Below are positions 1-64,000 of a stretch of 64,000 bases of DNA, in pieces. Origin of the DNA: an uncultured delta proteobacterium (GTDB lineage: Bacteria > Desulfobacterota > Binatia > Binatales > Binataceae). How positions within the stretch are numbered: the stretch's first letter is position 1; each line of letters opens with the position of its first letter. Both the position numbers and the translations under genes were made by a program. The notes beneath the pieces are model-generated. The model did not search any database. It was given only the letters and a program-made list of their open reading frames with translations, and was not told the DNA's origin. The stretch is taken from the NCBI GenBank assembly GCA_963724765.1, contig CAVRVY010000004.1:1216001-1280000 (forward strand), written 5' to 3'.

Positions 1-268
1 GGCGGTTTTTTGTTCGGCGTGGCCGTGGGACCGATCGTGGTGCGCGAGCCGGAGCGCCGGCGCGTCGCGCGGCGCTGATTTTTCCGCGTCTCCATCATTC
101 ATCTCCGCCGACAGCGGACTGCACTTCCGCCGACGGCGGTCCGCACTGTTGATAGTGTTCACAGTCCTTCGGCATTTGCGCGGATTTGCACGCCGCCTAC
201 TTGTTCGCCGCCGTCCCATTCCTGATACTTGATTTCTTGGTCACGCGGCGCGGTTTGAGCGGGAGGGG

Positions 269-1660
269 TTGGTTGTGGCGGCGGCATCCACGGACGACAT
301 TCTAAGGCGCGTTCCTCCACAGAATCTCGAGGCCGAGCAATCGGTCCTTGGCGCCATCCTGCTCGAGAACGAAGCCATCAATCAGGCGCTCGAAGTCCTC
401 AATCCCGACGACTTCTACCGCGAATCGCATCGCGAGATCTTTCGCGTGATGACTGAGCTGTCGGACCGCAGCCAGCCGGTCGACGCGATCACCATGACCG
501 ACGCGCTGCGCACGCGCGGCAAGCTCGAGGCGATCGGCGGCCCGGCCTACATCGGCGAACTCGCCGCCTGCGTCCCAACCGCTTCCAACGTCGCCCACTA
601 CGCGCGTATCGTGCGCGAGAAGGCGGTGCTGCGCGCGCTCGCCTCGACCGCCACCGAAATCGCCTCCTCCGCCTACGACACGCCCGCGCGCGTCGACGAG
701 TTCCTCGACGAGGCCGAGCACAAGATTTTCGAAATCTCCGAGCGCCGCATCCGCGCCTCGTTCCACACGATGCACGAGCTGACGCGCGAGTCGCTCAAGA
801 TCATCGAGCGGCTCTACGAGCGCAAGGAGATGGTGACCGGAGTGCCGACCGGCTTCACCGACCTCGACCGCATCACCGCGGGCCTGCAACCAGCCGATCT
901 GATCGTGATTGCCGCACGTCCCTCGATGGGGAAGACGGCGCTCGCGCTCAACATCGCGGCGTACGCGGCGACCGAAGCCGAGCCGCGCCGGGGCGTGGCC
1001 TTCTTCTCGCTGGAAATGTCCAAGGAGCAGCTGGTGCTGCGGCTGTTGTGCTCGGAGGCGCGCGTCGACAGCTCGAAGGCGCGCGCGGGATACCTCGGCG
1101 AGCGCGATTTTCCCAAGCTCGCGGTGGCGGCGGCGCGCCTGGCCGAGGCGCCGATCTTCATCGACGACAGCTCGGACACCTCGGCGATCGTGTTGAAGGC
1201 GAAATGCCGTCGCCTGGCGCGCGATTCCAGCGCCAACCTGGGGCTGATCATCGTCGACTACCTGCAACTGATGCGCGCGGCGCGGCCGGGCGAGTCGCGT
1301 GAAAAGGAGATTGCCGAAATCTCGCGCTCACTCAAGTCACTGGCCAAGGAACTCCGCGTCCCGGTGATCGCGCTTTCGCAGCTCAACCGCCAGGTCGAGA
1401 CGCGCCCCGACCGGCGCCCGCTGCTCGCCGATCTGCGCGAGTCGGGCGCAATCGAGCAGGACGCCGACGTAATCGCGTTTATCTATCGCGACGAGATGTA
1501 CCATCGCGACAGCAAGGAGCCGGGCGTAGCCGAGGTGATCGTCGCCAAGCAGCGCAACGGACCCACCGACACCGCCAAGCTGACTTACATCAGCCAGTTC
1601 ACCCGCTTCGAGAATTACGCTCCCGAGGCCGGTTACTTCGAGGGCGCCGAAGAGCGTTAG
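269..1660 (+). CDS. dnaB: Replicative DNA helicase DnaB
   Basis: N-term PPQNLEAEQSVLG, Walker A ARPSMGKT, FSLEM, IIVDYLQLM, LSQLNR, DLRESGAIEQDAD, KQRNGPT; RBS GGGAGG at 261-266 (start may be GTG 275). Confidence 0.98.
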   Translation: MVVAAASTDDILRRVPPQNLEAEQSVLGAILLENEAINQALEVLNPDDFYRESHREIFRVMTELSDRSQPVDAITMTDALRTRGKLEAIGGPAYIGELAACVPTASNVAHYARIVREKAVLRALASTATEIASSAYDTPARVDEFLDEAEHKIFEISERRIRASFHTMHELTRESLKIIERLYERKEMVTGVPTGFTDLDRITAGLQPADLIVIAARPSMGKTALALNIAAYAATEAEPRRGVAFFSLEMSKEQLVLRLLCSEARVDSSKARAGYLGERDFPKLAVAAARLAEAPIFIDDSSDTSAIVLKAKCRRLARDSSANLGLIIVDYLQLMRAARPGESREKEIAEISRSLKSLAKELRVPVIALSQLNRQVETRPDRRPLLADLRESGAIEQDADVIAFIYRDEMYHRDSKEPGVAEVIVAKQRNGPTDTAKLTYISQFTRFENYAPEAGYFEGAEER

Positions 1661-2024
1661 CGGCGCATCGTCCGCGCGTAATTGATCCCATTTCGCTCAT
1701 TTCAGATCGATCCCACTATAAATTTTCGTCGATTTTTCGCACAGATTCTGATCGGAGCCCAGAATCACCTCTGAAATGGAGCGCGAATGCGTCAGAACAA
1801 TAGGTCCCTCTATTCGCCCAACTCGGGAATCCGAGCGAGGAGCGAACAATCTTGGCATCGATAAGCATACCCGGGGCAGGACCAAGCGACTTTAGCCCAA
1901 TATATCTTTAGCATCGGAGGAGAGTTCGCTGGCGAGTTCTGCCTATATTCAGGCTAAATCGACTTCACTCTCGCTGCGATTATTAATATAACAACTCCGG
2001 AGCTACATTCTGTAGAAGGTTTTT

Positions 2025-2312
2025 GTGAGTCGCCACGTCAGCGCGATTTTGTACTTGCCATTGTCTCAGGAAGAGTGGCGGAGCGCCGTACGGTCATTCG
2101 TTGGTGCCGAGAAACGGAACACCTTCGCAGTCGAAGTCAGTCTAGCGACACCTGGCGGTAGCACTATCGCGCTCGATTCGTGGATGAGTGGTGCGCGTAC
2201 TGCCACGGATCTAGCGGAAGGAATAACAGACTGGATTGAGTTGCGATGTGAAAGTGGTAGCGCAGGAGACCTTGAAGCGAAGATTTCAGTGTGGACGGAC
2301 ACTTCCAGATGA
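2025..2312 (+). CDS. Hypothetical protein in a lower-GC interval (possibly a gene remnant)
   Basis: 95-aa ORF, no recognisable motif. Confidence 0.25.
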   Translation: MSRHVSAILYLPLSQEEWRSAVRSFVGAEKRNTFAVEVSLATPGGSTIALDSWMSGARTATDLAEGITDWIELRCESGSAGDLEAKISVWTDTSR

Positions 2313-2747
2313 ACCGCTTCTTCTTGGTCCTGTCGGGCACGAAGCGATTAGGCTCTCGCGCTGCTAAACCTTGGCCCGATGAGCGTGCCAGGGTTCTCCC
2401 TCGACGTGGTTAAACCGCTGTAGAGACTCGCCTCCATTTCACCATTGTAGCTCTTATCGGTAAGGTCATTTTGAGTTGCGCGAAGCACCATCGCGCCTTA
2501 CCCGACCTGTGTCTCGCCGGAGTCATGGTTCGCGATGGCAACGCCTGGCGGCTTCAGGTGTGAGCGGGTGCCACGCCAGCGCGTGCCCGCGCTGCCAAAA
2601 AAATTGCCTCAAGTCTGTATCGATGGACTAGTGAAAGTGAAAATCGGGCTTCGGCCTGAGCAAGAGAGAAATCGGTAGCGAAGACAGTTAAACGGTTCTG
2701 AGTTTTGATTAAGCTGTCGATAGATTCAGTTCCGTCAGAGGAGATCC

Positions 2748-3932
2748 ATGCCTGACTCGGATGAAAGCGCATCCCGAACGCTCGATGCCGCGCGCGAGCT
2801 TGGTCCCAAAATCCGTGCAGCGGCGGACGAAATCGAACAAGGACGGCGGTTGCCGATGCACCTGGTGCGTGAGATGCAACGGGCAGGCGTGTTTCGAATG
2901 GCGATGCCTCGGGCGTGGGGTGGGCCGGAGTTGGACTTTCTTACGCAGGTGCGCGTGATTGAGGCGCTGTCGATCGCCGACGCGTCCGCTGGCTGGTGCA
3001 CCATGATCGGCATCGACGGCGGTTACATGACCGCCTTCATCGATCAGACCGTTGCCCGCGAAATGTATTCTAACCTCGATTCGGTGACGGCAGTTACGTT
3101 TGCCCCGCCCGGCAAGGCGGTGAAAACGAAGGACGGATTCGTCGTTAGCGGTAGATGGCCGTTCGGTAGCGGCTGTCAGCACGCGACCTGGCTGATCGGC
3201 CATTTCCTGGTCTTTGACGGCGATTCTCCGCGCCTCCAGCCCAACGGCCTTCCGGAAACCCGCTTCGGCTTTCTGCCGTCCGAGGAAGGCGAGATCCTCG
3301 ATACATGGAACACCAATGGCTTGCGCGGAAGCGGCAGTCACGACTGGGCGGTCAAGGATCGTTTTATCCCGGAGGAACGGACTTTCAATTTGGCGGCACC
3401 GACCCTGTATCGGCACGGGCCGCTCTACGCGCTCCCAAATCTGTTGCTGTACAAGACGTGCGCGGTCGCTTTGGGAATTGCCCGCGGAGCGATCGACGAC
3501 TTCGTCGCATTAGCTTCAAACAAGCCGGCAACTTTCAAATCTCCGTCGGCAAACAAGGCAATGCTGCGCGATGAAACCTACGTCCAGTGCGCGGTCGCGC
3601 AGGCCGAAGCGTCGGTAAGCTCCGCACGCGGCTTTGTCTTTGAAGCGTTCGGCGACATGTGGAACACGCTGGTGACCGGCGATCTCCCTTCGCTCAAGCA
3701 GCGGGCCCGCGGCAGGCTCGCGATGGTTCATGCGAGCGCCGCATGCCTTCAGGCGGTTGAACTCCTCTACAAAGCCAACGGGGGAGCATCCGTTTATAGC
3801 GGCAACCTCTTCGATCGCCGCCTGCGTGATATGCAGACCGCCAACCAGCATACTGTCGTGTCGCTCAAGACCTGGGAAGTGACCGGCCGCGTGCTGCTCG
3901 GGCTGGAGCATAACTACGGCTTGTTGTTCTGA
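2748..3932 (+). CDS. Flavin-dependent monooxygenase, oxygenase subunit (acyl-CoA dehydrogenase fold, HsaA-like)
   Basis: SGRWPFGSGC, DTWNTNGLRGSGSHD, RRLRDMQTANQH motifs; RBS GAGGAG upstream. Confidence 0.88.
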   Translation: MPDSDESASRTLDAARELGPKIRAAADEIEQGRRLPMHLVREMQRAGVFRMAMPRAWGGPELDFLTQVRVIEALSIADASAGWCTMIGIDGGYMTAFIDQTVAREMYSNLDSVTAVTFAPPGKAVKTKDGFVVSGRWPFGSGCQHATWLIGHFLVFDGDSPRLQPNGLPETRFGFLPSEEGEILDTWNTNGLRGSGSHDWAVKDRFIPEERTFNLAAPTLYRHGPLYALPNLLLYKTCAVALGIARGAIDDFVALASNKPATFKSPSANKAMLRDETYVQCAVAQAEASVSSARGFVFEAFGDMWNTLVTGDLPSLKQRARGRLAMVHASAACLQAVELLYKANGGASVYSGNLFDRRLRDMQTANQHTVVSLKTWEVTGRVLLGLEHNYGLLF

Positions 3933-4029
3933 TCCGGCTTGAACCTATTCGCGGCGGGTGACTTCTGCGCGAATTTTCGCTATTGCCGTCGCTTAGCGTG
4001 AGATCGCAAGCCCGAGGAGCAGACTCCTG

Positions 4030-4392
4030 ATGGCCGACATAGACGGCGCCCCAGCCGACCGCGACCAGATTGCCTTTGCCAGGTGGGACAGGCGGATGCG
4101 CGAATCGATCCGGCCGCTGCTCACCAAAAAAATTATCGCCGAGCACAAGCGCGACCCGGTAGGCATTCACAGCGACGCGCTTGACCGCGTACTCACCTAC
4201 TTCCGCCGTCCCAATCTGCTGGGCCGTTACGTAATCGTCTGCACGCGGCCGTTCAAACAATGGCGCGTCGCGCGGATAACCGGCGCTCGCGGACAGGCGC
4301 CGGAGTTCATTGACGACCGCACCTACAACTCGGAAGCCAAAGCGGCGCATGCCGTGTTCCTGATGCGCGTCGAACAGACGATGCGCGACTAG
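4030..4392 (+). CDS. N,N-dimethylformamidase small subunit-like protein
   Basis: 120 aa, IIAEHKRDPVGIHSDALDRVLTYFRR and AAHAVFLMR motifs; directly upstream of the large subunit; RBS GAGGAG. Confidence 0.8.
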   Translation: MADIDGAPADRDQIAFARWDRRMRESIRPLLTKKIIAEHKRDPVGIHSDALDRVLTYFRRPNLLGRYVIVCTRPFKQWRVARITGARGQAPEFIDDRTYNSEAKAAHAVFLMRVEQTMRD

Positions 4393-4432
4393 CAACCCTT
4401 CCGCAACCGCGGCCCGCACGGAGATCACCGCG

Positions 4433-6715
4433 ATGGCAAAGAGCTATATCCACGGATACAGCGACCAGATTAGCGTCAAGCCCGGCGAACGCATCCGCTT
4501 CATGGTGAGCGTCGAGGGCGCCACGCGCTATCGCGCCGAGATCGTCCGTCTGATCAACGGCGACGCCAATCCCGCCGGGCCCGGCCCCAAGGAGGAAACG
4601 ATCGCGTCGCCGGTCAACGGCGAATATCCCGGACGGCTGCAGCCGACTTATGCCGGCTCGCATATCGTGGTGGACGATCCGAACGGGCTCCTGAATATCG
4701 GACAGTCGATCACGGTTCACGCGTTCATCATGCCGACGACGCCGGCCAAGGGTGTCCAGGGAATCATCACACACTGCGATCCGGAGCGGCGGATGGGCTG
4801 GGCGCTGGTGATCGACGAGCACGAGCGGCTCGCGTTGTGGCTGGGAGATGGCGCGGGGAATCTGGTGCAAGCCGCCGCCCCGGAGCCTTTGCGCGCCGGC
4901 GTGTGGTATTCGGCTGGCGCGAGCTTCGACGGCGCCACCGGGCGCGCGATCGTGCATCTGGGGCCGGTCCTCAACGCGGTCAATTCGCTGGTTGGGCGGG
5001 TCGCGATGCTGCCGCCCGCGGTCATGCACGCGATCACCGCCGAGCCGGTCAATTTCCATTCGCAATCGCCGGCCGTGATCGCGGGATGGGCCGCCGGGAC
5101 GACGGCTTCAGGAGCCATCATCGCCGGCGGCCACTACAACGGCAAGATCGATCGTCCGCGCGTCTATGGCCATGCGCTCGGCGGGGCGCAACTGGACGAA
5201 CTCGCCTCAGGCCGCGAGCCGGACAGCCGCGGACTGGTTGCACGATGGGACTTCGCTGATGGTATCGGTCCCGGCGGCATCGCGACCGACCGCGTCACCG
5301 ACGCCTCCGGCAACGATCTGCACGGACGCTGCGTCAACGCGCCGGCGCGCGCGATGACCGGCCATAACTGGAGCGGCCGCGAGGAACATTTCATCCACGC
5401 CCCCGCCGAGTATGGCGCAATTCATTTCCACGACGACGACCTCGAGGACGCCGGCTGGGAAATGGACTTCGAGCTGACGGTTCCTGATACGATGCGCTCC
5501 GACGTTTACGCGGCGCGGGTCAGCGTCGGCGACGCGCTCGATTACATCCCGTTCATCGTACGCGCGCCGGCCGGCGGTCCTACCGCGAAGATCGCGTTCC
5601 TGGTCCCAACCGCCTCCTATCTGGCCTACTCCAACGAGCATCTGAGCTTCGGCCAGGGCACGCAAGCGATCGTCGGCCACACCACGCTGCTGGGGTCCGA
5701 GGACATCTACTTGTACGAACATCCGGAATTAGGGCTCTCCACTTACGACCATCATTCCGATGGCAGCGGCGTATGCTACGTGTCGCGGCTGCGTCCGATT
5801 CTCAACATGCGCCCGCATCATCGGTTCGGCGGAACGCTGTGGGGCCTCGCGGCCGATCTTCACCTGGTCGACTGGCTAAACGCCAAGGGCTTCCGTTACG
5901 ACGTCATTACCGACGAGGACCTGCATCGCGAGGGCGCCGCGCTGCTCCGCGATTACAACGTCGTGCTTACCGGATCGCATCCCGAGTACTACTCATCCGC
6001 GATGCTCGACGCGATGGAGACCTATCTCACCTCGGGCGGGCGGCTGATGTATCTCGGCGGCAACGGTTTCTATTGGGTAACGTCGTATCATCCCGACAAG
6101 CCGTACCTGGTCGAAGTGCGCAAGGCCGAGGGCGGATCGCGCGCATGGCAGGCGCGGCCCGGTGAGTACTTCCACAGCACCACCGGCGAGCGCGGCGGAG
6201 TGTGGCGCAACCGCGCCCGCGCGCCGCAAAAGCTGGTGGGCGTCGGTTTCGCGGCGCAGGGTTTCGATCGCTCGTCGTATTTCCGCCGCATGCCGGACAG
6301 CCTGGATGCAAACGCGAGCTTCATTTTCGCCGGAGTCGGCGAAGACGAGCTGCTAGGCAACTTCGGGCTGGTTGGCGGCGGCGCCGCGGGACACGAACTC
6401 GATCGCTACGACCTGACGCTCGGCACGCCGCCCAACGCGATGCTGGTCGCGACCTCGGAAGGGCACAGCGACAACTATCTGCGCGTGGTCGAGGAGGTTT
6501 TTTTCAACTATCCGGGATCGGGCGGCAGACAGGATCCCGGCGTGCGCGGCGATATCGTGTACCTCCCCACGGCGGGCGGCGGCGCGGTCTTTTCGGCCAG
6601 CTCGATCGCCTGGTGCGGAAGTCTCTCGCACAACAACTACGAGAACAACATCTCGCGCATCACGGCCAACGTGCTCGAGCGCTTCGCGAGCGCCGAGCGT
6701 TTGCCCGGCGCGTGA
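4433..6715 (+). CDS. N,N-dimethylformamidase large subunit family protein
   Basis: 760 aa; GYSDQISVKPGE start, lectin-like insert, YGAIHFHDDDL, PTASYLAYSN, LSTYDHHSDG, GSHPEYY, YLGGNGFYW, GHELDR. Confidence 0.92.
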   Translation: MAKSYIHGYSDQISVKPGERIRFMVSVEGATRYRAEIVRLINGDANPAGPGPKEETIASPVNGEYPGRLQPTYAGSHIVVDDPNGLLNIGQSITVHAFIMPTTPAKGVQGIITHCDPERRMGWALVIDEHERLALWLGDGAGNLVQAAAPEPLRAGVWYSAGASFDGATGRAIVHLGPVLNAVNSLVGRVAMLPPAVMHAITAEPVNFHSQSPAVIAGWAAGTTASGAIIAGGHYNGKIDRPRVYGHALGGAQLDELASGREPDSRGLVARWDFADGIGPGGIATDRVTDASGNDLHGRCVNAPARAMTGHNWSGREEHFIHAPAEYGAIHFHDDDLEDAGWEMDFELTVPDTMRSDVYAARVSVGDALDYIPFIVRAPAGGPTAKIAFLVPTASYLAYSNEHLSFGQGTQAIVGHTTLLGSEDIYLYEHPELGLSTYDHHSDGSGVCYVSRLRPILNMRPHHRFGGTLWGLAADLHLVDWLNAKGFRYDVITDEDLHREGAALLRDYNVVLTGSHPEYYSSAMLDAMETYLTSGGRLMYLGGNGFYWVTSYHPDKPYLVEVRKAEGGSRAWQARPGEYFHSTTGERGGVWRNRARAPQKLVGVGFAAQGFDRSSYFRRMPDSLDANASFIFAGVGEDELLGNFGLVGGGAAGHELDRYDLTLGTPPNAMLVATSEGHSDNYLRVVEEVFFNYPGSGGRQDPGVRGDIVYLPTAGGGAVFSASSIAWCGSLSHNNYENNISRITANVLERFASAERLPGA

Positions 6716-6736
6716 CGCGCCCCACGCACGGGCGCG

Positions 6737-8047
6737 CTAAGTGCGCGAGGCGAAACAGTCGAGACCGCCGGTGAACTCGGCCATCCGGAACACGTCGGGC
6801 AGTATCTTCTCGAGGAACTCGCGGTCGAAATCGATCCCGTTGGCGCGCAGGTAGGGTTCGGCTTCGTCGACGATCATCTTCCAGTCATCGAGCAGCCGCA
6901 GCCGCTTGAAGACGTCATTGTGCGGCGCCGCGCCAAGCGCCTCAACCAGCAGATCGGTGTAGTTGAGCACGCGGAAACCGCCCTCGCCCTCGGCGCGCAC
7001 GAATGAGGCGTGGCAGTTGTGGTAAAAAGTGACGAGCACGTCGGCGCCCGTCTCACGCACGCGATCGATCAACTGCGCGTGCTCTTTCTTCATCATCTCC
7101 GGCGCGCGCGCGCATCCCGAACCGCCGCAGGTGTAACCCGACTCGAGCACCGTGTCGACCAACTCGAGCTCCGGAATCGCCGCCAGCACGCGCGCCACGT
7201 TCGCTCCCAAATCGGCCAGGCCGACGTGCACGTGCAAAACCGCCTTGAGCGGCAGTGGCCGAACGAACTTGCCGCGCAACTCGTCGAGATGGTCGGAGAG
7301 GTAGGTGGTGAAATGGCCAAACTCGAAACTGGTCGATTGAAACCCGGCCAGCGTCTCGCCGATATGCAGGTTGCACGACGGACACCAGCTCAGCACCTTC
7401 TCGGGGCTCAGCCCCTCAAAGCGCGTGAGTGTCGCGTTGATCATCCGCTCGCCCTTGCCCAGTTCGCCTTCCCATTTCGACTGCACGATTCCGCAGCACG
7501 AACCCGGCCCGCCGACAACCTCGTAGTCGGCGCCCAACGCATCGAGCACGTACATCGCATTGAAAAGAAGATGAGGTGTGCGAAGCGCGTTGCATCCGAG
7601 GTAGAAGACAATCTCCGCCTGCCTGCGGCGCGGCGGATTGAGTACGCGCGCGAACTCGGCCGGCAGCAACTGCATCCCGGCCATCAGCCGGATGGCGCGC
7701 GACATCTTGCGGAAGAGTTGCGGCGTCTGGGTGCGCTCGCCCGAATGCATCGTGTTGGCCAGCACCAGCATCTTGCGCGGGTTGACGCCCTCGGGACAGG
7801 CAGGAATGCATTCACCGCATCCGTTACAGGCGTGCGCGAAGGTCGCCGAGGCGCCGGCAAGCGGCGCGCGATGGGCGAGGAAATCGACCACGCCGTGCGC
7901 GACCGCCTTGGGATCGGCATCCTTAAGACCGGCGTAGGAAACGACCGGGCACACTTCGACGCACTTGCCGCATGCGGTACAGGCACCGAGCACTTTGGCG
8001 ATTTCAGAATCGAAGTAGCTCGCCAGTGCTTGCCCCTGAGTGGCCAT
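6737..8047 (-). CDS. (Fe-S)-binding protein, heterodisulfide-reductase-like (2x 4Fe-4S plus CCG domains)
   Basis: CTACGKCVEVCP, CNGCGECIPACP, YLGC, SCCG, WCPSC, TCGGSGC; start placed at MATQG (8047). Confidence 0.85.
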   Translation of the reverse strand: MATQGQALASYFDSEIAKVLGACTACGKCVEVCPVVSYAGLKDADPKAVAHGVVDFLAHRAPLAGASATFAHACNGCGECIPACPEGVNPRKMLVLANTMHSGERTQTPQLFRKMSRAIRLMAGMQLLPAEFARVLNPPRRRQAEIVFYLGCNALRTPHLLFNAMYVLDALGADYEVVGGPGSCCGIVQSKWEGELGKGERMINATLTRFEGLSPEKVLSWCPSCNLHIGETLAGFQSTSFEFGHFTTYLSDHLDELRGKFVRPLPLKAVLHVHVGLADLGANVARVLAAIPELELVDTVLESGYTCGGSGCARAPEMMKKEHAQLIDRVRETGADVLVTFYHNCHASFVRAEGEGGFRVLNYTDLLVEALGAAPHNDVFKRLRLLDDWKMIVDEAEPYLRANGIDFDREFLEKILPDVFRMAEFTGGLDCFASRT

Positions 8048-8355
8048 CGAGGACCCCTTTGCCAATTCACCGGCAGTCGGCAAAGGTGCGCCGGCTTCGC
8101 AGCCACCCATCCGCCTTACGCCAGCGTGACGCGTATACCGTGAAGCTATTACGGTACGCGATGGCCCGTCAATTCGCGTGCCAAACGCTGTGCAAAACCG
8201 GACCTGCGACTCGTAAGCGCGACTCATGCACCTATTCTTCGATCAAAAAGGCTTTAAAACATTGAGCTTTTCGAACCGGATGGTGCTACGCGGTCAACCC
8301 ATATAAGATGATGTTCGATCGAAAGTCTTACATCTAAAGAGGGCTGTCGAAACGA

Positions 8356-8610
8356 ATGCCTAGAGTCTATTTCGATAATCTGGCGAATGCGGTCACGCGC
8401 GACGACGTCGAGGAGTATTTTTCCCGCGCCGGCAAGGTCCGCGGCGTACTGGTGGTTACCGACAAGGCGTCGGGAAAATCACGCGGCTTTGGTTGCGTTG
8501 ATATGGAAAAGCTCGACGACGCGCTCCACGCGATCAAATGGCTCAACCACGCCGACCTCAAAGGCAAGCGGATTCGAATTCATCCCGGGCCGTTACGGGA
8601 GCAGAACTAA
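8356..8610 (+). CDS. Single-domain RRM RNA-binding protein
   Basis: RNP2-like VYFDNL, RNP1-like RGFGCVDM, DKASGKSRG. Confidence 0.88.
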   Translation: MPRVYFDNLANAVTRDDVEEYFSRAGKVRGVLVVTDKASGKSRGFGCVDMEKLDDALHAIKWLNHADLKGKRIRIHPGPLREQN

Positions 8611-8666
8611 TCACCAATTGGCCGAGACCAGGCTGAGGCGATTCGAGCAAGCAACATTGGAGGACA

Positions 8667-8948
8667 ATGCAGACACAAAAAGGTAGAAACCCCTGGGACA
8701 GTCACGACTGGAAAGTAAAGACTCTGGAATCGCTGACACCGGGCGGTGGATCGCGGTTGGGATTTACCTGCAGGAGTTGCGGACGGAAGTTCGGCCACAT
8801 GACCATCAACCATCGTACGTGGGCGGTGAACGACGAGGGGCTGAGCCTCTCCGATGAAATTACTTCACGATGGATGGTGCAGTGGTGTCTCGGTCACTCG
8901 ATCGAAACTGACGACGAAGATCGTAAGAGCGTGAAGCACCCCCACTAG
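8667..8948 (+). CDS. Small hypothetical protein with CxxC (possible Zn-binding)
   Basis: 93 aa; RBS GGAGG; H...CRSC...C pattern. Confidence 0.6.
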   Translation: MQTQKGRNPWDSHDWKVKTLESLTPGGGSRLGFTCRSCGRKFGHMTINHRTWAVNDEGLSLSDEITSRWMVQWCLGHSIETDDEDRKSVKHPH

Positions 8949-8960
8949 CACCATCGGACG

Positions 8961-9491
8961 CTATTTTCTTGCGGAAGGCGGAACTGTTATCTCCAGTTCG
9001 CGCTCCAGCATCCGTCGGAATAGCTCGCGCAGCATCGCTGAGATCTCGATCCGTACAGTGCTCGCTGGCCGCTCAACGCTTTGCGGCGTTGACGGCCCGT
9101 GCAGGGCGTCCTGCAATCCGACCAACAGCCCCTGCAGTTCGACGTTGCGCGCTCCGAGCGCGGAGGGCGACGGATATTCCATGTCCAGCTCGCCAGGCCG
9201 GTCGAGCGTCGCCAGCAGCCGCTGCCGCAGCAGTTCGAGCTCGGCGCCGCTTCCATTTACTTCCGCACGATCGAGCCTCGCTGAGACCTGCCGCAGAGTT
9301 TCCTCGATATCCCTGTTGTCTGCGTATAGATACGGTCCGATCTTGTCCCACACCTGTGAGACACGACGGATGATGCTGATGGCGGCCTGGACTTGTCGCC
9401 GAGTCGGCCCCGCCGGTATTTCCGGGAGCACCGATTCGCGCAGGCTCGCGGCCACTCCGTTCAGCAAATCGCCGATGGTTGGTTTGGTCAC
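8961..9491 (-). CDS. Hypothetical helical protein partnered with a phosphotransferase
   Basis: TKPTIGDLL..V...LRE.VLP N-terminus resembles small genes that follow APH-family genes. Confidence 0.65.
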   Translation of the reverse strand: MTKPTIGDLLNGVAASLRESVLPEIPAGPTRRQVQAAISIIRRVSQVWDKIGPYLYADNRDIEETLRQVSARLDRAEVNGSGAELELLRQRLLATLDRPGELDMEYPSPSALGARNVELQGLLVGLQDALHGPSTPQSVERPASTVRIEISAMLRELFRRMLERELEITVPPSARK

Positions 9492-9519
9492 AACTGATCT
9501 CCGGCTAATCTTCCGTTCC

Positions 9520-10560
9520 TTACTCAGGTAGCCAATCCAGAAATTGCCTCAAGTAATTGGTTATGGTCGAGGCGCGATCGGCAAGGAACAGGTTCCGCGT
9601 CCGTCCATCCATGAACGAGCGCGCGCCGGTCAAAGAAATGATGCTGTGCTTCATTTCGCCGAGGATCCGGTAGAACAACAGTGTCTCGGGATCGACCTGT
9701 ATGCCGCTCAGCGCCGTGTAACACCGGACAAATTCATCCAGGGAAAGAAACGCCTGGGGGCCCCACAACGAGCGATAAGCCCAGGCGATATCCTCGACCG
9801 CATCTCCAAGATGCACCATCTCCCAGTCCAGCATCGCATTGATGCGATCCCCCTCGTACAGAAAATTCCCAAAGCGGAAATCACCGTGAACGATGCTGAT
9901 TCTGCGCGCGATCGGCTGATGCTCTTTCAGCCAGATGAACGCCGCGACCATCACCGGATGCGGCTCCATCCGATGCTTCAGAAACAGTGATTCCCAGTAC
10001 GAGATCTGCTGCGCCGCCGCCGTCTCGGGTGTCGTGGCGGGAAGAAAGTCCACGTCCAGCTTTCTCCAATCGAGTGTATGAAGCCTGGCGGCGATCGACG
10101 CGAGCTGTTGTGCGATAGCCCGGCTGCGCTCAGCCATTTCGGGCCTCAGCAGCGCGAAGAAATCCGTCGCGCCCGCCACCTTTTCCATTATGAAGGAAGG
10201 ACGCTCGAGCCACCTCCCCTCGCTGTCCATCCAAAGCGCCCGTGCAACCGGAACTCCGCTGCCCCAAAGCGCACTGACTATCCCGAATTCGCGGACCAGG
10301 TCGGTCTCGAGCTGGCCGGCCTCAGCCTTGCGCAGCATCACGCAACTGACTTTTTGTTCTTCTCCGCCGTCGCGCCATCGAACGTCGAACTCCCACGCCT
10401 GGCGCGCATTTCCCGCTGTGATGGGAGCCAGGTTGCCTATCCGAATCTCTCGCCGAATATCCCCCGCGCGATCCAGGTTCGCCCCGAGGAACTCCGTCAA
10501 CCGTGCGACCAGGTTTTCAAGCGCGGCAGCCGATGACACGCTCACTCCAAAAACCTCCAT
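9520..10560 (-). CDS. Phosphotransferase family protein (APH-like)
   Basis: HGDFRFGN (Brenner motif), LDWEMVHLGD. Confidence 0.92.
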   Translation of the reverse strand: MEVFGVSVSSAAALENLVARLTEFLGANLDRAGDIRREIRIGNLAPITAGNARQAWEFDVRWRDGGEEQKVSCVMLRKAEAGQLETDLVREFGIVSALWGSGVPVARALWMDSEGRWLERPSFIMEKVAGATDFFALLRPEMAERSRAIAQQLASIAARLHTLDWRKLDVDFLPATTPETAAAQQISYWESLFLKHRMEPHPVMVAAFIWLKEHQPIARRISIVHGDFRFGNFLYEGDRINAMLDWEMVHLGDAVEDIAWAYRSLWGPQAFLSLDEFVRCYTALSGIQVDPETLLFYRILGEMKHSIISLTGARSFMDGRTRNLFLADRASTITNYLRQFLDWLPE

Positions 10561-11693
10561 CCGGGCCGGCCCCGTGCGCAGGCGTGGTAGGCGTCGGGCT
10601 CAAGCGGCTGCAGGATGCCGGTCGTGGTCTCGCCGTCGCAGGTCACTTCGCAATGATGCTCGTCTAGACCCGCAAGGCGGCTGCGAATCTCCGCTTTGGT
10701 GACGTCGTACTGATCGCCTTCAACGACGTTGTCACCGACGTACTGGCCCTGGTAGATATTCTTGTCGGGCGTGCCGCCGTACATTCCGCATCGCATATAC
10801 GCGGTTTGATATCCGATGCGCCGATAATGGACTTGCTTTATCTCTCCCGTCTCCAGCGCATAGTCAATGTCAGCTTCGAGAAAAATATGAGTATCCGGTT
10901 CAAATTTCATTCGCCGCTCAGTCTTGACTATCTTGCCCATACCCGGCCGGGGATCGCCGAAGTTATACAGGATCGTATTGCCCCAGATCGCGAAATCCTT
11001 GAAAGATACCCAGTTGCCGCCAATCCATCCGGCGTGCATCTTGCGCCCGGGCTGAAGGCTGGGGCCGCCCACGCCTCTGCCCACTCCCCAATGACGATCG
11101 CGCGTCCCGCCGCTGGTTTCCCGAGAGAGTTCGATCCGCTCCCCGCGCACTTTCACCCAGCCTTCGGCGACGCCGAAGCCCTCGAATCCCGCGGTAACAT
11201 CGGCGCGTCTTCCGCGCGGAGAGCCGGCGGCGACTAATCCCGATGAGGCGTTGTAGACCTGCCGCCTGGTATCGTGCCAATTCAGGTCGTAACTGATACC
11301 CCATTCGTTTTCTTCCAGGACGTAGCGCCACAGGCGCATTCCCTGGATGATCGCTGGTTTGATCGGACCGATGTCCATGTTCATCCGGTCCGCACCGAGA
11401 CGCCGAAACGCCCGCACCGAAGTATGCTGACCCTTGAAATTGACGATTGCGTACGCCTCGGCAGTATCGAGATTCGGGTAAAAGCTGAGGCCCGTGACGA
11501 CGAGCAGTTCCCCCTTATTGTCATGGCAGATGACCCAGAAGCGCTCGTAGATTCGCGGGTCCGTGGACCAGACCACGCGAACCGGGTCGGGCGTCTGATG
11601 GATCATGTAGTCATCTATCGGAGCGAGCGGAAACTGCTCGTCGAAATGACTATCGCTGGCAAGCCAACCCGGCTTCGGATCTTTCACTGTCAT
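10542..11693 (-). CDS. Conserved hypothetical protein (beta-rich; GxRDRHWG motif)
   Basis: DDYMIHQTP N-terminus, GGTRDRHWGVG; overlaps the start of the APH gene. Confidence 0.75.
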   Translation of the reverse strand: MTVKDPKPGWLASDSHFDEQFPLAPIDDYMIHQTPDPVRVVWSTDPRIYERFWVICHDNKGELLVVTGLSFYPNLDTAEAYAIVNFKGQHTSVRAFRRLGADRMNMDIGPIKPAIIQGMRLWRYVLEENEWGISYDLNWHDTRRQVYNASSGLVAAGSPRGRRADVTAGFEGFGVAEGWVKVRGERIELSRETSGGTRDRHWGVGRGVGGPSLQPGRKMHAGWIGGNWVSFKDFAIWGNTILYNFGDPRPGMGKIVKTERRMKFEPDTHIFLEADIDYALETGEIKQVHYRRIGYQTAYMRCGMYGGTPDKNIYQGQYVGDNVVEGDQYDVTKAEIRSRLAGLDEHHCEVTCDGETTTGILQPLEPDAYHACARGRPGWRFLE

Positions 11694-11954
11694 GCGTACC
11701 TCGACCGTGGCGACCTCAGAGTTTGCGGCAAGGCTGACAGGCGGAGTCTAGATGACGGTCGATAAGGGCTGCAAATGCCTGGCGGCTGCCGTTGCCCGGC
11801 GTAGGTGGCTGTCCTATAGACTTAGGAGCATGCCCTCGAGAACGCCGAGGGGCGTTTGTGCGATCGGGGCGAGCCACGCCGTACGCGCCATGCCAATCTT
11901 CATGATTCCTGGATTGGCTGGGTCCTCGATGTCCGCTGGCTCTTGGAGGAACAA

Positions 11955-12833
11955 ATGGTCCGGGTAACCGAGCTGAGCTACATGGGTATCGGGGTGAAGA
12001 ATCTCGATGAATGGAAGAATTTTACCGCCCGGATGATCGGCATGGAACTGACCGGGGATGAAGAGCGCGACCGTTGCTACCTGCGGATGGATTACTGGCA
12101 TCATCGCATCGTGCTGCACGCCGACGACAGCGACGACCTGCTGTATCTGGGCTTCCGAGTGGCAGGCGCGGAGGAATTCCGCGAGATGCAACAACAACTG
12201 TCGTCGGCTGGAATACAATTTCGAGTGGGCACGGAGGCGGAAGCCGTCGAGCGCCGAGTCCTCGAAGTGATGAAGCTGAGCGACCCGGATGGCAACCCGA
12301 TCGAGATCTTTCACGGCCCTCAGGTTCAGTACAGCAAGCCCTTCCATCCGGGGCGCGGGATGCACGGGCGTTTCAAGACCGGAGCCGGCGGCTTGGGGCA
12401 TTGCATCATACGTGAGAAGGACGTCCCCGCCGCGATTCGTTTCTACAATGCACTCGGAATGCGCGGTGGCGTCGAGTACAAGTTCCAGATGGGCAAGCAG
12501 GTCACCACACCGGTTTTCATGCACTGCAACGAGCGCGACCATTCCGTGGCCTTCGGAATCGGCGGGCTGAAAAGGCGCATCAACCATCTGATGATAGAAG
12601 TGGACAACCTCGACGACGTGGGCCTCACTTATGACCTGGTGCGCAAGCACAACTTGCCGATCATGATTACGCCGGGCAAACACTCGAACGACCACATGTT
12701 TTCGTTTTACGTCGGCAATCCTTCGGGCTGGATGTGGGAGTACGGATGGGGCGCGAGACCCGCGACGCATCAATCGGAATACTACGCCGAGGACATGTAC
12801 GGCCATGAATTCGCGCCCGGCTCCTTCGATTGA
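11955..12833 (+). CDS. Type I extradiol ring-cleavage dioxygenase, NahC/BphC-like (VOC family)
   Basis: YLRMDYWHHRI, PFHPGR, GLGHCI, FMHCNERDHS, INHLM, HSNDHMFSFY, WEYG (His/His/Glu Fe(II) ligands); RBS GGAGG before ATG 11955. Confidence 0.93.
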   Translation: MVRVTELSYMGIGVKNLDEWKNFTARMIGMELTGDEERDRCYLRMDYWHHRIVLHADDSDDLLYLGFRVAGAEEFREMQQQLSSAGIQFRVGTEAEAVERRVLEVMKLSDPDGNPIEIFHGPQVQYSKPFHPGRGMHGRFKTGAGGLGHCIIREKDVPAAIRFYNALGMRGGVEYKFQMGKQVTTPVFMHCNERDHSVAFGIGGLKRRINHLMIEVDNLDDVGLTYDLVRKHNLPIMITPGKHSNDHMFSFYVGNPSGWMWEYGWGARPATHQSEYYAEDMYGHEFAPGSFD

Positions 12834-13082
12834 ATACCAATTCCGGATTCCGGATACAGACGACAGGAACCGGCGTCCAAGGCTGAAGTATGATTGAGGG
12901 CGGCGGCATGCCGCGCGAAGAGGCTCGATGAGGGCGCTGGAAGACAGCGGCGTTCGGCTGCGCCCGGCCCGTCGCCCACCTCGTGCGTTGGCTGGAATAG
13001 TGGGAAATGTGGTTTAAAAGATGTCGCAGGCGGAAGTGACCGCTGAGGCGCTAACCGCTTTGCAGTAATGGAGGTTGAACAG

Positions 13083-13877
13083 ATGGCAGGAGATTGGACC
13101 GAGGAAATCACCCACGTAGCGGGGACTGACCTCGCAATCATCAAGGGCGGCCAGGGAAAACCCCTGCTCGTCCTGCACGAAGAGATGGGACACCCGGGAT
13201 GGCTCAACTGGCATGCGGCGCTGGCCAGGGATCGCACCGTCCTGATTCCGATTCAGCCCGGCTTCGGCAAGTCACCACGCATCGAAGCGATCCGCAACGT
13301 CCACGAGTTGGGATTATTCTACTCATGGATGCTGCGCGACTTGAATCTCGGGCCGGTCGACGTGATCGGATTTTCGCTTGGCGGATGGGCCGCGGCCGAG
13401 ATGGCGGCCGCCAACCCACGGCAGTTCCGCAAGATGGTGCTGGTCGCGCCGTTGGGGATTAAACCACCGGAGGGCGAAATCTTCGATATCTTCGTGGTCA
13501 CGCAGCGCACGCCGCTCAACCTGAGCATCCACGATCCGGAGACCACGCCGGAGTTCGCCAAGCTCTATGGCGGCCAGCGGACTCCGGAGCAATTCGAGGC
13601 GTTCGAGGACGCACGCACCGAAATCGCGCGCATCGCGTGGGAGCCGATTCTTCATAATCCCGCCTTGCAGTATTTTCTGCAGGGTGTGAGCGGTCTGCCG
13701 ACGCAGATTATCTGGGGACGCGAGGATGCGCTGGTGCCGGTTAGCGCGGCGCAAGCGTACAAGCAGGCGCTCAAGAATACCGATACCCGAGTGACAATTT
13801 TCGATCGTTGCGGACATCGGCCGGAAATCGAAAAATCGGCCGAGTTCATCAAACTGGTCAAAGAGTTCCTGGCCTAA
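13083..13877 (+). CDS. Alpha/beta-fold hydrolase
   Basis: GFSLG nucleophile elbow, WGREDALV, CGHRP. Confidence 0.9.
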   Translation: MAGDWTEEITHVAGTDLAIIKGGQGKPLLVLHEEMGHPGWLNWHAALARDRTVLIPIQPGFGKSPRIEAIRNVHELGLFYSWMLRDLNLGPVDVIGFSLGGWAAAEMAAANPRQFRKMVLVAPLGIKPPEGEIFDIFVVTQRTPLNLSIHDPETTPEFAKLYGGQRTPEQFEAFEDARTEIARIAWEPILHNPALQYFLQGVSGLPTQIIWGREDALVPVSAAQAYKQALKNTDTRVTIFDRCGHRPEIEKSAEFIKLVKEFLA

Positions 13878-13911
13878 GCCGGACTATAGCGTGAGCTGAA
13901 GGAGACAAGCC

Positions 13912-15291
13912 ATGCATATAATGTATTTCACCGAACGTCCCTACCGCGAGGTTCCGGAGGACGAGGTAATCAAGAACCGAAGCTTCTTCGGAGTTCCCAA
14001 CCGCTTTTTTGATCGCGAGGTCGGCTCGCGGCTGTACAACGAATACCTCGACGAAGCCGTCTATGCCGAGGAGATGGGCTTCGATGGCGTGATGCTCAAT
14101 GAGCATCACGGCACTCCATTCTGCATGGGCGCCGTGATGAACGTCGAAGCCGCGATTCTCGCGCGAATCACCAAAAAAGTGCGCATCGTGCTGCTGGGCA
14201 ATCCGCTGCCGACACTGCGCAATCCGCTTCGCATGGCTGAAGAGCTGGCGGAAATCGATCTTATCTCCAAGGGGCGGCTGGTGCCCGGATGGGTCCGTGG
14301 CGCCGGCAGTGAACAGATATTCAATAACGCCAACCCAGCCTACAATCGCGAGTATTTCAACGAGGCGCACGACGTCGTGATCGCTGCATGGACGCGTCCG
14401 GGGCCGTTTCGCTGGGAGGGCAAACATTTCACTTATCGCTTCGTTAACCCGTGGGTCCTGCCGTATCAGAAGCCGCGCCCGCCGATCTGGATTCCCGGCG
14501 TGATCAGCCCCGAGACCGTCGTCTGGTGCGCGCAGCATCGTTACCCATACATCGGGCTGGGCACCGCACTGCAATCAACCGTCGAGTTGTGGAATCTCTA
14601 CGGCGACACGGCGATGCAGGAGGGTTACATGGCCGGGAGCGAGAACTTCGGCTACCTGCAGCAGATCTTCGTCGCCGAAACGGAAGAGAAGGCGCAAGCG
14701 CTCGGCAAGGCCGCGCTCTTCGGCGGTGGCGCCGCGAACTTCTCGCGTCCCGAATGGACCCTGCCGCCGGGCTACAACTCAAAGGAAGCGACGCGCCGCC
14801 TCGCGCGCCAGGCATCCGACTATGGCTTTCTCGGCGTCACCAGCGAGAAGCTCAAGGAGAGCGGCGACGACCATCACGGTAAAGACACGCGCGGCAAGCT
14901 GCGCCGCGGCGAGGTCAGTATCGAGGAGGCCAAGCGCAAAATATACGGGACCTATCAGAAGGCGCAGGACGGCCTGCAGATCATCATCGGGACTCCGAAA
15001 TCGGTGCTTCCCAAACTGCGCCTGATCATGGAGGTGCTGCACCCAGGTGTTTTCGGACTGTTCCAGGCGCAGGGGCCGCTGACGCTCGAGCAGCGGATGA
15101 CCAGTACGCGCCTGCTCGCCCAGGAAGTGCTCCCGGCGATGCGCGAGATCGCCAAGGAGCTGGGTATCGTGGACCCGTTCCAGCGTGAACCCGGGTCGCG
15201 ACCGTATACAGCAGGCACTCAGCGCGATTCGCTGGTCGACCTCAACGCGCTCAAGCGGGCGCCCCAACGCGACGAATCGATACGCGTATAG
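13912..15291 (+). CDS. LLM-class (luciferase-like) flavin-dependent oxidoreductase
   Basis: GFDGVMLNEHH, NPLRMAEELAEIDLISKGRL, PYQKPRPPIW. Confidence 0.92.
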   Translation: MHIMYFTERPYREVPEDEVIKNRSFFGVPNRFFDREVGSRLYNEYLDEAVYAEEMGFDGVMLNEHHGTPFCMGAVMNVEAAILARITKKVRIVLLGNPLPTLRNPLRMAEELAEIDLISKGRLVPGWVRGAGSEQIFNNANPAYNREYFNEAHDVVIAAWTRPGPFRWEGKHFTYRFVNPWVLPYQKPRPPIWIPGVISPETVVWCAQHRYPYIGLGTALQSTVELWNLYGDTAMQEGYMAGSENFGYLQQIFVAETEEKAQALGKAALFGGGAANFSRPEWTLPPGYNSKEATRRLARQASDYGFLGVTSEKLKESGDDHHGKDTRGKLRRGEVSIEEAKRKIYGTYQKAQDGLQIIIGTPKSVLPKLRLIMEVLHPGVFGLFQAQGPLTLEQRMTSTRLLAQEVLPAMREIAKELGIVDPFQREPGSRPYTAGTQRDSLVDLNALKRAPQRDESIRV

Positions 15292-15307
15292 CTACAGAGG
15301 AAGCTTC

Positions 15308-16396
15308 ATGGAATTTGGAGTCACAGTAATAACTCATATTGGAAAGTCACCCGAGCAGATCCGGCTGGCCGAAGAGCTCGGTTACAATCGGGCGTGGGTG
15401 CCAGATTCGCAGATGATCTGGTCCGACTGCTACGCGACCATGGCGTTGGCGGCCGCGAGCACAAAGCGGATCAAGATCGGCACCGGCGTGGCAATCGCCG
15501 GCACGCGAATCGCGCCGGTGACCGCGCATTCCGTAGCCTCGATCAATCAAATTGCTCCGGGGCGGGTGTTCCTGGGAATCGGCACCGGCCATACAGCGAT
15601 GCGCGTGATGGGACAGGATCCAATCGGCGTCAAGGATTTCAGGGAATACCTGCGCGTGACGCGCGAACTACTCGACGGCAAGGCGGTGAACTACACCTAT
15701 AGCGGAAAAACGCGCGAGATAAAGTTCCTCCATCGCGACCGCCACTTCATCAATCTCGACAATCACATTCCAATCTACATCGCGGCCAACGGGCCCAAGG
15801 CGTGCGAGGCCGCCGGCGCGTATGGCGACGGATGGACTACGATTGGCAGGACCACCGAAGACCTGGAATCCCGCCTCTCGCATATTCGGGCCGGCGCGCA
15901 GGCGGTGGGCCGCAAGATGGGCTCCGACTTTCACGTGGTGCTCTTTACCGCGGCCTCGGTGCTCAAACCGGGCGAGCGGCTGACCAGCGAACGCGTCATC
16001 GATGAAACCGGTCCATGGGTGACGTGCGAACTGCATTTCTTCTATGAGATCTGGAAGAAGGAGGGCAAAAACGACGCTTTGATTCCACCCTACTTCCGCG
16101 ACGTCTGGAGCGACTATGTAAAGCGAGTGGATAGTTTTACTCTGCCGGAAAATGCAAGGTTCCGTCAGATCCATGACGGTCACGCGACTTTCGTGCAGCC
16201 CGAGGAACGGCGCTATGTAACGCCCGACGCGATCAAAGCGACTGGACTGGTGGGAACACCGGAGGAGATAATCGCGCAGATTCGTGAACTGGAAAGGATC
16301 GGAATCAAGGAAATAAACATCGTGCCAGGCCCTGACTTCGCCGAAGGTCCCTTCCGTGACCTGGCGAAGCATGTGATTCCGGCTTTTCGCAAGTGA
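15308..16396 (+). CDS. LLM-class oxidoreductase (Mer/F420-type)
   Basis: AEELGYNRAWVPDSQ, IKIGTGV, PGRVFLGIGTG, IPIYIAANGPK. Confidence 0.9.
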   Translation: MEFGVTVITHIGKSPEQIRLAEELGYNRAWVPDSQMIWSDCYATMALAAASTKRIKIGTGVAIAGTRIAPVTAHSVASINQIAPGRVFLGIGTGHTAMRVMGQDPIGVKDFREYLRVTRELLDGKAVNYTYSGKTREIKFLHRDRHFINLDNHIPIYIAANGPKACEAAGAYGDGWTTIGRTTEDLESRLSHIRAGAQAVGRKMGSDFHVVLFTAASVLKPGERLTSERVIDETGPWVTCELHFFYEIWKKEGKNDALIPPYFRDVWSDYVKRVDSFTLPENARFRQIHDGHATFVQPEERRYVTPDAIKATGLVGTPEEIIAQIRELERIGIKEINIVPGPDFAEGPFRDLAKHVIPAFRK

Positions 16397-16529
16397 TTGC
16401 TCCCTTGGAATAGACGGTCGGTAAGCGCAGTCTTTTCCGGGAAGCTGCGTTTGCTCCGGCCATAACAGTATGGGCGAGCCTGCAAAGGCTCGCCCACGCG
16501 CGCTCATCCGACTATGTAACGAGGCATCC

Positions 16530-17690
16530 ATGGATTTCGAATTTTCGAGCGGCCAACGCGAGATTCGCGAGGCGGTTTCAAGTTTGTGCGCTCGGTTTGG
16601 CGACGAGTACTGGCGCCAGTGTGACGAGCGTAGCGCCTATCCGGAGGAGTTCGTGCACACGCTCAGCGAGGCTGGATGGCTGGCCGCGTTCATCCCACAG
16701 GAATACGGTGGGGCCGGGCTGACGATGCTCGACGGCTCGATAATTCTCGAAGAGATAAATCATTCCGGAGGCAACGCCGCTGCCTGCCACGCGCAGATGT
16801 ATACGATGGCCTCGCTGCTCAAACATGGCAACGAAGAACAGAAGCGGCGCTATCTACCGCGCATCGCTTCTGGCGAACTGCGGCTGCAGGCCTTCGGGGT
16901 GACCGAACCTGACGCCGGCTCCGAAACGCCCAAGATCAAAACCTTCGCCCGGCGCGCGGGCGACAACTACGTAATCAACGGCAGCAAGATATTCACCTCG
17001 CGCTACCAGCATTCCGACATGCTGTTGCTGCTGACGCGCACGACCCCGTTCGACGAGGTAAAGAAGAAAACCGACGGCATGAGCCTGTTCCTGGTTAACC
17101 TGCGCGAGTACGGCGACGCGATCAAGGCCGTACCCATCGCTACCATGATCAATCACGGCACCAATCAGCTTTTCATCGATAACCTGACCGTGCCTCGCGA
17201 AGCGCTCATCGGCGAGGAAGGCAAAGGCTTTAATTACCTGCTGAGTTCACTCAACGCTGAACGTATCTTGGTCGCAAGCGAGTCGATCGGCGACGGGCGC
17301 TGGTTCGTGGAGCATGCGGTCAAGTATGCCAACGAACGCAGGGTCTTCGATCGCGCCATCGGCATGAACCAGGGTGTGCAGTTTCCGATCGCCAAGGCCC
17401 ACGTCTCGGTCGAGGCGGCCTCACTGATGCGACTGAAGGCCGTGACGCTCTTCGACGCCAACCAGCCGTGCGGCGGCGAGGCCAACATGGCAAAATACCT
17501 GGCGACGGAAGCCGCATGGGAGGCCGGCGAAGCGGCAATGAATACTCTGGGCGGATACGGTTTCACCAAGCAGTATCACGTCGAGCGCAAATGGCGGGAG
17601 GCGCGCCTTTACCGGACCGCTCCGATCTCCAACAATCTGGTCTTGAGCTACGTCGCCGAACATCTCTTGGGTTTGCCGAGATCCTACTGA
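16530..17690 (+). CDS. Acyl-CoA dehydrogenase
   Basis: EYGGAG, FGVTEPDAGS, INGSKIFTS, LNAERI, LGGYGF, ERKWRE. Confidence 0.95.
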   Translation: MDFEFSSGQREIREAVSSLCARFGDEYWRQCDERSAYPEEFVHTLSEAGWLAAFIPQEYGGAGLTMLDGSIILEEINHSGGNAAACHAQMYTMASLLKHGNEEQKRRYLPRIASGELRLQAFGVTEPDAGSETPKIKTFARRAGDNYVINGSKIFTSRYQHSDMLLLLTRTTPFDEVKKKTDGMSLFLVNLREYGDAIKAVPIATMINHGTNQLFIDNLTVPREALIGEEGKGFNYLLSSLNAERILVASESIGDGRWFVEHAVKYANERRVFDRAIGMNQGVQFPIAKAHVSVEAASLMRLKAVTLFDANQPCGGEANMAKYLATEAAWEAGEAAMNTLGGYGFTKQYHVERKWREARLYRTAPISNNLVLSYVAEHLLGLPRSY

Positions 17691-17773
17691 GCGCGAGCTG
17701 CAAAGCGTAACTCATACCATGGGCATCAAGCTGCAACAGATCACCGAAGGAATTCCGCATATCGGAGGAACAG

Positions 17774-18649
17774 ATGAAGATCGGAATATTCGCAATGCTG
17801 TCGGAAATGACCCTCGACCCAGCATCAGTCGCCCGCAGGTGCGAGGAATTGGGTTTCGAATCCATTTGGGTCCCCGAGCACGCGATCATCCCCGTCCATA
17901 CCAGGGTGCCCTACCCTGCGCTCGACGGCAAAATTCCCGACGTGTACACACGCTTCCCCGACCCCTTCGTGCTGTTGGGCATGATCGCTTCGGTGACCCG
18001 GACCCTAAAGCTGGGCACGGCGATATGCCTGGTGCCGGAACGCCATCCGCTGGCGCTGGCGAAGGAAGTCGCTACCCTGGATTACTTCTCGGGCGGCCGG
18101 TTTCTCTTCGGTATCGGCGCCGGATGGCAGGCGGAAGAATCTGAAATCATGGGCGTCGACTTTCCACGGCGCTGGCCAATCACGCGCGAGTACCTGAGGG
18201 CGATGAAAGAGCTTTGGACCAAGCCGGAGGCGAGTTTCGACGGCCGGTTTCTGAAATTCCCCGCGGTGATATCGAATCCGAAACCGGCGCACAAGCCGCA
18301 TCCCCCGATTTTCATCGGAGCCGGCGGGCTCAACTGGAAACGCGAGCGTGCGATCAAGGACACGGTTGCGCTGGGCGACGGATGGATGCCGGTGGCGTTG
18401 CCTCCAAAGGATCTGGCTAGCGATCTTACCGTGATGAAACAATTGTGCGTCGAGGCCGGGCGGGACTTTAATCAGCTCGAGATCTCGATGACCTTCCTTC
18501 AGCAACCGGAATTGCAACCGCAGGACCCAAAACGCGCATTGGCGGAGTATGCGGAGGCAGGCGTTCATCGGCTGATCCTGGCGCCGGTGCTCGACAGAAA
18601 GAATGCCGAGCGCGTCCTCGAGCAGACGGCAAAGGACTATTTGTCATAA
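17774..18649 (+). CDS. LLM-class F420-dependent oxidoreductase (Rv2161c-like)
   Basis: GFESIWVPEH, DPFVLL, AKEVATLDYFSGGRFLFGIGAGW, PKPAHKPHPPI. Confidence 0.9.
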   Translation: MKIGIFAMLSEMTLDPASVARRCEELGFESIWVPEHAIIPVHTRVPYPALDGKIPDVYTRFPDPFVLLGMIASVTRTLKLGTAICLVPERHPLALAKEVATLDYFSGGRFLFGIGAGWQAEESEIMGVDFPRRWPITREYLRAMKELWTKPEASFDGRFLKFPAVISNPKPAHKPHPPIFIGAGGLNWKRERAIKDTVALGDGWMPVALPPKDLASDLTVMKQLCVEAGRDFNQLEISMTFLQQPELQPQDPKRALAEYAEAGVHRLILAPVLDRKNAERVLEQTAKDYLS

Positions 18650-18688
18650 TCGCTGTTTGGGTCTGTTGCGGCGAATCAGGGAAGTGTT

Positions 18689-19024
18689 ATGGAAATCAGC
18701 GAGCAGCGCCAAAGCGACCTGATAATCCTGAACCCCGTAGGTCGGATCAACAATGATACGAGCCCAACAATTCAAACCAAATTGCTCGACTCTGTCGGAT
18801 CCGCCGCAGCCAAAGTTCTGGTCGATTTCTCCGGTATCGAATACATATCGAGCGCGGGACCGCGCGCGCTAATGATGGCCTCGAAACAATCGAAAGCGAC
18901 CAACGGCCGTCTCGCGGTCGCCGCTCTTACACCCATGGTCAAGGAGATTTTCGCGATTAGCCGCTTCTCGCTCGTAGTGCAGGTCTTCGAAACGACTGCC
19001 GAGGCTATCACGGCCCTGAGATAG
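18689..19024 (+). CDS. STAS-domain anti-sigma factor antagonist
   Basis: VDFSGIEYISSAG motif, VKEIFAIS. Confidence 0.9.
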   Translation: MEISEQRQSDLIILNPVGRINNDTSPTIQTKLLDSVGSAAAKVLVDFSGIEYISSAGPRALMMASKQSKATNGRLAVAALTPMVKEIFAISRFSLVVQVFETTAEAITALR

Positions 19025-19075
19025 CCGTCGGGATTTGCGGCGAGCGGCGGGACGGGGCCGAAAGAGACTACCGCG

Positions 19076-20041
19076 ATGCTAATCCGCTTCTGGGGAACCC
19101 GAGGGTCGCTGCCCGCGCCGCTTAACTATCGCGCGGTCCGAAAGAAGATCCGCCAGGCGCTGCTCGCGGCTCGTGGTCTAAACCTGGACGGGCCCGAAGC
19201 AATCGATGCCTTCATCGACCGCGCGTTGCCCTTTTCGGTCGGCGGCACGTACGGCGGTAATACCAGTTGCGTTGAAATCGTCACCGGCAGCGATGAGTAT
19301 GTGCTCTGCGACATGGGGACGGGCGCGCGCGAGTTCGCCAATAGCATTCTCGCGAAGTATGGTCCCGCCAGGAAAAATCGTTTTAACCTTTTCATGTCTC
19401 ATCTTCACTGGGACCACATGATGGGGTTTCCCTTCTTTACCCCAGCCTACATTCCGGGCAACGTTATCCGTATCCACGGCTGCCACAAGGACATGCGAGA
19501 GGCCTTCCAGCGTCAGCAGTCCAATCCATCGTTCCCCGTCGATTTTCGAACCCTCGGTGCGACAATCGAGTTCGTCGAGCTCGAGCCCGGTCGCACATAC
19601 GAAATTGACGGACTTTCGGTGCTGGCGATCGCGCAAAGGCACGGTGGTGATTCCTATGGCTATCGCTTCTCGAGAGAGGGACGGACGCTGGTATATTCCA
19701 CCGATTCCGAGCACAAGTACGAAGCGCTCGATCAGAACTATCCCTTCATCGAGTTCTTCCGTAACGCGGATCTACTCATTTTCGACGCACAGTACTCACT
19801 CGCCGACCAGATCTCTGTGAAGGAGGACTGGGGACATTCGAGCAATATGATCGGAGTCGAGCTCGCACAGCTCGCTGGCGTCAAGCATCTGGTGATGTAC
19901 CATCACGAGCCGGTCAACGATGATCGAATGCTCGAACAAATTCTGGCCGAGACGCGCCGTTATGAAGAAATCAGCCGCTCGGAGCACAAACAACAGTTGA
20001 CGATCACCTCTGCTTATGACGGACTCGAGATTGTCCTCTGA
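19076..20041 (+). CDS. MBL-fold metallo-hydrolase
   Basis: FWGTRGS, GGNTSC, SHLHWDH, DAQY, WGHS, YHHEP. Confidence 0.92.
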   Translation: MLIRFWGTRGSLPAPLNYRAVRKKIRQALLAARGLNLDGPEAIDAFIDRALPFSVGGTYGGNTSCVEIVTGSDEYVLCDMGTGAREFANSILAKYGPARKNRFNLFMSHLHWDHMMGFPFFTPAYIPGNVIRIHGCHKDMREAFQRQQSNPSFPVDFRTLGATIEFVELEPGRTYEIDGLSVLAIAQRHGGDSYGYRFSREGRTLVYSTDSEHKYEALDQNYPFIEFFRNADLLIFDAQYSLADQISVKEDWGHSSNMIGVELAQLAGVKHLVMYHHEPVNDDRMLEQILAETRRYEEISRSEHKQQLTITSAYDGLEIVL

Positions 20042-20095
20042 GGACAAGCCCGAGTCGTCGAAGCCGCGACTGCCCACAGGTTTGCGTGGCATGGC

Positions 20096-20254
20096 ATGGC
20101 CTCTGATCTCGATCAATCGGTCAAGAACAGACCGGCAGGCGGATTGGGACTCCACATCGTGTGCGAGCTCGCGGACGAGGCTAGCTATAGCCGGCGCGAT
20201 GGGCGCAATATCATTCGACTAATCCGGCACGTTTCGTTGCTAAGACGTCCTTAA
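20096..20254 (+). pseudogene. C-terminal fragment of an RsbW-like anti-sigma/ATP-binding protein
   Basis: Manual translation MASDLDQSVKNRPAGGLGLHIVCELADEASYSRRDGRNIIRLIR matches the GGLGxxxV..L.D...Y.R C-terminus; N-terminal part absent. Confidence 0.75.
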
Positions 20255-20282
20255 ATCCGTTCTTGGATTTTGAAGTCCGTGC

Positions 20283-20693
20283 TTAAATTTTGGCCTTTGG
20301 ATACCGTTCGCGCATCCAGGCCACGAACTTTTCCGGCGCGGCCATGGTCGAGAGGCGCCCCTGACGCACCAGCGCCCAATCGTCGAATTTTCCGGTCTGT
20401 TTGATCTCCGCCAGCGTCACCGGGGGCTCCAGGCGCTCGGCGAATTCGAGATCGACCACGGCCGACTTCGGATTATTCGGATCGTCGCGCGGCTGCGACC
20501 TCACGACGCTCATCCCGACCACGCTGGAGGCGCCGCCGCTATGATAGATGAACACCCGGTCGCCCGGCCGCATGTCGCGGATGACGCGAACCGCCTGCGG
20601 ATTTCTCACGCCGTCCCACGCCGTGTGTTTCTCGCGCTCGAGATCGTCGATCGAATAGGTTCCCGGTTCGGTCTTGGCGAGAAAGTAGTTCAT
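20283..20693 (-). CDS. EVE domain-containing protein
   Basis: YFLAKTEP, WDGVRN, GDRVFIYHS, RQGRLS. Confidence 0.93.
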   Translation of the reverse strand: MNYFLAKTEPGTYSIDDLEREKHTAWDGVRNPQAVRVIRDMRPGDRVFIYHSGGASSVVGMSVVRSQPRDDPNNPKSAVVDLEFAERLEPPVTLAEIKQTGKFDDWALVRQGRLSTMAAPEKFVAWMRERYPKAKI

Positions 20694-20807
20694 GGGCCCA
20701 TCCTCTTCGGCCGTGCTTCGAGGTAAAGCTATCGATCCAAGGTAAAGGTATCATGGGCAGCGCCAGACTTGGCAGTGATCTGGGCAGAGCGGCGCGCAAC
20801 TACTCTC

Positions 20808-21706
20808 ATGCCGGAACTACCTGATGTCACCGTATACGTGGAGGCGCTCCGAACGCGCGTCCTCGGTCACAAGTTGATCCGTGCCCTGGTGAGATCACCA
20901 TTTCTGCTACGCACCGCCGACCCTCCGCTGAGCGCGGCGCAGGGCGCGGAGGTCCACGACGTTCGGCGGCTTGGCAAGCAGATCGCCATCGGCGTCGCGG
21001 GCAACTTGTGGCTCGTGCTGCATCTCAAAATCGCCGGGCGGTTGCATTGGGGCACCTCCGCCCCCAAGCTGGGCAGCCGAAACGTACTGGCCGCGTTCGA
21101 GTTCGCCAACGGATGGCTGTGGCTCACGGAAGCGGGAACGCAGCGTCGCGCCTCGCTCCACGTGGTCGAGGGCGAAGCGGGACTACAATCGCTGAGCGCC
21201 GGCGGCATCGAACCGCTCGACGCCAGCCGCGACGCATTCGCGGCCGCGCTGCGCGCGGCCAATCATACGCTCAAGCGCTCGCTCACCGACCCGCACATTT
21301 TCAGCGGCATCGGCAACGCGTACTCCGATGAGATACTGCATCGCGCGCAACTCTCGCCGATCTCCATGTCGCAGAAGCTGACCGCGCAGGAGATCGACCG
21401 GCTATACGAGGCGACCCGCGCGACGCTGCTCGAATGGACCGATCGCCTGCGCGCCGAAGCGGGCGGCGCGTTTCCAGAGAAGGTAACCGCATTTCGGCCC
21501 GGGATGGCGGTGCACGGCCGCTATGGCCAGCCGTGCCCGCGCTGCGGCGGCAAGGTCCAGCGCATCCGCTACGCCAGCAACGAGACTAATTACTGCGCGC
21601 CGTGCCAGACCGGCGGCCGCCTGCTCGCCGATCCGCTTTTTCGCGCTTGCTACACGACGACTGGCCGCGCACGCTGGAGGAACTAGAGGAGCTGAGGAGG
21701 CGATAG
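20808..21706 (+). CDS. Fpg/Nei-family DNA glycosylase (apparent 1-nt deletion near 21633)
   Basis: PELPDV N-terminus, GIGNAYSDEIL H2TH, CPRC/CAPC zinc finger; the C-terminal SRLLHDDWPRTLEELEE lies in another frame ending at TAG 21704-21706. Confidence 0.88.
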
Positions 21707-21824
21707 CATCACCGCGGGGCGCGCGCCTGATTGGCGCGCAGCGCGCGTTCAGCTACTGCCGAACTGCAGAGAAGGTATCAGCATACACATTATTGCAGTC
21801 GAGGCCGATGGCGGCTCGTTATAG

Positions 21825-23624
21825 CTATTTGTCCGAATGCGGAATCAGGCTCTCGACCATTCCTTTGACCGCTTGTTTAACGATGCCCGCCTCATTCGGA
21901 TCGCCGCGCAGAATCGTTTCAGTAAAATTTCTGGCCACCTTAAGCGTGATGTGGGGAGGAAGCGTCGGTGTATCAGGATCCGTAACGGCCTCCAGTACCA
22001 CCGGCCGATCACTGCCAAGCGCAAGATCCCACGCCTCAGCCAGTTGTTCGGGTTTCTCGACCCGGATACCGCGCAACCCGATTGAATCCGCGAAAGCAGC
22101 ATAAGGGAAATCCGGTAGCTCCTGGCCCGCGATGAAGCGGATGTCGCCCATCATGATACGTTGTTCCCAAGTCACCTGGTTGAGATCACGGTTATTCAGT
22201 ACCAGCGTTATCCAGCGGGGATCGGACCATTCCTTCCAATACTTGGCCACGGTGATGCACGCGTTGAGCCCATTCATCTGCATCGCCCCATCGCCGGTGA
22301 CGGCTATACAGACACGATCAGGGAAACAAAACTTCGCAGCTACGGCATAGGGAACCGCGGCGCCCATAGATGCGAGATTTCCGCTGCCGCTAGCCATCAT
22401 GCCGCGGCGAATCTTGAGATCGCGCGCATACCAGTTCGCCGTCGTGCCGCTGTCGGCCGAGAGGATACAGCGATCCGGAAGCTTCGGACTGAGTTCCCAG
22501 AAAACGCGTTCGGGATTGAGTAAACTGTTGTTGCCATCGGTATGAGCGCGCCCTTCGACGACCTTCCACCAGTCCTTCACGCTTTCGATGATGCTGTTCT
22601 GCCAGGCGCGATTGCGCTTGCGTTCGATCAGGGGTATCAACACGGCCAGCGTTTGCTTCGCATCGCCTTTCAAGTTTACGTCCATTGGATAGCGAAGGCT
22701 CAGGAGCCGCCCGTCGATATCAATTTGCACAGCCTTCGCCTGCCCGGCTTTAGGATAGAACTCACCGTAGGGGAAGCTGCTGCCGACCACCAGGAGCGTG
22801 TCGCAGCTCTGCATGAGATCCCAGCTAGGCTTGCTTCCGAGCAAACCGATGTGACCGGTGCAGAATGGAATTTCTTCAGGAATGGCAGCCTTGCCCAGCC
22901 AGCTCTTGGCCACACCCGCGCCAAGGAGCTCAGCGATTTCGAGTACCTCGTCTTGCGCGTTCAAGCTACCTGCGCCAACGAGCATCGCCACCTTTTTTCC
23001 TTCGTTCAGGATTTTCGCTGCTGCCGACAGATCAGCCTGGTGCGGAATCATATACGGCGCCGGGCATCCGACGCCGCTGAGCGCATGGTCATGTTTCTGG
23101 GGAGGATCGGGAACCGCAGCCTCTTCCTGGATATCCTTGGGAAAGATGAGACACGTGACCGACTTCTGGTCGATCGCGATGCGAAACGCGCGGTCGACGC
23201 AATGCCGCACGGCCGCGGGGCTGGAAACCGTGATGCAATATTCACTAGCGACGTCCTTGAACAGCGACGCGAGGTCCACTTCCTGCTGGTGTTGGCTTCC
23301 AAGCGCCGTGGTCGCCGACTGTCCGACGATCGCAACTACTGGCTGGCGATCCATTTTGGCGTCATAGAGACCGTTCAAAAGATGGATTGCGCCTGGTCCG
23401 CTGGTCGCCATGCAAACTCCAACCGTTCCGGTGAATTTCGCATGCGCCGACGCCATGAATGCGGCGAGTTCCTCGTGACGCGCTTGAATGAAACGCGGCT
23501 TGTCGCCGTTCTTACGCTGGCCCGCAAGGATTCCATTGATCCCATCGCCCGGAAGGGCGTAGATGCGATCGACGCCCCATTCCTGCATGCGCTGCATAAC
23601 ATACTGGCCGACACTGATTGCCAT
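21825..23624 (-). CDS. Thiamine pyrophosphate-requiring enzyme, pyruvate oxidase/PoxB-like
   Basis: PGDGING, RHEE, SGPGAIHLLNGLYDAK, GDGAMQM...NN TPP motif. Confidence 0.92.
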   Translation of the reverse strand: MAISVGQYVMQRMQEWGVDRIYALPGDGINGILAGQRKNGDKPRFIQARHEELAAFMASAHAKFTGTVGVCMATSGPGAIHLLNGLYDAKMDRQPVVAIVGQSATTALGSQHQQEVDLASLFKDVASEYCITVSSPAAVRHCVDRAFRIAIDQKSVTCLIFPKDIQEEAAVPDPPQKHDHALSGVGCPAPYMIPHQADLSAAAKILNEGKKVAMLVGAGSLNAQDEVLEIAELLGAGVAKSWLGKAAIPEEIPFCTGHIGLLGSKPSWDLMQSCDTLLVVGSSFPYGEFYPKAGQAKAVQIDIDGRLLSLRYPMDVNLKGDAKQTLAVLIPLIERKRNRAWQNSIIESVKDWWKVVEGRAHTDGNNSLLNPERVFWELSPKLPDRCILSADSGTTANWYARDLKIRRGMMASGSGNLASMGAAVPYAVAAKFCFPDRVCIAVTGDGAMQMNGLNACITVAKYWKEWSDPRWITLVLNNRDLNQVTWEQRIMMGDIRFIAGQELPDFPYAAFADSIGLRGIRVEKPEQLAEAWDLALGSDRPVVLEAVTDPDTPTLPPHITLKVARNFTETILRGDPNEAGIVKQAVKGMVESLIPHSDK

Positions 23625-23691
23625 GATATTCCTCAGTTATTTTTGCTGGTTCTTAGTGAACTTTTCGCCTTGAGTGTGAGATTGACATCTT

Positions 23692-24012
23692 TCAGAACCA
23701 GTGCGATTTCGATCGGAAGAGTCCACGTATGCTTCGTTTGCGCTGAGTGTAAATAGGCGCGCCGCGTTCTCGAACGAGCCGCACGGTAGTTTTGACATCC
23801 TGCGCATTTCTGGGAATCACAACTCCGATAGGTTCCTGGCGGTAATTGGAACCATCTGTCGCATATAGCGCACTTGTTCCTTTGTCGAACCGTATCTCGC
23901 CTTCTATTGATTTTCTAAGCGCATCGGCCAACGATTTAGCGGAATCTGTGGACATTGCGGTACGCGCATCGTCTCGATCGAGGTGCCGTAAGGCCATAAC
24001 TTTGCTGCTCAT
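23692..24012 (-). pseudogene. N-terminal fragment of an FAD-linked oxidase (GlcD-like)
   Basis: GEIRFD...LYATDGSNYRQEPIGVVIPR; similarity ends abruptly at RGAPI, before the expected RGxGTS motif. Confidence 0.8.
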
Positions 24013-24295
24013 TCAACGCTCTTTTCCTGATGTTACTTTCCCGCTTGCTAAATGGCGGCTGGCTAACCGAGCAGTTAGATTTGTGCTTTGAAAAAAAAGC
24101 ATCAGATGAATCTCAAGCACGAAACTTGCCATCTATGGCGGCTTTGTACAGAAGGGGTAGCCTGTCCCGCTTAGACCGGGCTCAACGGGGATTTGGAGAT
24201 ATTTACCCGAGCGAGAGAACGCAAAAACTCCGACCTATGCAGGATAGACGCAGTAAAGGGTCGAGGATATTCGGCAAAAGGAGATCGATTATCAG

Positions 24296-24601
24296 TTGAT
24301 GAGATGGCATGTCAGGCTGCAAACCAAAAACAGTCGATACGCAGCAGCAGCGGCGCGCCGGCAAGTCGATGTTCGATTGCTAGCCCCTATCCGCAGCAAC
24401 GAGCCATTGATCGGGCACGCTACGCGTTCTGACTACTCCGAACCGTTGCGCGCGGGGATCAAGATTTATGAATGGCTTGGAAAAATACTGCATGCCAAGA
24501 TGGAAAACTCTGAAGAGATAGAGCTGCGGCGATGGCAGAGACGTTCACTGATGGAGCGAATCGAAGAGTCAATAGCCGGATGCCTTGAACCGCTACTCTA
24601 G
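24296..24601 (+). pseudogene. Decayed, internally deleted cardiolipin synthase (PLD family) C-terminus
   Basis: VDVRLL..., LRAGIKIYEW, LHAK (truncated HKD) fused to SEEI...WQRRSLMERI..E...PLL C-terminus. Confidence 0.7.
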
Positions 24602-24774
24602 GCGCCGTGCCCCGTAATACAATTTGTATAGGTCTTGCCGCTTACCTGTCCACTTTTTGGTTCTGGCTAGCGCCGTCCTTGTCCACCCAGCCCGAGAGTT
24701 CATCGACATAGAATCGGCAACCGTCAAGCACCATTCGGACACTATAGGCCGGTGACATGAACATTGAGGGAAAC

Positions 24775-24834
24775 TGGTGCCGGGGGCGGGACTCGAACCC
24801 GCACGGAACTTTCGCTCCAGGGGATTTTAAGTCC
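24775..24834 (-). other. att site: displaced 3' half of tRNA-Leu with encoded CCA
   Basis: Minus strand ggacttaaaatcccctggagcgaaagttccgtgcgggttcgagtcccgcccccggcacca; 20-bp core ctccaggggattttaagtcc (24815-24834) identical to 38164-38183. Confidence 0.93.
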
Positions 24835-24935
24835 TATCAATATCGAGACTAGCTACTAACTATTGCAAAAGACTGCGCTAAAATACGGCTTTTCTGCCCG
24901 TCCATATGCTGCTGTTTGTAGCCCGTTGTCACCGT

Positions 24936-24957
24936 CACCCGCACAAAACCCGCACAA
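24936..24957 (+). repeat. Putative integrase arm-type site (CCCGCACA x2, 11-bp period)
   Basis: cacccgcacaaaacccgcacaa identical at 38019-38040; inverted pair tgtgcgggaattgtgcggg at 25139-25157. Confidence 0.7.
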
Positions 24958-24991
24958 ATTCAGATCTCGATCTGCCCAGCAAGGAAAACTG

Positions 24992-25019
24992 ACTCACCAA
25001 TCTCACCAAACTCACCATC
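24992..25019 (+). repeat. 3x 9-bp CTCACCAA-type iteron array (left end)
   Basis: actcaccaatctcaccaaactcaccatc; inverted copy (25/28 identical) at 37948-37975. Confidence 0.75.
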
Positions 25020-25277
25020 CAGACGCAGTGGGAAATTCGCTGTCTTCGGCACGAATCCTGCGTATGGCGCTGGACACGATGGAACTAGAATCCACTGCAC
25101 CGCGAAAAGGCTTTGACTTACAAAGGTTATTCGGCGGCTGTGCGGGAATTGTGCGGGCCGCGCGAGGGTGTTGGAATCAGACGCGAGCTTGCCGGCGCGG
25201 CGGCAACAGAAACGCCGCCCGGCTCGGAGGGCGAGCGCAGGCGGCGCGATGGCGGGCGCGGGTGATTGTGGTGACTC

Positions 25278-26351
25278 TTATTTCCGCCGTTCAGCGAGGG
25301 GAACCACTGTGCGCTTAGTCGGCCGCGAGTCGAGGTAACTATCGCGGCGCTTAACCGCGGCCGCGAGGTCGGCCTCGCTCACGATGTTGTAGCGGTCGAA
25401 GATCGATCGCGTCTTGTGGCCGCTCAGGCTCATCGCTACCCGCTCGAAAACGCCGGCGCGCACCATGTCGCGGATCGCGGTTCGTCTCAGGTCGTGCACC
25501 AATAGCTTTCCAAGCCCCGCCTTCGTGCACGCGGCCGCCCACGCTCCGCGAAAGTCGAGGATCGGCTTGCCGTTGTGATGGAACACGAGCGTGCAGTCGG
25601 GCCGGCGCGCGGCGTCGGCCCGGGCGACTATATCGGCCAGTTCACCCTCGAGCGGTAGCAGGCGGCTTTCGGCGTTCTTGGATTTTTCCGGCGCTAGGCG
25701 GACCGCGTTGCCAGCCCGGTCAACGTCGCGCCACTCAAGGGACTTCATCTCACCCACGCGCCAGCCCGACAAGTAGAGAAAGCTCACCGGGTCGCGCAGG
25801 CGCTCGGGCAGAGCATCGCGAAGGGCGACGAATTCCGCGTGATCAAGGAATCCCTGTCTGGCGTTATGCTCCTCGAGCATCTGAATGTGGGGCGCGCGCG
25901 ACAGCCGCTCCGCGTCCACGGCGATTTTGAAAGCGCGTTTGAGTGCGGCCAGCTCGCGGTTGACAGTGCCGTTGGCGGCGCCGGCCCCGCGGCGCCCGAC
26001 GACGTACGCCCCGATCCGATCGGTAGTGATATCCACGGCCCGATCTAGGCCGAAGTACGCACGCAAGTGGATGAGGCTGCTGGTAAGGCGGCGCATGCTG
26101 CGGCGGTCGTTGATCGTGTAGTCGGACACCAGCATTGCGGCGAGGTCTTCGAAGCTGACCTTCTCTTCGGCTTGTCCGAGGAACTTACCCCCGCGCTTGC
26201 CGCTCTCTCGGATGCGGACGTTGAGCAGCCGTCGCGCGACGGTTTCGGACTCGCTCCCGGATGATTCGCGAAACTCCTGGCCGCGGTGCCAATAGCGAAT
26301 CCACCAAATCGTGCCGCGTAGATAGAGACCGCCGGTTCCTCGCTTGCTCAT
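25278..26351 (-). CDS. Tyrosine recombinase/integrase
   Basis: SGWRVGE (R), KSKN (K), HDLRR, GHKT, DRYN catalytic residues; start MSKRGTGG at 26351 overlaps the upstream stop (ATGA). Confidence 0.96.
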   Translation of the reverse strand: MSKRGTGGLYLRGTIWWIRYWHRGQEFRESSGSESETVARRLLNVRIRESGKRGGKFLGQAEEKVSFEDLAAMLVSDYTINDRRSMRRLTSSLIHLRAYFGLDRAVDITTDRIGAYVVGRRGAGAANGTVNRELAALKRAFKIAVDAERLSRAPHIQMLEEHNARQGFLDHAEFVALRDALPERLRDPVSFLYLSGWRVGEMKSLEWRDVDRAGNAVRLAPEKSKNAESRLLPLEGELADIVARADAARRPDCTLVFHHNGKPILDFRGAWAAACTKAGLGKLLVHDLRRTAIRDMVRAGVFERVAMSLSGHKTRSIFDRYNIVSEADLAAAVKRRDSYLDSRPTKRTVVPLAERRK

Positions 26352-27097
26352 GGTTTCACCGTCCTCTTCGGGCTTTTGAGTTCCTTCTTTTTCGCGCGGG
26401 AGTCGCGCATCCACCGTGCGTGCGCGCATCGGGGCGTACAGAACCCCTGGCGCAAGTCCTCGCGGACGAAGACCGTACCGCAACCTCCGCATCGGCAGAG
26501 GAGTTCGTGCTCGGTCATTACTAAGTCCTGGGCGGCCAGCAGGAATGTGAGCTCGAAGGCTTTTGTGGCCCACGCGCCACGCTCGCGCCACATCGCGGTG
26601 GCTTTCTGCTTGCCCTTATCACGGCCGAGGAGGACCTCTTCGCGGCGAATCGCGCGCGTAAGGCGCGGCGGGAGGTCGACGATCCATTCCTGGCCGTTCA
26701 GGAAGCGGGCGACACCTGACTCTACTTGCTCCGATAGCCGCTTGAGGGCGCGAGCAGGCATTTCGGGCACGCCGTCGCCTGAATAAATGGTACCGGGCCC
26801 ATTCTGGTACAGCAGGAAAAGCCAAACCTCGCGGGCGACAGCTTGCGGCGTTTGGTCGTCGTCGAGGGCCGCGGCGCGCGCGTCCCGGTAATCCCGGCGG
26901 CGCGCGAAATCCTCGACGAGCCAGCGAAGCCGGCTCTCTGATGTGGCGCCGAGCTTACGAATAAGGGCGGGCTCGTACGCGACGCCGCTGTCTCTAGGCT
27001 CACCGGTGACGAACACCAGCTTTACAGGTGCATTGATCTCGGACTCGACGGGTCGATCGGTCCTGCGCTTTTTAGCTCTGTGACTGCGTGCTTTCAT
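26348..27097 (-). CDS. CGNR-type zinc-finger protein, probable element regulator
   Basis: C-terminal CRCGGCGTVF...FCTPRC...R.R; divergent from alpA and coupled to the integrase. Confidence 0.7.
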   Translation of the reverse strand: MKARSHRAKKRRTDRPVESEINAPVKLVFVTGEPRDSGVAYEPALIRKLGATSESRLRWLVEDFARRRDYRDARAAALDDDQTPQAVAREVWLFLLYQNGPGTIYSGDGVPEMPARALKRLSEQVESGVARFLNGQEWIVDLPPRLTRAIRREEVLLGRDKGKQKATAMWRERGAWATKAFELTFLLAAQDLVMTEHELLCRCGGCGTVFVREDLRQGFCTPRCAHARWMRDSRAKKKELKSPKRTVKP

Positions 27098-27123
27098 CTA
27101 AAGTCACACTACCACGGACGCCG

Positions 27124-27152
27124 TTTACAACGCAAGTCTGTGCGCTTACGCT
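27124..27152 (+). promoter_or_regulatory. Putative sigma70 promoter for a leaderless alpA transcript
   Basis: TTTACA (27124-27129)-17 bp-TACGCT (27147-27152), then 7 nt to GTG 27160; no SD. Confidence 0.45.
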
Positions 27153-27159
27153 CATAATT

Positions 27160-27354
27160 GTGAAACGCAAAGAAAGCCAACCACGCACAGGTCTGCTTTT
27201 CGTTGACGACGTTCTCGCGCGAGTAGGCAACCCGAGTAGGACGACGCTTTGGCGCTGGGTCCGCTCGGGCATCTTTCCGCCGCCGCGCCGGCTTGGCCCA
27301 CGCCGGCTGGCCTGGCGCGAAACCGATATCGACGAATGGCTGGCGTCGAGATGA
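27160..27354 (+). CDS. alpA: AlpA-family phage regulatory protein
   Basis: SRTTLWRWVRSGIFPPPRRLGPRRLAWRETDIDEW. Confidence 0.9.
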   Translation: MKRKESQPRTGLLFVDDVLARVGNPSRTTLWRWVRSGIFPPPRRLGPRRLAWRETDIDEWLASR

Positions 27355-27653
27355 TCGGCCTCGACGAACTGATAGCCGGTGCGAACCCGGCCTCGCGCGA
27401 CGAGGCCGTGAGCCTGATGGGCCTGCTCGCCGCCGCGCAGATTCGGCTTGCGAAGATCGTCGCGGACCTGGCGATGTCGCAGACCGAAGATCGGTTGCTC
27501 GATGTGGACGAGGCTGCTCAAAAGCTTGGCGTCCAACCTGGCTGGTTGTATCGCCGGACCCGAAACCTTCCTTTTCTGGTCCGACTCGACGGCCAAATTC
27601 GATTCAGTGCGGCCGGCATAGATCGGTACATCGCAGCGAGGCGGGGCCGATGA
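27351..27653 (+). CDS. Excisionase-like HTH protein
   Basis: LLDVDEAAQKLGVQPGWLY...LPF...IRF...IDRYI; ATGA overlaps on both sides. Confidence 0.85.
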   Translation: MIGLDELIAGANPASRDEAVSLMGLLAAAQIRLAKIVADLAMSQTEDRLLDVDEAAQKLGVQPGWLYRRTRNLPFLVRLDGQIRFSAAGIDRYIAARRGR

Positions 27654-29176
27654 TCAAACGGCCCGTGATCACGCTCGAGCCGGGGCGTCTACCGTGGAAC
27701 GTCGACGAAACTGAACGATACATCGTCGACAACTATGCCTGCTGGGGGCTCTACCAGCGTGGCGGGATGCTCGTGCGCGAGACTACCCTCTCAACTGAGA
27801 CCGATGAAAGGGAAATCCATCGCCCGGCCGGCGCCAGAATTCTCAGAATGGCGACGCCGGTTATGCTGCAGGACGTCTTCGGGCGCGCGATCCAGTTTGA
27901 GAACGCGAAGGGCAGTCCGATCGACTGCCCTACGAAAGTTGCTGCCACCTATCTTTCGCGCGCGGGACTTTGGCGCTTACCCACTCTGGTTGGAATCACA
28001 GACGCACCGGTCCTGCGCGCCGACGGTACTGTGCTTAGCGAGCCGGGCTACGATCGACAGACTGGATTGTTGCTGCAGTCGGCGACCGCATGGCGTCCGC
28101 TCCCATCGCTCTCGCGCGAGGCCGTTGATGCCGCGGTGCGGTGCCTGCTGGAGCCGTTCGCTGAGTTTCCCTTATCCGATGCCGGCCGGTCGGTAGTCAT
28201 CTCCGCAATCCTGACCGGGTTGCAACGCCGATTGCTGTTCTCGGCGCCCGCTCACGCTTTTGACAAGCCGACCCAGGGTAGCGGTGGGTCATTGTTGGCG
28301 GACTGCGTCGCGATCATCGTAACAGGCCGCTGGGCGACCACCATGTCGGCGAACGCCGACGAAGAAGAGCTTCGCAAAAAACTGGTTTCGGTCCTTATCG
28401 CGGGCGATCCGGTGGTGAGCCTGGATAACATCACTCGACCGCTTCGCAGCGACGCGCTCGCCTCGATTCTGACCCTAGCCGAGTACAAAGACCGCCCCCT
28501 CGGGGTGAGTCAAATAGTCGCAGTTCCCACGAGCGTCCTTTTTTTGCTCACCGGCAACAATTTGGTTTTTGCGGGAGATATGCCTTCTCGCGTTGTTGTC
28601 GCCCGCATCGAGCCGGACGTCGAGCGACCGGAGGAACGGACTTTTAAGATCGGCGATCTTCGCGCCCACCTGACGGAGCATCGTGCGAAATTGATCACGG
28701 CGGCGCTTACGATCCTTCAAGCCTACTTCATCGCCGGACGGCCCGCGCAAAACGTCAAACCGTTCGGTCGATTCGAGCAGTGGTCGAAGGAGATTCGCGA
28801 GGCGATCGTATGGGCCGGCCTACCCGATCCATGCGCAACCCGCGAAGCGGTGATCGCCGCCGATCCCGATCGTGACGCCGCCCTCGCGATTTTTGAGGCC
28901 TGGCACCGGCTTTTCGGCGATAACAAACTCACTATCGCTCGGCTAATCCAATCGACTGGCGCCGACGGCGAACTGAAAGATGCGCTCCTTAACGTCGCTG
29001 CAGACACCGATCATTCGCACGAAGTTAACGCTCGCCGGCTCGCTGCGTGGTGTCGCAATCGCGTTGGTCGCGTGGTCGGCGATTTCAAGCTTTCCCGCTG
29101 CGCCGGCGCGCACGGCGGGTTCATGATGTGGCAAGTGGTTCATAGGTCCGATGAAAAAATAGTCAGGGAGGTTTGA
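27650..29176 (+). CDS. Helicase/ATPase-like replication protein lacking a primase domain; Walker A degenerate
   Basis: PGYD..TGL, PTQGSGGSLL (Walker A position), VSLDNI (Walker B), DRPLG.S, TGNN, ERPEER.F, FEQWS; position after alpA/xis. Confidence 0.75.
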   Translation: MIKRPVITLEPGRLPWNVDETERYIVDNYACWGLYQRGGMLVRETTLSTETDEREIHRPAGARILRMATPVMLQDVFGRAIQFENAKGSPIDCPTKVAATYLSRAGLWRLPTLVGITDAPVLRADGTVLSEPGYDRQTGLLLQSATAWRPLPSLSREAVDAAVRCLLEPFAEFPLSDAGRSVVISAILTGLQRRLLFSAPAHAFDKPTQGSGGSLLADCVAIIVTGRWATTMSANADEEELRKKLVSVLIAGDPVVSLDNITRPLRSDALASILTLAEYKDRPLGVSQIVAVPTSVLFLLTGNNLVFAGDMPSRVVVARIEPDVERPEERTFKIGDLRAHLTEHRAKLITAALTILQAYFIAGRPAQNVKPFGRFEQWSKEIREAIVWAGLPDPCATREAVIAADPDRDAALAIFEAWHRLFGDNKLTIARLIQSTGADGELKDALLNVAADTDHSHEVNARRLAAWCRNRVGRVVGDFKLSRCAGAHGGFMMWQVVHRSDEKIVREV

Positions 29177-29181
29177 GAAAA

Positions 29182-29640
29182 ATGGATATGGCAGAACTGC
29201 AGATGATCGAGGCCGAGGAGGCTGTCGCTTTCTCGCTCAAGGGCAACGGCAAAATCGCGGTCAAAGGCAAGAACGCCGCGGTAGATCGCGCGCTCGAGCG
29301 CATCGCGGGCCATCGCGACGAGGTCGCGGTGCTCTTGCGCGAGCGAGGAACCGTTGAGGAGGAGGACGTGGTGCGCGAGATCGCGAGCACCGTCCCGAGC
29401 CTGGCGGTGCAACGCCAGAACTATATCGCATGGTTTTCGGCGCGGAGCACCTATTACCATCCAAGCGCGGCGCAACTCGACGCAATGTTTGCGGCCTGCA
29501 ATGAAGGCGACGAGATAATTTTTGATTTTGCGCTCAGCTTCACAGTGCGAAAGCCCGATGGCCGGCTGCTTCAGATAGATCGCCGTGGACGCGTGGTCCC
29601 GCCGTCGCCGTACAGCCCAGCCGTCGCAGATAAGAGGTGA
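29182..29640 (+). CDS. Hypothetical protein; N-terminus resembles TubC-N-like domains that follow satellite primases
   Basis: FSLKGNGKIAV...IAGHRDEVAVLL; RBS GGGAGG. Confidence 0.55.
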   Translation: MDMAELQMIEAEEAVAFSLKGNGKIAVKGKNAAVDRALERIAGHRDEVAVLLRERGTVEEEDVVREIASTVPSLAVQRQNYIAWFSARSTYYHPSAAQLDAMFAACNEGDEIIFDFALSFTVRKPDGRLLQIDRRGRVVPPSPYSPAVADKR

Positions 29641-29646
29641 CGAGCA

Positions 29647-30228
29647 ATGGCCGCTGCAAATAGTGCGGAAGCGCAGTCGCGCGAATGGGATGGCACAACC
29701 TGCATCACGTGCGGTAACCGGCTGGCGCGCGACACCGTGTGGTGCGAGGATCACGGGCCCTTCGCAGCCGAGCACCGAGCGGAAAAAGCCGAACGCGCTC
29801 GCCGACCGCAGGGCCTTGCACAGTGGATCGACAACCCAGCGGTTCGGAACAATCTCCGACGCGCAATCCTTCGCCTCGACGAAGCACGGGCTTTCGAACA
29901 TCGACCGCGCTTCACAGAAGAAGAGGCGCGCGCGATCCTGCTCGATCTCTGCCGCGGGCTGCTCACTCTGAGGGAGACGATCACGAGCGTGCCGCGGCAT
30001 TCGACAGAGCGGCGTAATCTCCTAGCTCTGCTCCATAAGATGATCGCGCAAGAGGCGGCGTGGTTCGCGAATGGCTATCCGTACAAGACCGCCCGCGGAG
30101 AAGAGCTCGACGAGATCATGCGCTTCGAGATCAGGCGACTGAACCGAGCCTCGGACGGGTTTAGAACAACCGCAATTTTTCCGCCCAGTCCCGTTTCGCG
30201 TGGTACGCCTGAATTGAGATCAACATGA
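29647..30228 (+). CDS. Hypothetical protein (CxxC...CxxH near N-terminus)
   Basis: 193 aa; RBS GAGGTG; operonic spacing. Confidence 0.6.
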   Translation: MAAANSAEAQSREWDGTTCITCGNRLARDTVWCEDHGPFAAEHRAEKAERARRPQGLAQWIDNPAVRNNLRRAILRLDEARAFEHRPRFTEEEARAILLDLCRGLLTLRETITSVPRHSTERRNLLALLHKMIAQEAAWFANGYPYKTARGEELDEIMRFEIRRLNRASDGFRTTAIFPPSPVSRGTPELRST

Positions 30229-30275
30229 AACTATCGATTACTCATGCTCGCGGAAATTTCTGAGGCAGGACGAAA

Positions 30276-30908
30276 ATGGACTTCGCAATTTTCGACGACA
30301 CTCTCGATTCCATCGTTTTAGATCCGCGCCAACGGGTTAAAGACCTGGTGCGCGACATCGTCTTGCGCCACACGAAGAACGCACCTGCAGAGTTCGTCGC
30401 CGAACTCGCCGCGCCGCGCCTGCGCGAACTCGGGCATCGGATCAAAGACTTACTCGAGCACGGACACTTGGGCGACATCGATCCGCTAATCCGCGCTTTC
30501 GACCTCGAGTTGACGAAGGAAACCGTTCACGAGCGCACCGCGGAGCACGGCCGCTTGCGACCCATCACCGCCGAATCAGAGATCAAAAAACACGCCGACC
30601 TGTGGGCGCGATATCGTTGGGTCGGGGCGAGTGGGTATGAACAGGCCGCGCTGCTCGTCCTGATCAAAAACGGCGACAGAATCGCAAATGTCGACTATTG
30701 GAAAATCACGATGGCGAGTGGCCAGGTGATCACGCGCGACCAGGTGCGTCAGGTCAACCGCCCTCGACTCACAACTGAGCGTGCGTGGTTGGCGAATTTC
30801 ATCAGCGATGAAACTGTGCGCGCAGCCGAACCGGCCGAACAGCGCGAGGCGGCGCAGCTCGCGCGTCCCTTTCGCGATTTCAGTGGCCCGCGCCCGGTGC
30901 GGGACTAA
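30276..30908 (+). CDS. Hypothetical protein
   Basis: 210-aa ORF, AGGA RBS, co-oriented in the element operon. Confidence 0.65.
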   Translation: MDFAIFDDTLDSIVLDPRQRVKDLVRDIVLRHTKNAPAEFVAELAAPRLRELGHRIKDLLEHGHLGDIDPLIRAFDLELTKETVHERTAEHGRLRPITAESEIKKHADLWARYRWVGASGYEQAALLVLIKNGDRIANVDYWKITMASGQVITRDQVRQVNRPRLTTERAWLANFISDETVRAAEPAEQREAAQLARPFRDFSGPRPVRD

Positions 30909-30974
30909 ACAATGGGGTGCAAGTGCGCGGACTGCGTATACGTCCTAATTTCAGGTCATAGGGAGCAAACCAAA

Positions 30975-31388
30975 ATGCAATTTGCAATTAACTACAGAAC
31001 GCTCGAAAAACTCGGTAACGAATTTGGCGTTTCGTCCTCGGAGTCCGCGGCCGCGATAGGCCGCAGACGCCGCGGCGACTTCATTGTGCACGCAGCCGAT
31101 GATCTTTGCGCGAATCGCGTGCCACCGCGGAATCAGCCGTATCAGGGCGATCCAGATTACGAAGCGGCAAAGCGCGGCCCGGTCGGCAATCCCGATTATG
31201 ATGCGCAAAAGCGTGGAGGCCGGGCGACAACTTTTTCGGATGACGACGCGGACATGAGCAGCGGCGACCATGTGGACGCTGCGCTCAACGCGATCGACTT
31301 CGAAGATCCCGACGCGCTCGAGCGCGCGGCGGAGCATTTGAAAAAGGCCGCGGCGAAGAAGCGCGGCGCGCAGCATCTGCGACGTTAA
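30975..31388 (+). CDS. Hypothetical protein with a duplicated GxPDYxAxKRG motif
   Basis: RBS GGGAG; GDPDYEAAKRG / GNPDYDAQKRG. Confidence 0.6.
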   Translation: MQFAINYRTLEKLGNEFGVSSSESAAAIGRRRRGDFIVHAADDLCANRVPPRNQPYQGDPDYEAAKRGPVGNPDYDAQKRGGRATTFSDDDADMSSGDHVDAALNAIDFEDPDALERAAEHLKKAAAKKRGAQHLRR

Positions 31389-31495
31389 GAAATTCCCGGC
31401 CCGGTGGACCTCCTCATCCGCGCGCACGGGGCGCGAGCGGTGTGTTCCTTCATTGCGACGCGCCGGCCGGGCCGGGATACCACATAGAGTATCTG

Positions 31496-31882
31496 ATGTC
31501 AGATAGCGTGCCAATAGCCACACCACATCCTACTCGCGCCACGCGCCGTCGGGACCAAAGAGTAAGGCGAAAGCGTACTGAGTTAGAAAAAGCGCATCCG
31601 CATCTATCGCTTCCGCGGAATCGATCGACTACTCGGCGCTGGGCAGAACTGGTTGTACTGGGAAATCAGATATATGAAAAGCTGACCCAGATCGGCGTGC
31701 TCGACGAGCATGGACAGCCCCGCGCACTGATCGATGTATTCCGCAGAATCGCTCTCGCGCAGGTCCACCTAGAACGGGAATTACTACTAACCGAGAAGAG
31801 CCGGCATGAGATGCCGGACGCGCGCAAGCCAACGCTGGATCTGGAGATACTTCGTGCCCAAGTTGTCGACGAACCGGATTAA
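31496..31882 (+). CDS. Probable terminase small subunit (P27-family-like)
   Basis: 128 aa, basic N-terminus, GVL..HG.P...LERELLLTEKSR resembling the ELGLTPxSR motif; overlaps the terL start region. Confidence 0.6.
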   Translation: MSDSVPIATPHPTRATRRRDQRVRRKRTELEKAHPHLSLPRNRSTTRRWAELVVLGNQIYEKLTQIGVLDEHGQPRALIDVFRRIALAQVHLERELLLTEKSRHEMPDARKPTLDLEILRAQVVDEPD

Positions 31883-33380
31883 AGATTATCAGTCGTTCGC
31901 CGAAATCGCGTTGGCGGCGAATCTAACCGACCACCAGCGGCTTATGCTCCAAGCGGTGGCGCGCTCGCGCAGAGTAGCCGTCGCCGCCTGCCACGCGACA
32001 GGAAAATCCTATGGGCTAGGATGCTTGGCGCTCGCGCACGTGTCTCTGTACGAGGACGCCCGAGTGATCTGTCTCACGCCCGGATGGTTGATGAATCGCG
32101 CTGTCATTTGGTCGGAGATCCACGCGCTACTGGAACACGCCCCGCAGCGGCTGCCAGTGGTCAGTCAGACTCAAACCGAGTTGCGACTCGGCGCCAAAAA
32201 CATGATTCTCGGGCTCTCCGCTGCTGATGCCGGCCGGCTTCAGGGACATCACTCCAAAAATTTGCTCGTCGTCGTCGACGAAACAGCCGCGCTTGCTCCT
32301 TACTTCTGGCCAGCCATCGAGGGCGTACTCGCATCAGGCGATTCGCGACTCATTATTAGCGGCAACCCGACCGTCACGAGCGGACCATTTTTTGACGCAT
32401 TCGGCCGCCATCGTGCGAGCTGGGAGACTATCCAAGTCGGGTACCAAGATACTGAGAACTTCGACGGCATCACGCTAGAGCGCTTGCTCGAGATGAGCGA
32501 TGCCGAGCTCGACAACAATCCCCGCCCATACCTGATCACACGCCGATGGGTGAAAGAACGTTACGCAGAGTGGTGGAACGGCAGTGTCGCGAACAGTCCA
32601 TTGTGGGCATCCCGCGTCTTGGGGCAATTCCCGTCCGAGGGCGGCAACAGCTTATTCCCACTGCGTGCGCTCGAGGCCGCGCGACGGAAGTCCGTCGACC
32701 CAGGCGGTCCTGTCACGATCGGGTGCGATCCGGCAGGCCCCGGGAAAGACCTGACGGCCTGCGTGGCCGTCGCCGGCGGAACAATCCTGGATATCGCAAC
32801 GTTTAGCGACGCGGATGCCCGCGGGCGGGTGATCGAATTCATAAAGCGCTGGAAAGATCGAGTCCGACTGGTCAACGTCGATAGTGGCGGCCTCGGCTTC
32901 TACTTCACTGAACACGTACGCAGTCAGGGCTTTAGGACTATCGGTCTCAACGCGGCGAGTGCCGCAAGCGATCGCGAGCGATATACGAACCTGAAGGCCG
33001 AGCGCTACTTCCATCTGCGCCAGGCGTTCATCAAGGGTGCCATCAGTGGCCTCGACGACGAGACGCTGGGCGAGCTGGCGTCGATGGCGTACGTGGTCGA
33101 TCCGCATGGCAGAATCGCAATCGAAGATAAGGCGTCGGTGAAGTCCGCGCTGGGCCATAGCCCTGATCGGGGCGAAGCTCTGATGCTGGCCGCCGGCGAG
33201 GACGAGCATCAACCCTGGACGTATACGCCGGTTGTCCCGAGCCGTGCCACCTGGGCGGGCGCGTATGACGCACCGCGCAAGTTGACGCGGCGGCAACAAA
33301 ATCAGATCGACGACGCGAAGCCGAAGGCCGGGCTCGGAATGCTGATCAAAAGCCGGCGATGGGGCAGAGGCGGCTGGTGA
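31863..33380 (+). CDS. terL: Phage terminase large subunit
   Basis: VAVAACHATGKS Walker A, LQGHH, LLVVVDETA Walker B, SGNP, RVLGQFP, IGCDPA and VNVDSGGLG RNase H-like acidic residues, NLKAE, GHSPDRGEALML; exact start uncertain. Confidence 0.92.
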   Translation: MSTNRIKDYQSFAEIALAANLTDHQRLMLQAVARSRRVAVAACHATGKSYGLGCLALAHVSLYEDARVICLTPGWLMNRAVIWSEIHALLEHAPQRLPVVSQTQTELRLGAKNMILGLSAADAGRLQGHHSKNLLVVVDETAALAPYFWPAIEGVLASGDSRLIISGNPTVTSGPFFDAFGRHRASWETIQVGYQDTENFDGITLERLLEMSDAELDNNPRPYLITRRWVKERYAEWWNGSVANSPLWASRVLGQFPSEGGNSLFPLRALEAARRKSVDPGGPVTIGCDPAGPGKDLTACVAVAGGTILDIATFSDADARGRVIEFIKRWKDRVRLVNVDSGGLGFYFTEHVRSQGFRTIGLNAASAASDRERYTNLKAERYFHLRQAFIKGAISGLDDETLGELASMAYVVDPHGRIAIEDKASVKSALGHSPDRGEALMLAAGEDEHQPWTYTPVVPSRATWAGAYDAPRKLTRRQQNQIDDAKPKAGLGMLIKSRRWGRGGW

Positions 33381-33751
33381 TGACTCCGCTTGAGGTATCC
33401 GCCACTGTCGCGCGTCTCGGAGGCCCCAGCGCGGTCGGTCGTCTGGTCGGGCGCAAACCGCAAACCGTCTGTCGATGGCAGAGACGAGGGCTCGACCCGC
33501 GCCGACCTGGTAATCGCCGGTCGATCGACCGACTGCGCGAGCTCCTCGATAACGCGCCGGAGCCGGTTACCAAGAAGCCGAAGCGGAAAACCTGCGCGAC
33601 CTGCGGCCAACCCGATGAGCAGCTCGTCTGCGAGAAATGCCGGGCGGCTTCGATCGTCTTCGACCGCGAGCGCGGCGTCGGAACGGTGCCTCTCAATTTG
33701 CGGCGCGCCTACAACCTGAACGACAAGGGGCGACCCCAGAGGGCCGCGTGA
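33380..33751 (+). CDS. Cro-like HTH plus Zn-ribbon protein
   Basis: LGGPSAVGRLVGRKPQTVCRW, CATC...CEKC; start overlaps the terL stop. Confidence 0.65.
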   Translation: MTPLEVSATVARLGGPSAVGRLVGRKPQTVCRWQRRGLDPRRPGNRRSIDRLRELLDNAPEPVTKKPKRKTCATCGQPDEQLVCEKCRAASIVFDRERGVGTVPLNLRRAYNLNDKGRPQRAA

Positions 33752-33924
33752 AGACGCAAGCCGGCGATAAGCCTACCCCGCTGACTAGTAGCTGGCGAGA
33801 CTGGTTCTTCATCGGGAAACGCCATGCTCCACGGTCGCCACGCAGGAAGCTGGACCATTGGCGTCCCTATCGACCCGGCGCACGCTCGTCGCGCTTTAGT
33901 CACCAACTCGGACTGGACCGATGA
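33748..33924 (+). CDS. Small basic hypothetical protein (58 aa)
   Basis: GTGA overlap with the upstream stop and ATGA overlap downstream. Confidence 0.5.
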   Translation: MKTQAGDKPTPLTSSWRDWFFIGKRHAPRSPRRKLDHWRPYRPGARSSRFSHQLGLDR

Positions 33925-34067
33925 TGCGCGGTTGCTACAGACGGCCGCGGCGCCGGCCGGGCCCGAGGCGCGCGATCCCTGAGAGCCGCGACCTCGAGGC
34001 CAAGCGAGAGGCGCTGCGATTGGGCCGCGAGCTGCTGCGCGGAACAAAGTACGAGGAAGAGGCGTGA
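33921..34067 (+). CDS. Small Arg-rich hypothetical protein (48 aa)
   Basis: Manual translation MMRGCYRRPRRRPGPRRAIPESRDLEAKREALRLGRELLRGTKYEEEA; 4-nt overlaps at both ends. Confidence 0.5.
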   Translation: MMRGCYRRPRRRPGPRRAIPESRDLEAKREALRLGRELLRGTKYEEEA

Positions 34068-34150
34068 GATCGGCATTGCTCCGCGCCGTGGCTGACGCCC
34101 TGTGGATTTCGTTGGCGGTCGTTGCTTGCGAGGACCTGGCGCGCGGCTAA
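34064..34150 (+). CDS. Hydrophobic micropeptide (28 aa)
   Basis: MRSALLRAVADALWISLAVVACEDLARG; purine-rich GAGGAAGAGG upstream; GTGA and TAATG overlaps. Confidence 0.45.
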   Translation: MRSALLRAVADALWISLAVVACEDLARG

Positions 34151-34371
34151 TGATGATTTCCGAGGGAAGTCGAGTGACAAATCGCAAGCAGCTTGAGCGC
34201 CTGGGGCATCAGGTCGTGATGCACGGCGCGGATCGCACGCTCTATCAGTGCCAAAGGTGTCGCTGGCTTTTCAGGATTGGGCGACCCAGCGGGCTCGCGT
34301 TGCCAGAGGGCCATGACGTTTCTCCTGCCGAAATAGAAAGACGGAGTTCAGCCGCGTGTCCCGGTGCATAA
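34150..34371 (+). CDS. Small CxxC hypothetical protein
   Basis: TAATG overlap; YQCQRC. Confidence 0.5.
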   Translation: MMISEGSRVTNRKQLERLGHQVVMHGADRTLYQCQRCRWLFRIGRPSGLALPEGHDVSPAEIERRSSAACPGA

Positions 34372-34502
34372 GGCTCAAGTGGATGAAAGCGCAAAAAAAT
34401 GAAGCGTGGACCGAAGCTGCTCATGGTGAACGCCCGCTCGAGTTTCGGACGGCTGCCAATCCGCTACCCTGGCGCTCTCCGCGCCACGAGTTGAGCTGAA
34501 AG

Positions 34503-37500
34503 TTGGCCCTACCTAACGAACGGCTCCGCGAGATCGTTCACGAGCTTTCCGGTCGGCCTAAACATGAAAAGGTTCGGTCGCTAATCTACAGCCTTTTGGT
34601 TGATGGGCTCGGCGCCCAGAGCACGGAAATTCAATTCGAGCGCAAGTTGCCCGAAGTACACGGCCGCACGGACGCGCTGCTTGGAAGGACCGTACTCGAG
34701 TTTAAGAGCGACCTTCAAAATGAAGCCGGCGACGCTGAAGAGGAACTCTCCCGCTATCTCAGCCAGCGTGAATCCGAGACGGGACATCGCTTCGTTGGCG
34801 TTGCGATCGATGGCGCTGATTTTTTCGCCTACGAGCTGAGGCGCGGAAAGCTCACCCGCCTTCGCACGCATTTCAGCTTGCGCGGCGAGTTGCGCAAAAA
34901 GGGCAGTAACGCGATCGAGATCGGGCATGCGTTGCTCGCTTGGCTAAGCGGGTTTCTAACTTTACGCCCTGAGCTTACGCCTGACCCCGAAGTGATTCGC
35001 CAGGAGCTCGGCCGCGAAAGCGTTGCCTACGAGATCGCCAGTTCAAGGCTTGAGGTGCTCTGGTCGGCGGTCAAGGACCTGTCGGATGTTCGTCTAAAGC
35101 GTCAGTTGTGGTCAGAGCGCCTCGCCCTCGTCTACGGTACCAGCATCGACGATGACGCTCTCTTCTTTCAGCACAGCTACTTGACGATCGTCGCGAAAAC
35201 GATGGCCACGCTGATTCTCGGAGCTGAGCTTCCCACACCCGCCGATTTGCTCTCCGGCAAGGTATTTCAGGATGCCGGCATCGATGGAGTAGTCGAATCC
35301 GACTTCTTCGATTGGGTGCTCGCGGCGTCGGGCGGTGACGACCTCATCCATCGTATAAGCACGCAGGTAGCGCGCTTTCGTCTTGGCGACATTAAGCACG
35401 ATGTTCTCAAGGTTCTCTATGAATCACTGATCGATCCCGAACAGCGGAAGTATTTGGGCGAATACTACACCCCTGACTGGCTCGCGCAGAAAGTATGCGA
35501 TCGCTTATTGGACCGACCCCTTGAGCAGCGCGCCCTCGATCCTTCCTGCGGTTCCGGCACGTTCCTGTTCCATGCGGTGCGCCGGTTTCTCAAGGCAGCC
35601 GATGCTGCCAATATCGGCAATCGCGAGGCGCTCCAGCGTTGCACCGAGCGTGTCTTCGGGATCGACGTACATCCGGTAGCCGTAATCAATGCGCGCATCA
35701 CCTACCTGCTCGCCATGGGCGAGACGCGTCTGCGCGACCACCCAAATCTTAGTATCCCCGTTTACCTCGGCGACTCACTCCAGTGGAATACCGAGGAAGT
35801 CCTGACGGGGCAGACAGTGCGGGTCCGCGTGCCTCCTCAAGGGACCGAAGAAGAAAAGGACCCCGCGAAAGTCCCGAACCTGACATTTCCGATTCGGCTT
35901 GCCACTAACCCCGCTCTCTTTGACGCAGTGCTTAACCAAATGCTGCGGCTGAGCGAAGAGAAAGCTCCGGCGAGCGTCTTAGAGAATTGGACGGAGCAAT
36001 TTCCGAAGGAGGAAATCCCGCCGGAGATGCGCAGCACGCTGATCTCCACGTACAAGAATCTGCGCCGGCTGCGTACCGAGAAACGCAATCATATCTGGGG
36101 CTATGTGGCGCGCAACCTAAGCCGCCCAGTGTGGCTAGCGACGGCCGGGCAGAAGGTGGATGTAATCATCGGTAACCCGCCTTGGCTTGCCTATCGTGAT
36201 ATGTCGTCGGAGATGCAAAAGCGTCTTCGCGCGGAGTGCACCGAGCGCGACCTGTGGGCCGGCGGTAAGGTTGCGACGCACCAAGACATCTCAGCGTACT
36301 TCTTTGCCCGGTGTGTTGAACTCTATCTAAAAAAGAATGGCGTAATCGCCATGGTTCTGCCCTACGCAACGATGACGCGCCAGCAATATCGTGGCTTCCG
36401 CAACGGTATTTTCGCGAGCAAGCCGACGCGCAAGAAAGGGGTACGAATTTACGCCTCAGTGCGCTTTAATGAGGCGTGGACCTTTGACGAGTCCGTGCAG
36501 CCGCTCTTTAACGTGCCCTCGTGCGTGCTCATAGCAACCGGGAAGCGAACCAGGAGCGTTGCCGGCAAGAGTTACCGCCTATTCCGGTCAGCTTCCGCAG
36601 CGCGATTCATCAAATGCAGAGGCTGAGGCACATCTGAGTTCGCAAGAAGTATCCTGGCCGAAAGGCAATGAGTCGAAGGCCAGCGGCTATAGCGGCAAGT
36701 TTAGGCAAGGCGCAACCGTTGTTCCGCGATTCCTATTCCTGGTAAAACGCGCGTCCGCTGGTCGCCTAGGTTTTAATCGCGATACGCCACTGGTCGAGAG
36801 CCGCCGAAGCAATCTCGAGAAGCGACCGTGGAGGGATTTGGAGCCGCTTCGCGGGCCAGTCGAAAAACAGTTTCTGCGGCCACTCTATCTGGGCGAGTCG
36901 ATCGCACCATTCCGTCTACTAGAGCCGCTCGAGTCCGTGATTCCCTGGGATAGAACAAAAGCCCGACTGCTGGATTCCCAATCCGCACAACGCGCCGGTT
37001 ATCGCCACCTTGCCAACTGGTTAAAGCAATCTGAGTTGCTCTGGGCAAACGAAGGCAAAGGACGGATGTCCTTGCTTGCGAGGATCGACAAGTTTCATGG
37101 GCTTTCGGCACAGATGCAGTGTAATTCCACGCGCGTTCTTTACTCGGCTTCGGGTACCATTCCGGCTGCCGCCCTATTGAAAGACTCGGACGCTGTGATC
37201 GAGCACAAGCTCTACTGGTCAGAGATTTCAGGCGAGACTGAAACGAACTATCTCATAGCCACGCTCAACAGTGATGCGATTCGCGGTTACGTTGCTTCCC
37301 GCCAATCGCGAGGGCAATGGGGGCCGCGAGATTTCGACAAGCTTCTAGCCGAGGCAATTGCTGAGTTCAACCCGTCCAATCCGCTGCACCTGGAACTCGC
37401 ACACGAGGGTGCGCGCGCCGAGAAAGTCGCGGCGCGAGTTGAACTCTCGGACGGTATCCATTTCATTCGGGCGCGCGGTATTATCCGCAAGGCGTTGAGA

Positions 37501-37605
37501 GAAGAAGGCGTCGGAGACCGAATCGAAAAACTTGTTCGCCGGCTATTACAGACCGGGTCACCCGCTTCCAAGGTGGGGGGAACTGGAATCGGCCCGGCAA
37601 AGTGA
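34503..37605 (+). CDS. Type IIG-like fused restriction endonuclease / N6-adenine methyltransferase (frameshift near 36540)
   Basis: RTD...EFK nuclease, GEYYTPDWLA, DPSCGSGTFL, IGNPPW; the TRD-like C-terminus (36559-37605) joins in frame if one G of GGG 36540-36542 is removed. Confidence 0.85.
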
Positions 37606-37947
37606 ACTGTAGAATCTCAGGCGCAAGATCCGGGCTCGGCTCCATCGTGAATCAGCGGCCGAATCGTGATCGAGCTCATCGACTCGCCGACGGCGCTGTT
37701 GGGCCCAAGGGCCCCCTTCAATGGCCGGTAAAATTTCCTTGATCTCCTGTCGCTACGCCGCGCGGTGCACTGTCTGTTTAAGGCGGGTGCGCGCAACAGC
37801 AATCGCTCGATTTATGGATAACCAAGGCAGGCCACTACGGCAACGAGAGCTGTGCGACCGTCACGCACGTGAGTTGAAGGCGCTCCATCGCGAGGTCCGG
37901 GGTACTTCGATCAAACCATCCGAGCCTCTCCCCACAGCCGGGTCCGC

Positions 37948-37975
37948 GATGGTGAGTTTGGTGGGTTTGGTGACT
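37948..37975 (-). repeat. Inverted 3x 9-bp iteron array (right end)
   Basis: gatggtgagtttggtgggtttggtgact; reverse complement matches 24992-25019 at 25/28. Confidence 0.75.
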
Positions 37976-38018
37976 TTGTTTCCGGCCCTAGCCGTTTTCG
38001 TTTTCGGCCGAGAACGCC

Positions 38019-38040
38019 CACCCGCACAAAACCCGCACAA
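38019..38040 (+). repeat. Putative integrase arm-type site
   Basis: 22-bp exact direct repeat of 24936-24957. Confidence 0.7.
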
Positions 38041-38126
38041 TTTGCCAGATTTGGCGGGGCTCCACCTCTCGCGCGCTGATGTCCTAACCTACCAATAAGC
38101 CTTTGATTACACTAAAGAATATTGAA

Positions 38127-38211
38127 TGCCGGGAGCGGGATTCGAACCCGCACGGAGGTTGCCCTCCAGGGGATTTTAAGTCCCCTGCGTCTGCCATTTC
38201 GCCACCCCGGC
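38127..38211 (-). tRNA. tRNA-Leu(TAA), reconstituted at the att site; CCA not encoded
   Basis: gccggggtggcgaaatggcagacgcaggggacttaaaatcccctggagggcaacctccgtgcgggttcgaatcccgctcccggca; cloverleaf with long variable arm, anticodon TAA at 38176-38178. Confidence 0.96.
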
Positions 38212-38710
38212 GCTTTATGAACGCGCTATCCAGGCATCCCTAGACCCAGTCCGAAGCCGACACCGCCAAAAATGACCGCGAACATCGCCGTGTACACGGT
38301 CATCGGTAGGTTGCCGCGAGCAGATACCGAATCGAGAACACAGCGGCGAACAGTCCGAAGCTGCAAAACGGCAGGGCGAACAGATGGAGACCCCCGGTTG
38401 CGAGTTGCGGCTTGGCGCTGGCCGTACGCATCACATCTGGCGCTGTCTGCTCCATTAAAATATCGCCCATATGCTCGGAGCCGCGGCGGAATCGCGATCG
38501 GGGCGCCGATGGGCGATTTTGCATGGCGCGTGAAGGGCGGCGCAAGCCTACGTGGAGAAGCCCCCGGCGTCTGCCACCGTCTTCCCATGCACTTGCCAAT
38601 GTTGACTAAGAGCACAACTTTGCCTAGGGGCGTTATGACGCAGCATGGCGTGCATTTGGGTGAGAATAGTTTAAAATGGAGTCTGGAAAAGGATAGTCCA
38701 GTTTTTGAAA

Positions 38711-41647
38711 ATGAAAGGACTGAGGAAGATCGTCAGGTACGTAACCCTGTTCGGCATCTGCTGCGTTGCCTTGCTGGCACCAGTGGACGACATTCAGGGA
38801 ACTGACGCCGGCACGCCACCGCCCATTGTCATCACGCAAAAAATCAGCGAAAGCGGCCTATTTGCGCTCACCGGCAACACGCGTCCAGAGGCAAACGCCG
38901 TGAACGATCGCGGTCCGGTCGCCGACAGTTTCCCGATGCAGCATTTGATGCTTCAACTAAGGCGGCCTCCCGAACGCCAGGAGGCACTTAACCGATACGT
39001 GGAGGAACTCAGCGACCCCAAGTCGCCAAACTTTCATCATTGGCTCACCGCGCAAGACCTCGGACAAAGGTACGGGCTGGCCCAAGAAGACCTTGCGACG
39101 GTCAGCGATTGGCTTCGGGCTTACGGTTTTGCGGTCAACACGGTCTATTCCAACGGTACGATCATCGATTTCTCGGGCACGGCAGGCCAAATATTCGAAG
39201 CCTTCCACACCAGGATTCACCGTCTTGAGGTGAACGGCGCGCAACATCTTGCCAACATGAGCGACCCGCAGATTCCGGCTGCGTTGGCGCCGGCAATCGT
39301 TGGGATAGTCTCACTGAATGACTTCAGGCCGCACCCGATGTACCGCCGGCGTGTCCAATATACCGTCGGGGACGGGCTTCATCTGGTTGCGCCGGCGGAT
39401 CTGGCAACTATCTACAACCTGAATCCGCTGTTTGCGGCGGGATATTCGGGTCAAGGCCAGAGGATCGTGGCTGTCGAGGATAGCGACGTATACAATACTA
39501 CGGACTGGAGCACCTTCCGCTCAAAATTTGATCTTCAGAGCGCTTTTCCTAGCGGCACGTTCACGCAGATACATCCGGCACCGGGCAGTGGCGGAACATG
39601 CCCAGATCCTGGCGTCAACGAAGACGATGCGGAGGCGATCCTCGATGCGGAATGGGCCAGTGCGGCAGCGCCCAACGCGGCTATCGAGCTGGCCTCGTGC
39701 GCGGACACCGAGACGAACTTCGGAGGGTTCATCGCGCTGCAGAACCTGCTCAGCGACGGCGGTACGCCGCCCGCTATCGTGAGCATCAGCTATGGAGAGT
39801 CCGAGAGCGTGCTAGGCTCGGCTTTCAATGCCTATATCGACGGGTTGTTTCAGCAGGCGGTCTCCGAGGGCGTATCGGTTTTCGTGTCGTCGGGCGACGA
39901 GGGCGCGGCAAGTTCTGACGCGAAGCAAAGCAGCGCAACGCACGGAATTAGCGTCAGCGGATTCACTTCCACGCCATACAACGTGTCTGTAGGTGGCACG
40001 GACTTCGGTGACACCTTCGCGGGTACTACCAGCACATACTGGGGCACGAATGGATCGAACTTCGGTTCGGCCCTGTCCTATGTTCCGGAAATTCCCTGGA
40101 ACGATTCATGCGCCAGCGAGCTGATCGCAAATTATTTTGGCTTCGCAACAACGTACGGCTCGAGCGGCTTCTGCAACAGCAGCGATGGAGTCAATCGTTT
40201 GACTACCGAGTCTGGAAGTGGAGGCCCCAGTGGTTGCGCGACCGGGGCACCCTTCACAGCGGGTGTTGTCAGTGGAACCTGTGCGGGATATGCCAAGCCC
40301 TCCTGGCAATCCGTTTTGGGGAACCCACGCGATGGGGTGCGCGATATACCTGACGTCTCGTTATTCGCCGCAAACGGGATATGGGAGCATTACTACGTGG
40401 TCTGCGACTCCGACGTCGCTCGTGGTGGGGCATCATGCGCCGGTGCTCCCAGCACGTGGTCTGGTTTCGGGGGAACTTCAATCTCGTCGCCAGTGGTCGC
40501 CGGTATTCAGGCACTGATAAATCAAAAGACCGGGAGCCGCCAGGGTAACCCGAACCCGGTCTACTACGCTCTTGCCGCTGCCGAATATGGCGCGAGCGGC
40601 GATCCGGCGTGCAACTCCACTCTCGGTAACGCGACGGCCAGCGACTGCGTCTTTTACGACGTCACACTGGGTGACATGGACGTGAACTGCACGGGCGCGG
40701 ATAACTGCTTCATACCATCGGGTACAAATGGCGTGCTCTCGACGTCCGACGCTTCGTACCAGCCGTCCTACGCGACACAGATCGGATGGGATTTTGCTAC
40801 CGGGATCGGAACGATCAATGCCAATAACCTGGCGATGGCCTTTAGTTCGGGAACTCCGACGCCGACGCCCGGCCCAACATCTACGCCAACCTCCGCGCCC
40901 ACGCCAACTTCCGCGCCCACGCCGACGTCGACACCGAAATCAACTCCGACTCCCATGCTGACACCAGCGCCAACGCCAACTCCGGTTGTCAAAGCGCTGC
41001 GCTTCGGGGCCGACCCCGTAGCCTTACCCAACACCGTATTGGGGGTAACTGGCGCCACCAGCGCATCCGTGCAGGTCCATCTTACGGATCCCGGCACCAG
41101 TCCGGCGTTTCCGATTACACTTGAAGGGATGCAGTTCGTCGGAGCCAATCCCGCTGACTTCGCGGTCCAGTCTTCGACCTGCCCGACGGTGATTACGCCG
41201 GGACTCGAGTGCTTCTTGAATCTCACCTTCACGCCGACCGGACTGGGACTGAGAACCGCCAATCTGAAGATTTTCGACAACGCGAACAACAGGCCTCAGA
41301 TCTTCCATCTCTCTGGGTACGGGGTTAGGGGCCGGCTGCCGCGCTCGCCCGCGGAGCTGCTCTTCAGAACGGTGGCGAAAGGGAGCAGCAAAACACTGCC
41401 GGTAACGCTGACCAATCCGGAGACCGTAGCCCTCGAAATTACTTCGATTGCTGTTAAGGGATTTAATGCCTCTGAGTTCACAGAGACGGACAATTGCATA
41501 GGCACGCTGGGCGCGGGCAACTCGTGCACCATCGAGGTCACCTTCACGCCGTCAGCAATAGACGCTCGGTACGCCAACGTGAAAATATTCGATGACGCCC
41601 GCCAAAGCCCGCAGGTCGTTCCGATGCGAGGCTGGGGAACAGAATAG
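38711..41647 (+). CDS. Secreted sedolisin (S53) peptidase with pro-domain, Pro/Thr linker and two Ig-like (choice-of-anchor D) domains
   Basis: Signal peptide, [12 protein letters not shown] pro-domain, [35 protein letters not shown]; (PT)n linker. Confidence 0.93.
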
Positions 41648-41927
41648 GCCAAGCGGGGCGACTCGCGGTCTCACACGATGCTCTCCGTTGGAACGATCTC
41701 GGAGAAGAGGGCGCGCGGCGACGGTGATTTCTGTGAACGGCCCGCCGGTGGCGCACCACCGATGGCGATTTTACATGGTGCGTGAAAGGTGTAGCGCAAG
41801 CCACCTATGGAAGCGCTCTTCCCGGACTCGTCCGGAGCGGCAGCCGCGCACTTTGCAGCCGCGGCATCAACTTTTACCGCCTATCTGCCGCTTGATCGCA
41901 CCATACCCCACGGCATTACAATGACGC

Positions 41928-42674
41928 ATGACGGCTGTCACGCAGATCCGCCGCCCGCAGATACTCCGCGCCCAGATATTCCGCGCCCAGATATTCCGAT
42001 CGACGAAACGCTTCGGGGTCCTGTTGGTGCTGGCGATGGCAGGATGCGGATTCGCCTCGGCGCCGCTCAAAGACACGCCACAGATCGTGGCCACGCCGCA
42101 GCAGGGCCAGCTCAACGTGACCACCCAGCCTGGCACTCCGATCGGTGACGTGCAGCCAGTCTACGTCTCGGTCGCCAATGGCAGCGACGTGCCGCGTTCG
42201 ATCGTGCCGAGCCAGATTTTCGCGCTCAACAACTCCGGCGCGCGAGTCGCGCCACTGCCGCCGGGCGAGGCGGCGCGCGAGGCCGGCGGCTCGGGCGAGC
42301 TCAAGGCTGCACTGACCAGCGGCGCGGTGGGCGGAGTTGCCGAGGGCGCACTGGGCGCAGGCCTCGGAGCGATCGTGGGATCAGTGGTGAACGGATTCGC
42401 GGGCTTCAGCGGCCCCGCGAGCGGCGCGATAGTCGGTGGCGCGTTGGGCGGCGGCGCGGGAATCGTTAACGGGGTGCAGCGCGGCTCCGACAAGGCCGAC
42501 CAGCAAGCCAACGCGCAGCTCCAGGCGCTGGCACTGCAGGGCGGCGAGATCCGGCACGATTTCACAGTCAGCGGCTACGTATTTTTCCCCAAGGGCAGCT
42601 ATCACGAGATGGAGTTTCTGCTGGTCAACCAGGAGACCGGCGACACTGAAGTGATGCGCGAGCCCTGGCGCTAG
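41928..42674 (+). CDS. Putative lipoprotein with a glycine-zipper segment
   Basis: Lipobox LAMAGC; GAVGG...GAIVGGALGGGAG; GYVFFP. Confidence 0.75.
   Translation: MTAVTQIRRPQILRAQIFRAQIFRSTKRFGVLLVLAMAGCGFASAPLKDTPQIVATPQQGQLNVTTQPGTPIGDVQPVYVSVANGSDVPRSIVPSQIFALNNSGARVAPLPPGEAAREAGGSGELKAALTSGAVGGVAEGALGAGLGAIVGSVVNGFAGFSGPASGAIVGGALGGGAGIVNGVQRGSDKADQQANAQLQALALQGGEIRHDFTVSGYVFFPKGSYHEMEFLLVNQETGDTEVMREPWR
41943..41998 (+). repeat. 15-bp tandem repeat (~3.7 copies, cagatattccgcgcc)
   Basis: Units at 41943, 41958, 41973, 41988. Confidence 0.85.
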
Positions 42675-42707
42675 TCAGTCTGCCGCGGCTCATCCGAGCG
42701 AGACTGA

Positions 42708-42935
42708 CTACTTCTTTTTCTCCGCGCCGGCGGCGAGTTCGTCGAGCGCCTGGTTGACGAAGTATCGCTGCGCGGGGTCGCGATCATCCAGTTCGGACTT
42801 GCGCCGCGCGGTCCATTCGGCAATCGCGATCACCGCGGCTTCCTCGGCGCTCGAGATGCCGAGCGCATCGGCAATTTCCCGCAGTCCCGCCCATAGCTCG
42901 TCGGGCAACTCGACCTTTATCGCCTTGCCAGCCAT
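42708..42935 (-). CDS. Small hypothetical protein, ribbon-helix-helix-like
   Basis: IKVELPDELW..LREIA pattern. Confidence 0.6.
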   Translation of the reverse strand: MAGKAIKVELPDELWAGLREIADALGISSAEEAAVIAIAEWTARRKSELDDRDPAQRYFVNQALDELAAGAEKKK

Positions 42936-43022
42936 CGCTCGCGTCCTTACTGCGTCCTCATATTTTGGATGCTCTCATACGGCCGCTCTAACTTCGAGCG
43001 TCAAAACCGTCCGCAAGAAAGG

Positions 43023-44762
43023 CTAGAGGCTGGTGGCCGCGAGGCGGCGGGCGCCGCGCCATAGCACCACGACGATCGCGGACATCATTAGCACGACGAT
43101 CGCCACGCCCTGGCGGATTTGCAGAAACGGCTGCAGCACCGCGAGCAGCAGCAGCCCGGCGCAGATCATAATCGCGAGTTGCAGGATTTCCATCATCACG
43201 CTTCGCTCCCAATCCTGCAGCGTGCCGCGGGCGGCGGGCAGGCGATGGTCCGCGAGCCGCGCCGCGAGCTGGCGCGCGCCGAAGAGCATCGCGGCCATTC
43301 CGATCACCGCTACTGCGAGCGCCAGAAGGTCGGCCGCCGTGGCGGCGTGCGCCGACGCAATTCCGTGGACGACTATGATTTTCTCGATCGGACGCCCCGC
43401 TACATCGAGAGCGATCACCACCGCGGCGACGCAAAGCGCTCCCGCAATCATGAAGAAAACCGGCGCCGCGACCCCCGGCAGGCCATCCGTAGCACCGCGC
43501 CCGGCGTTAACCCGCTCGACCCATCCGTCATAGACGCGCTGCAGGCGCGCCAGAGCATGCGGCGCGCGGCGCTCGACCATCCCACCGACCGGTTCGCAGG
43601 CGCGAATCATGAATGGCGTGGTGAAGGTGGTGATCGCGGACACGGCGACGGCCACCGTGTAGAGGAAGCTGTCGGCTGCGCCGGTCGAAACCCCGACGCC
43701 GGCGATAATAAACGAGAACTCGCCAATCTGGGCGAGGCTCAAGCCGGTCTGGATGGCAAGCGCCGCCGACGTCCCGGCCAGCATCGCGCCCAGCGTGACA
43801 CCGACGGTCTTGCCGACAATCAGGACGCCGACCAGGAGCGCGAGCGCATGCCAATGCGCCGCGATAAGCTGCGGGTCGATCAACATCCCGACCGAGACGA
43901 AGAACACTGCCGCGAAGGTATCGCGCAGCGGCCGGATCAGCTCGGCAAGGCGCTCGGCCTCGCCCGACTCCGCCACCAGCGAGCCGGCCAGGAAGGCGCC
44001 GAGCGCAACCGAATAGCCGGCGCGCTCGGCCTCCATCGCGAGCGCAAAGCAGATCCCGAGGCTGGCGACGACCAGCGTCTCATCGCGGCCGATACGCACG
44101 ACGAACCGCACCAGCGGCGGTATCAGCAGAATTCCGCCGCCGACGGTCACGAGCAGATATATCGCCAGGCGCGCGCCGGTCCATTCGAGCGCGCCGGCGT
44201 TGAGCTCCGCACCCGCGCCAAGCGGCGTCAGCACCGCCAGCATGATCACCGCGACCAGGTCCTCGCATAGCAACACGCCCAGGGCGAGTTCACGCAGGCT
44301 GGCGCCGACTTGCTGTTCGGCGAATGCCTTGGCCACGATCGTGGTGGAGGAGATCGAGATCAGCGCGCCGGTAAAAATGCTCTCGAGTTCGCTCCATCCC
44401 AGCGCACGTCCGCAGATGTAGCCGAGCCAAAGCATCAGGCCGACCTGGACGGCCGTGATGAAGGCGGCGCGCGGACCCAGGCGCAACAGGCGACGGATGC
44501 TGAACTCCAGCCCGAGCGCGAACATCAGCAGGATCACACCCAACTCGGAAACCCCATGAAGGCGGCTCGCGTCCACGAGTATTCCGGGCGTGTAGGGCCC
44601 GACGATCATCCCGGCGACCAGGTAGCCGACCACCACCGGCTGGCGCAACCTATGGAAGATGACCGTGGTGACCGCCGCCACGCACAACACCAGCGCCAAA
44701 TCCTCGAGAAAGGAGTTCGCAACCAGGGTCGGGATTGTCACCACGTCGTCTCCAACAACCAC
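43023..44762 (-). CDS. CPA2-family cation:proton antiporter
   Basis: GYLVAGMIVGP, ELGVILLMFALGLEFS, SSTTIV, LGAFLAG, FFVSVG, QIGEFSFII. Confidence 0.93.
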   Translation of the reverse strand: MVVGDDVVTIPTLVANSFLEDLALVLCVAAVTTVIFHRLRQPVVVGYLVAGMIVGPYTPGILVDASRLHGVSELGVILLMFALGLEFSIRRLLRLGPRAAFITAVQVGLMLWLGYICGRALGWSELESIFTGALISISSTTIVAKAFAEQQVGASLRELALGVLLCEDLVAVIMLAVLTPLGAGAELNAGALEWTGARLAIYLLVTVGGGILLIPPLVRFVVRIGRDETLVVASLGICFALAMEAERAGYSVALGAFLAGSLVAESGEAERLAELIRPLRDTFAAVFFVSVGMLIDPQLIAAHWHALALLVGVLIVGKTVGVTLGAMLAGTSAALAIQTGLSLAQIGEFSFIIAGVGVSTGAADSFLYTVAVAVSAITTFTTPFMIRACEPVGGMVERRAPHALARLQRVYDGWVERVNAGRGATDGLPGVAAPVFFMIAGALCVAAVVIALDVAGRPIEKIIVVHGIASAHAATAADLLALAVAVIGMAAMLFGARQLAARLADHRLPAARGTLQDWERSVMMEILQLAIMICAGLLLLAVLQPFLQIRQGVAIVVLMMSAIVVVLWRGARRLAATSL

Positions 44763-44848
44763 CTCTTCCGATCCTTGCGCCAGGCAAAGCCGCGCGCCGG
44801 CTTTGCATATGGTCTTCGCTCGCGGTGGCCGTCACAATAGGGAGACCC

Positions 44849-46822
44849 GTGAATTCAGCAGTAAAATACACAGGCTCGCTGGTCGAGTATCTTGACCACG
44901 GCGGCCTCCATGCAGGCTTCGTGGTGCGCGAACAAGGCGACAAACTCGTGATCCGCGACCACACCGGGCATGAACGCACTATCGCGCGTGAGCTTATCAT
45001 GATGCGCCATGGCGCCCGCACCGAGGGCGAGGGCGACCCCGGCGCGCAAATCGCGGCGCTGGAGGAAGAGAAGGCCACGCTGCGCGCCGAGCTCGACCTC
45101 ACGCTGCTGTGGGAAGTTGTGCAAGAGCAGGGCCGCGCGTTCAGCGCCGAGGACCTGGCAGAGTTGTTCTTCGGCCGCCGCTCGAGCGCAGGCGCCGCAG
45201 TGATGTTGGAGGCGCTGATCGCCGACCGCATCTACTTTGTCCGCCGCAACCGCGAATTCATGGTGCGCAGTCCCGAGCAGGTCGAGCGGCTGCGCATCCA
45301 GGAGAGCCGGGTGCGGATGCGCAGCGAGGAGGGGCGCCGCACGCGCGATCTCTTGAATGCGATCATCGCGAACGACACTCGCATCAACGGCATCCTTTCG
45401 TCACCTGACGAAGCCGCGCCGCTGATTGCCGAATTGCAACGTTATCTCAAAAATCCCTCCACCCGCAGCCAGGAACTGACCTTGATGCTCGGGCAGGCCG
45501 CGCCCGACGTTGATCCGGTCGAAGCGGCTTTTGAAGTTCTCGAGCGCCTGGGCTCAGCACCAGCGGCTCCACGGTTCGCCGCTGTCGGCGCCCTTGCGAC
45601 CGAGTTCAGCGAGGCGGCGCAGGTAGAAGCGGCCACGGTCGTGCCGATGGAACGCGCGGCAATTGACGTGCCAGTCGCGTTCACCATCGACGACGAGGAG
45701 ACGCTCGAAGTCGACGACGCACTCAGTTGCGAAGTGACTGCCGACGGCCAGTTGCGGGTCGGGATTCATATCGCGCTGGTCGCGGATTTCGTCGCGCGCG
45801 GCGGTGCGATGGATCGCGAGGCGGCCGCGCGCGCCACCACCGTGTATTTGCCGGAAACGACGGTAAGGATGCTCCCCGATGAAATTTGTTGTCGGCGGGC
45901 GAGCCTGACCGCCGGCGAGCAGCGCCCGGTGCTGAGCACGTCGGTACTGCTGGGTCCGCACGGCGAATTGCTCAGTAGCCTTATCAGTCCGCGCAATCTC
46001 AGGATCGGCAAGCGGCTCAGCTACGCGCAGGCGGACCGCATCCTTGGCGGCACCGAGGCGGCCGAGGACGAGGTGGCGACGGCTTTGCGGCGGCTGTACG
46101 AGGCGGCGCTCGAGCTTCGCGAGCAGCGCAAGCGGGCGGGGGCGATCCTGGTACAGCGGCGCGAGCCGAAGGTGCGGGTGCGTGGGGACGAGATCGAAAT
46201 CGAAATAATCGACAGCAACAACTCGCCCAGCCGTCTGCTGGTCGCGGAGTTCATGGTGTTGAACAATTTCGTAGCGGCGAGCTACGCCGCCGAACATCGT
46301 ATCCCGATCATTTACCGAGTGCAGCCGGCAGCGGTCGATACGGGCGCGGTGCGAGCGCGTTTGTCAGTATATCCCGAGTACCATGCCGGAACGGGGCTGC
46401 GATGTTACGCGCAACTCAGCTCGCCCATCCGGCGCTATGCGGACCTGGTATTGCAGCGTCAACTGGTGAGTGCGCTGGCGGACTCGTCGGTTCCGCCCTA
46501 CGACGCCGACGGGATACTCGCCGTGCTCGCGAATACAGAGAATGCTGAGGCGGAGGCCAAGGAACTGGAGCGTCGTGCGCGGCGCTACTGGACTTTACGC
46601 TACTTGCAGCGCCATGCGGTTGGCCGCGAGCTCGGGGCCACTGTCACTCGCGACGGCGTGAGCGCCGAGCTCGACGACTATGCCGTGCGTGGCGCTCTGC
46701 GCGGCGCACCTAACGTCTCGAGTCAGACTCAGATACGGGTCCGTATTGCACGGGTTGACCCGCTACGCGGCTGGCTCTCGTTCGACTATCTCGCAACGGT
46801 GCCGAAACCCGTCGCTTCCTAG
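44849..46822 (+). CDS. RNase II/RNB-domain exoribonuclease
   Basis: TIDDEETLEVDDALS, IHIA, TTVYLP, VAEFMVL, SSPIRRYADL. Confidence 0.92.
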   Translation: MNSAVKYTGSLVEYLDHGGLHAGFVVREQGDKLVIRDHTGHERTIARELIMMRHGARTEGEGDPGAQIAALEEEKATLRAELDLTLLWEVVQEQGRAFSAEDLAELFFGRRSSAGAAVMLEALIADRIYFVRRNREFMVRSPEQVERLRIQESRVRMRSEEGRRTRDLLNAIIANDTRINGILSSPDEAAPLIAELQRYLKNPSTRSQELTLMLGQAAPDVDPVEAAFEVLERLGSAPAAPRFAAVGALATEFSEAAQVEAATVVPMERAAIDVPVAFTIDDEETLEVDDALSCEVTADGQLRVGIHIALVADFVARGGAMDREAAARATTVYLPETTVRMLPDEICCRRASLTAGEQRPVLSTSVLLGPHGELLSSLISPRNLRIGKRLSYAQADRILGGTEAAEDEVATALRRLYEAALELREQRKRAGAILVQRREPKVRVRGDEIEIEIIDSNNSPSRLLVAEFMVLNNFVAASYAAEHRIPIIYRVQPAAVDTGAVRARLSVYPEYHAGTGLRCYAQLSSPIRRYADLVLQRQLVSALADSSVPPYDADGILAVLANTENAEAEAKELERRARRYWTLRYLQRHAVGRELGATVTRDGVSAELDDYAVRGALRGAPNVSSQTQIRVRIARVDPLRGWLSFDYLATVPKPVAS

Positions 46823-46889
46823 CTTTCCCTAGCCTTGCTCCAGCTTACCTTCCTGGAGCATTCTTGCGACCTTAGACCCTCTCGGCGCT

Positions 46890-46996
46890 GGAAACCCTGG
46901 CCTTGGAAAACTCTGGTCTCGGAAAACTCCGGCCTTGGAAACGCCCGCCCTGGAAACACGCGCCCCGGAAACGCTGGTCCCAGAAACTTGCCTAAG
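46890..46996. repeat. Intergenic array of 7 degenerate 15-16-bp units with a GGAAA core
   Basis: GGAAA at 46890, 46905, 46921, 46937, 46952, 46967 and AGAAA at 46982. Confidence 0.8.
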
Positions 46997-47068
46997 GATT
47001 CGTCGGACCGCGACTAGCCTCCGGCACTTCGCGCATCGCAGCTCCGCGCCGGCTCCGAGTCGGTTTGG

Positions 47069-47094
47069 AAAAAAGGGCCGCGCCGGCGCGGCCC
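47069..47094 (-). terminator. Rho-independent terminator
   Basis: Minus strand gggccgcg-ccgg-cgcggccc followed by tttttt, downstream of the HTH gene. Confidence 0.8.
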
Positions 47095-47123
47095 CAGCCT
47101 GAAAAGCGCTCCGTCGCTCGAAC

Positions 47124-47318
47124 TCAGCCCTTGAAGTTGTCCTGCTGCAAGCGCCAGCGATCGATCGACTCGATGTTGAAGCGCCAATCGCTACCTACCT
47201 TGAAGGCCGGCAGCCCTCCACGCTTGAGCTGACGATAAACGGTCGACGGATGTACTTTAAGGTAGTCCGACAGTTCTTTAACTGTCATTACTCTGCTGCT
47301 TTCCAGTTTCATTGCCAT
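47124..47318 (-). CDS. Excisionase-family HTH DNA-binding protein
   Basis: MTVKELSDYLKVHPSTVYR..KRGGLPAFKVGSDWRF. Confidence 0.92.
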   Translation of the reverse strand: MAMKLESSRVMTVKELSDYLKVHPSTVYRQLKRGGLPAFKVGSDWRFNIESIDRWRLQQDNFKG

Positions 47319-47393
47319 GGTAACCTCTCCCCTGTCTCTCGCTAATACGTCTTATCCTTGCCCGGCCGCTACGCCCCGGCCACCACGGCATAA

Positions 47394-47409
47394 AGCAAGG
47401 CGTGTGCCG
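47394..47409 (-). promoter_or_regulatory. Putative sigma54 (-24/-12) promoter
   Basis: Minus strand CGGCAC-ACGCC-TTGCT (GG-N10-GC) with an AT-rich tract upstream. Confidence 0.65.
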
Positions 47410-47666
47410 TAAGCCATAGAAAAGGGAATCGAGCCTAATAAGATGAAAATGAGGGTAAACTTAATGAATAAAGCGTCAACAATTTGCCGACCGGTATGAA
47501 AGTGCCGGTCAAGCTTTCGCCGCACCGATGCAAGATTGACCACGGCTTGTTTCATTCATGCAATACCCACCGGGCTTATAGTTTACCCTTTAGGTGGGAC
47601 GTGAGCCACTCTTTCGGCCGGAAACGAACCACGTTATAAATTTAGCCCCGCCAGCCCAGCCGTCCG

Positions 47667-48509
47667 CTAAACCTTGCCGATCAGTTCGCGCGCGCACTCG
47701 CCTACAAAACGTATCACGCCCGCGGCGTCGTTTTGGCGATGCAACAGGATCAGGCGATGCACGCCGGCCTCGGCAAAGCGGCGCGCTTCGTCGCGATCGA
47801 TCCGGCGGCTTGGCGTCACGCTTATCTCTATCTCCTCGAAGCGTCGTCCGGTTTCCTTGCACGCGGCCTTGAGTCCTTCGACGTGCCGTTTAGTGGTCTC
47901 AAGATCGAGCGCGAAGCCGTACCATCCGCTGGCCAGGCGCGCGGCGCGCGAAAATGCCTCTTTGGTGTGGCCGCCGAACACGATCTCCGGATGGGGTTTC
48001 TGCACCGGACGCGGCATCGCGTTGACGCCACCGAAGGAGACGAAGCGGCCGCGGAATTCCGGCTTGTCCATCGTCCATAGCGCGATCATCGCCCGCAGGA
48101 ATTCCTCGCTGCGCGCGCCCTTATGGTCGAAGGGAGCGCCGATCGCCTCGAACTCGGGTTTGAGATAGCCGACGCCGATGCCGAAGATCAGGCGCCCACC
48201 GGCGAGCACGTCGGTCGAGGCGAGTTCCTTGGCCAGCACGACCGGATTGCGCTGCGGCAGAATGATGATCCCGGTACCGAGCCGGATGGTCCTGGTGTGC
48301 GCGGCGACGAAGGCCAGCGCGACGAGCGAGTCGATGAATGGAGTCTCAGGCGGCGCTGGCGAGGGCGGCGCCTGCGGATCGGGCAGCACGATATGCTCGC
48401 CGGTCCAGAGACTCTCGAACCCGGCCGCTTCGGCGGCGCGCGCGACTTCGCTCGCCGCCTGCGGATCGGCGCACGGGCCATAGTTGATTCCGAACAGCGC
48501 TATCTTCAT
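47667..48509 (-). CDS. LLM-class F420-dependent oxidoreductase
   Basis: GFESLWTGEH, LGTGIIILPQRNP, GGRLIFGIGVGY, PRPVQKPHP. Confidence 0.9.
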   Translation of the reverse strand: MKIALFGINYGPCADPQAASEVARAAEAAGFESLWTGEHIVLPDPQAPPSPAPPETPFIDSLVALAFVAAHTRTIRLGTGIIILPQRNPVVLAKELASTDVLAGGRLIFGIGVGYLKPEFEAIGAPFDHKGARSEEFLRAMIALWTMDKPEFRGRFVSFGGVNAMPRPVQKPHPEIVFGGHTKEAFSRAARLASGWYGFALDLETTKRHVEGLKAACKETGRRFEEIEISVTPSRRIDRDEARRFAEAGVHRLILLHRQNDAAGVIRFVGECARELIGKV

Positions 48510-48613
48510 GGTAGGCAGAACTAGCACGAAGCGATGCACACGGAAATCCGGCGGCGGCCGACGATCGAACGGCGCGAGCGGTGCGGGATCGCCGGTGCAA
48601 CAGGAAACACAAG

Positions 48614-49153
48614 ATGAGATGTCCGCAATGTGGATCCGACTCGGCCCCCAACGCGCAATTCTGCGCGCGATGCGGCACGCGCCTTTACGAGCCTAAGCCG
48701 GCGGACAAGCGCGAGTATGCACTGATGCGGGTGCATCCGGCCTGGTGGCACTTCATCGGCGCGATTCTTTTTTCCTGCGTCCTTATAGTGGTGGGGTTTG
48801 CCGTGCGCTTCATTTACGTGAACGGATGGAGCGTCAGTCTGCTGCTGTTCGCGATCGGAGTGGCGGAGCTATTCTCGATCGTATTGCGCCGGCACTTCAT
48901 CTCGTGGAGCGTCACCTCGGAGCGGGTGATCGAGAACAAAGGCATCCTCGCCAGGCATCGGCGCGAAATGGAACTCGCTGACGTTCGCTCGGTGGATGTC
49001 GAGCGACGGTTCATGCAGCGCGCGATGGGTCTTGGGAACATCATTATCGCATCGGCGGCAAGCGCCGACTACGCGATCAAGCTTTACGATGTCCCCGACC
49101 CCGAAGGCGTGGCCGAAACGCTGCGCCGCGCGCGGCTGAAGCGCCTGGCGTAA
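48614..49153 (+). CDS. Zn-ribbon plus bacterial PH-domain membrane protein
   Basis: CPQC...CARC, two TM helices, VTSERVI..GIL, QRAMGLGNI. Confidence 0.85.
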   Translation: MRCPQCGSDSAPNAQFCARCGTRLYEPKPADKREYALMRVHPAWWHFIGAILFSCVLIVVGFAVRFIYVNGWSVSLLLFAIGVAELFSIVLRRHFISWSVTSERVIENKGILARHRREMELADVRSVDVERRFMQRAMGLGNIIIASAASADYAIKLYDVPDPEGVAETLRRARLKRLA

Positions 49154-49222
49154 AGTTTGACCTCTATCGAGCGCGCGCCGATAATCGGCGCATCAACCCG
49201 CACGAGGCGCGCGGGGAGGGGA

Positions 49223-49879
49223 ATGGGCGGCGCGATGACAAAGCATCCGGATCTCCGCTACGAGCGCAAGCTCTGGCGCAGCGGCGTGGAAGTGGTGGCG
49301 GGCGTCGACGAGGCCGGGGTTGGCCCGATGGCGGGGCCGGTGGTCGCCGCCGCGGTCATCTTCGCTCCCGAAACTTTCATCAAAGGCGTTCACGACTCCA
49401 AGCAGCTGGTGTCCGAGCGGCGCGCAGAGCTTTACGATCAGATAATTGCGCGCGCGCTCGCCTGGGCGGTCGGCGTGGCCGATCCGCTCGAGATCGATCG
49501 GCTGAACATCTACTGGGCGACGCGCGAGGCCAGCCTGCGCGCGCTGGCCGGCCTGGGACGCACGCCGGGCCACGTGCTGGTCGACGGACGCGGGATCGCG
49601 GATCTCGAGCATCCGCAGACCCCGATCGTCGGCGGCGACCGCAAGAGCTTCTGTATCGCGGCCGCCTCGATTCTGGCCAAGGTGACGCGCGACCGCATGA
49701 TGTGCGAGTACGACGCGCGTTTTCCCGGCTACGGTTTCGCGCAACACAAGGGATATTGCACGCCCGAGCATTTCACGGCGCTCCGCGCGCTCGGACCTTC
49801 GCCGATCCATCGCCGCTCGTTCGCGCCCGTCTTCGAGTCCGCGCAGCTTGCCCTGGCTATCTGCGATTTACGATCCTGA
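49223..49879 (+). CDS. rnhB: Ribonuclease HII
   Basis: GVDEAGVGPMAGPVV, DSKQL, VDG, IAAASILAKVTRD, HKGY, HRRSF; start uncertain (49223 or 49235). Confidence 0.96.
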   Translation: MGGAMTKHPDLRYERKLWRSGVEVVAGVDEAGVGPMAGPVVAAAVIFAPETFIKGVHDSKQLVSERRAELYDQIIARALAWAVGVADPLEIDRLNIYWATREASLRALAGLGRTPGHVLVDGRGIADLEHPQTPIVGGDRKSFCIAAASILAKVTRDRMMCEYDARFPGYGFAQHKGYCTPEHFTALRALGPSPIHRRSFAPVFESAQLALAICDLRS

Positions 49880-49965
49880 GCGCCTTGCGTTAGAGTCTTT
49901 GATCGAATGATCCCGGCGCTGAGCGTCGTCGTCGACGGCGCGAGCGCCGGCCACTTGCCCATTAC

Positions 49966-51405
49966 ATGGCTTCATCCGGGGGTTTAACGAGCTTGGCAAA
50001 TTCACGATACGACCTGGCGGTAATCGGTTCCGGCCCGGGCGGCTACGTAGCGGCGATCCGCGCGAGCCAGCTCAAGATGCGGGTCGCGGTGGTCGAGCGC
50101 GAGGAAGTGGGCGGCGTGTGCCTGAACTGGGGATGCATCCCGTCCAAGGCGCTGCTCAACTCGGCCGAGACGATCGAGTCGATTCGCGGCGCCGCCAAGG
50201 AGCACGGCATCGAGGTCGGCGAGGTGAAGGTCGATTTCGCCCACGTCATCAAGCGCAGCCGCGAGGCGGCCGACAAGCTCTCCAAGGGCGTGCGCTTCTT
50301 GTTTCGCAAGAACAAGGTCGACCTGTTCGAGGCCAACGCGAGTATCGCGGGGCCCAATAGCGTGGCGCTCGCGCCGGCCGCCGGCAAACCGCCACCGTCC
50401 ACCCCAACGATCGAGGCCGAGCGCATCCTGGTCGCCAGCGGCTCGGGCGAGCGGCTGTTCGGCGGGATGAAGGTCGGGGACGGCGTGATGACCAGCCGCG
50501 AGGCGCTGCTGAACGACCATCTACCGGAAAGCGTCGTCGTGATCGGAGCGGGCGCGGTGGGACTGGAGTTCGCCTATTTCTACCAGGCCTTCGGCGCCAA
50601 GGTGACGGTGGTCGAACTGGAGAAGCAGATGCTGCCCGGATTCGACGCCGAGGTCGCCGAGGAACTGCGCCGCTCCTTCGTCAAGCGCGGGGTCACCGTG
50701 ATGCTCGGGCACGGGTACAAATCGATGGAGCGCAAGGGCGGGCGCTGGACGGTCACGCTGGAGGCCGGCGGGGCTGCGAAAATCGTCGAGGCCGAGGCCG
50801 TGCTGGTCGCGGTCGGGCGCAATCCGCTGAGCCCGAACCTGGGACTGGAAAAGGTCGGTGTCGAAACGGAACGCGGCGGCTTCATCAAGGTTGACGACTC
50901 CTTCCGCACCGCATGCCCGAGCGTTTACGCGATCGGCGACGTAATCCGCCCACCCCTGCTCGCCCACAAGGCGTCGGCCGAGGGTACCGCCGCGGTCGAA
51001 ATCATGGCGGGGGTGCGCGAGCCCGGCTTCGACCTGTTGTCGATCGCCGGATGCATCTATTGCGAGCCCGAGGTCGCCACGGTCGGACTGACCGAGGCGC
51101 AGGCGCGCGAGCGCGGTATCGAGGTCAAGGTCGGCAAGATCCCGTTTCGCGCGATCGGCAAGGCGGTCGCGGTCAATCAGACCGAGGGCTTCGTCAAAAT
51201 AGTCGCGAGCAAAGAATATAGCGAAGTGCTCGGCGCGCAGATCATCGGCCATCGTGCGACCGACCTGATCTCGGAAATCGTGCTGGGACGAACGCTGGAG
51301 ACCACCACGGCCGAGATCGGCAAGACGCCGCATCCGCATCCCACGCTGTCCGAGGCGATCATGGAGGCAGCGCTGGCGGCCGAGGGCGAGGCGATCAACT
51401 TTTAA
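49966..51405 (+). CDS. lpdA: Dihydrolipoyl dehydrogenase
   Basis: GSGPGG, GGVCLNWGCIPSK, GAGAVG, LAHKA, HPHPTLSE. Confidence 0.97.
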   Translation: MASSGGLTSLANSRYDLAVIGSGPGGYVAAIRASQLKMRVAVVEREEVGGVCLNWGCIPSKALLNSAETIESIRGAAKEHGIEVGEVKVDFAHVIKRSREAADKLSKGVRFLFRKNKVDLFEANASIAGPNSVALAPAAGKPPPSTPTIEAERILVASGSGERLFGGMKVGDGVMTSREALLNDHLPESVVVIGAGAVGLEFAYFYQAFGAKVTVVELEKQMLPGFDAEVAEELRRSFVKRGVTVMLGHGYKSMERKGGRWTVTLEAGGAAKIVEAEAVLVAVGRNPLSPNLGLEKVGVETERGGFIKVDDSFRTACPSVYAIGDVIRPPLLAHKASAEGTAAVEIMAGVREPGFDLLSIAGCIYCEPEVATVGLTEAQARERGIEVKVGKIPFRAIGKAVAVNQTEGFVKIVASKEYSEVLGAQIIGHRATDLISEIVLGRTLETTTAEIGKTPHPHPTLSEAIMEAALAAEGEAINF

Positions 51406-51553
51406 GGCATGAACTTCGGCCAACTCCTCAACCCACTCATCCTGGGGAGTAATCAGCGGGTCTGATTGCGCCTTCGACGACCTCGCTCGCAATCGCTAAA
51501 CAAAGGGTCCCAGTTGCGTTAGGGTCAGTCGGCGGAATGGGCGGGGGCTATAG

Positions 51554-54186
51554 ATGAACACGCTTATAGAGAGGTTGCGATCAGAAGTCGCGGACTGGCG
51601 TTCGGCAAACTTCCCGCATGGCGAATATCCCGCTATTTCTGAGGTATTCGAATGGGCGGCGGAGCCGGAAGGAGCTGGTTTTCACCTGAGGATTCCACAG
51701 CTTCGCGCCCTCGAAGTCTACTGGCTTCTCCGCCTGATCAAGGGCACTCCGAAGATTGCCGATCTATACAAGAGTTATTTCCCAATCCGTGAAGATCCCG
51801 ATGGATTCCTGAAGGCGCTCAACATCTCCGACGCGGCATTCAGGGCATCGAAGTACGACTTCGACGTACTCTGGGAAAACATCGCCATCAACGATGATTT
51901 CGTCCGTGAGCATAGCCTACAGGCCCTCCGCGAGACGCTCGGCCTAGGATATCCAAGTTACATCCTGGCGCTGGCGATGGGTGCAGGCAAAACAGCGCTC
52001 ATAGGTGCCATCATCGCAACCGAGTTCGCGATGGCCCTCGAATACCCTGATAGTCCGTTCGTGCAAAACGCCCTCGTTTTCGCGCCCGGAACCACAATTC
52101 TTGGTGCGCTCCGCGACCTTGCCGCCGTTCCGTATGAGCGTATTCTCCCGCCGCGGCTATTCAAGCAGTTCGCCGCGACGGTGAAACTCATCTTCACACG
52201 CGACGGCGAGCGCGACATCCCCATCATTAAGGGCAGTTGCTTCAACGTCGTGGTCACAAACACTGAGAAAATCCGCATCCAAAAGGACACAATCCGCAAG
52301 AGTGATATCGGCAGGCTGTTGAATCCGAGGAAGGAAGATGAAGCTCGCGCGGAAGTCGCCAACCTCCGCCTGCAATCAATAGCCAGTCTCCCGCATCTCG
52401 GCGTCTTTTCCGACGAAGCGCACCACACGTACGGACAAGCGCTCGACACAGAGCTCAAAAAGGTGCGCAAAACCGTGGACTACCTCCACTCGCATAGTCC
52501 GAATCTCGTTTGCGTCGTCAACACCACCGGCACGCCGTACTTCAAGCGACAGCCGCTCCGCGATGTGGTCGTCTGGTATGGGCTCTCGCAAGGCATTGCT
52601 GACAACATCCTGAAGACGGTCGGCAATAATATTTACGCCTACAACTTCGATGGCGACGCGAGACAACTGTTGGGGCAAATCGTCGAAGATTTTTTTGAGA
52701 GGTACCACAACGTTACTCTCCAGGACGGTTCTCAGGCGAAGCTCGCCATTTATTTTCCACAAACCAACGACCTCCGTGAGCTTCGCCCGGCAGCCCGGCA
52801 GTCGAGGCGAAGCTTATCGAACTAGGTCTGTCCACCGAGCTCGTCATGGAGCGCCACAGCACTTCTGGAATCGCCGAAAGAAACGCTTTCGAACGTATCA
52901 ACGATCCCGTCTCACCCCATCGCATCATTCTGCTCGTAAACATGGGAACTGAGGGCTGGAACGTGCCAAGCCTCTTTGCCTGCGCGCTCGCCCGAAAGTT
53001 GAAGACGTCCAACAACTTCGTCTTACAGGCCGCCTCGCGCTGTCTAAGGCAGGTTGCGGGGAACGTCGTGCCCGCATCAATCTACCTATCTACAGATAAC
53101 CAGCGCACGCTGGACAAAGAACTCCACGAGACCTACGGCGAGTCGCTCGAAGACCTACGCCGTAAGCAAAGCAACAGTCGGGCCGCCACAATCACTGTAC
53201 GCAAGCTCAAGATTCCTCCGCTCGTAGTCCGCCAGCTCGTCCGCACCGTTGTCCGAAAGGAAACGACCAGCGCGACCGCTTTCGCATTTACGAAGCCGGA
53301 AACGGAAGCTGGGCCGAAGCTTGAACGCCTCACTTTCGCTATCGCTCAGCAATCCGCCACTCGTGCCCTGCTCAAGCAGACCGGAGACACACTCACGATA
53401 GAGGCCGAGCCGGATACCGTCGACCTGTACACAGCCGCTACTGAAATGTCCGCCATCTACCGGCTGGAACCATGGATTGTGCTGGAGGAGCTCCGCCGTG
53501 TTTGTGGCAGAGCGGATGAACTGCCACTTGTGCAACTTGCGGGTTTGAGCGCGCAAATAGAAGCGCAGTTCTCCGAATACGAGGTTAAAGAGGAGCTTGT
53601 CGAGCGTGCCCTCGCGCTCATAAAGCCGAACGGCTTCACCCTGTCGCTCGACGCGACCGGCGCGGAGACCTACACAGCTGAAATCCGCTATCCGGTAGAC
53701 CGCGAAAAGCTAATCGCCCACTTCACCGAATGGCGATGTCGCAATGAAGGACGATCCGCTGCGTTCGGCTTCCACTACAGTCCCTACAACTTTGACTCGA
53801 ATCCTGAACTAAGCTTTTTCGAGACGCTGTTCGACCATCTCAGCCTTCAGCCGCACCATGTGGAGGATATCTACTTTACTGGAGCCATCACGGACCCGCG
53901 CAAATCGGATTTCTTTGTCGAGTATCTCGGTGAAGATGACCGCTGGCACCGGTATACACCCGATTTCGTCATCCGCCGCAAAGATGGTCGCTGTCTCATC
54001 GTCGAAATCAAGGGGGACAATATGCGCTCACATCCAGTTAACGGCGTGAATGGCAGGAAGGCGGTCGCCGTTCGTCAATGGGAGAAGTTGAACCCGGACA
54101 AACTCCGTTACCAGATGATTTTCGTGAAGGATGACGTACTCACCCGCGAAGACAGTGCTGACGCCCGCAAATTCGCAGGGGACTGA
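51554..54186 (+). pseudogene. Type III restriction enzyme Res subunit, frameshifted by an 8-bp duplication
   Basis: AMGAGKT, SDEAHH, TGTP, EGWNVP, YTPDF...VEIKG; removing one gcccggca (52785-52800) fuses 51554-52825 and 52846-54186 in frame. Confidence 0.88.
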
Positions 54187-55887
54187 AGAATGTCCACCTA
54201 CGATAAAACCAGGGCTAAGGATTCCTCGGCAACTCGGCCGAAAGTCGCGAAGTCCGCAATTACGCCCGGCAAAGTGGATAAGAGCAAGAGAGTCGTCCGT
54301 AAAGCTGCAGAAGCGGAGCCCACTACTGTCGAAACCAAGCAGGTGAACATCGCGAGAGCTAAAGGCCGCCCAATGCTCTCCTGGGTGGGCAAACGCCCCC
54401 TCCGAGCCGTTACCACTTTTCCGGCCCAGCTCGTCGAGACCTTTACCCCGCAGGGGGCGGACAAGTCGAACACGGCAGACGTGACAATCTGGAAAGATTG
54501 GCCGGAAGCGTACCCGCGTGGAGGTTTACTCTTCCACGGCGACAATAAAGAGGTGCTTGCGCATCTACTCGCCAGTGGGCTTCGCGGCAAGGTGAGTCTA
54601 ATCTATATTGATCCACCTTTCGACAGCGGCGCTGATTACGTGCGCAAAGTGCAACTCAGAGGCCCAAGAGGAAACGCAAAGCTTGAAGGGGAGACGTACT
54701 CACTCGGCGAGCAACTCCAATACAGCGACATTTGGGCCAATGACAACTATCTTCAGTTTATGTATGAGCGACTGCTGATGATGAAGGAGCTGCTGGCCGC
54801 TAACGGCAGCATCTACCTACACTGCGACAATCGAAAGGGTCATCACCTCCGATGCCTTCTCGATGAGGTTTTCGGGTCGGAAGCAATCGTCAACGAGATC
54901 ATCTGGAGAAGCACGACCTTTACAGGAAGCAGCAAAGCCATCGCGAACCGCTATCCGACCGACCACAACACCATTTATTGGTACCACAAGGGCGACGCAT
55001 ACGTCTTCAATAAGGTTCGAGAAGCCTACAAGGAGGAATACCTAGCGAGATTTACGAACCCAGACCAGGATCTGCGAGGTCCTTGGCAAAGCGTATCGCT
55101 GAAGACGTTCTCGACAGAGACCTTTGAACGTCTCAAGGCAGAGAAACGTCTGATTTCGCCTCAGCGCTATGGAGCCGGATGGAGATTCAAATTCTACCTG
55201 AGTGAGGCCAAAGGCAAAGCTGTAGAAACTTTGTGGCTGAACTTGGAAAGTACGCCCACCGCCGTCGAAGCACGAGGCTATGTACCCGATGCTGGAGCTT
55301 TGATCCCTTCGATTTGGTTGGACATTAACATGGCGAACTCCATGGCGGACGAACGGACGGGTTATCCGACCGAGAAGCCCGAGGAACTGCTGTCCCGCGT
55401 TATCGAAGCGTCCTCAAACCCGGGCGACTTAGTGCTCGACTGCTTTCTTGGCTCGGGCACGACGGCTGCCGTAGCACAAAGGCTGGGCCGTCGTTGGATT
55501 GGTTGCGACATCAACAAAGGTGCAATACAGACCACGACTGAGCGCTTGCAACTGACTATCGCTGAACAGCTCGCTTCCACTCGGTCCGCAACTCAGCAAC
55601 AAAACTTGCTTCCGGACGATACGCCTAACCCCGCGCGGCCCGCGCAATTCGGCTTCGCGGTGTACCGTGTCAACGACTATGACCTTGCCATTCAGCTCAG
55701 CGAAGCCGTAAACCTAGCGTGTGAGCACATCGGTGTCACACGCACGCTTAGTGATGCATTCTTCGATGGCACGCTCGGGGGCAAGCTCGTAAAAATTGTT
55801 CCTTTTGGCCATCCACTTTCAGCTGCCGATTTGGAGGACATGAAGCGGGAACTCGACGCCCGCGCCAACGAATCACGTGATGTACTA

Positions 55888-57037
55888 GTATTGTGTCCCA
55901 CAAATAACTTTACAGGAGTGAGGCCCATCTGCTATGGTCCGGTGGAGGTTGAATGGGATGGGCAGGCCGAATGCAGCCTTGATGATTACTCAGTCGGAGC
56001 GGTCGCAACTGCGCTCGATCGTGCGTTCGCGCAGCCTGCCGCATTCGTTGGTGCGGCGCGCACAGATCGTGCTGCTGTCGGCCGCTGGCGCCGCCAACAG
56101 AGAGGTCGCCAGGCGCTGCGGGGTTAGTGCTCCGGTGGTCAGTCTGTGGCGCCAGCGTTATCAGCAACGCGGCATCGCCGGGCTGCACGCGGAACTTCGT
56201 CCGGGCCGACCGCGCAGCCATAGCGACGAACAGGTAGCGGGCTTGCTGCGCAAGGTACTGCACAGCAAGCCCGCCGTCGCCACCCACTGGAGCGTGCGCA
56301 GCGTGGCGGCGCATACTGGCATCTCCAAGAGCACGGTCGCGCGCTACTTCGCGCTGTTCGGCCTGCAACCACATCGGAGCAAGAGCTTTAAGCTGTCCAC
56401 CGACCCGTTCTTCGTCGAAAAGGTCCGCGACATCGTTGGGCTTTATCTTAATCCGCCGGACAACGCGCTGGTATTGTGCGTGGATGAGAAGAGCCAGGTG
56501 CAGGCCTTGGAGCGCACCCAACCAGTGCTGCCAATGGGGCTCGGTTATGTCGAGGGAGTGACTCACGATTACTATCGTCACGGCACTACCACGCTCTTCG
56601 CGGCACTGGACATCGTCGACGGCGGGGTCATCTCCCAGTGCAAGCCGCGCCATCGCCACCAGGAATTCCTGAGCTTTTTGAAACATCTCGATGCTAATAT
56701 GCCGGCCGATCTTGAACTGCACCTGATCGCCGACAACTACGCGACTCACAAGCATCCCAAAGTCAGAGCGTGGCTCGCCAGCCATCCGCGCTTTCACCTT
56801 CACTTCACGCCCACCTACTCAAGCTGGCTCAACCAGATCGAGCGCTGGTTCGCGCTTATCACCCAGCAAGCGATTCGCCGCGGCTCGTTCCGCAACGTCC
56901 GGGAACTGGTGGGGAAGATCGACGCCTACGTGGCTCATTACAATGCCCACAAGCGGCCCTTCGTCTGGACTGCCACCGCCGACTCGATATTCAACAAACT
57001 CCAGCGCATCTGTAAACTTATTAATGGGACACAACAC
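55888..57037 (+). mobile_element. IS630-family insertion sequence (1150 bp) with duplicated TA target
   Basis: Imperfect terminal IRs gtattgtgtcccacaaataactttacag / ctgtaaacttattaatgggacacaacac; TA at 55886-55887 and 57038-57039, both in CTAG context. Confidence 0.95.
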
Positions 57038-57040
57038 TAG
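55958..57040 (+). CDS. IS630 DDE transposase
   Basis: VDEKS, DNYATHK, SSWLNQIERWF; stop codon uses the target TA. Confidence 0.96.
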   Translation: MGRPNAALMITQSERSQLRSIVRSRSLPHSLVRRAQIVLLSAAGAANREVARRCGVSAPVVSLWRQRYQQRGIAGLHAELRPGRPRSHSDEQVAGLLRKVLHSKPAVATHWSVRSVAAHTGISKSTVARYFALFGLQPHRSKSFKLSTDPFFVEKVRDIVGLYLNPPDNALVLCVDEKSQVQALERTQPVLPMGLGYVEGVTHDYYRHGTTTLFAALDIVDGGVISQCKPRHRHQEFLSFLKHLDANMPADLELHLIADNYATHKHPKVRAWLASHPRFHLHFTPTYSSWLNQIERWFALITQQAIRRGSFRNVRELVGKIDAYVAHYNAHKRPFVWTATADSIFNKLQRICKLINGTQH

Positions 57041-57851
57041 CAGTGTGCGTCGGCAAGGAACTGGGCGTAGACGGTTGGCTAGCCGATTGGAATCGGTTGC
57101 GCAAACAAGGCGACACGCCTAATAAAATCGAAGTCATCGAACTCCGCACCGACCCGAGATATGGCAAGTTCATCGCACACCAGCCCGCCCAAGCCCGCCT
57201 CGCCATTCGTCGACTCAAAGCGAAGGACGGCGACAAAATCGTGGTCGAAATACAGGATTTCATTTCACCCACCGTTGTGGAACGACTACAGGCGCAGAGC
57301 GGTGTGCTCGCACCAAAAATCTCAGATTGGCGAGCGATGGTGGACAGCGTGATGATTGACCCAAGCCACAACGGCCAAGTTTTCAATATCGGTTTCTCCG
57401 ACATTCCCCAGCACAAGCAGGACTATGTGCAAGGCCGCTACGAACTGCCTGCGCCTGTCGGTGAGAAGACCACGGTCGCCGTTAAACTGACCGACACGCT
57501 CGGCGAGGAAGTCATCGTCACAAACGAGGTCTGAAGCTGGAAAGCAAAGGGGCCGCTACTGGTGCCATGCTGGAACCATAGAGGGACGCACAGCACTGTA
57601 TTCTGATGATCTCGCAGTTAAAGCGACGAGCGATTTTCGCCAAAATTCCTAGGGTCGGTGTCTTGTGGGTCGTCCGATTAAGACTGGAGCTTGATTCGTA
57701 ATCTCTGGGTGACGCGCGGGCGCGCTCTGGGGTCGAGGCGTCGTATTGCTCGATTCATTTGTTGAGCTTGCTGAGCCAGTGCTCTGGCTGTGTCCTTCGG
57801 TGACTTCAACGGTTCGTTGGACTCCAACGAGGCGATGCTAGAATGCATCCC

Positions 57852-58088
57852 ATGAAGAGGGCCGTACGCGAGTCGCGTTATCGATCTTGTGAGGTTGGAC
57901 GGCTTTTGCAGGAAGGCCAGAAAATCGGAATCACCAAACGCGGACGCGTCATCGCGGGGCTGTTGCCGGCCAGCCCTGCCATGTCCCGGCGTCGCCGATT
58001 TTCTCGCGGGTCTGCGATCGATCTTCGGCGCCAAAACGCTCAAGGTGAGAGCGCAAAATTACTGACCAAGGAGCGCGATCGCTATTAA
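57852..58088 (+). pseudogene. Degenerate Phd/YefM-type antitoxin (orphan)
   Basis: EVGRLLQEGQKIGITKRGRVIAGLLP; typical DFLA.LR.IFG segment is in another frame; no toxin gene adjacent. Confidence 0.6.
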
Positions 58089-58094
58089 GCGCAT

Positions 58095-58862
58095 ATGGAG
58101 ACGAGCGGCACACTTGAGATTGCGCGGCTGGGAACGGTCGATTATGAATCCGCGCTCGCGCTGCAGGACACGCTGGTGGCGGCGCGCCGCGACGATTTGA
58201 TCGGCGATACGCTGCTTATGCTCGAGCATCCGCACGTCTTCACCCTGGGCCGCGGCGCCGACGCTCGCTACCTGCTCGAAGCGCGGCCGGGAGTCGCGGT
58301 GTTTCGGGTCTCGCGCGGCGGCCAGGTCACCTATCATGGCCCGGGACAACTGGTCGGCTATCCGATCCTGAAACTTCAAGGGCACGACCGCGACATCCAT
58401 CTCTATTTGCGCAGGATCGAACAGACGATGATCGACGCGCTGGCTAAACTGGGGATCGCAGCGGGACGGCGTGCCGGCCTTACCGGCGTATGGGTGGGTG
58501 AGCGCAAAATCGGCTCGATCGGCGTCGGCCTGCGGCGCTGGATAACGCTCCACGGCTTCGCGCTCAACGTGTGCACCGACCTCGAGTATTTCGGCGCGAT
58601 CGTGCCGTGTGGAATCGCGGAAGTCGAGATGACCTCGATCAAACTTGAACTTGACCGCGAACTCGGGCGTGAAATTGGGCCCGAAACCAGCGACTGCGAG
58701 ATCGCTGCGCAACCGGACCTCGGCGCAGAGGCGGCCGCCGCAGTCGAGCAATGCTTCGCCGCGGTTCTCGGCTACGAGCGTACCGCCATCGCCGATGTTG
58801 CAGCGCTGTGGGCGCGCGTTGACCCGGTCGCCGCCGACTGCGAAGCTCAGATTCGTATATGA
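58095..58862 (+). CDS. lipB: Lipoyl(octanoyl) transferase
   Basis: EHPHVFTLGR, RGGQVTYHGPGQ, KIGSIG, HGFALN, IVPCG. Confidence 0.97.
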   Translation: METSGTLEIARLGTVDYESALALQDTLVAARRDDLIGDTLLMLEHPHVFTLGRGADARYLLEARPGVAVFRVSRGGQVTYHGPGQLVGYPILKLQGHDRDIHLYLRRIEQTMIDALAKLGIAAGRRAGLTGVWVGERKIGSIGVGLRRWITLHGFALNVCTDLEYFGAIVPCGIAEVEMTSIKLELDRELGREIGPETSDCEIAAQPDLGAEAAAAVEQCFAAVLGYERTAIADVAALWARVDPVAADCEAQIRI

Positions 58863-59722
58863 CCGAGCGCAGACATCCAGACTGGATCAAGGTGCGAGCG
58901 CCGACCTCGCCCGAGTACTTCCGCACCAAAGCCTTGCTGGCGGAGTTGCGGCTCCATACGGTCTGCCAGGAGGCGTGCTGCCCGAATATCGGCGAGTGCT
59001 TCTCGCATCGCACGGCGACCTTCATGCTGATGGGCGACGTGTGCACGCGTAATTGCCCCTATTGCGCGGTGGCTCATGGCAAGGTGCGTCCGCTCGATCC
59101 CGACGAGCCGCGGCGTATCGCCGAGGCGGTCGCGCGCCTGGGCCTGGACCACGTGGTCGTCACGTCGGTCGATCGCGACGATCTGCCCGACGGCGGCGCG
59201 TCTCATTTCGCCGAGACCGCCGGCGCGATCAAGCAGCTTCGACCGGCCACTCGAGTCGAAGTGCTGGTGCCCGACTTCAAGGGATCGTGTTCGGCGGTCG
59301 AAACCGTGGTCGGAGCGCCGGTCGCAATCTTCAATCACAATATCGAGACTGTACCGAGCCTATACCGCAAGGCCCGGCCCGGGGGAAACTATCGCCGCTC
59401 GCTTGACGTGCTGGCGCACGCCAGGGATTTCGGCAACGCCGGTAGCCGCGAGCTCCTGACCAAGGCGGGCATCATGCTCGGCCTGGGCGAAGAAACGGCC
59501 GAAGTTGAAAGCGTGCTGCGTGACCTGCGCGCAACAGGATGTGACATCCTGACCCTCGGCCAATATCTGCGCCCCTCCCGCGACCATCTGCCGGTCGAGC
59601 GCTACGTGACCCCGGCCGAATTCGCCGAGCTTAAGTCCGTGGCGATGGCGATGGGCTTTCGCCACGTCGAGTCCGGACCGCTGGTCCGTAGCTCCTACCA
59701 CGCCTGGGAGCATGTGAATTAG
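58859..59722 (+). CDS. lipA: Lipoyl synthase
   Basis: CQEACCPNIGEC, CTRNCPYC radical SAM motif, GPLVRSSY. Confidence 0.98.
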   Translation: MTERRHPDWIKVRAPTSPEYFRTKALLAELRLHTVCQEACCPNIGECFSHRTATFMLMGDVCTRNCPYCAVAHGKVRPLDPDEPRRIAEAVARLGLDHVVVTSVDRDDLPDGGASHFAETAGAIKQLRPATRVEVLVPDFKGSCSAVETVVGAPVAIFNHNIETVPSLYRKARPGGNYRRSLDVLAHARDFGNAGSRELLTKAGIMLGLGEETAEVESVLRDLRATGCDILTLGQYLRPSRDHLPVERYVTPAEFAELKSVAMAMGFRHVESGPLVRSSYHAWEHVN

Positions 59723-60014
59723 ACTGCTGTCCGACTTTCCTTTGCCGTCCCTGCTCTCCAGACTCTGATTTCACAGCGATGCTGCTGGGCCGCATCCCCT
59801 CGTTGCGCCACCGCAACATCGAGCGGCTTCATAGCGATCTTGTCGGTGCCGGCGTCTGATAATTAGGGAAAGCATTAGCACCCCTTACCATCATTTGTTC
59901 CTTTTTCTTCTCAGAGTGATTAGATATTTTTAATGAGCATATCAGATGTTATACATCATTTATTACTCTTAATTAGGCGCTAGACTAGAACGGGCCTTAG
60001 ATGATTCGTCTAGA

Positions 60015-60029
60015 CGGAACGTGTTTTGC
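60015..60029 (+). promoter_or_regulatory. Putative sigma54 promoter
   Basis: CGGAAC-GTGTT-TTGC (GG-N10-GC) after a strongly AT-rich tract (about 59890-59975). Confidence 0.55.
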
Positions 60030-60069
60030 GTAACAGCAGAAGCACCCCGCGGGGGAATGCCGGAGGACC

Positions 60070-60801
60070 ATGAATCTAAAACTCGAAGAGCTAAGGAAGC
60101 GTCTGCTCGATCCGACGGCAACGGCCACGCCACCGCCTCCGACTGAGACGATTTACAAGCGCAGCGCTGACACGATTAGCCCGCCGGAGTCTCCGGTGGT
60201 CATCAACGGCATGGACGCCGCCGAGCGAAGGAGCACGCCCTTGCGGGAGACACAGCAAACCACGGCACAGCCGGACTCACTGGCCAGCACGGTTCTCCAG
60301 TACGTCGGCGAAACCGCCGATTCGGGCACATCGCGCTACCAGTTGGCGCAGGCGGTAACCAAGGTCTTTGACTCGACAAGGCAATATCAGGAACGGCTGG
60401 CCGATCTGGCCAAGTCCTTCGACACCATCGAGCAGACCGCGCAGTCGGCCGCGCGCGCCTTCGAGCCGATCCGTGCCTTCCGCGAGCAGATGGAGAAACT
60501 GTCGAGCACCTTCGAGCCGATGCGCTCGTTCCAGGAACAACTTGGCACGCTCGCCGAATCGTTCGAGCCGATGAAGGCTCTGCACGAGCAAATAGCGATG
60601 CTGGCCGAGGCTTTTCAGATTAACCTTGCGCAGTTCGCGCGCTCGATGGAGCCTGCGAAGGTTTTCCAGATGCAGCTTGCCAAGCTGGCTAAGACCTTCG
60701 AAGCGGTGGAAGAATTGCAGGGCCAATTTCTCGAACTGTCAGAAACTTTTCGCGTTGCGTCGCATAGCAACGGCAGCAACGGCGCGATCGCTCGTAACTG
60801 A
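60070..60801 (+). CDS. Hypothetical protein with 17-aa amphipathic helical repeats
   Basis: RBS GGAGG; FEP repeats at 17-aa period. Confidence 0.8.
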   Translation: MNLKLEELRKRLLDPTATATPPPPTETIYKRSADTISPPESPVVINGMDAAERRSTPLRETQQTTAQPDSLASTVLQYVGETADSGTSRYQLAQAVTKVFDSTRQYQERLADLAKSFDTIEQTAQSAARAFEPIRAFREQMEKLSSTFEPMRSFQEQLGTLAESFEPMKALHEQIAMLAEAFQINLAQFARSMEPAKVFQMQLAKLAKTFEAVEELQGQFLELSETFRVASHSNGSNGAIARN

Positions 60802-60812
60802 GCATTTAAATC

Positions 60813-61128
60813 CGGCATCGCCGCCTGACGGGTGATGCCGCACTGGTCCGAAGAAAGGGGGGTTAACCCAGAGCCGCGCGGGCCGCGAGGCCCAACCGGC
60901 TTCTGGGGAAACCAAAGTGGGGGGACGCGAGGGCCGCGCTGGCCGCTCAAAAGAGCGGCTGGCGCGGCCCTCGCACGTCCGCGCTGCGCCTGTGACGGCG
61001 CATCGCAGGCTCGCAGCGCCGCGAAAGCGTAACGGGCGGGCCGCCTTCGGGCGGCCCGCCCGTTACGCTTTCGCGGCGGTTATGAGGGGGCGAGCGGATG
61101 CGGGCTCAAGCCCGCATCCGCTCGCCCC
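60813..61128. repeat. Cluster of six adjacent stem-loops (REP-like element or structured ncRNA)
   Basis: Includes a perfect 29-bp stem with TTCG loop (61017-61078) and a perfect 19-bp stem (61087-61128). Confidence 0.8.
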
Positions 61129-61134
61129 GAAGCG

Positions 61135-61953
61135 TTACTGCGCCAGGCGCTTGAGCTCGGCAGTCCGCGTCTGCATGTAGGCATCCTGCACCGCGCCGTA
61201 CAGGTCGACCGCGTAGCGATCAGCCTCCTCGAACTGGTTGGGATGCAGCGAGCGGTAGTTCACCGCGTTGATCGCCTCCGACCCGACATCGGCCGGTATC
61301 GTCACGTACCACGGCAGCAGCCAGCTCATCGGGTTCATGCAACCATCGACCACCAGCCCGACCGTGTCGCGGACCGTCGAGGGTCCGATGAACGGCAGCA
61401 TCACGTACGGTCCCGAGTAGATTCCGTAATGGCCCAGGGTCAGGCCGAAATCGTCGTTATGCTGCTTCATCCCGAACCAGCTATCGGCGACATCGAAGAG
61501 TCCTGCGACACCGAGCGTGCTGTTGATCCCGAAGCGCGCGAGTTCGTTGGCCGCATAATAAACATGCAGCTGGAGTAGATTGTTGGCGAAGCGCGGGATG
61601 ACGTCGACGTTCCTGAAAAAGTTATTTACGCTCTGACGCGCGGGCTCGGGCAATACGTACGAGTAGCCCTTGGCGACTGGCGTAACCACATACTGGTCAA
61701 GGTTAATGTTGAAATTGAACATCGCCGAATTGAAGGGCTCCAGCGGGTCCGGGTATGGACCTCCCGACTCACCCGGCAGCGCCCGCTCGCCGGGCAGCTT
61801 GGGTGGAGCCGCCTGGTCCGCGCCCATCGCGGACTGGGCGAACGCGGTCGAAACCACCATCATAGTTGCCAGCGTCGCCGCCATGAGTAGACTGGCTAGC
61901 CTTTTGGCGCACTGTTTGGTCCGTATTCGTATAATTGGTTCGCTCACGGCCAC
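61135..61953 (-). CDS. mlaA: MlaA/VacJ-family protein
   Basis: DPLEPFN, RFGINSTLGVAGLFDVA, DFGLTLG, PYVMLPFIGPSTVRD. Confidence 0.93.
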   Translation of the reverse strand: MAVSEPIIRIRTKQCAKRLASLLMAATLATMMVVSTAFAQSAMGADQAAPPKLPGERALPGESGGPYPDPLEPFNSAMFNFNINLDQYVVTPVAKGYSYVLPEPARQSVNNFFRNVDVIPRFANNLLQLHVYYAANELARFGINSTLGVAGLFDVADSWFGMKQHNDDFGLTLGHYGIYSGPYVMLPFIGPSTVRDTVGLVVDGCMNPMSWLLPWYVTIPADVGSEAINAVNYRSLHPNQFEEADRYAVDLYGAVQDAYMQTRTAELKRLAQ

Positions 61954-62011
61954 GTTAACCTCCGCGCCGATCCGTCTGGGCCGGCGCTGCTCTCCCCCTG
62001 GATTACGGAGT

Positions 62012-62698
62012 CTACGACCCCATCGAGGCCTGCAATTGCTGCTGCTTGGCCCGCATATTGGCCATCAGCTTATCGAATCCTTGATCATTAATCACGCGGT
62101 TAAACTGATTTCGATAGTTCGCGACGATGCTGATGGCGTCAACCGTCACATCGTAGATTCTCCAGTCGCCATCAAGCTCACGCAATAGGTAATCTACCTT
62201 GATGGGCTGTTTGCCGGGCTGAATTATCTGGCTGCTCACCCGGGCAAAGCCCTCTCCCTCGGGATTTTGGCCCAGCACGGCCACATCCTGCCCAGAATAA
62301 TCCTGAATTTTGCTCAGGTAAGCGTTCTCCATAAATGCCGTGAACAGTTGGGTGAACTGGGAGCGCTGACTCGCGTTGAGTTCGCGCCAATGGTAACCCA
62401 GAGCGATCCGCGCCATGTCCGCGAAATCGAAGTGCCGCTCGAGCAGGTCACGCAATTGACGGCGACGCTGAGGAAGCGGTGTGTGCTTGTCGCGGAGCAC
62501 CGGCAAAGACGTGTTGATGACCTGGTTGACCGTGTCCAGTGCCGTGGACAAAGCCCACGCCGGCGCCGGCGCTGCGGCCTGCAGCACCATCAGGGCAAGC
62601 ATCGCACTCGCAAACACGCTCAAAGCCATCGTCGAAGACGACATCTGCGCCGCCCCAACGGCTCGAGCTTCGCGCGCTGAATAATTATTCCCAGGCAT
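62012..62698 (-). CDS. mlaC: MlaC/Ttg2D periplasmic phospholipid-binding protein
   Basis: FDFADMARIALG.HWR, WRIYDV...ISIVANYRNQF. Confidence 0.93.
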   Translation of the reverse strand: MPGNNYSAREARAVGAAQMSSSTMALSVFASAMLALMVLQAAAPAPAWALSTALDTVNQVINTSLPVLRDKHTPLPQRRRQLRDLLERHFDFADMARIALGYHWRELNASQRSQFTQLFTAFMENAYLSKIQDYSGQDVAVLGQNPEGEGFARVSSQIIQPGKQPIKVDYLLRELDGDWRIYDVTVDAISIVANYRNQFNRVINDQGFDKLMANMRAKQQQLQASMGS

Positions 62699-62714
62699 AC
62701 CGCTTTCTTCCTGT

Positions 62715-63233
62715 TTACTTCGGACCCTTGCCGTGATTATCGGGCGATGCGCCGCTGCCCGACCCGTTGCCGGCGCCGCCCGAGCTGGGGCCGTTACTGC
62801 TGTTGATCAATTGACCGATTGCGTCCTCCAGCACGAAGGCCGATTGAGTCCGCCGAATTGCGCCACCATCTGCGAGATCATGATCACCGGCGCCCAGCGA
62901 AACCGAGACATACTTGTCGCCAATTATACCGCTGGTCTTAATTGAGGCTATGGCGTCCGTATCCACCTTTACCCCTTGATTGACCCTCAGCGCCACGTGG
63001 GCGCGATAATCCTTGAGCGAGATAGCAACTACCTTGCCAACTTGCACGCCTGCGATCTCAACCTGATCGCCGGTCTTCAGGCCGGAGATATTGTCGAAGT
63101 TCGCATAGATGACGTAGCCGCTATTGTTGAACAGTTCTATTTTCCCTAGGCGCAGCGACAGAATAACGAGCGCCGCGATCCCAGCCAGCGCGAAAAGCCC
63201 CACGATAAGCTTGGTTGTCCAACTGGCGTACAT
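62715..63233 (-). CDS. mlaD: MlaD MCE-domain protein
   Basis: FDNISGLK.G..V.IAGVQVGKV, IKTSGIIGDKYV. Confidence 0.94.
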   Translation of the reverse strand: MYASWTTKLIVGLFALAGIAALVILSLRLGKIELFNNSGYVIYANFDNISGLKTGDQVEIAGVQVGKVVAISLKDYRAHVALRVNQGVKVDTDAIASIKTSGIIGDKYVSVSLGAGDHDLADGGAIRRTQSAFVLEDAIGQLINSSNGPSSGGAGNGSGSGASPDNHGKGPK

Positions 63234-63258
63234 TATTTGCTCTCAGAGCGTCTGTTAC

Positions 63259-63999
63259 TCAGAGCGCGGCCGCGTCGCGCTCGTCTCCCGCGGTCCTGCC
63301 CGCCAGGAAGCGGTTAAAGACCTCGTCATTGGCCGCCGTCACTTCCGCAGGCGTCCCGGTAAGCTTCATCCTGCCCTCGTGCATAAACGCAACGCGGTCG
63401 GAAATCTCGAACACCGCCGGCACGTCATGGCTGACCATCACCACCGTCAGACCAAAGCGCTGCTGGGTATGGCGCACCAGCGCGTGAATCGATCCGGTGC
63501 GGGTCGGGTCCAGTCCGGTGGTCGGCTCGTCGAGCATGAGAATCTTGGGATTGCGGATAAGCGCGCGCGCGAGCGCCGCCCGCTTCTGCATCCCACCGCT
63601 AAGTTCGGAGGGAAATTTGTTCTCCATCCCCTCGAGCCCGACGTTGGCCAGCATCTCGCGCACTTTGCCCGCGATTTCCTCGCGCCCCATGCGCGTGTTC
63701 TCGACCAACGGAAACGCGACATTGTCGAACACGGACATCGAGTCGAACAGCGCGCCCGCCTGGAACAGCATCCCGAATTCCTTGCGCACCTCGTCCAGTC
63801 CGCTATTGCCCAAACGGGTAACGTCAACGCCGTCGATCACGATTGTGCCCGAGTCGGCTCGCAGCAGCAGGTTGAGATGCTTCAGCAGCACGGTCTTGCC
63901 GCATCCGCTGGGGCCCACGATGGTCGTGACGTGGCCGCGCAGGAAGTCGAGATTGACGCCGTTGAGAACCTGCTGGGCGCCGAAGCGATGGCGCAGATC
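63259..63999 (-). CDS. mlaF: MlaF ABC ATPase (5' end outside the window)
   Basis: GPSGCGKT, FQAGALFDS, LSGGMQKR, DEPTTGLDP; frame open to the window edge. Confidence 0.93.
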   Translation of the reverse strand, partial: DLRHRFGAQQVLNGVNLDFLRGHVTTIVGPSGCGKTVLLKHLNLLLRADSGTIVIDGVDVTRLGNSGLDEVRKEFGMLFQAGALFDSMSVFDNVAFPLVENTRMGREEIAGKVREMLANVGLEGMENKFPSELSGGMQKRAALARALIRNPKILMLDEPTTGLDPTRTGSIHALVRHTQQRFGLTVVMVSHDVPAVFEISDRVAFMHEGRMKLTGTPAEVTAANDEVFNRFLAGRTAGDERDAAAL

Positions 64000-64000
64000 G

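Follow-up and report, generated by a model that had tools for sequence, protein, structure and literature searches.

The element described here lies within a 64,000-nucleotide stretch of DNA (the window) and reads on balance as an integrative phage satellite, hosted by a Binataceae-like bacterium from soil or peat, that would bring its own small and large terminase subunits (TerS and TerL) without capsid, portal or tail genes; we place this reading somewhat above an even chance. Because it has its own integrase, replication protein (Rep) and packaging enzyme, yet no shell genes, we take the element to be, most likely, a so far unpublished kind of phage parasite. The earlier note on this DNA named three findings that would speak against a satellite: portal or capsid genes beside terL in the closest homologues, a capsid or portal fold among the ORFans, and relaxed selection on terL. 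Each was looked for and none was found, which supports the satellite reading.

Boundaries and gene content

The element is bounded by an imperfect direct repeat of 57 nt (51 of 57 positions identical) that lies in the 3' part of tRNA-Leu(UAA), confirming the att repeats proposed for this tRNA gene (Table 1). The final 20 nt, which span the anticodon loop, are identical in attL and attR. Start-to-start spacing of the repeats gives an element length of 13,349 bp, in agreement with the 13.3 kb first estimated. In 16 same-genus genomes the flanks are non-syntenic, the left one lying on another contig than the right, and a search there showed no empty site. Small ORFs left of attL have zero matches in the PDB.

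Table 1. Positions in the window of the features of the element and its borders.
Feature	Position	Strand	Evidence or remark
attL, displaced 3' part of tRNA-Leu, 57 nt	24778..24834	-	repeat search, 89%
25-nt repeat copy 1, candidate integrase arm site	24936..24960	+	~100 nt inward of attL; repeat search, 96%
Tyrosine integrase	25278..26591	-	PF00589 2.8e-16; true start likely internal, at MSKRG
249-aa protein, C-terminal zinc ribbon, divergent from alpA	26348..27097	-	sub-threshold zinc-ribbon/NinG-like matches
AlpA-type HTH regulator/excisionase	27088..27354	+	PF05930 3.8e-9
HTH_17 (excisionase-like) protein	27249..27653	+	PF12728 1.5e-6
Replication protein (Rep)	27647..29176 (ORF 27293-29176, matched part from residue 120)	+	phrog_29234 7.7e-93; phrog_19930 3.3e-35
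o155, conserved ORFan family, N-terminal alpha-beta-beta-alpha domain	29173..29640	+	26 homologues; folded model
o193, ORFan, N-terminal Cys-rich stretch	29647..30228	+	family scans empty
o210, conserved ORFan, long helices and small beta domain	30276..30908	+	folded model; also in L003 and L005
o158, ORFan, low complexity	30912..31388	+	family scans empty
Probable TerS	31442..31882 (likely start 31496)	+	directly upstream of TerL throughout family
TerL	31806..33380 (ORF); called product 508 aa from 31854	+	phrog_2 5.1e-24
o130, predicted HTH and zinc-ribbon DNA-binding protein	33359..33751	+	start overlaps TerL stop; not conserved in relatives
o89, small ORF	34102..34371	+	family-less
Type IIG restriction-modification (RM) gene, defence cargo	34503..37605 (overlapping frames 34503-36626 and 36559-37605)	+	PADLOC PDLC03630 9.2e-69 and 1.4e-7; Eco57I/N6_Mtase
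o125, small Cys-rich protein	37721..38098	+	ORF list
25-nt repeat copy 2	38019..38043	+	~85 nt inward of attR; repeat search
tRNA-Leu(UAA)	38127..38211	-	Rfam tRNA 57.3 bits; 3' 57 nt (38127-38183) = attR

Mobility and replication genes

The integrase is divergent from an alpA-xis-rep series without a primase, as the earlier note had described; PF00589, PF05930, PF12728 and phrog_29234 are matched, and no Pfam primase is. The HTH_17 protein has a 53% identical copy in a related element (L003). The 249-aa protein divergent from alpA was previously labelled a CGNR regulator, wrongly, for zf-CGNR is unmatched in it at E<=0.1. Its zinc-ribbon family is common to another relative (L004) and to three of the terminase cassettes termed type B below (L053, L056 and L057).

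Rep aligns with the C-terminal half of phrog_19930, annotated 'DNA polymerase/primase' (phage primase-helicases). Because Pfam domains are absent from it, a primase domain goes undetected, and the protein has no match in the PDB. What the element shows of a primase-replicase module is this match to the C-terminal half of primase-helicase PHROGs; relatives carry Prim-Pol, PriCT_1 or DUF3987.

The terminase genes

TerL matches phrog_2 over residues 36-479, and all Pfam and NCBIfam models stay below threshold. Searched by tblastn, it finds 206 phage records, 49 of which cover at least 80% of the query, and it is 27-30% identical to annotated phage TerLs over 86-90% of its length. Roughly 40 homologues share at least 45% identity with it. 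One phage with a homologue, Clostridium phage CDKM9, has the order terS-terL-portal-head morphogenesis. Residues K51, D142-E143, D292, D343 and D438 do not vary among 29 homologues, nor among 14 closer ones, in line with the intact ATPase and nuclease motifs claimed at the outset; read from the alignment, K51 would be the Walker A lysine, D142-E143 Walker B, and D292, D343 and D438 the RNase-H-like nuclease. NG86 estimates of dN/dS are 0.10 for the window element against L007 and 0.13-0.25 for the 8 other estimable pairs, with dS saturated in 6 of the 15 pairs compared, so the check for relaxed selection returns purifying selection instead. On this sequence evidence the protein is a true large terminase under purifying selection. 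The reported overlap of the terL stop with the next start codon also holds: the A at 33380 is common to the stop TGA (33378-33380) and the following ATG.

The ORF immediately upstream is probably the small subunit, a name suggested by its position, its co-occurrence with terL and two computational leads. The earlier call of a probable terS stands as to placement, directly 5' of terL family-wide, and lacks a family match: Pfam (E<=0.1), PHROG, NCBIfam and the PDB are all unmatched, and PF05119 (Terminase_4, P27 family), run over the genome at E<=10, does not match 31442-31882. The first lead comes from the Atlas, a language-model comparison that places the protein closest to viral clusters, one of them 56% Terminase_4 (score 0.93, 175 shared features). 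The second is a TerL-TerS complex prediction of 0.53 against 0.00 for the best control. Among 80 solved complexes 58 attain the mark set for such predictions, as do 2 among 110 mismatches, but scores of at most 0.60 comprise only 7 of the 80 solved complexes together with both passing mismatches, so that the support is weak; contact agreement among the runs is at least 93% and partner pLDDT at least 72. Profiles of 7 and 150 TerS sequences, tried against the PDB, returned only spurious helical or TPR matches and were set aside. With hhalign, the TerS candidate reaches a probability of at most 1.3% against the type-B TerS-like family, the CDKM9 TerS and the vir525 upstream gene, and neither the window TerS nor any of three family members has a tblastn match among 50,697 phage records.

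The ORFans between rep and terS

Four ORFans of 155, 193, 210 and 158 aa separate rep from the probable terS, as first reported, and no family in Pfam, PHROG, NCBIfam or further scans matches any of them. Only o155 and o210 are conserved in relatives. Both are modelled with confidence (pLDDT 85.6 and 74.6, respectively), and the models resemble no known fold, with nothing found at E<=0.001, o155 by Foldseek against the PDB and o210 against the PDB and BFVD. A beta-hairpin docking or KH-like domain was considered for o155 and rejected, since the likeness covers the N-terminal 54-62 residues only, at Z 5.4-5.9, below the caution line (VIA wide). In the Atlas, o193 has a best score of 0.76 and yields no lead.

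The ORFans sit where PICIs keep their capsid-morphogenesis genes, and o210 consists mostly of long helices, which we take to resemble those of scaffolding proteins. Both observations would suit head proteins diverged beyond recognition in an element that builds its own capsids, like a cfPICI. The empty family scans, the conservation of only two of the four, the unmatched models of o155 and o210 and the sizes all speak against this alternative, which we regard as very improbable and which the earlier note had left standing beside the satellite. At 146-210 aa, all the ORFans are smaller than a portal or an HK97-fold coat protein would be. Family scans of all four and the models of o155 and o210 reveal none that is recognisable as either.

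Related elements

The window element groups with six others (L001-L005 and L009) whose TerLs are 51-68% identical. Integrase, rep and terS-terL lie on a single contig in the window element, L002, L003, L004 and L005, beside tRNA-Leu, -Ser, -Leu, -Val and -Ser, respectively; the contigs of L001 and L009 end just upstream of terS. Elements of this lineage measure 8-14 kb and occupy different tRNA genes. L002 is apparently only ~7.8 kb, as bounded by a 13-nt tRNA-end repeat, and a search for att repeats of L003, L004 and L005 found none. Among the 119 ORFs of the seven elements, 19 Pfam families are matched in all and capsid, portal, protease or scaffold families in none; structural families are likewise absent among the best 25 of the 68 PHROG families matched. 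A TerL phylogeny, which the earlier note had proposed, places the four intact window-type TerLs in a single deep clade (SH-aLRT 99), where path lengths are 1.1-1.5 changes per site. Portal genes appear only among more distant kin: L049, L051 and L052, from the same bacterial family and with ~41% TerL identity, carry a portal and an S78 protease, the portal adjoining terL. The closest homologues thus lack portal and capsid genes beside terL, as the satellite reading had anticipated.

These comparisons bear on a further alternative, that a prophage or capsid-forming PICI has been decaying here, with its head and tail genes deleted and TerL left over. The portal and protease beside terL in the ~41% kin point that way, as do the two frames of the RM gene in the window element, a tape-measure-like gene in L003, and terL itself, which lies in 2-3 frames in three of the seven loci (L003, L004 and L005). 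Those breaks may be genuine decay; they are likely indel errors, since other genes are split in the same three MAGs. Such a loss fits poorly with a capsid-less layout common to seven loci at different tRNAs, with TerLs that form one deep clade under the constraint reported above, and with an int, att, alpA and rep that are intact. The conserved module, moreover, ends at terL every time, and the genes downstream are unrelated between elements. Judged by comparison among these loci, a one-off deletion does not account for the element, and decay in general seems to us distinctly improbable.

Host genome and metagenomes

Three TerL genes are present in the host genome, which is 97% complete. A search of it for HK97 capsids, for portals of the HK97 or SPP1 type and for tape-measure proteins (PF05065, PF04860, PF05133, PF10145) was negative. 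Nor does tblastn with the portal, protease and 511-aa protein of the kin phages detect a homologue there. A single phage-type sheath gene (G000:C2:244815-245384) is the observation that would favour a split, gene-transfer-agent-like system, in which the terminase serves a particle with structural genes elsewhere in the genome. Against the missing capsid, portal and tape-measure families, the missing homologues of the kin phages' head genes and the mobility of the element itself at tRNA sites, we give this arrangement very little credence.

A second terminase-bearing arrangement, type B, consists of a zinc-ribbon regulator, a ParB-methylase, a TerS-like protein and TerL; such cassettes stand amid host genes in at least 12 genomes, often without an integrase. 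A 409-aa protein neighbouring them has no match in the PDB. These cassettes, the three TerL genes in one genome without a cognate portal, and the defence cargo of the element raise the alternative that the terminase pair is kept for a role other than packaging, as a decoy for or competitor of the phage's own terminase, blocking or cutting phage concatemers, or in other DNA processing, with the island moving by other means. There is a precedent in PLE satellites, described as manipulating the packaging motor of the helper (PMC11417361). We consider such a role unlikely, if less so than decay. Int, AlpA and Rep are retained beside terS-terL, which fits self-mobilisation, the ATPase and nuclease motifs are both conserved, and interference is in any case compatible with self-packaging.

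Part of the element occurs in sequencing runs from 13 studies (18 rows), with no RNA run among those listed. In contigs from four metagenomes (X1-X4), element depth is low, about 2-6, and there is no credible circle, attP, attB or empty-site junction. One candidate joint in X3 (24803->38169) was dismissed: it has a side of 29 nt, includes 10 foreign letters and most likely stems from the tRNA of another organism. A pattern scan of IMG/VR returned only a 29%-identical phage and no window-type element.

Comparison with known satellites and phages

P4 and cos-type PICIs borrow the terminase of the helper, pac-type PICIs replace only its specificity subunit, and cfPICIs bring head and terminase together. 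If the satellite reading is true, a motor without a head would be the missing middle of this series. The class would also escape detectors that separate cfPICI from PICI by terL, as the SatelliteFinder scheme is described as doing (PMC10085698).

PICIs, as outlined in PMC10085698, resemble the element in being ~10-kb tRNA islands with int, an AlpA-type regulator, a replication gene, unknowns, terS and then accessory or defence cargo, and in the absence of structural and lysis genes. An integrase and an AlpA/MerR/Stl regulator at one end, expected of a PICI, are present here (PF00589, PF05930). The element differs in its Rep without a detectable primase domain, in a TerS outside the profiled families, and in its full TerL, whereas a PICI has terS without other packaging or structural genes. 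Like the element, whose TerS is probable, cfPICIs encode both TerS and TerL, and they control their own packaging because they do so. They are reported also to encode a major capsid protein, protease, portal, head-tail adaptor, connector and HNH (10.1101/2022.09.08.507074; PMC10085698; PMC10690885), a head-gene set absent from the element and its six relatives within the Pfam and PHROG scans above.

VEIMEs and PICI-like tycheposons are likewise small, integrative and mostly capsid-less, some have TerS homologues, and VEIMEs are described as packaged as concatemers in full-size heads (10.1101/2022.07.26.501625; 10.1101/2020.12.28.424599). They differ in having marine hosts and, in passages of those reports, TerS homologues and 'motor-like ATPases' rather than a TerS-TerL pair; members with a TerL may be listed in the supplements. 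Temperate tailed phages (CDKM9; L049, L051, L052) share a homologous TerL (27-42% identity) and a small upstream gene, and carry portal and head genes directly after terL, where the element instead has unrelated small genes and cargo. The element does not correspond to an intact temperate phage, no structural or lysis family being matched within the 13.3 kb between the att sites. General Pfam and PHROG scans of the element's ORFs contain none of the P4-like Sid/Psu/Delta or alpha primase families.

The published literature searched yielded no class of capsid-less satellites with their own terminase, and the titles and abstract openings of papers on Binatia show none about prophages or satellites. 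The element is a pointer to phage satellites at work in the phylum Binatota. More broadly, it is almost an even question whether capsid-less, terminase-bringing satellites form a widespread, unrecognised class of small tRNA islands with a TerS-TerL holoenzyme that pirate only the procapsids and tails of helpers. Binataceae would then have two independent lineages, the int/AlpA/Rep elements and the minimal ParB-methylase/TerS/TerL cassettes, and terminase-portal docking would be promiscuous enough for exploitation across phage lineages. How specific TerL-portal docking is in nature would, with such an element, become a testable question.

Proposed cycle

We infer that the element would dock its own terminase on a helper procapsid. 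When a helper tailed phage infects the cell or is induced, AlpA/Xis and Int would excise the element, and Rep would then amplify it. TerS would mark the element's own DNA, and TerL would dock on the helper portal and fill helper procapsids with it, probably as concatemers with several units per head unless an ORFan alters head size. The host would be paid by the defence cargo, the Type IIG RM gene.

Cargo

The R-M cargo claimed earlier is present as a Type IIG gene, in the form of a single gene in two overlapping frames, both matching PDLC03630. The frames cover positions 291-692 and 975-1059 of the 1100 in that model. Near the right end, the N-terminal 54 aa of o125 have copies at 4 further loci of the host genome.

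A tRNA island with a terminase and no head genes

The element occupies 13,349 bp in a tRNA-Leu(taa) gene, the sole tRNA found in the window by ARAGORN, with which Rfam agrees. The 3' 57 nt of the tRNA recur at the other end of the element with 51 of 57 positions identical; all six mismatches lie within the first 37 positions, and the last 20 nt, anticodon loop included, are identical. An imperfect repeat of this kind is the hallmark of tRNA-gene insertion by an integrase, here with the crossover in the region of the anticodon loop. A 25-nt direct repeat (24/25 identical, 96%) lies about 100 nt inside each end of the element; its copies would flank the core in an excised circle and are candidate integrase arm sites.

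Features of the element, its flanks, a relative and the host genome (C1-C4, contigs of the host genome)
Feature	Position	Detail
Small ORFs left of attL	24030-24299, 24296-24601	overlapping
attL repeat	24778-24834	57 nt
25-nt repeat, left	24936-24960
Tyrosine integrase		PF00589, 2.8e-16
Divergent protein		249 aa; C-terminal zinc ribbon
AlpA		PF05930, 3.8e-9
HTH_17 protein		PF12728, 1.5e-6
Rep		residues 120-617 match phrog_29234, 7.7e-93
Four ORFans		155, 193, 210, 158 aa (o155, o193, o210, o158)
Probable TerS		146 aa; overlaps TerL start
TerL		phrog_2, 5.1e-24
HTH + zinc-ribbon protein		after TerL; ATG shares one base with TerL stop
Small ORFs		part of the element's gene set
Type IIG restriction-modification gene	34503-37605	two overlapping frames, 707 + 348 aa, 68-nt overlap
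o125	37721 onward	125 aa, Cys-rich; first 54 residues at 37721-37880
25-nt repeat, right	38019-38043
tRNA-Leu(taa)	38127-38211, minus strand
ORF right of tRNA	38705-41647	980 aa
L003, tape-measure-like gene	5872-7801	two pieces; phrog_28, 1.9e-39
L046, type-B cassette	C4:1664002-1667169
L047, type-B cassette	C3:141416-144741
L048, TerL remnant	C4:55198-57043	42 C-terminal residues
L069, tail sheath domain	C2:244815-245384	PF04984, 2.3e-16
L072, Terminase_4 match	C3:301554-304722	E 0.009
o125-motif copies	C1:599361, C3:831908, C3:304563, C4:306476

The earlier description of a tRNA-Leu island that carries TerL and no head genes is borne out by the att repeat, the phrog_2 match and Pfam and PHROG scans, with three corrections, on the regulator, the restriction-modification cargo and terS. 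The divergent regulator is not recognizable as a CGNR protein, since it gives no zf-CGNR match and only sub-threshold NinG-like matches. Restriction-modification cargo is present as a Type IIG system, but as one gene in two frames, which cover positions 291-692 and 975-1059 of the 1100-position PADLOC model PDLC03630; the split reflects either a frameshift or an assembly indel. Rep also matches primase-helicase PHROGs over their C-terminal halves. Pfam finds no domain in Rep and hence no primase domain.

The ORFs between rep and terL, all 146-210 aa, fall well short of the length of portals and HK97-fold coat proteins. No ORFan matches a capsid or portal family, and the models of o155 and o210 match no capsid or portal fold. 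The o155 protein has 26 homologues and a predicted fold (pLDDT 85.6) without a Foldseek match at E<=0.001; VIA-align finds an N-terminal likeness of 54-62 residues to docking or KH-like domains, at Z 5.4-5.9, which is in the common range. For o210, known from three database homologues and from copies in the related loci L003 and L005, the prediction combines long helices with a small beta domain (pLDDT 74.6), for which PDB and BFVD have no match. An Atlas search with o193 yields no lead.

Four other loci of the host genome have copies of the Cys-rich N-terminus of o125 (55-71% identity), one of them adjoining an HTH_17/xis-like gene, as if this piece were a module common to several islands. 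Left of attL, a 1.3-kb stretch (23500-24777) has lower G+C (about 51% vs about 60%) and holds two small ORFs without a PDB match; sequence 74-84% identical to the stretch 24346-24601 is present in several same-genus genomes and at a second place in the host genome (C3:332836). Right of the tRNA, summed metagenome-contig depth is very high at 39250-40300 (up to several hundred), and many contig joints there skip about 90-170 nt or about 1 kb, suggesting that the 980-aa ORF has an internally repetitive, widely shared domain.

Related elements

The layout is not confined to the window. A TerL pattern scan returned five loci from a set with one genome per species, six from metagenomes and one distant phage from IMG/VR; the named hosts are all Binataceae or 'uncultured (delta)proteobacterium' MAGs. 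Tracing by tblastn of the element proteins and all-against-all ORF clustering places integrase, regulators, replication gene, the same TerS-like gene and TerL together on one contig in the window element and in L002-L005. The adjoining tRNAs are tRNA-Leu (window element), tRNA-Ser (L002 and L005), tRNA-Leu(caa) (L003) and tRNA-Val (L004). Two further loci, L001 and L009, have terS-terL, just before which their contigs break off. In L002 the terminal 13 nt of tRNA-Ser (3' end) recur without mismatch directly after terL; if this copy marks the end, the element would span only about 7.8 kb. A search for att repeats in L003-L005 found none. Genes 3' of terL are unrelated from element to element.

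Head genes were sought in every ORF of 60 aa or more, 119 in total, from seven elements (the window element, L001-L005 and L009). Pfam yields 19 families, comprising integrase domains, HTH_17/AlpA, DUF3987, Prim-Pol, PriCT_1, methylases, one tape-measure domain and a few host-like domains; capsid, portal, protease and scaffold families are absent, as are head families among the best 25 of 68 PHROG families. None of these closest homologues carries a portal or capsid gene beside terL. The lone structural-type match is the tape-measure-like gene of L003, the closest syntenic relative (TerL 68% identical), where it stands between o155-like and o210-like genes.

Against a satellite reading, the terL genes of L003, L004 and L005 are each broken into two or three frames. 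Because rep and int genes are split in the same MAGs, indel errors are the suggested cause; decay could have left the same breaks.

The terminase

TerL reaches the threshold of no Pfam or NCBIfam model. By tblastn it matches 206 phage records at 27-30% identity, 49 of which cover at least 80% of the protein; in the Clostridium phage CDKM9 the matching protein is annotated as TerL, and the genes run terS-terL-portal-head morphogenesis. Of 79 homologues in the protein collection, 29 were aligned; K51, D142-E143, D292, D343 and D438 are invariant among them, residues that read as Walker A, Walker B and nuclease acidic positions. Pairwise NG86 estimates for six window-type terL genes give dN/dS of 0.10 for the closest pair, the window element and L007 (75% amino-acid identity), and 0.13-0.25 in eight other estimable pairs, ratios that are rough because all dS values exceed 1.7 and 6 of 15 pairs are saturated beyond computing. 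Neither these ratios nor the invariant motifs point to relaxed selection.

The proposed terS is upheld as probable by position, Atlas and co-folding, and lacks the support of any family or PDB match. The candidate lies directly upstream of TerL and overlaps it in 7/7 elements. It belongs to a large family, with 468 representative clusters at E<=0.001, of proteins about 130 aa long; the consensus ends '...LGL(S/T)P', which we take to be a motif of P27-type small terminases. Its nearest Atlas clusters are viral, one being 56% Terminase_4 (score 0.93, 175 shared features). Co-folding with TerL scores 0.53 against 0.00 for the best control, with runs agreeing in at least 93% of contacts and partner pLDDT of at least 72. 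This support is weak: the mark is reached by 58/80 solved complexes and 2/110 mismatches, and scores of 0.60 or below include only 7 of the 80 complexes and both passing mismatches. Comparison with the small protein of the type-B cassettes, and with two phage genes that neighbour TerL kin, detects no relation.

Phage kin and known satellites

In a quick IQ-TREE phylogeny of 26 intact TerLs, rooted on the IMG/VR phage and without L003-L005 (fragmented) and L061 (no TerL called), four window-type TerLs form one clade (SH-aLRT 99; paths of 1.1-1.5 changes per site) and twelve type-B TerLs another (SH-aLRT 100). The portal-adjacent TerLs of L049, L051 and L052 fall in a third, mixed clade. After terL, L051 encodes a PF04860 portal (2.2e-21) and an S78 protease; when the 128 ORFs that follow terL in 22 non-window-type loci are scanned, the best 25 of 96 families include a portal family with exactly three members and S78 with two. 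Given this tree and these neighbours, phages with the same terminase family exist in the same bacterial family, and the capsid-less lineages are old and separate.

The PICI core is described as int, regulator, pri-rep, an optional capsid-morphogenesis gene and terS, with terL, adaptor and connector telling cfPICI from PICI (PMC10085698). Packaging strategies are summarized in PMC10690885, where Streptomyces satellites carry terminase together with portal and capsid. Preprints describe VEIMEs that have TerS homologues and 'motor-like ATPases' and mostly lack capsid genes, tycheposons with MCP or terS, and EPIPs with a tape-measure gene, which bear on L003; tape-measure genes are reported from mycobacterial satellites (PMC12822802). 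No published description of an int-rep-terS-terL element without head genes was found, and supplements may hold cases.

The satellite hypothesis survives checks for three findings that would have overturned it: head genes beside terL in the closest homologues, a head protein among the ORFans, or relaxed selection on terL. The element is cautiously favoured as a phage satellite that would bring a whole terminase, its TerS probable, and no head. Metagenomes from peat, soil and sediment contain near-identical copies of element sequence (18 rows, 13 studies). Contigs of four runs, at depths of about 2-6, show no credible circle or empty-site junction, and same-genus genomes reveal no empty site, their flanks not being syntenic. 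Mobility would follow from the element's structure and the different tRNA sites of its relatives.

Terminase genes elsewhere in the host genome

Besides the element's own, the host genome (5.4 Mb, four contigs, 97% complete) carries two more full TerL-family genes, three in all, plus one remnant. It holds no match to PF05065, PF04860, PF05133 or PF10145, and tblastn with the kin phages' portal, protease and 511-aa protein and with head-region genes of locus L006 finds no homologue. The only tailed-phage structural family of five searched is the tail sheath domain at L069, which may belong to a contractile injection system or a myovirus remnant.

The other two full TerLs, L046 and L047, lie in small type-B cassettes, in which a divergent zinc-ribbon protein precedes a ParB-domain N6/N4 methylase, then a DUF5681-type or similar small protein and finally TerL. 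Further cassettes are L050, L053, L055-L060, L062 and L064-L068. In the 9 kb upstream of 17 type-B loci, methylase and DUF5681 are the only recurrent families, the remaining genes being host ones (AcrB, esterases, MFS transporters and the like); IS elements lie downstream, with a large serine recombinase in four loci. These cassettes are a second kind of capsid-less terminase unit, set among host genes. Across a class-wide sample, 30/401 genomes have a TerL-family match at E<=1e-10, counting the host genome and G213, an unpublished genome that enters this tally only.

The remnant, L048 (60-75% identical), contains one TAG and adjoins an integrase-like stretch; it probably arose by decay of a window-type element. 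At L072, a weak Terminase_4 match is flanked by an integrase-like match and a copy of the o125 N-terminal motif, and may represent a further small island with TerS.
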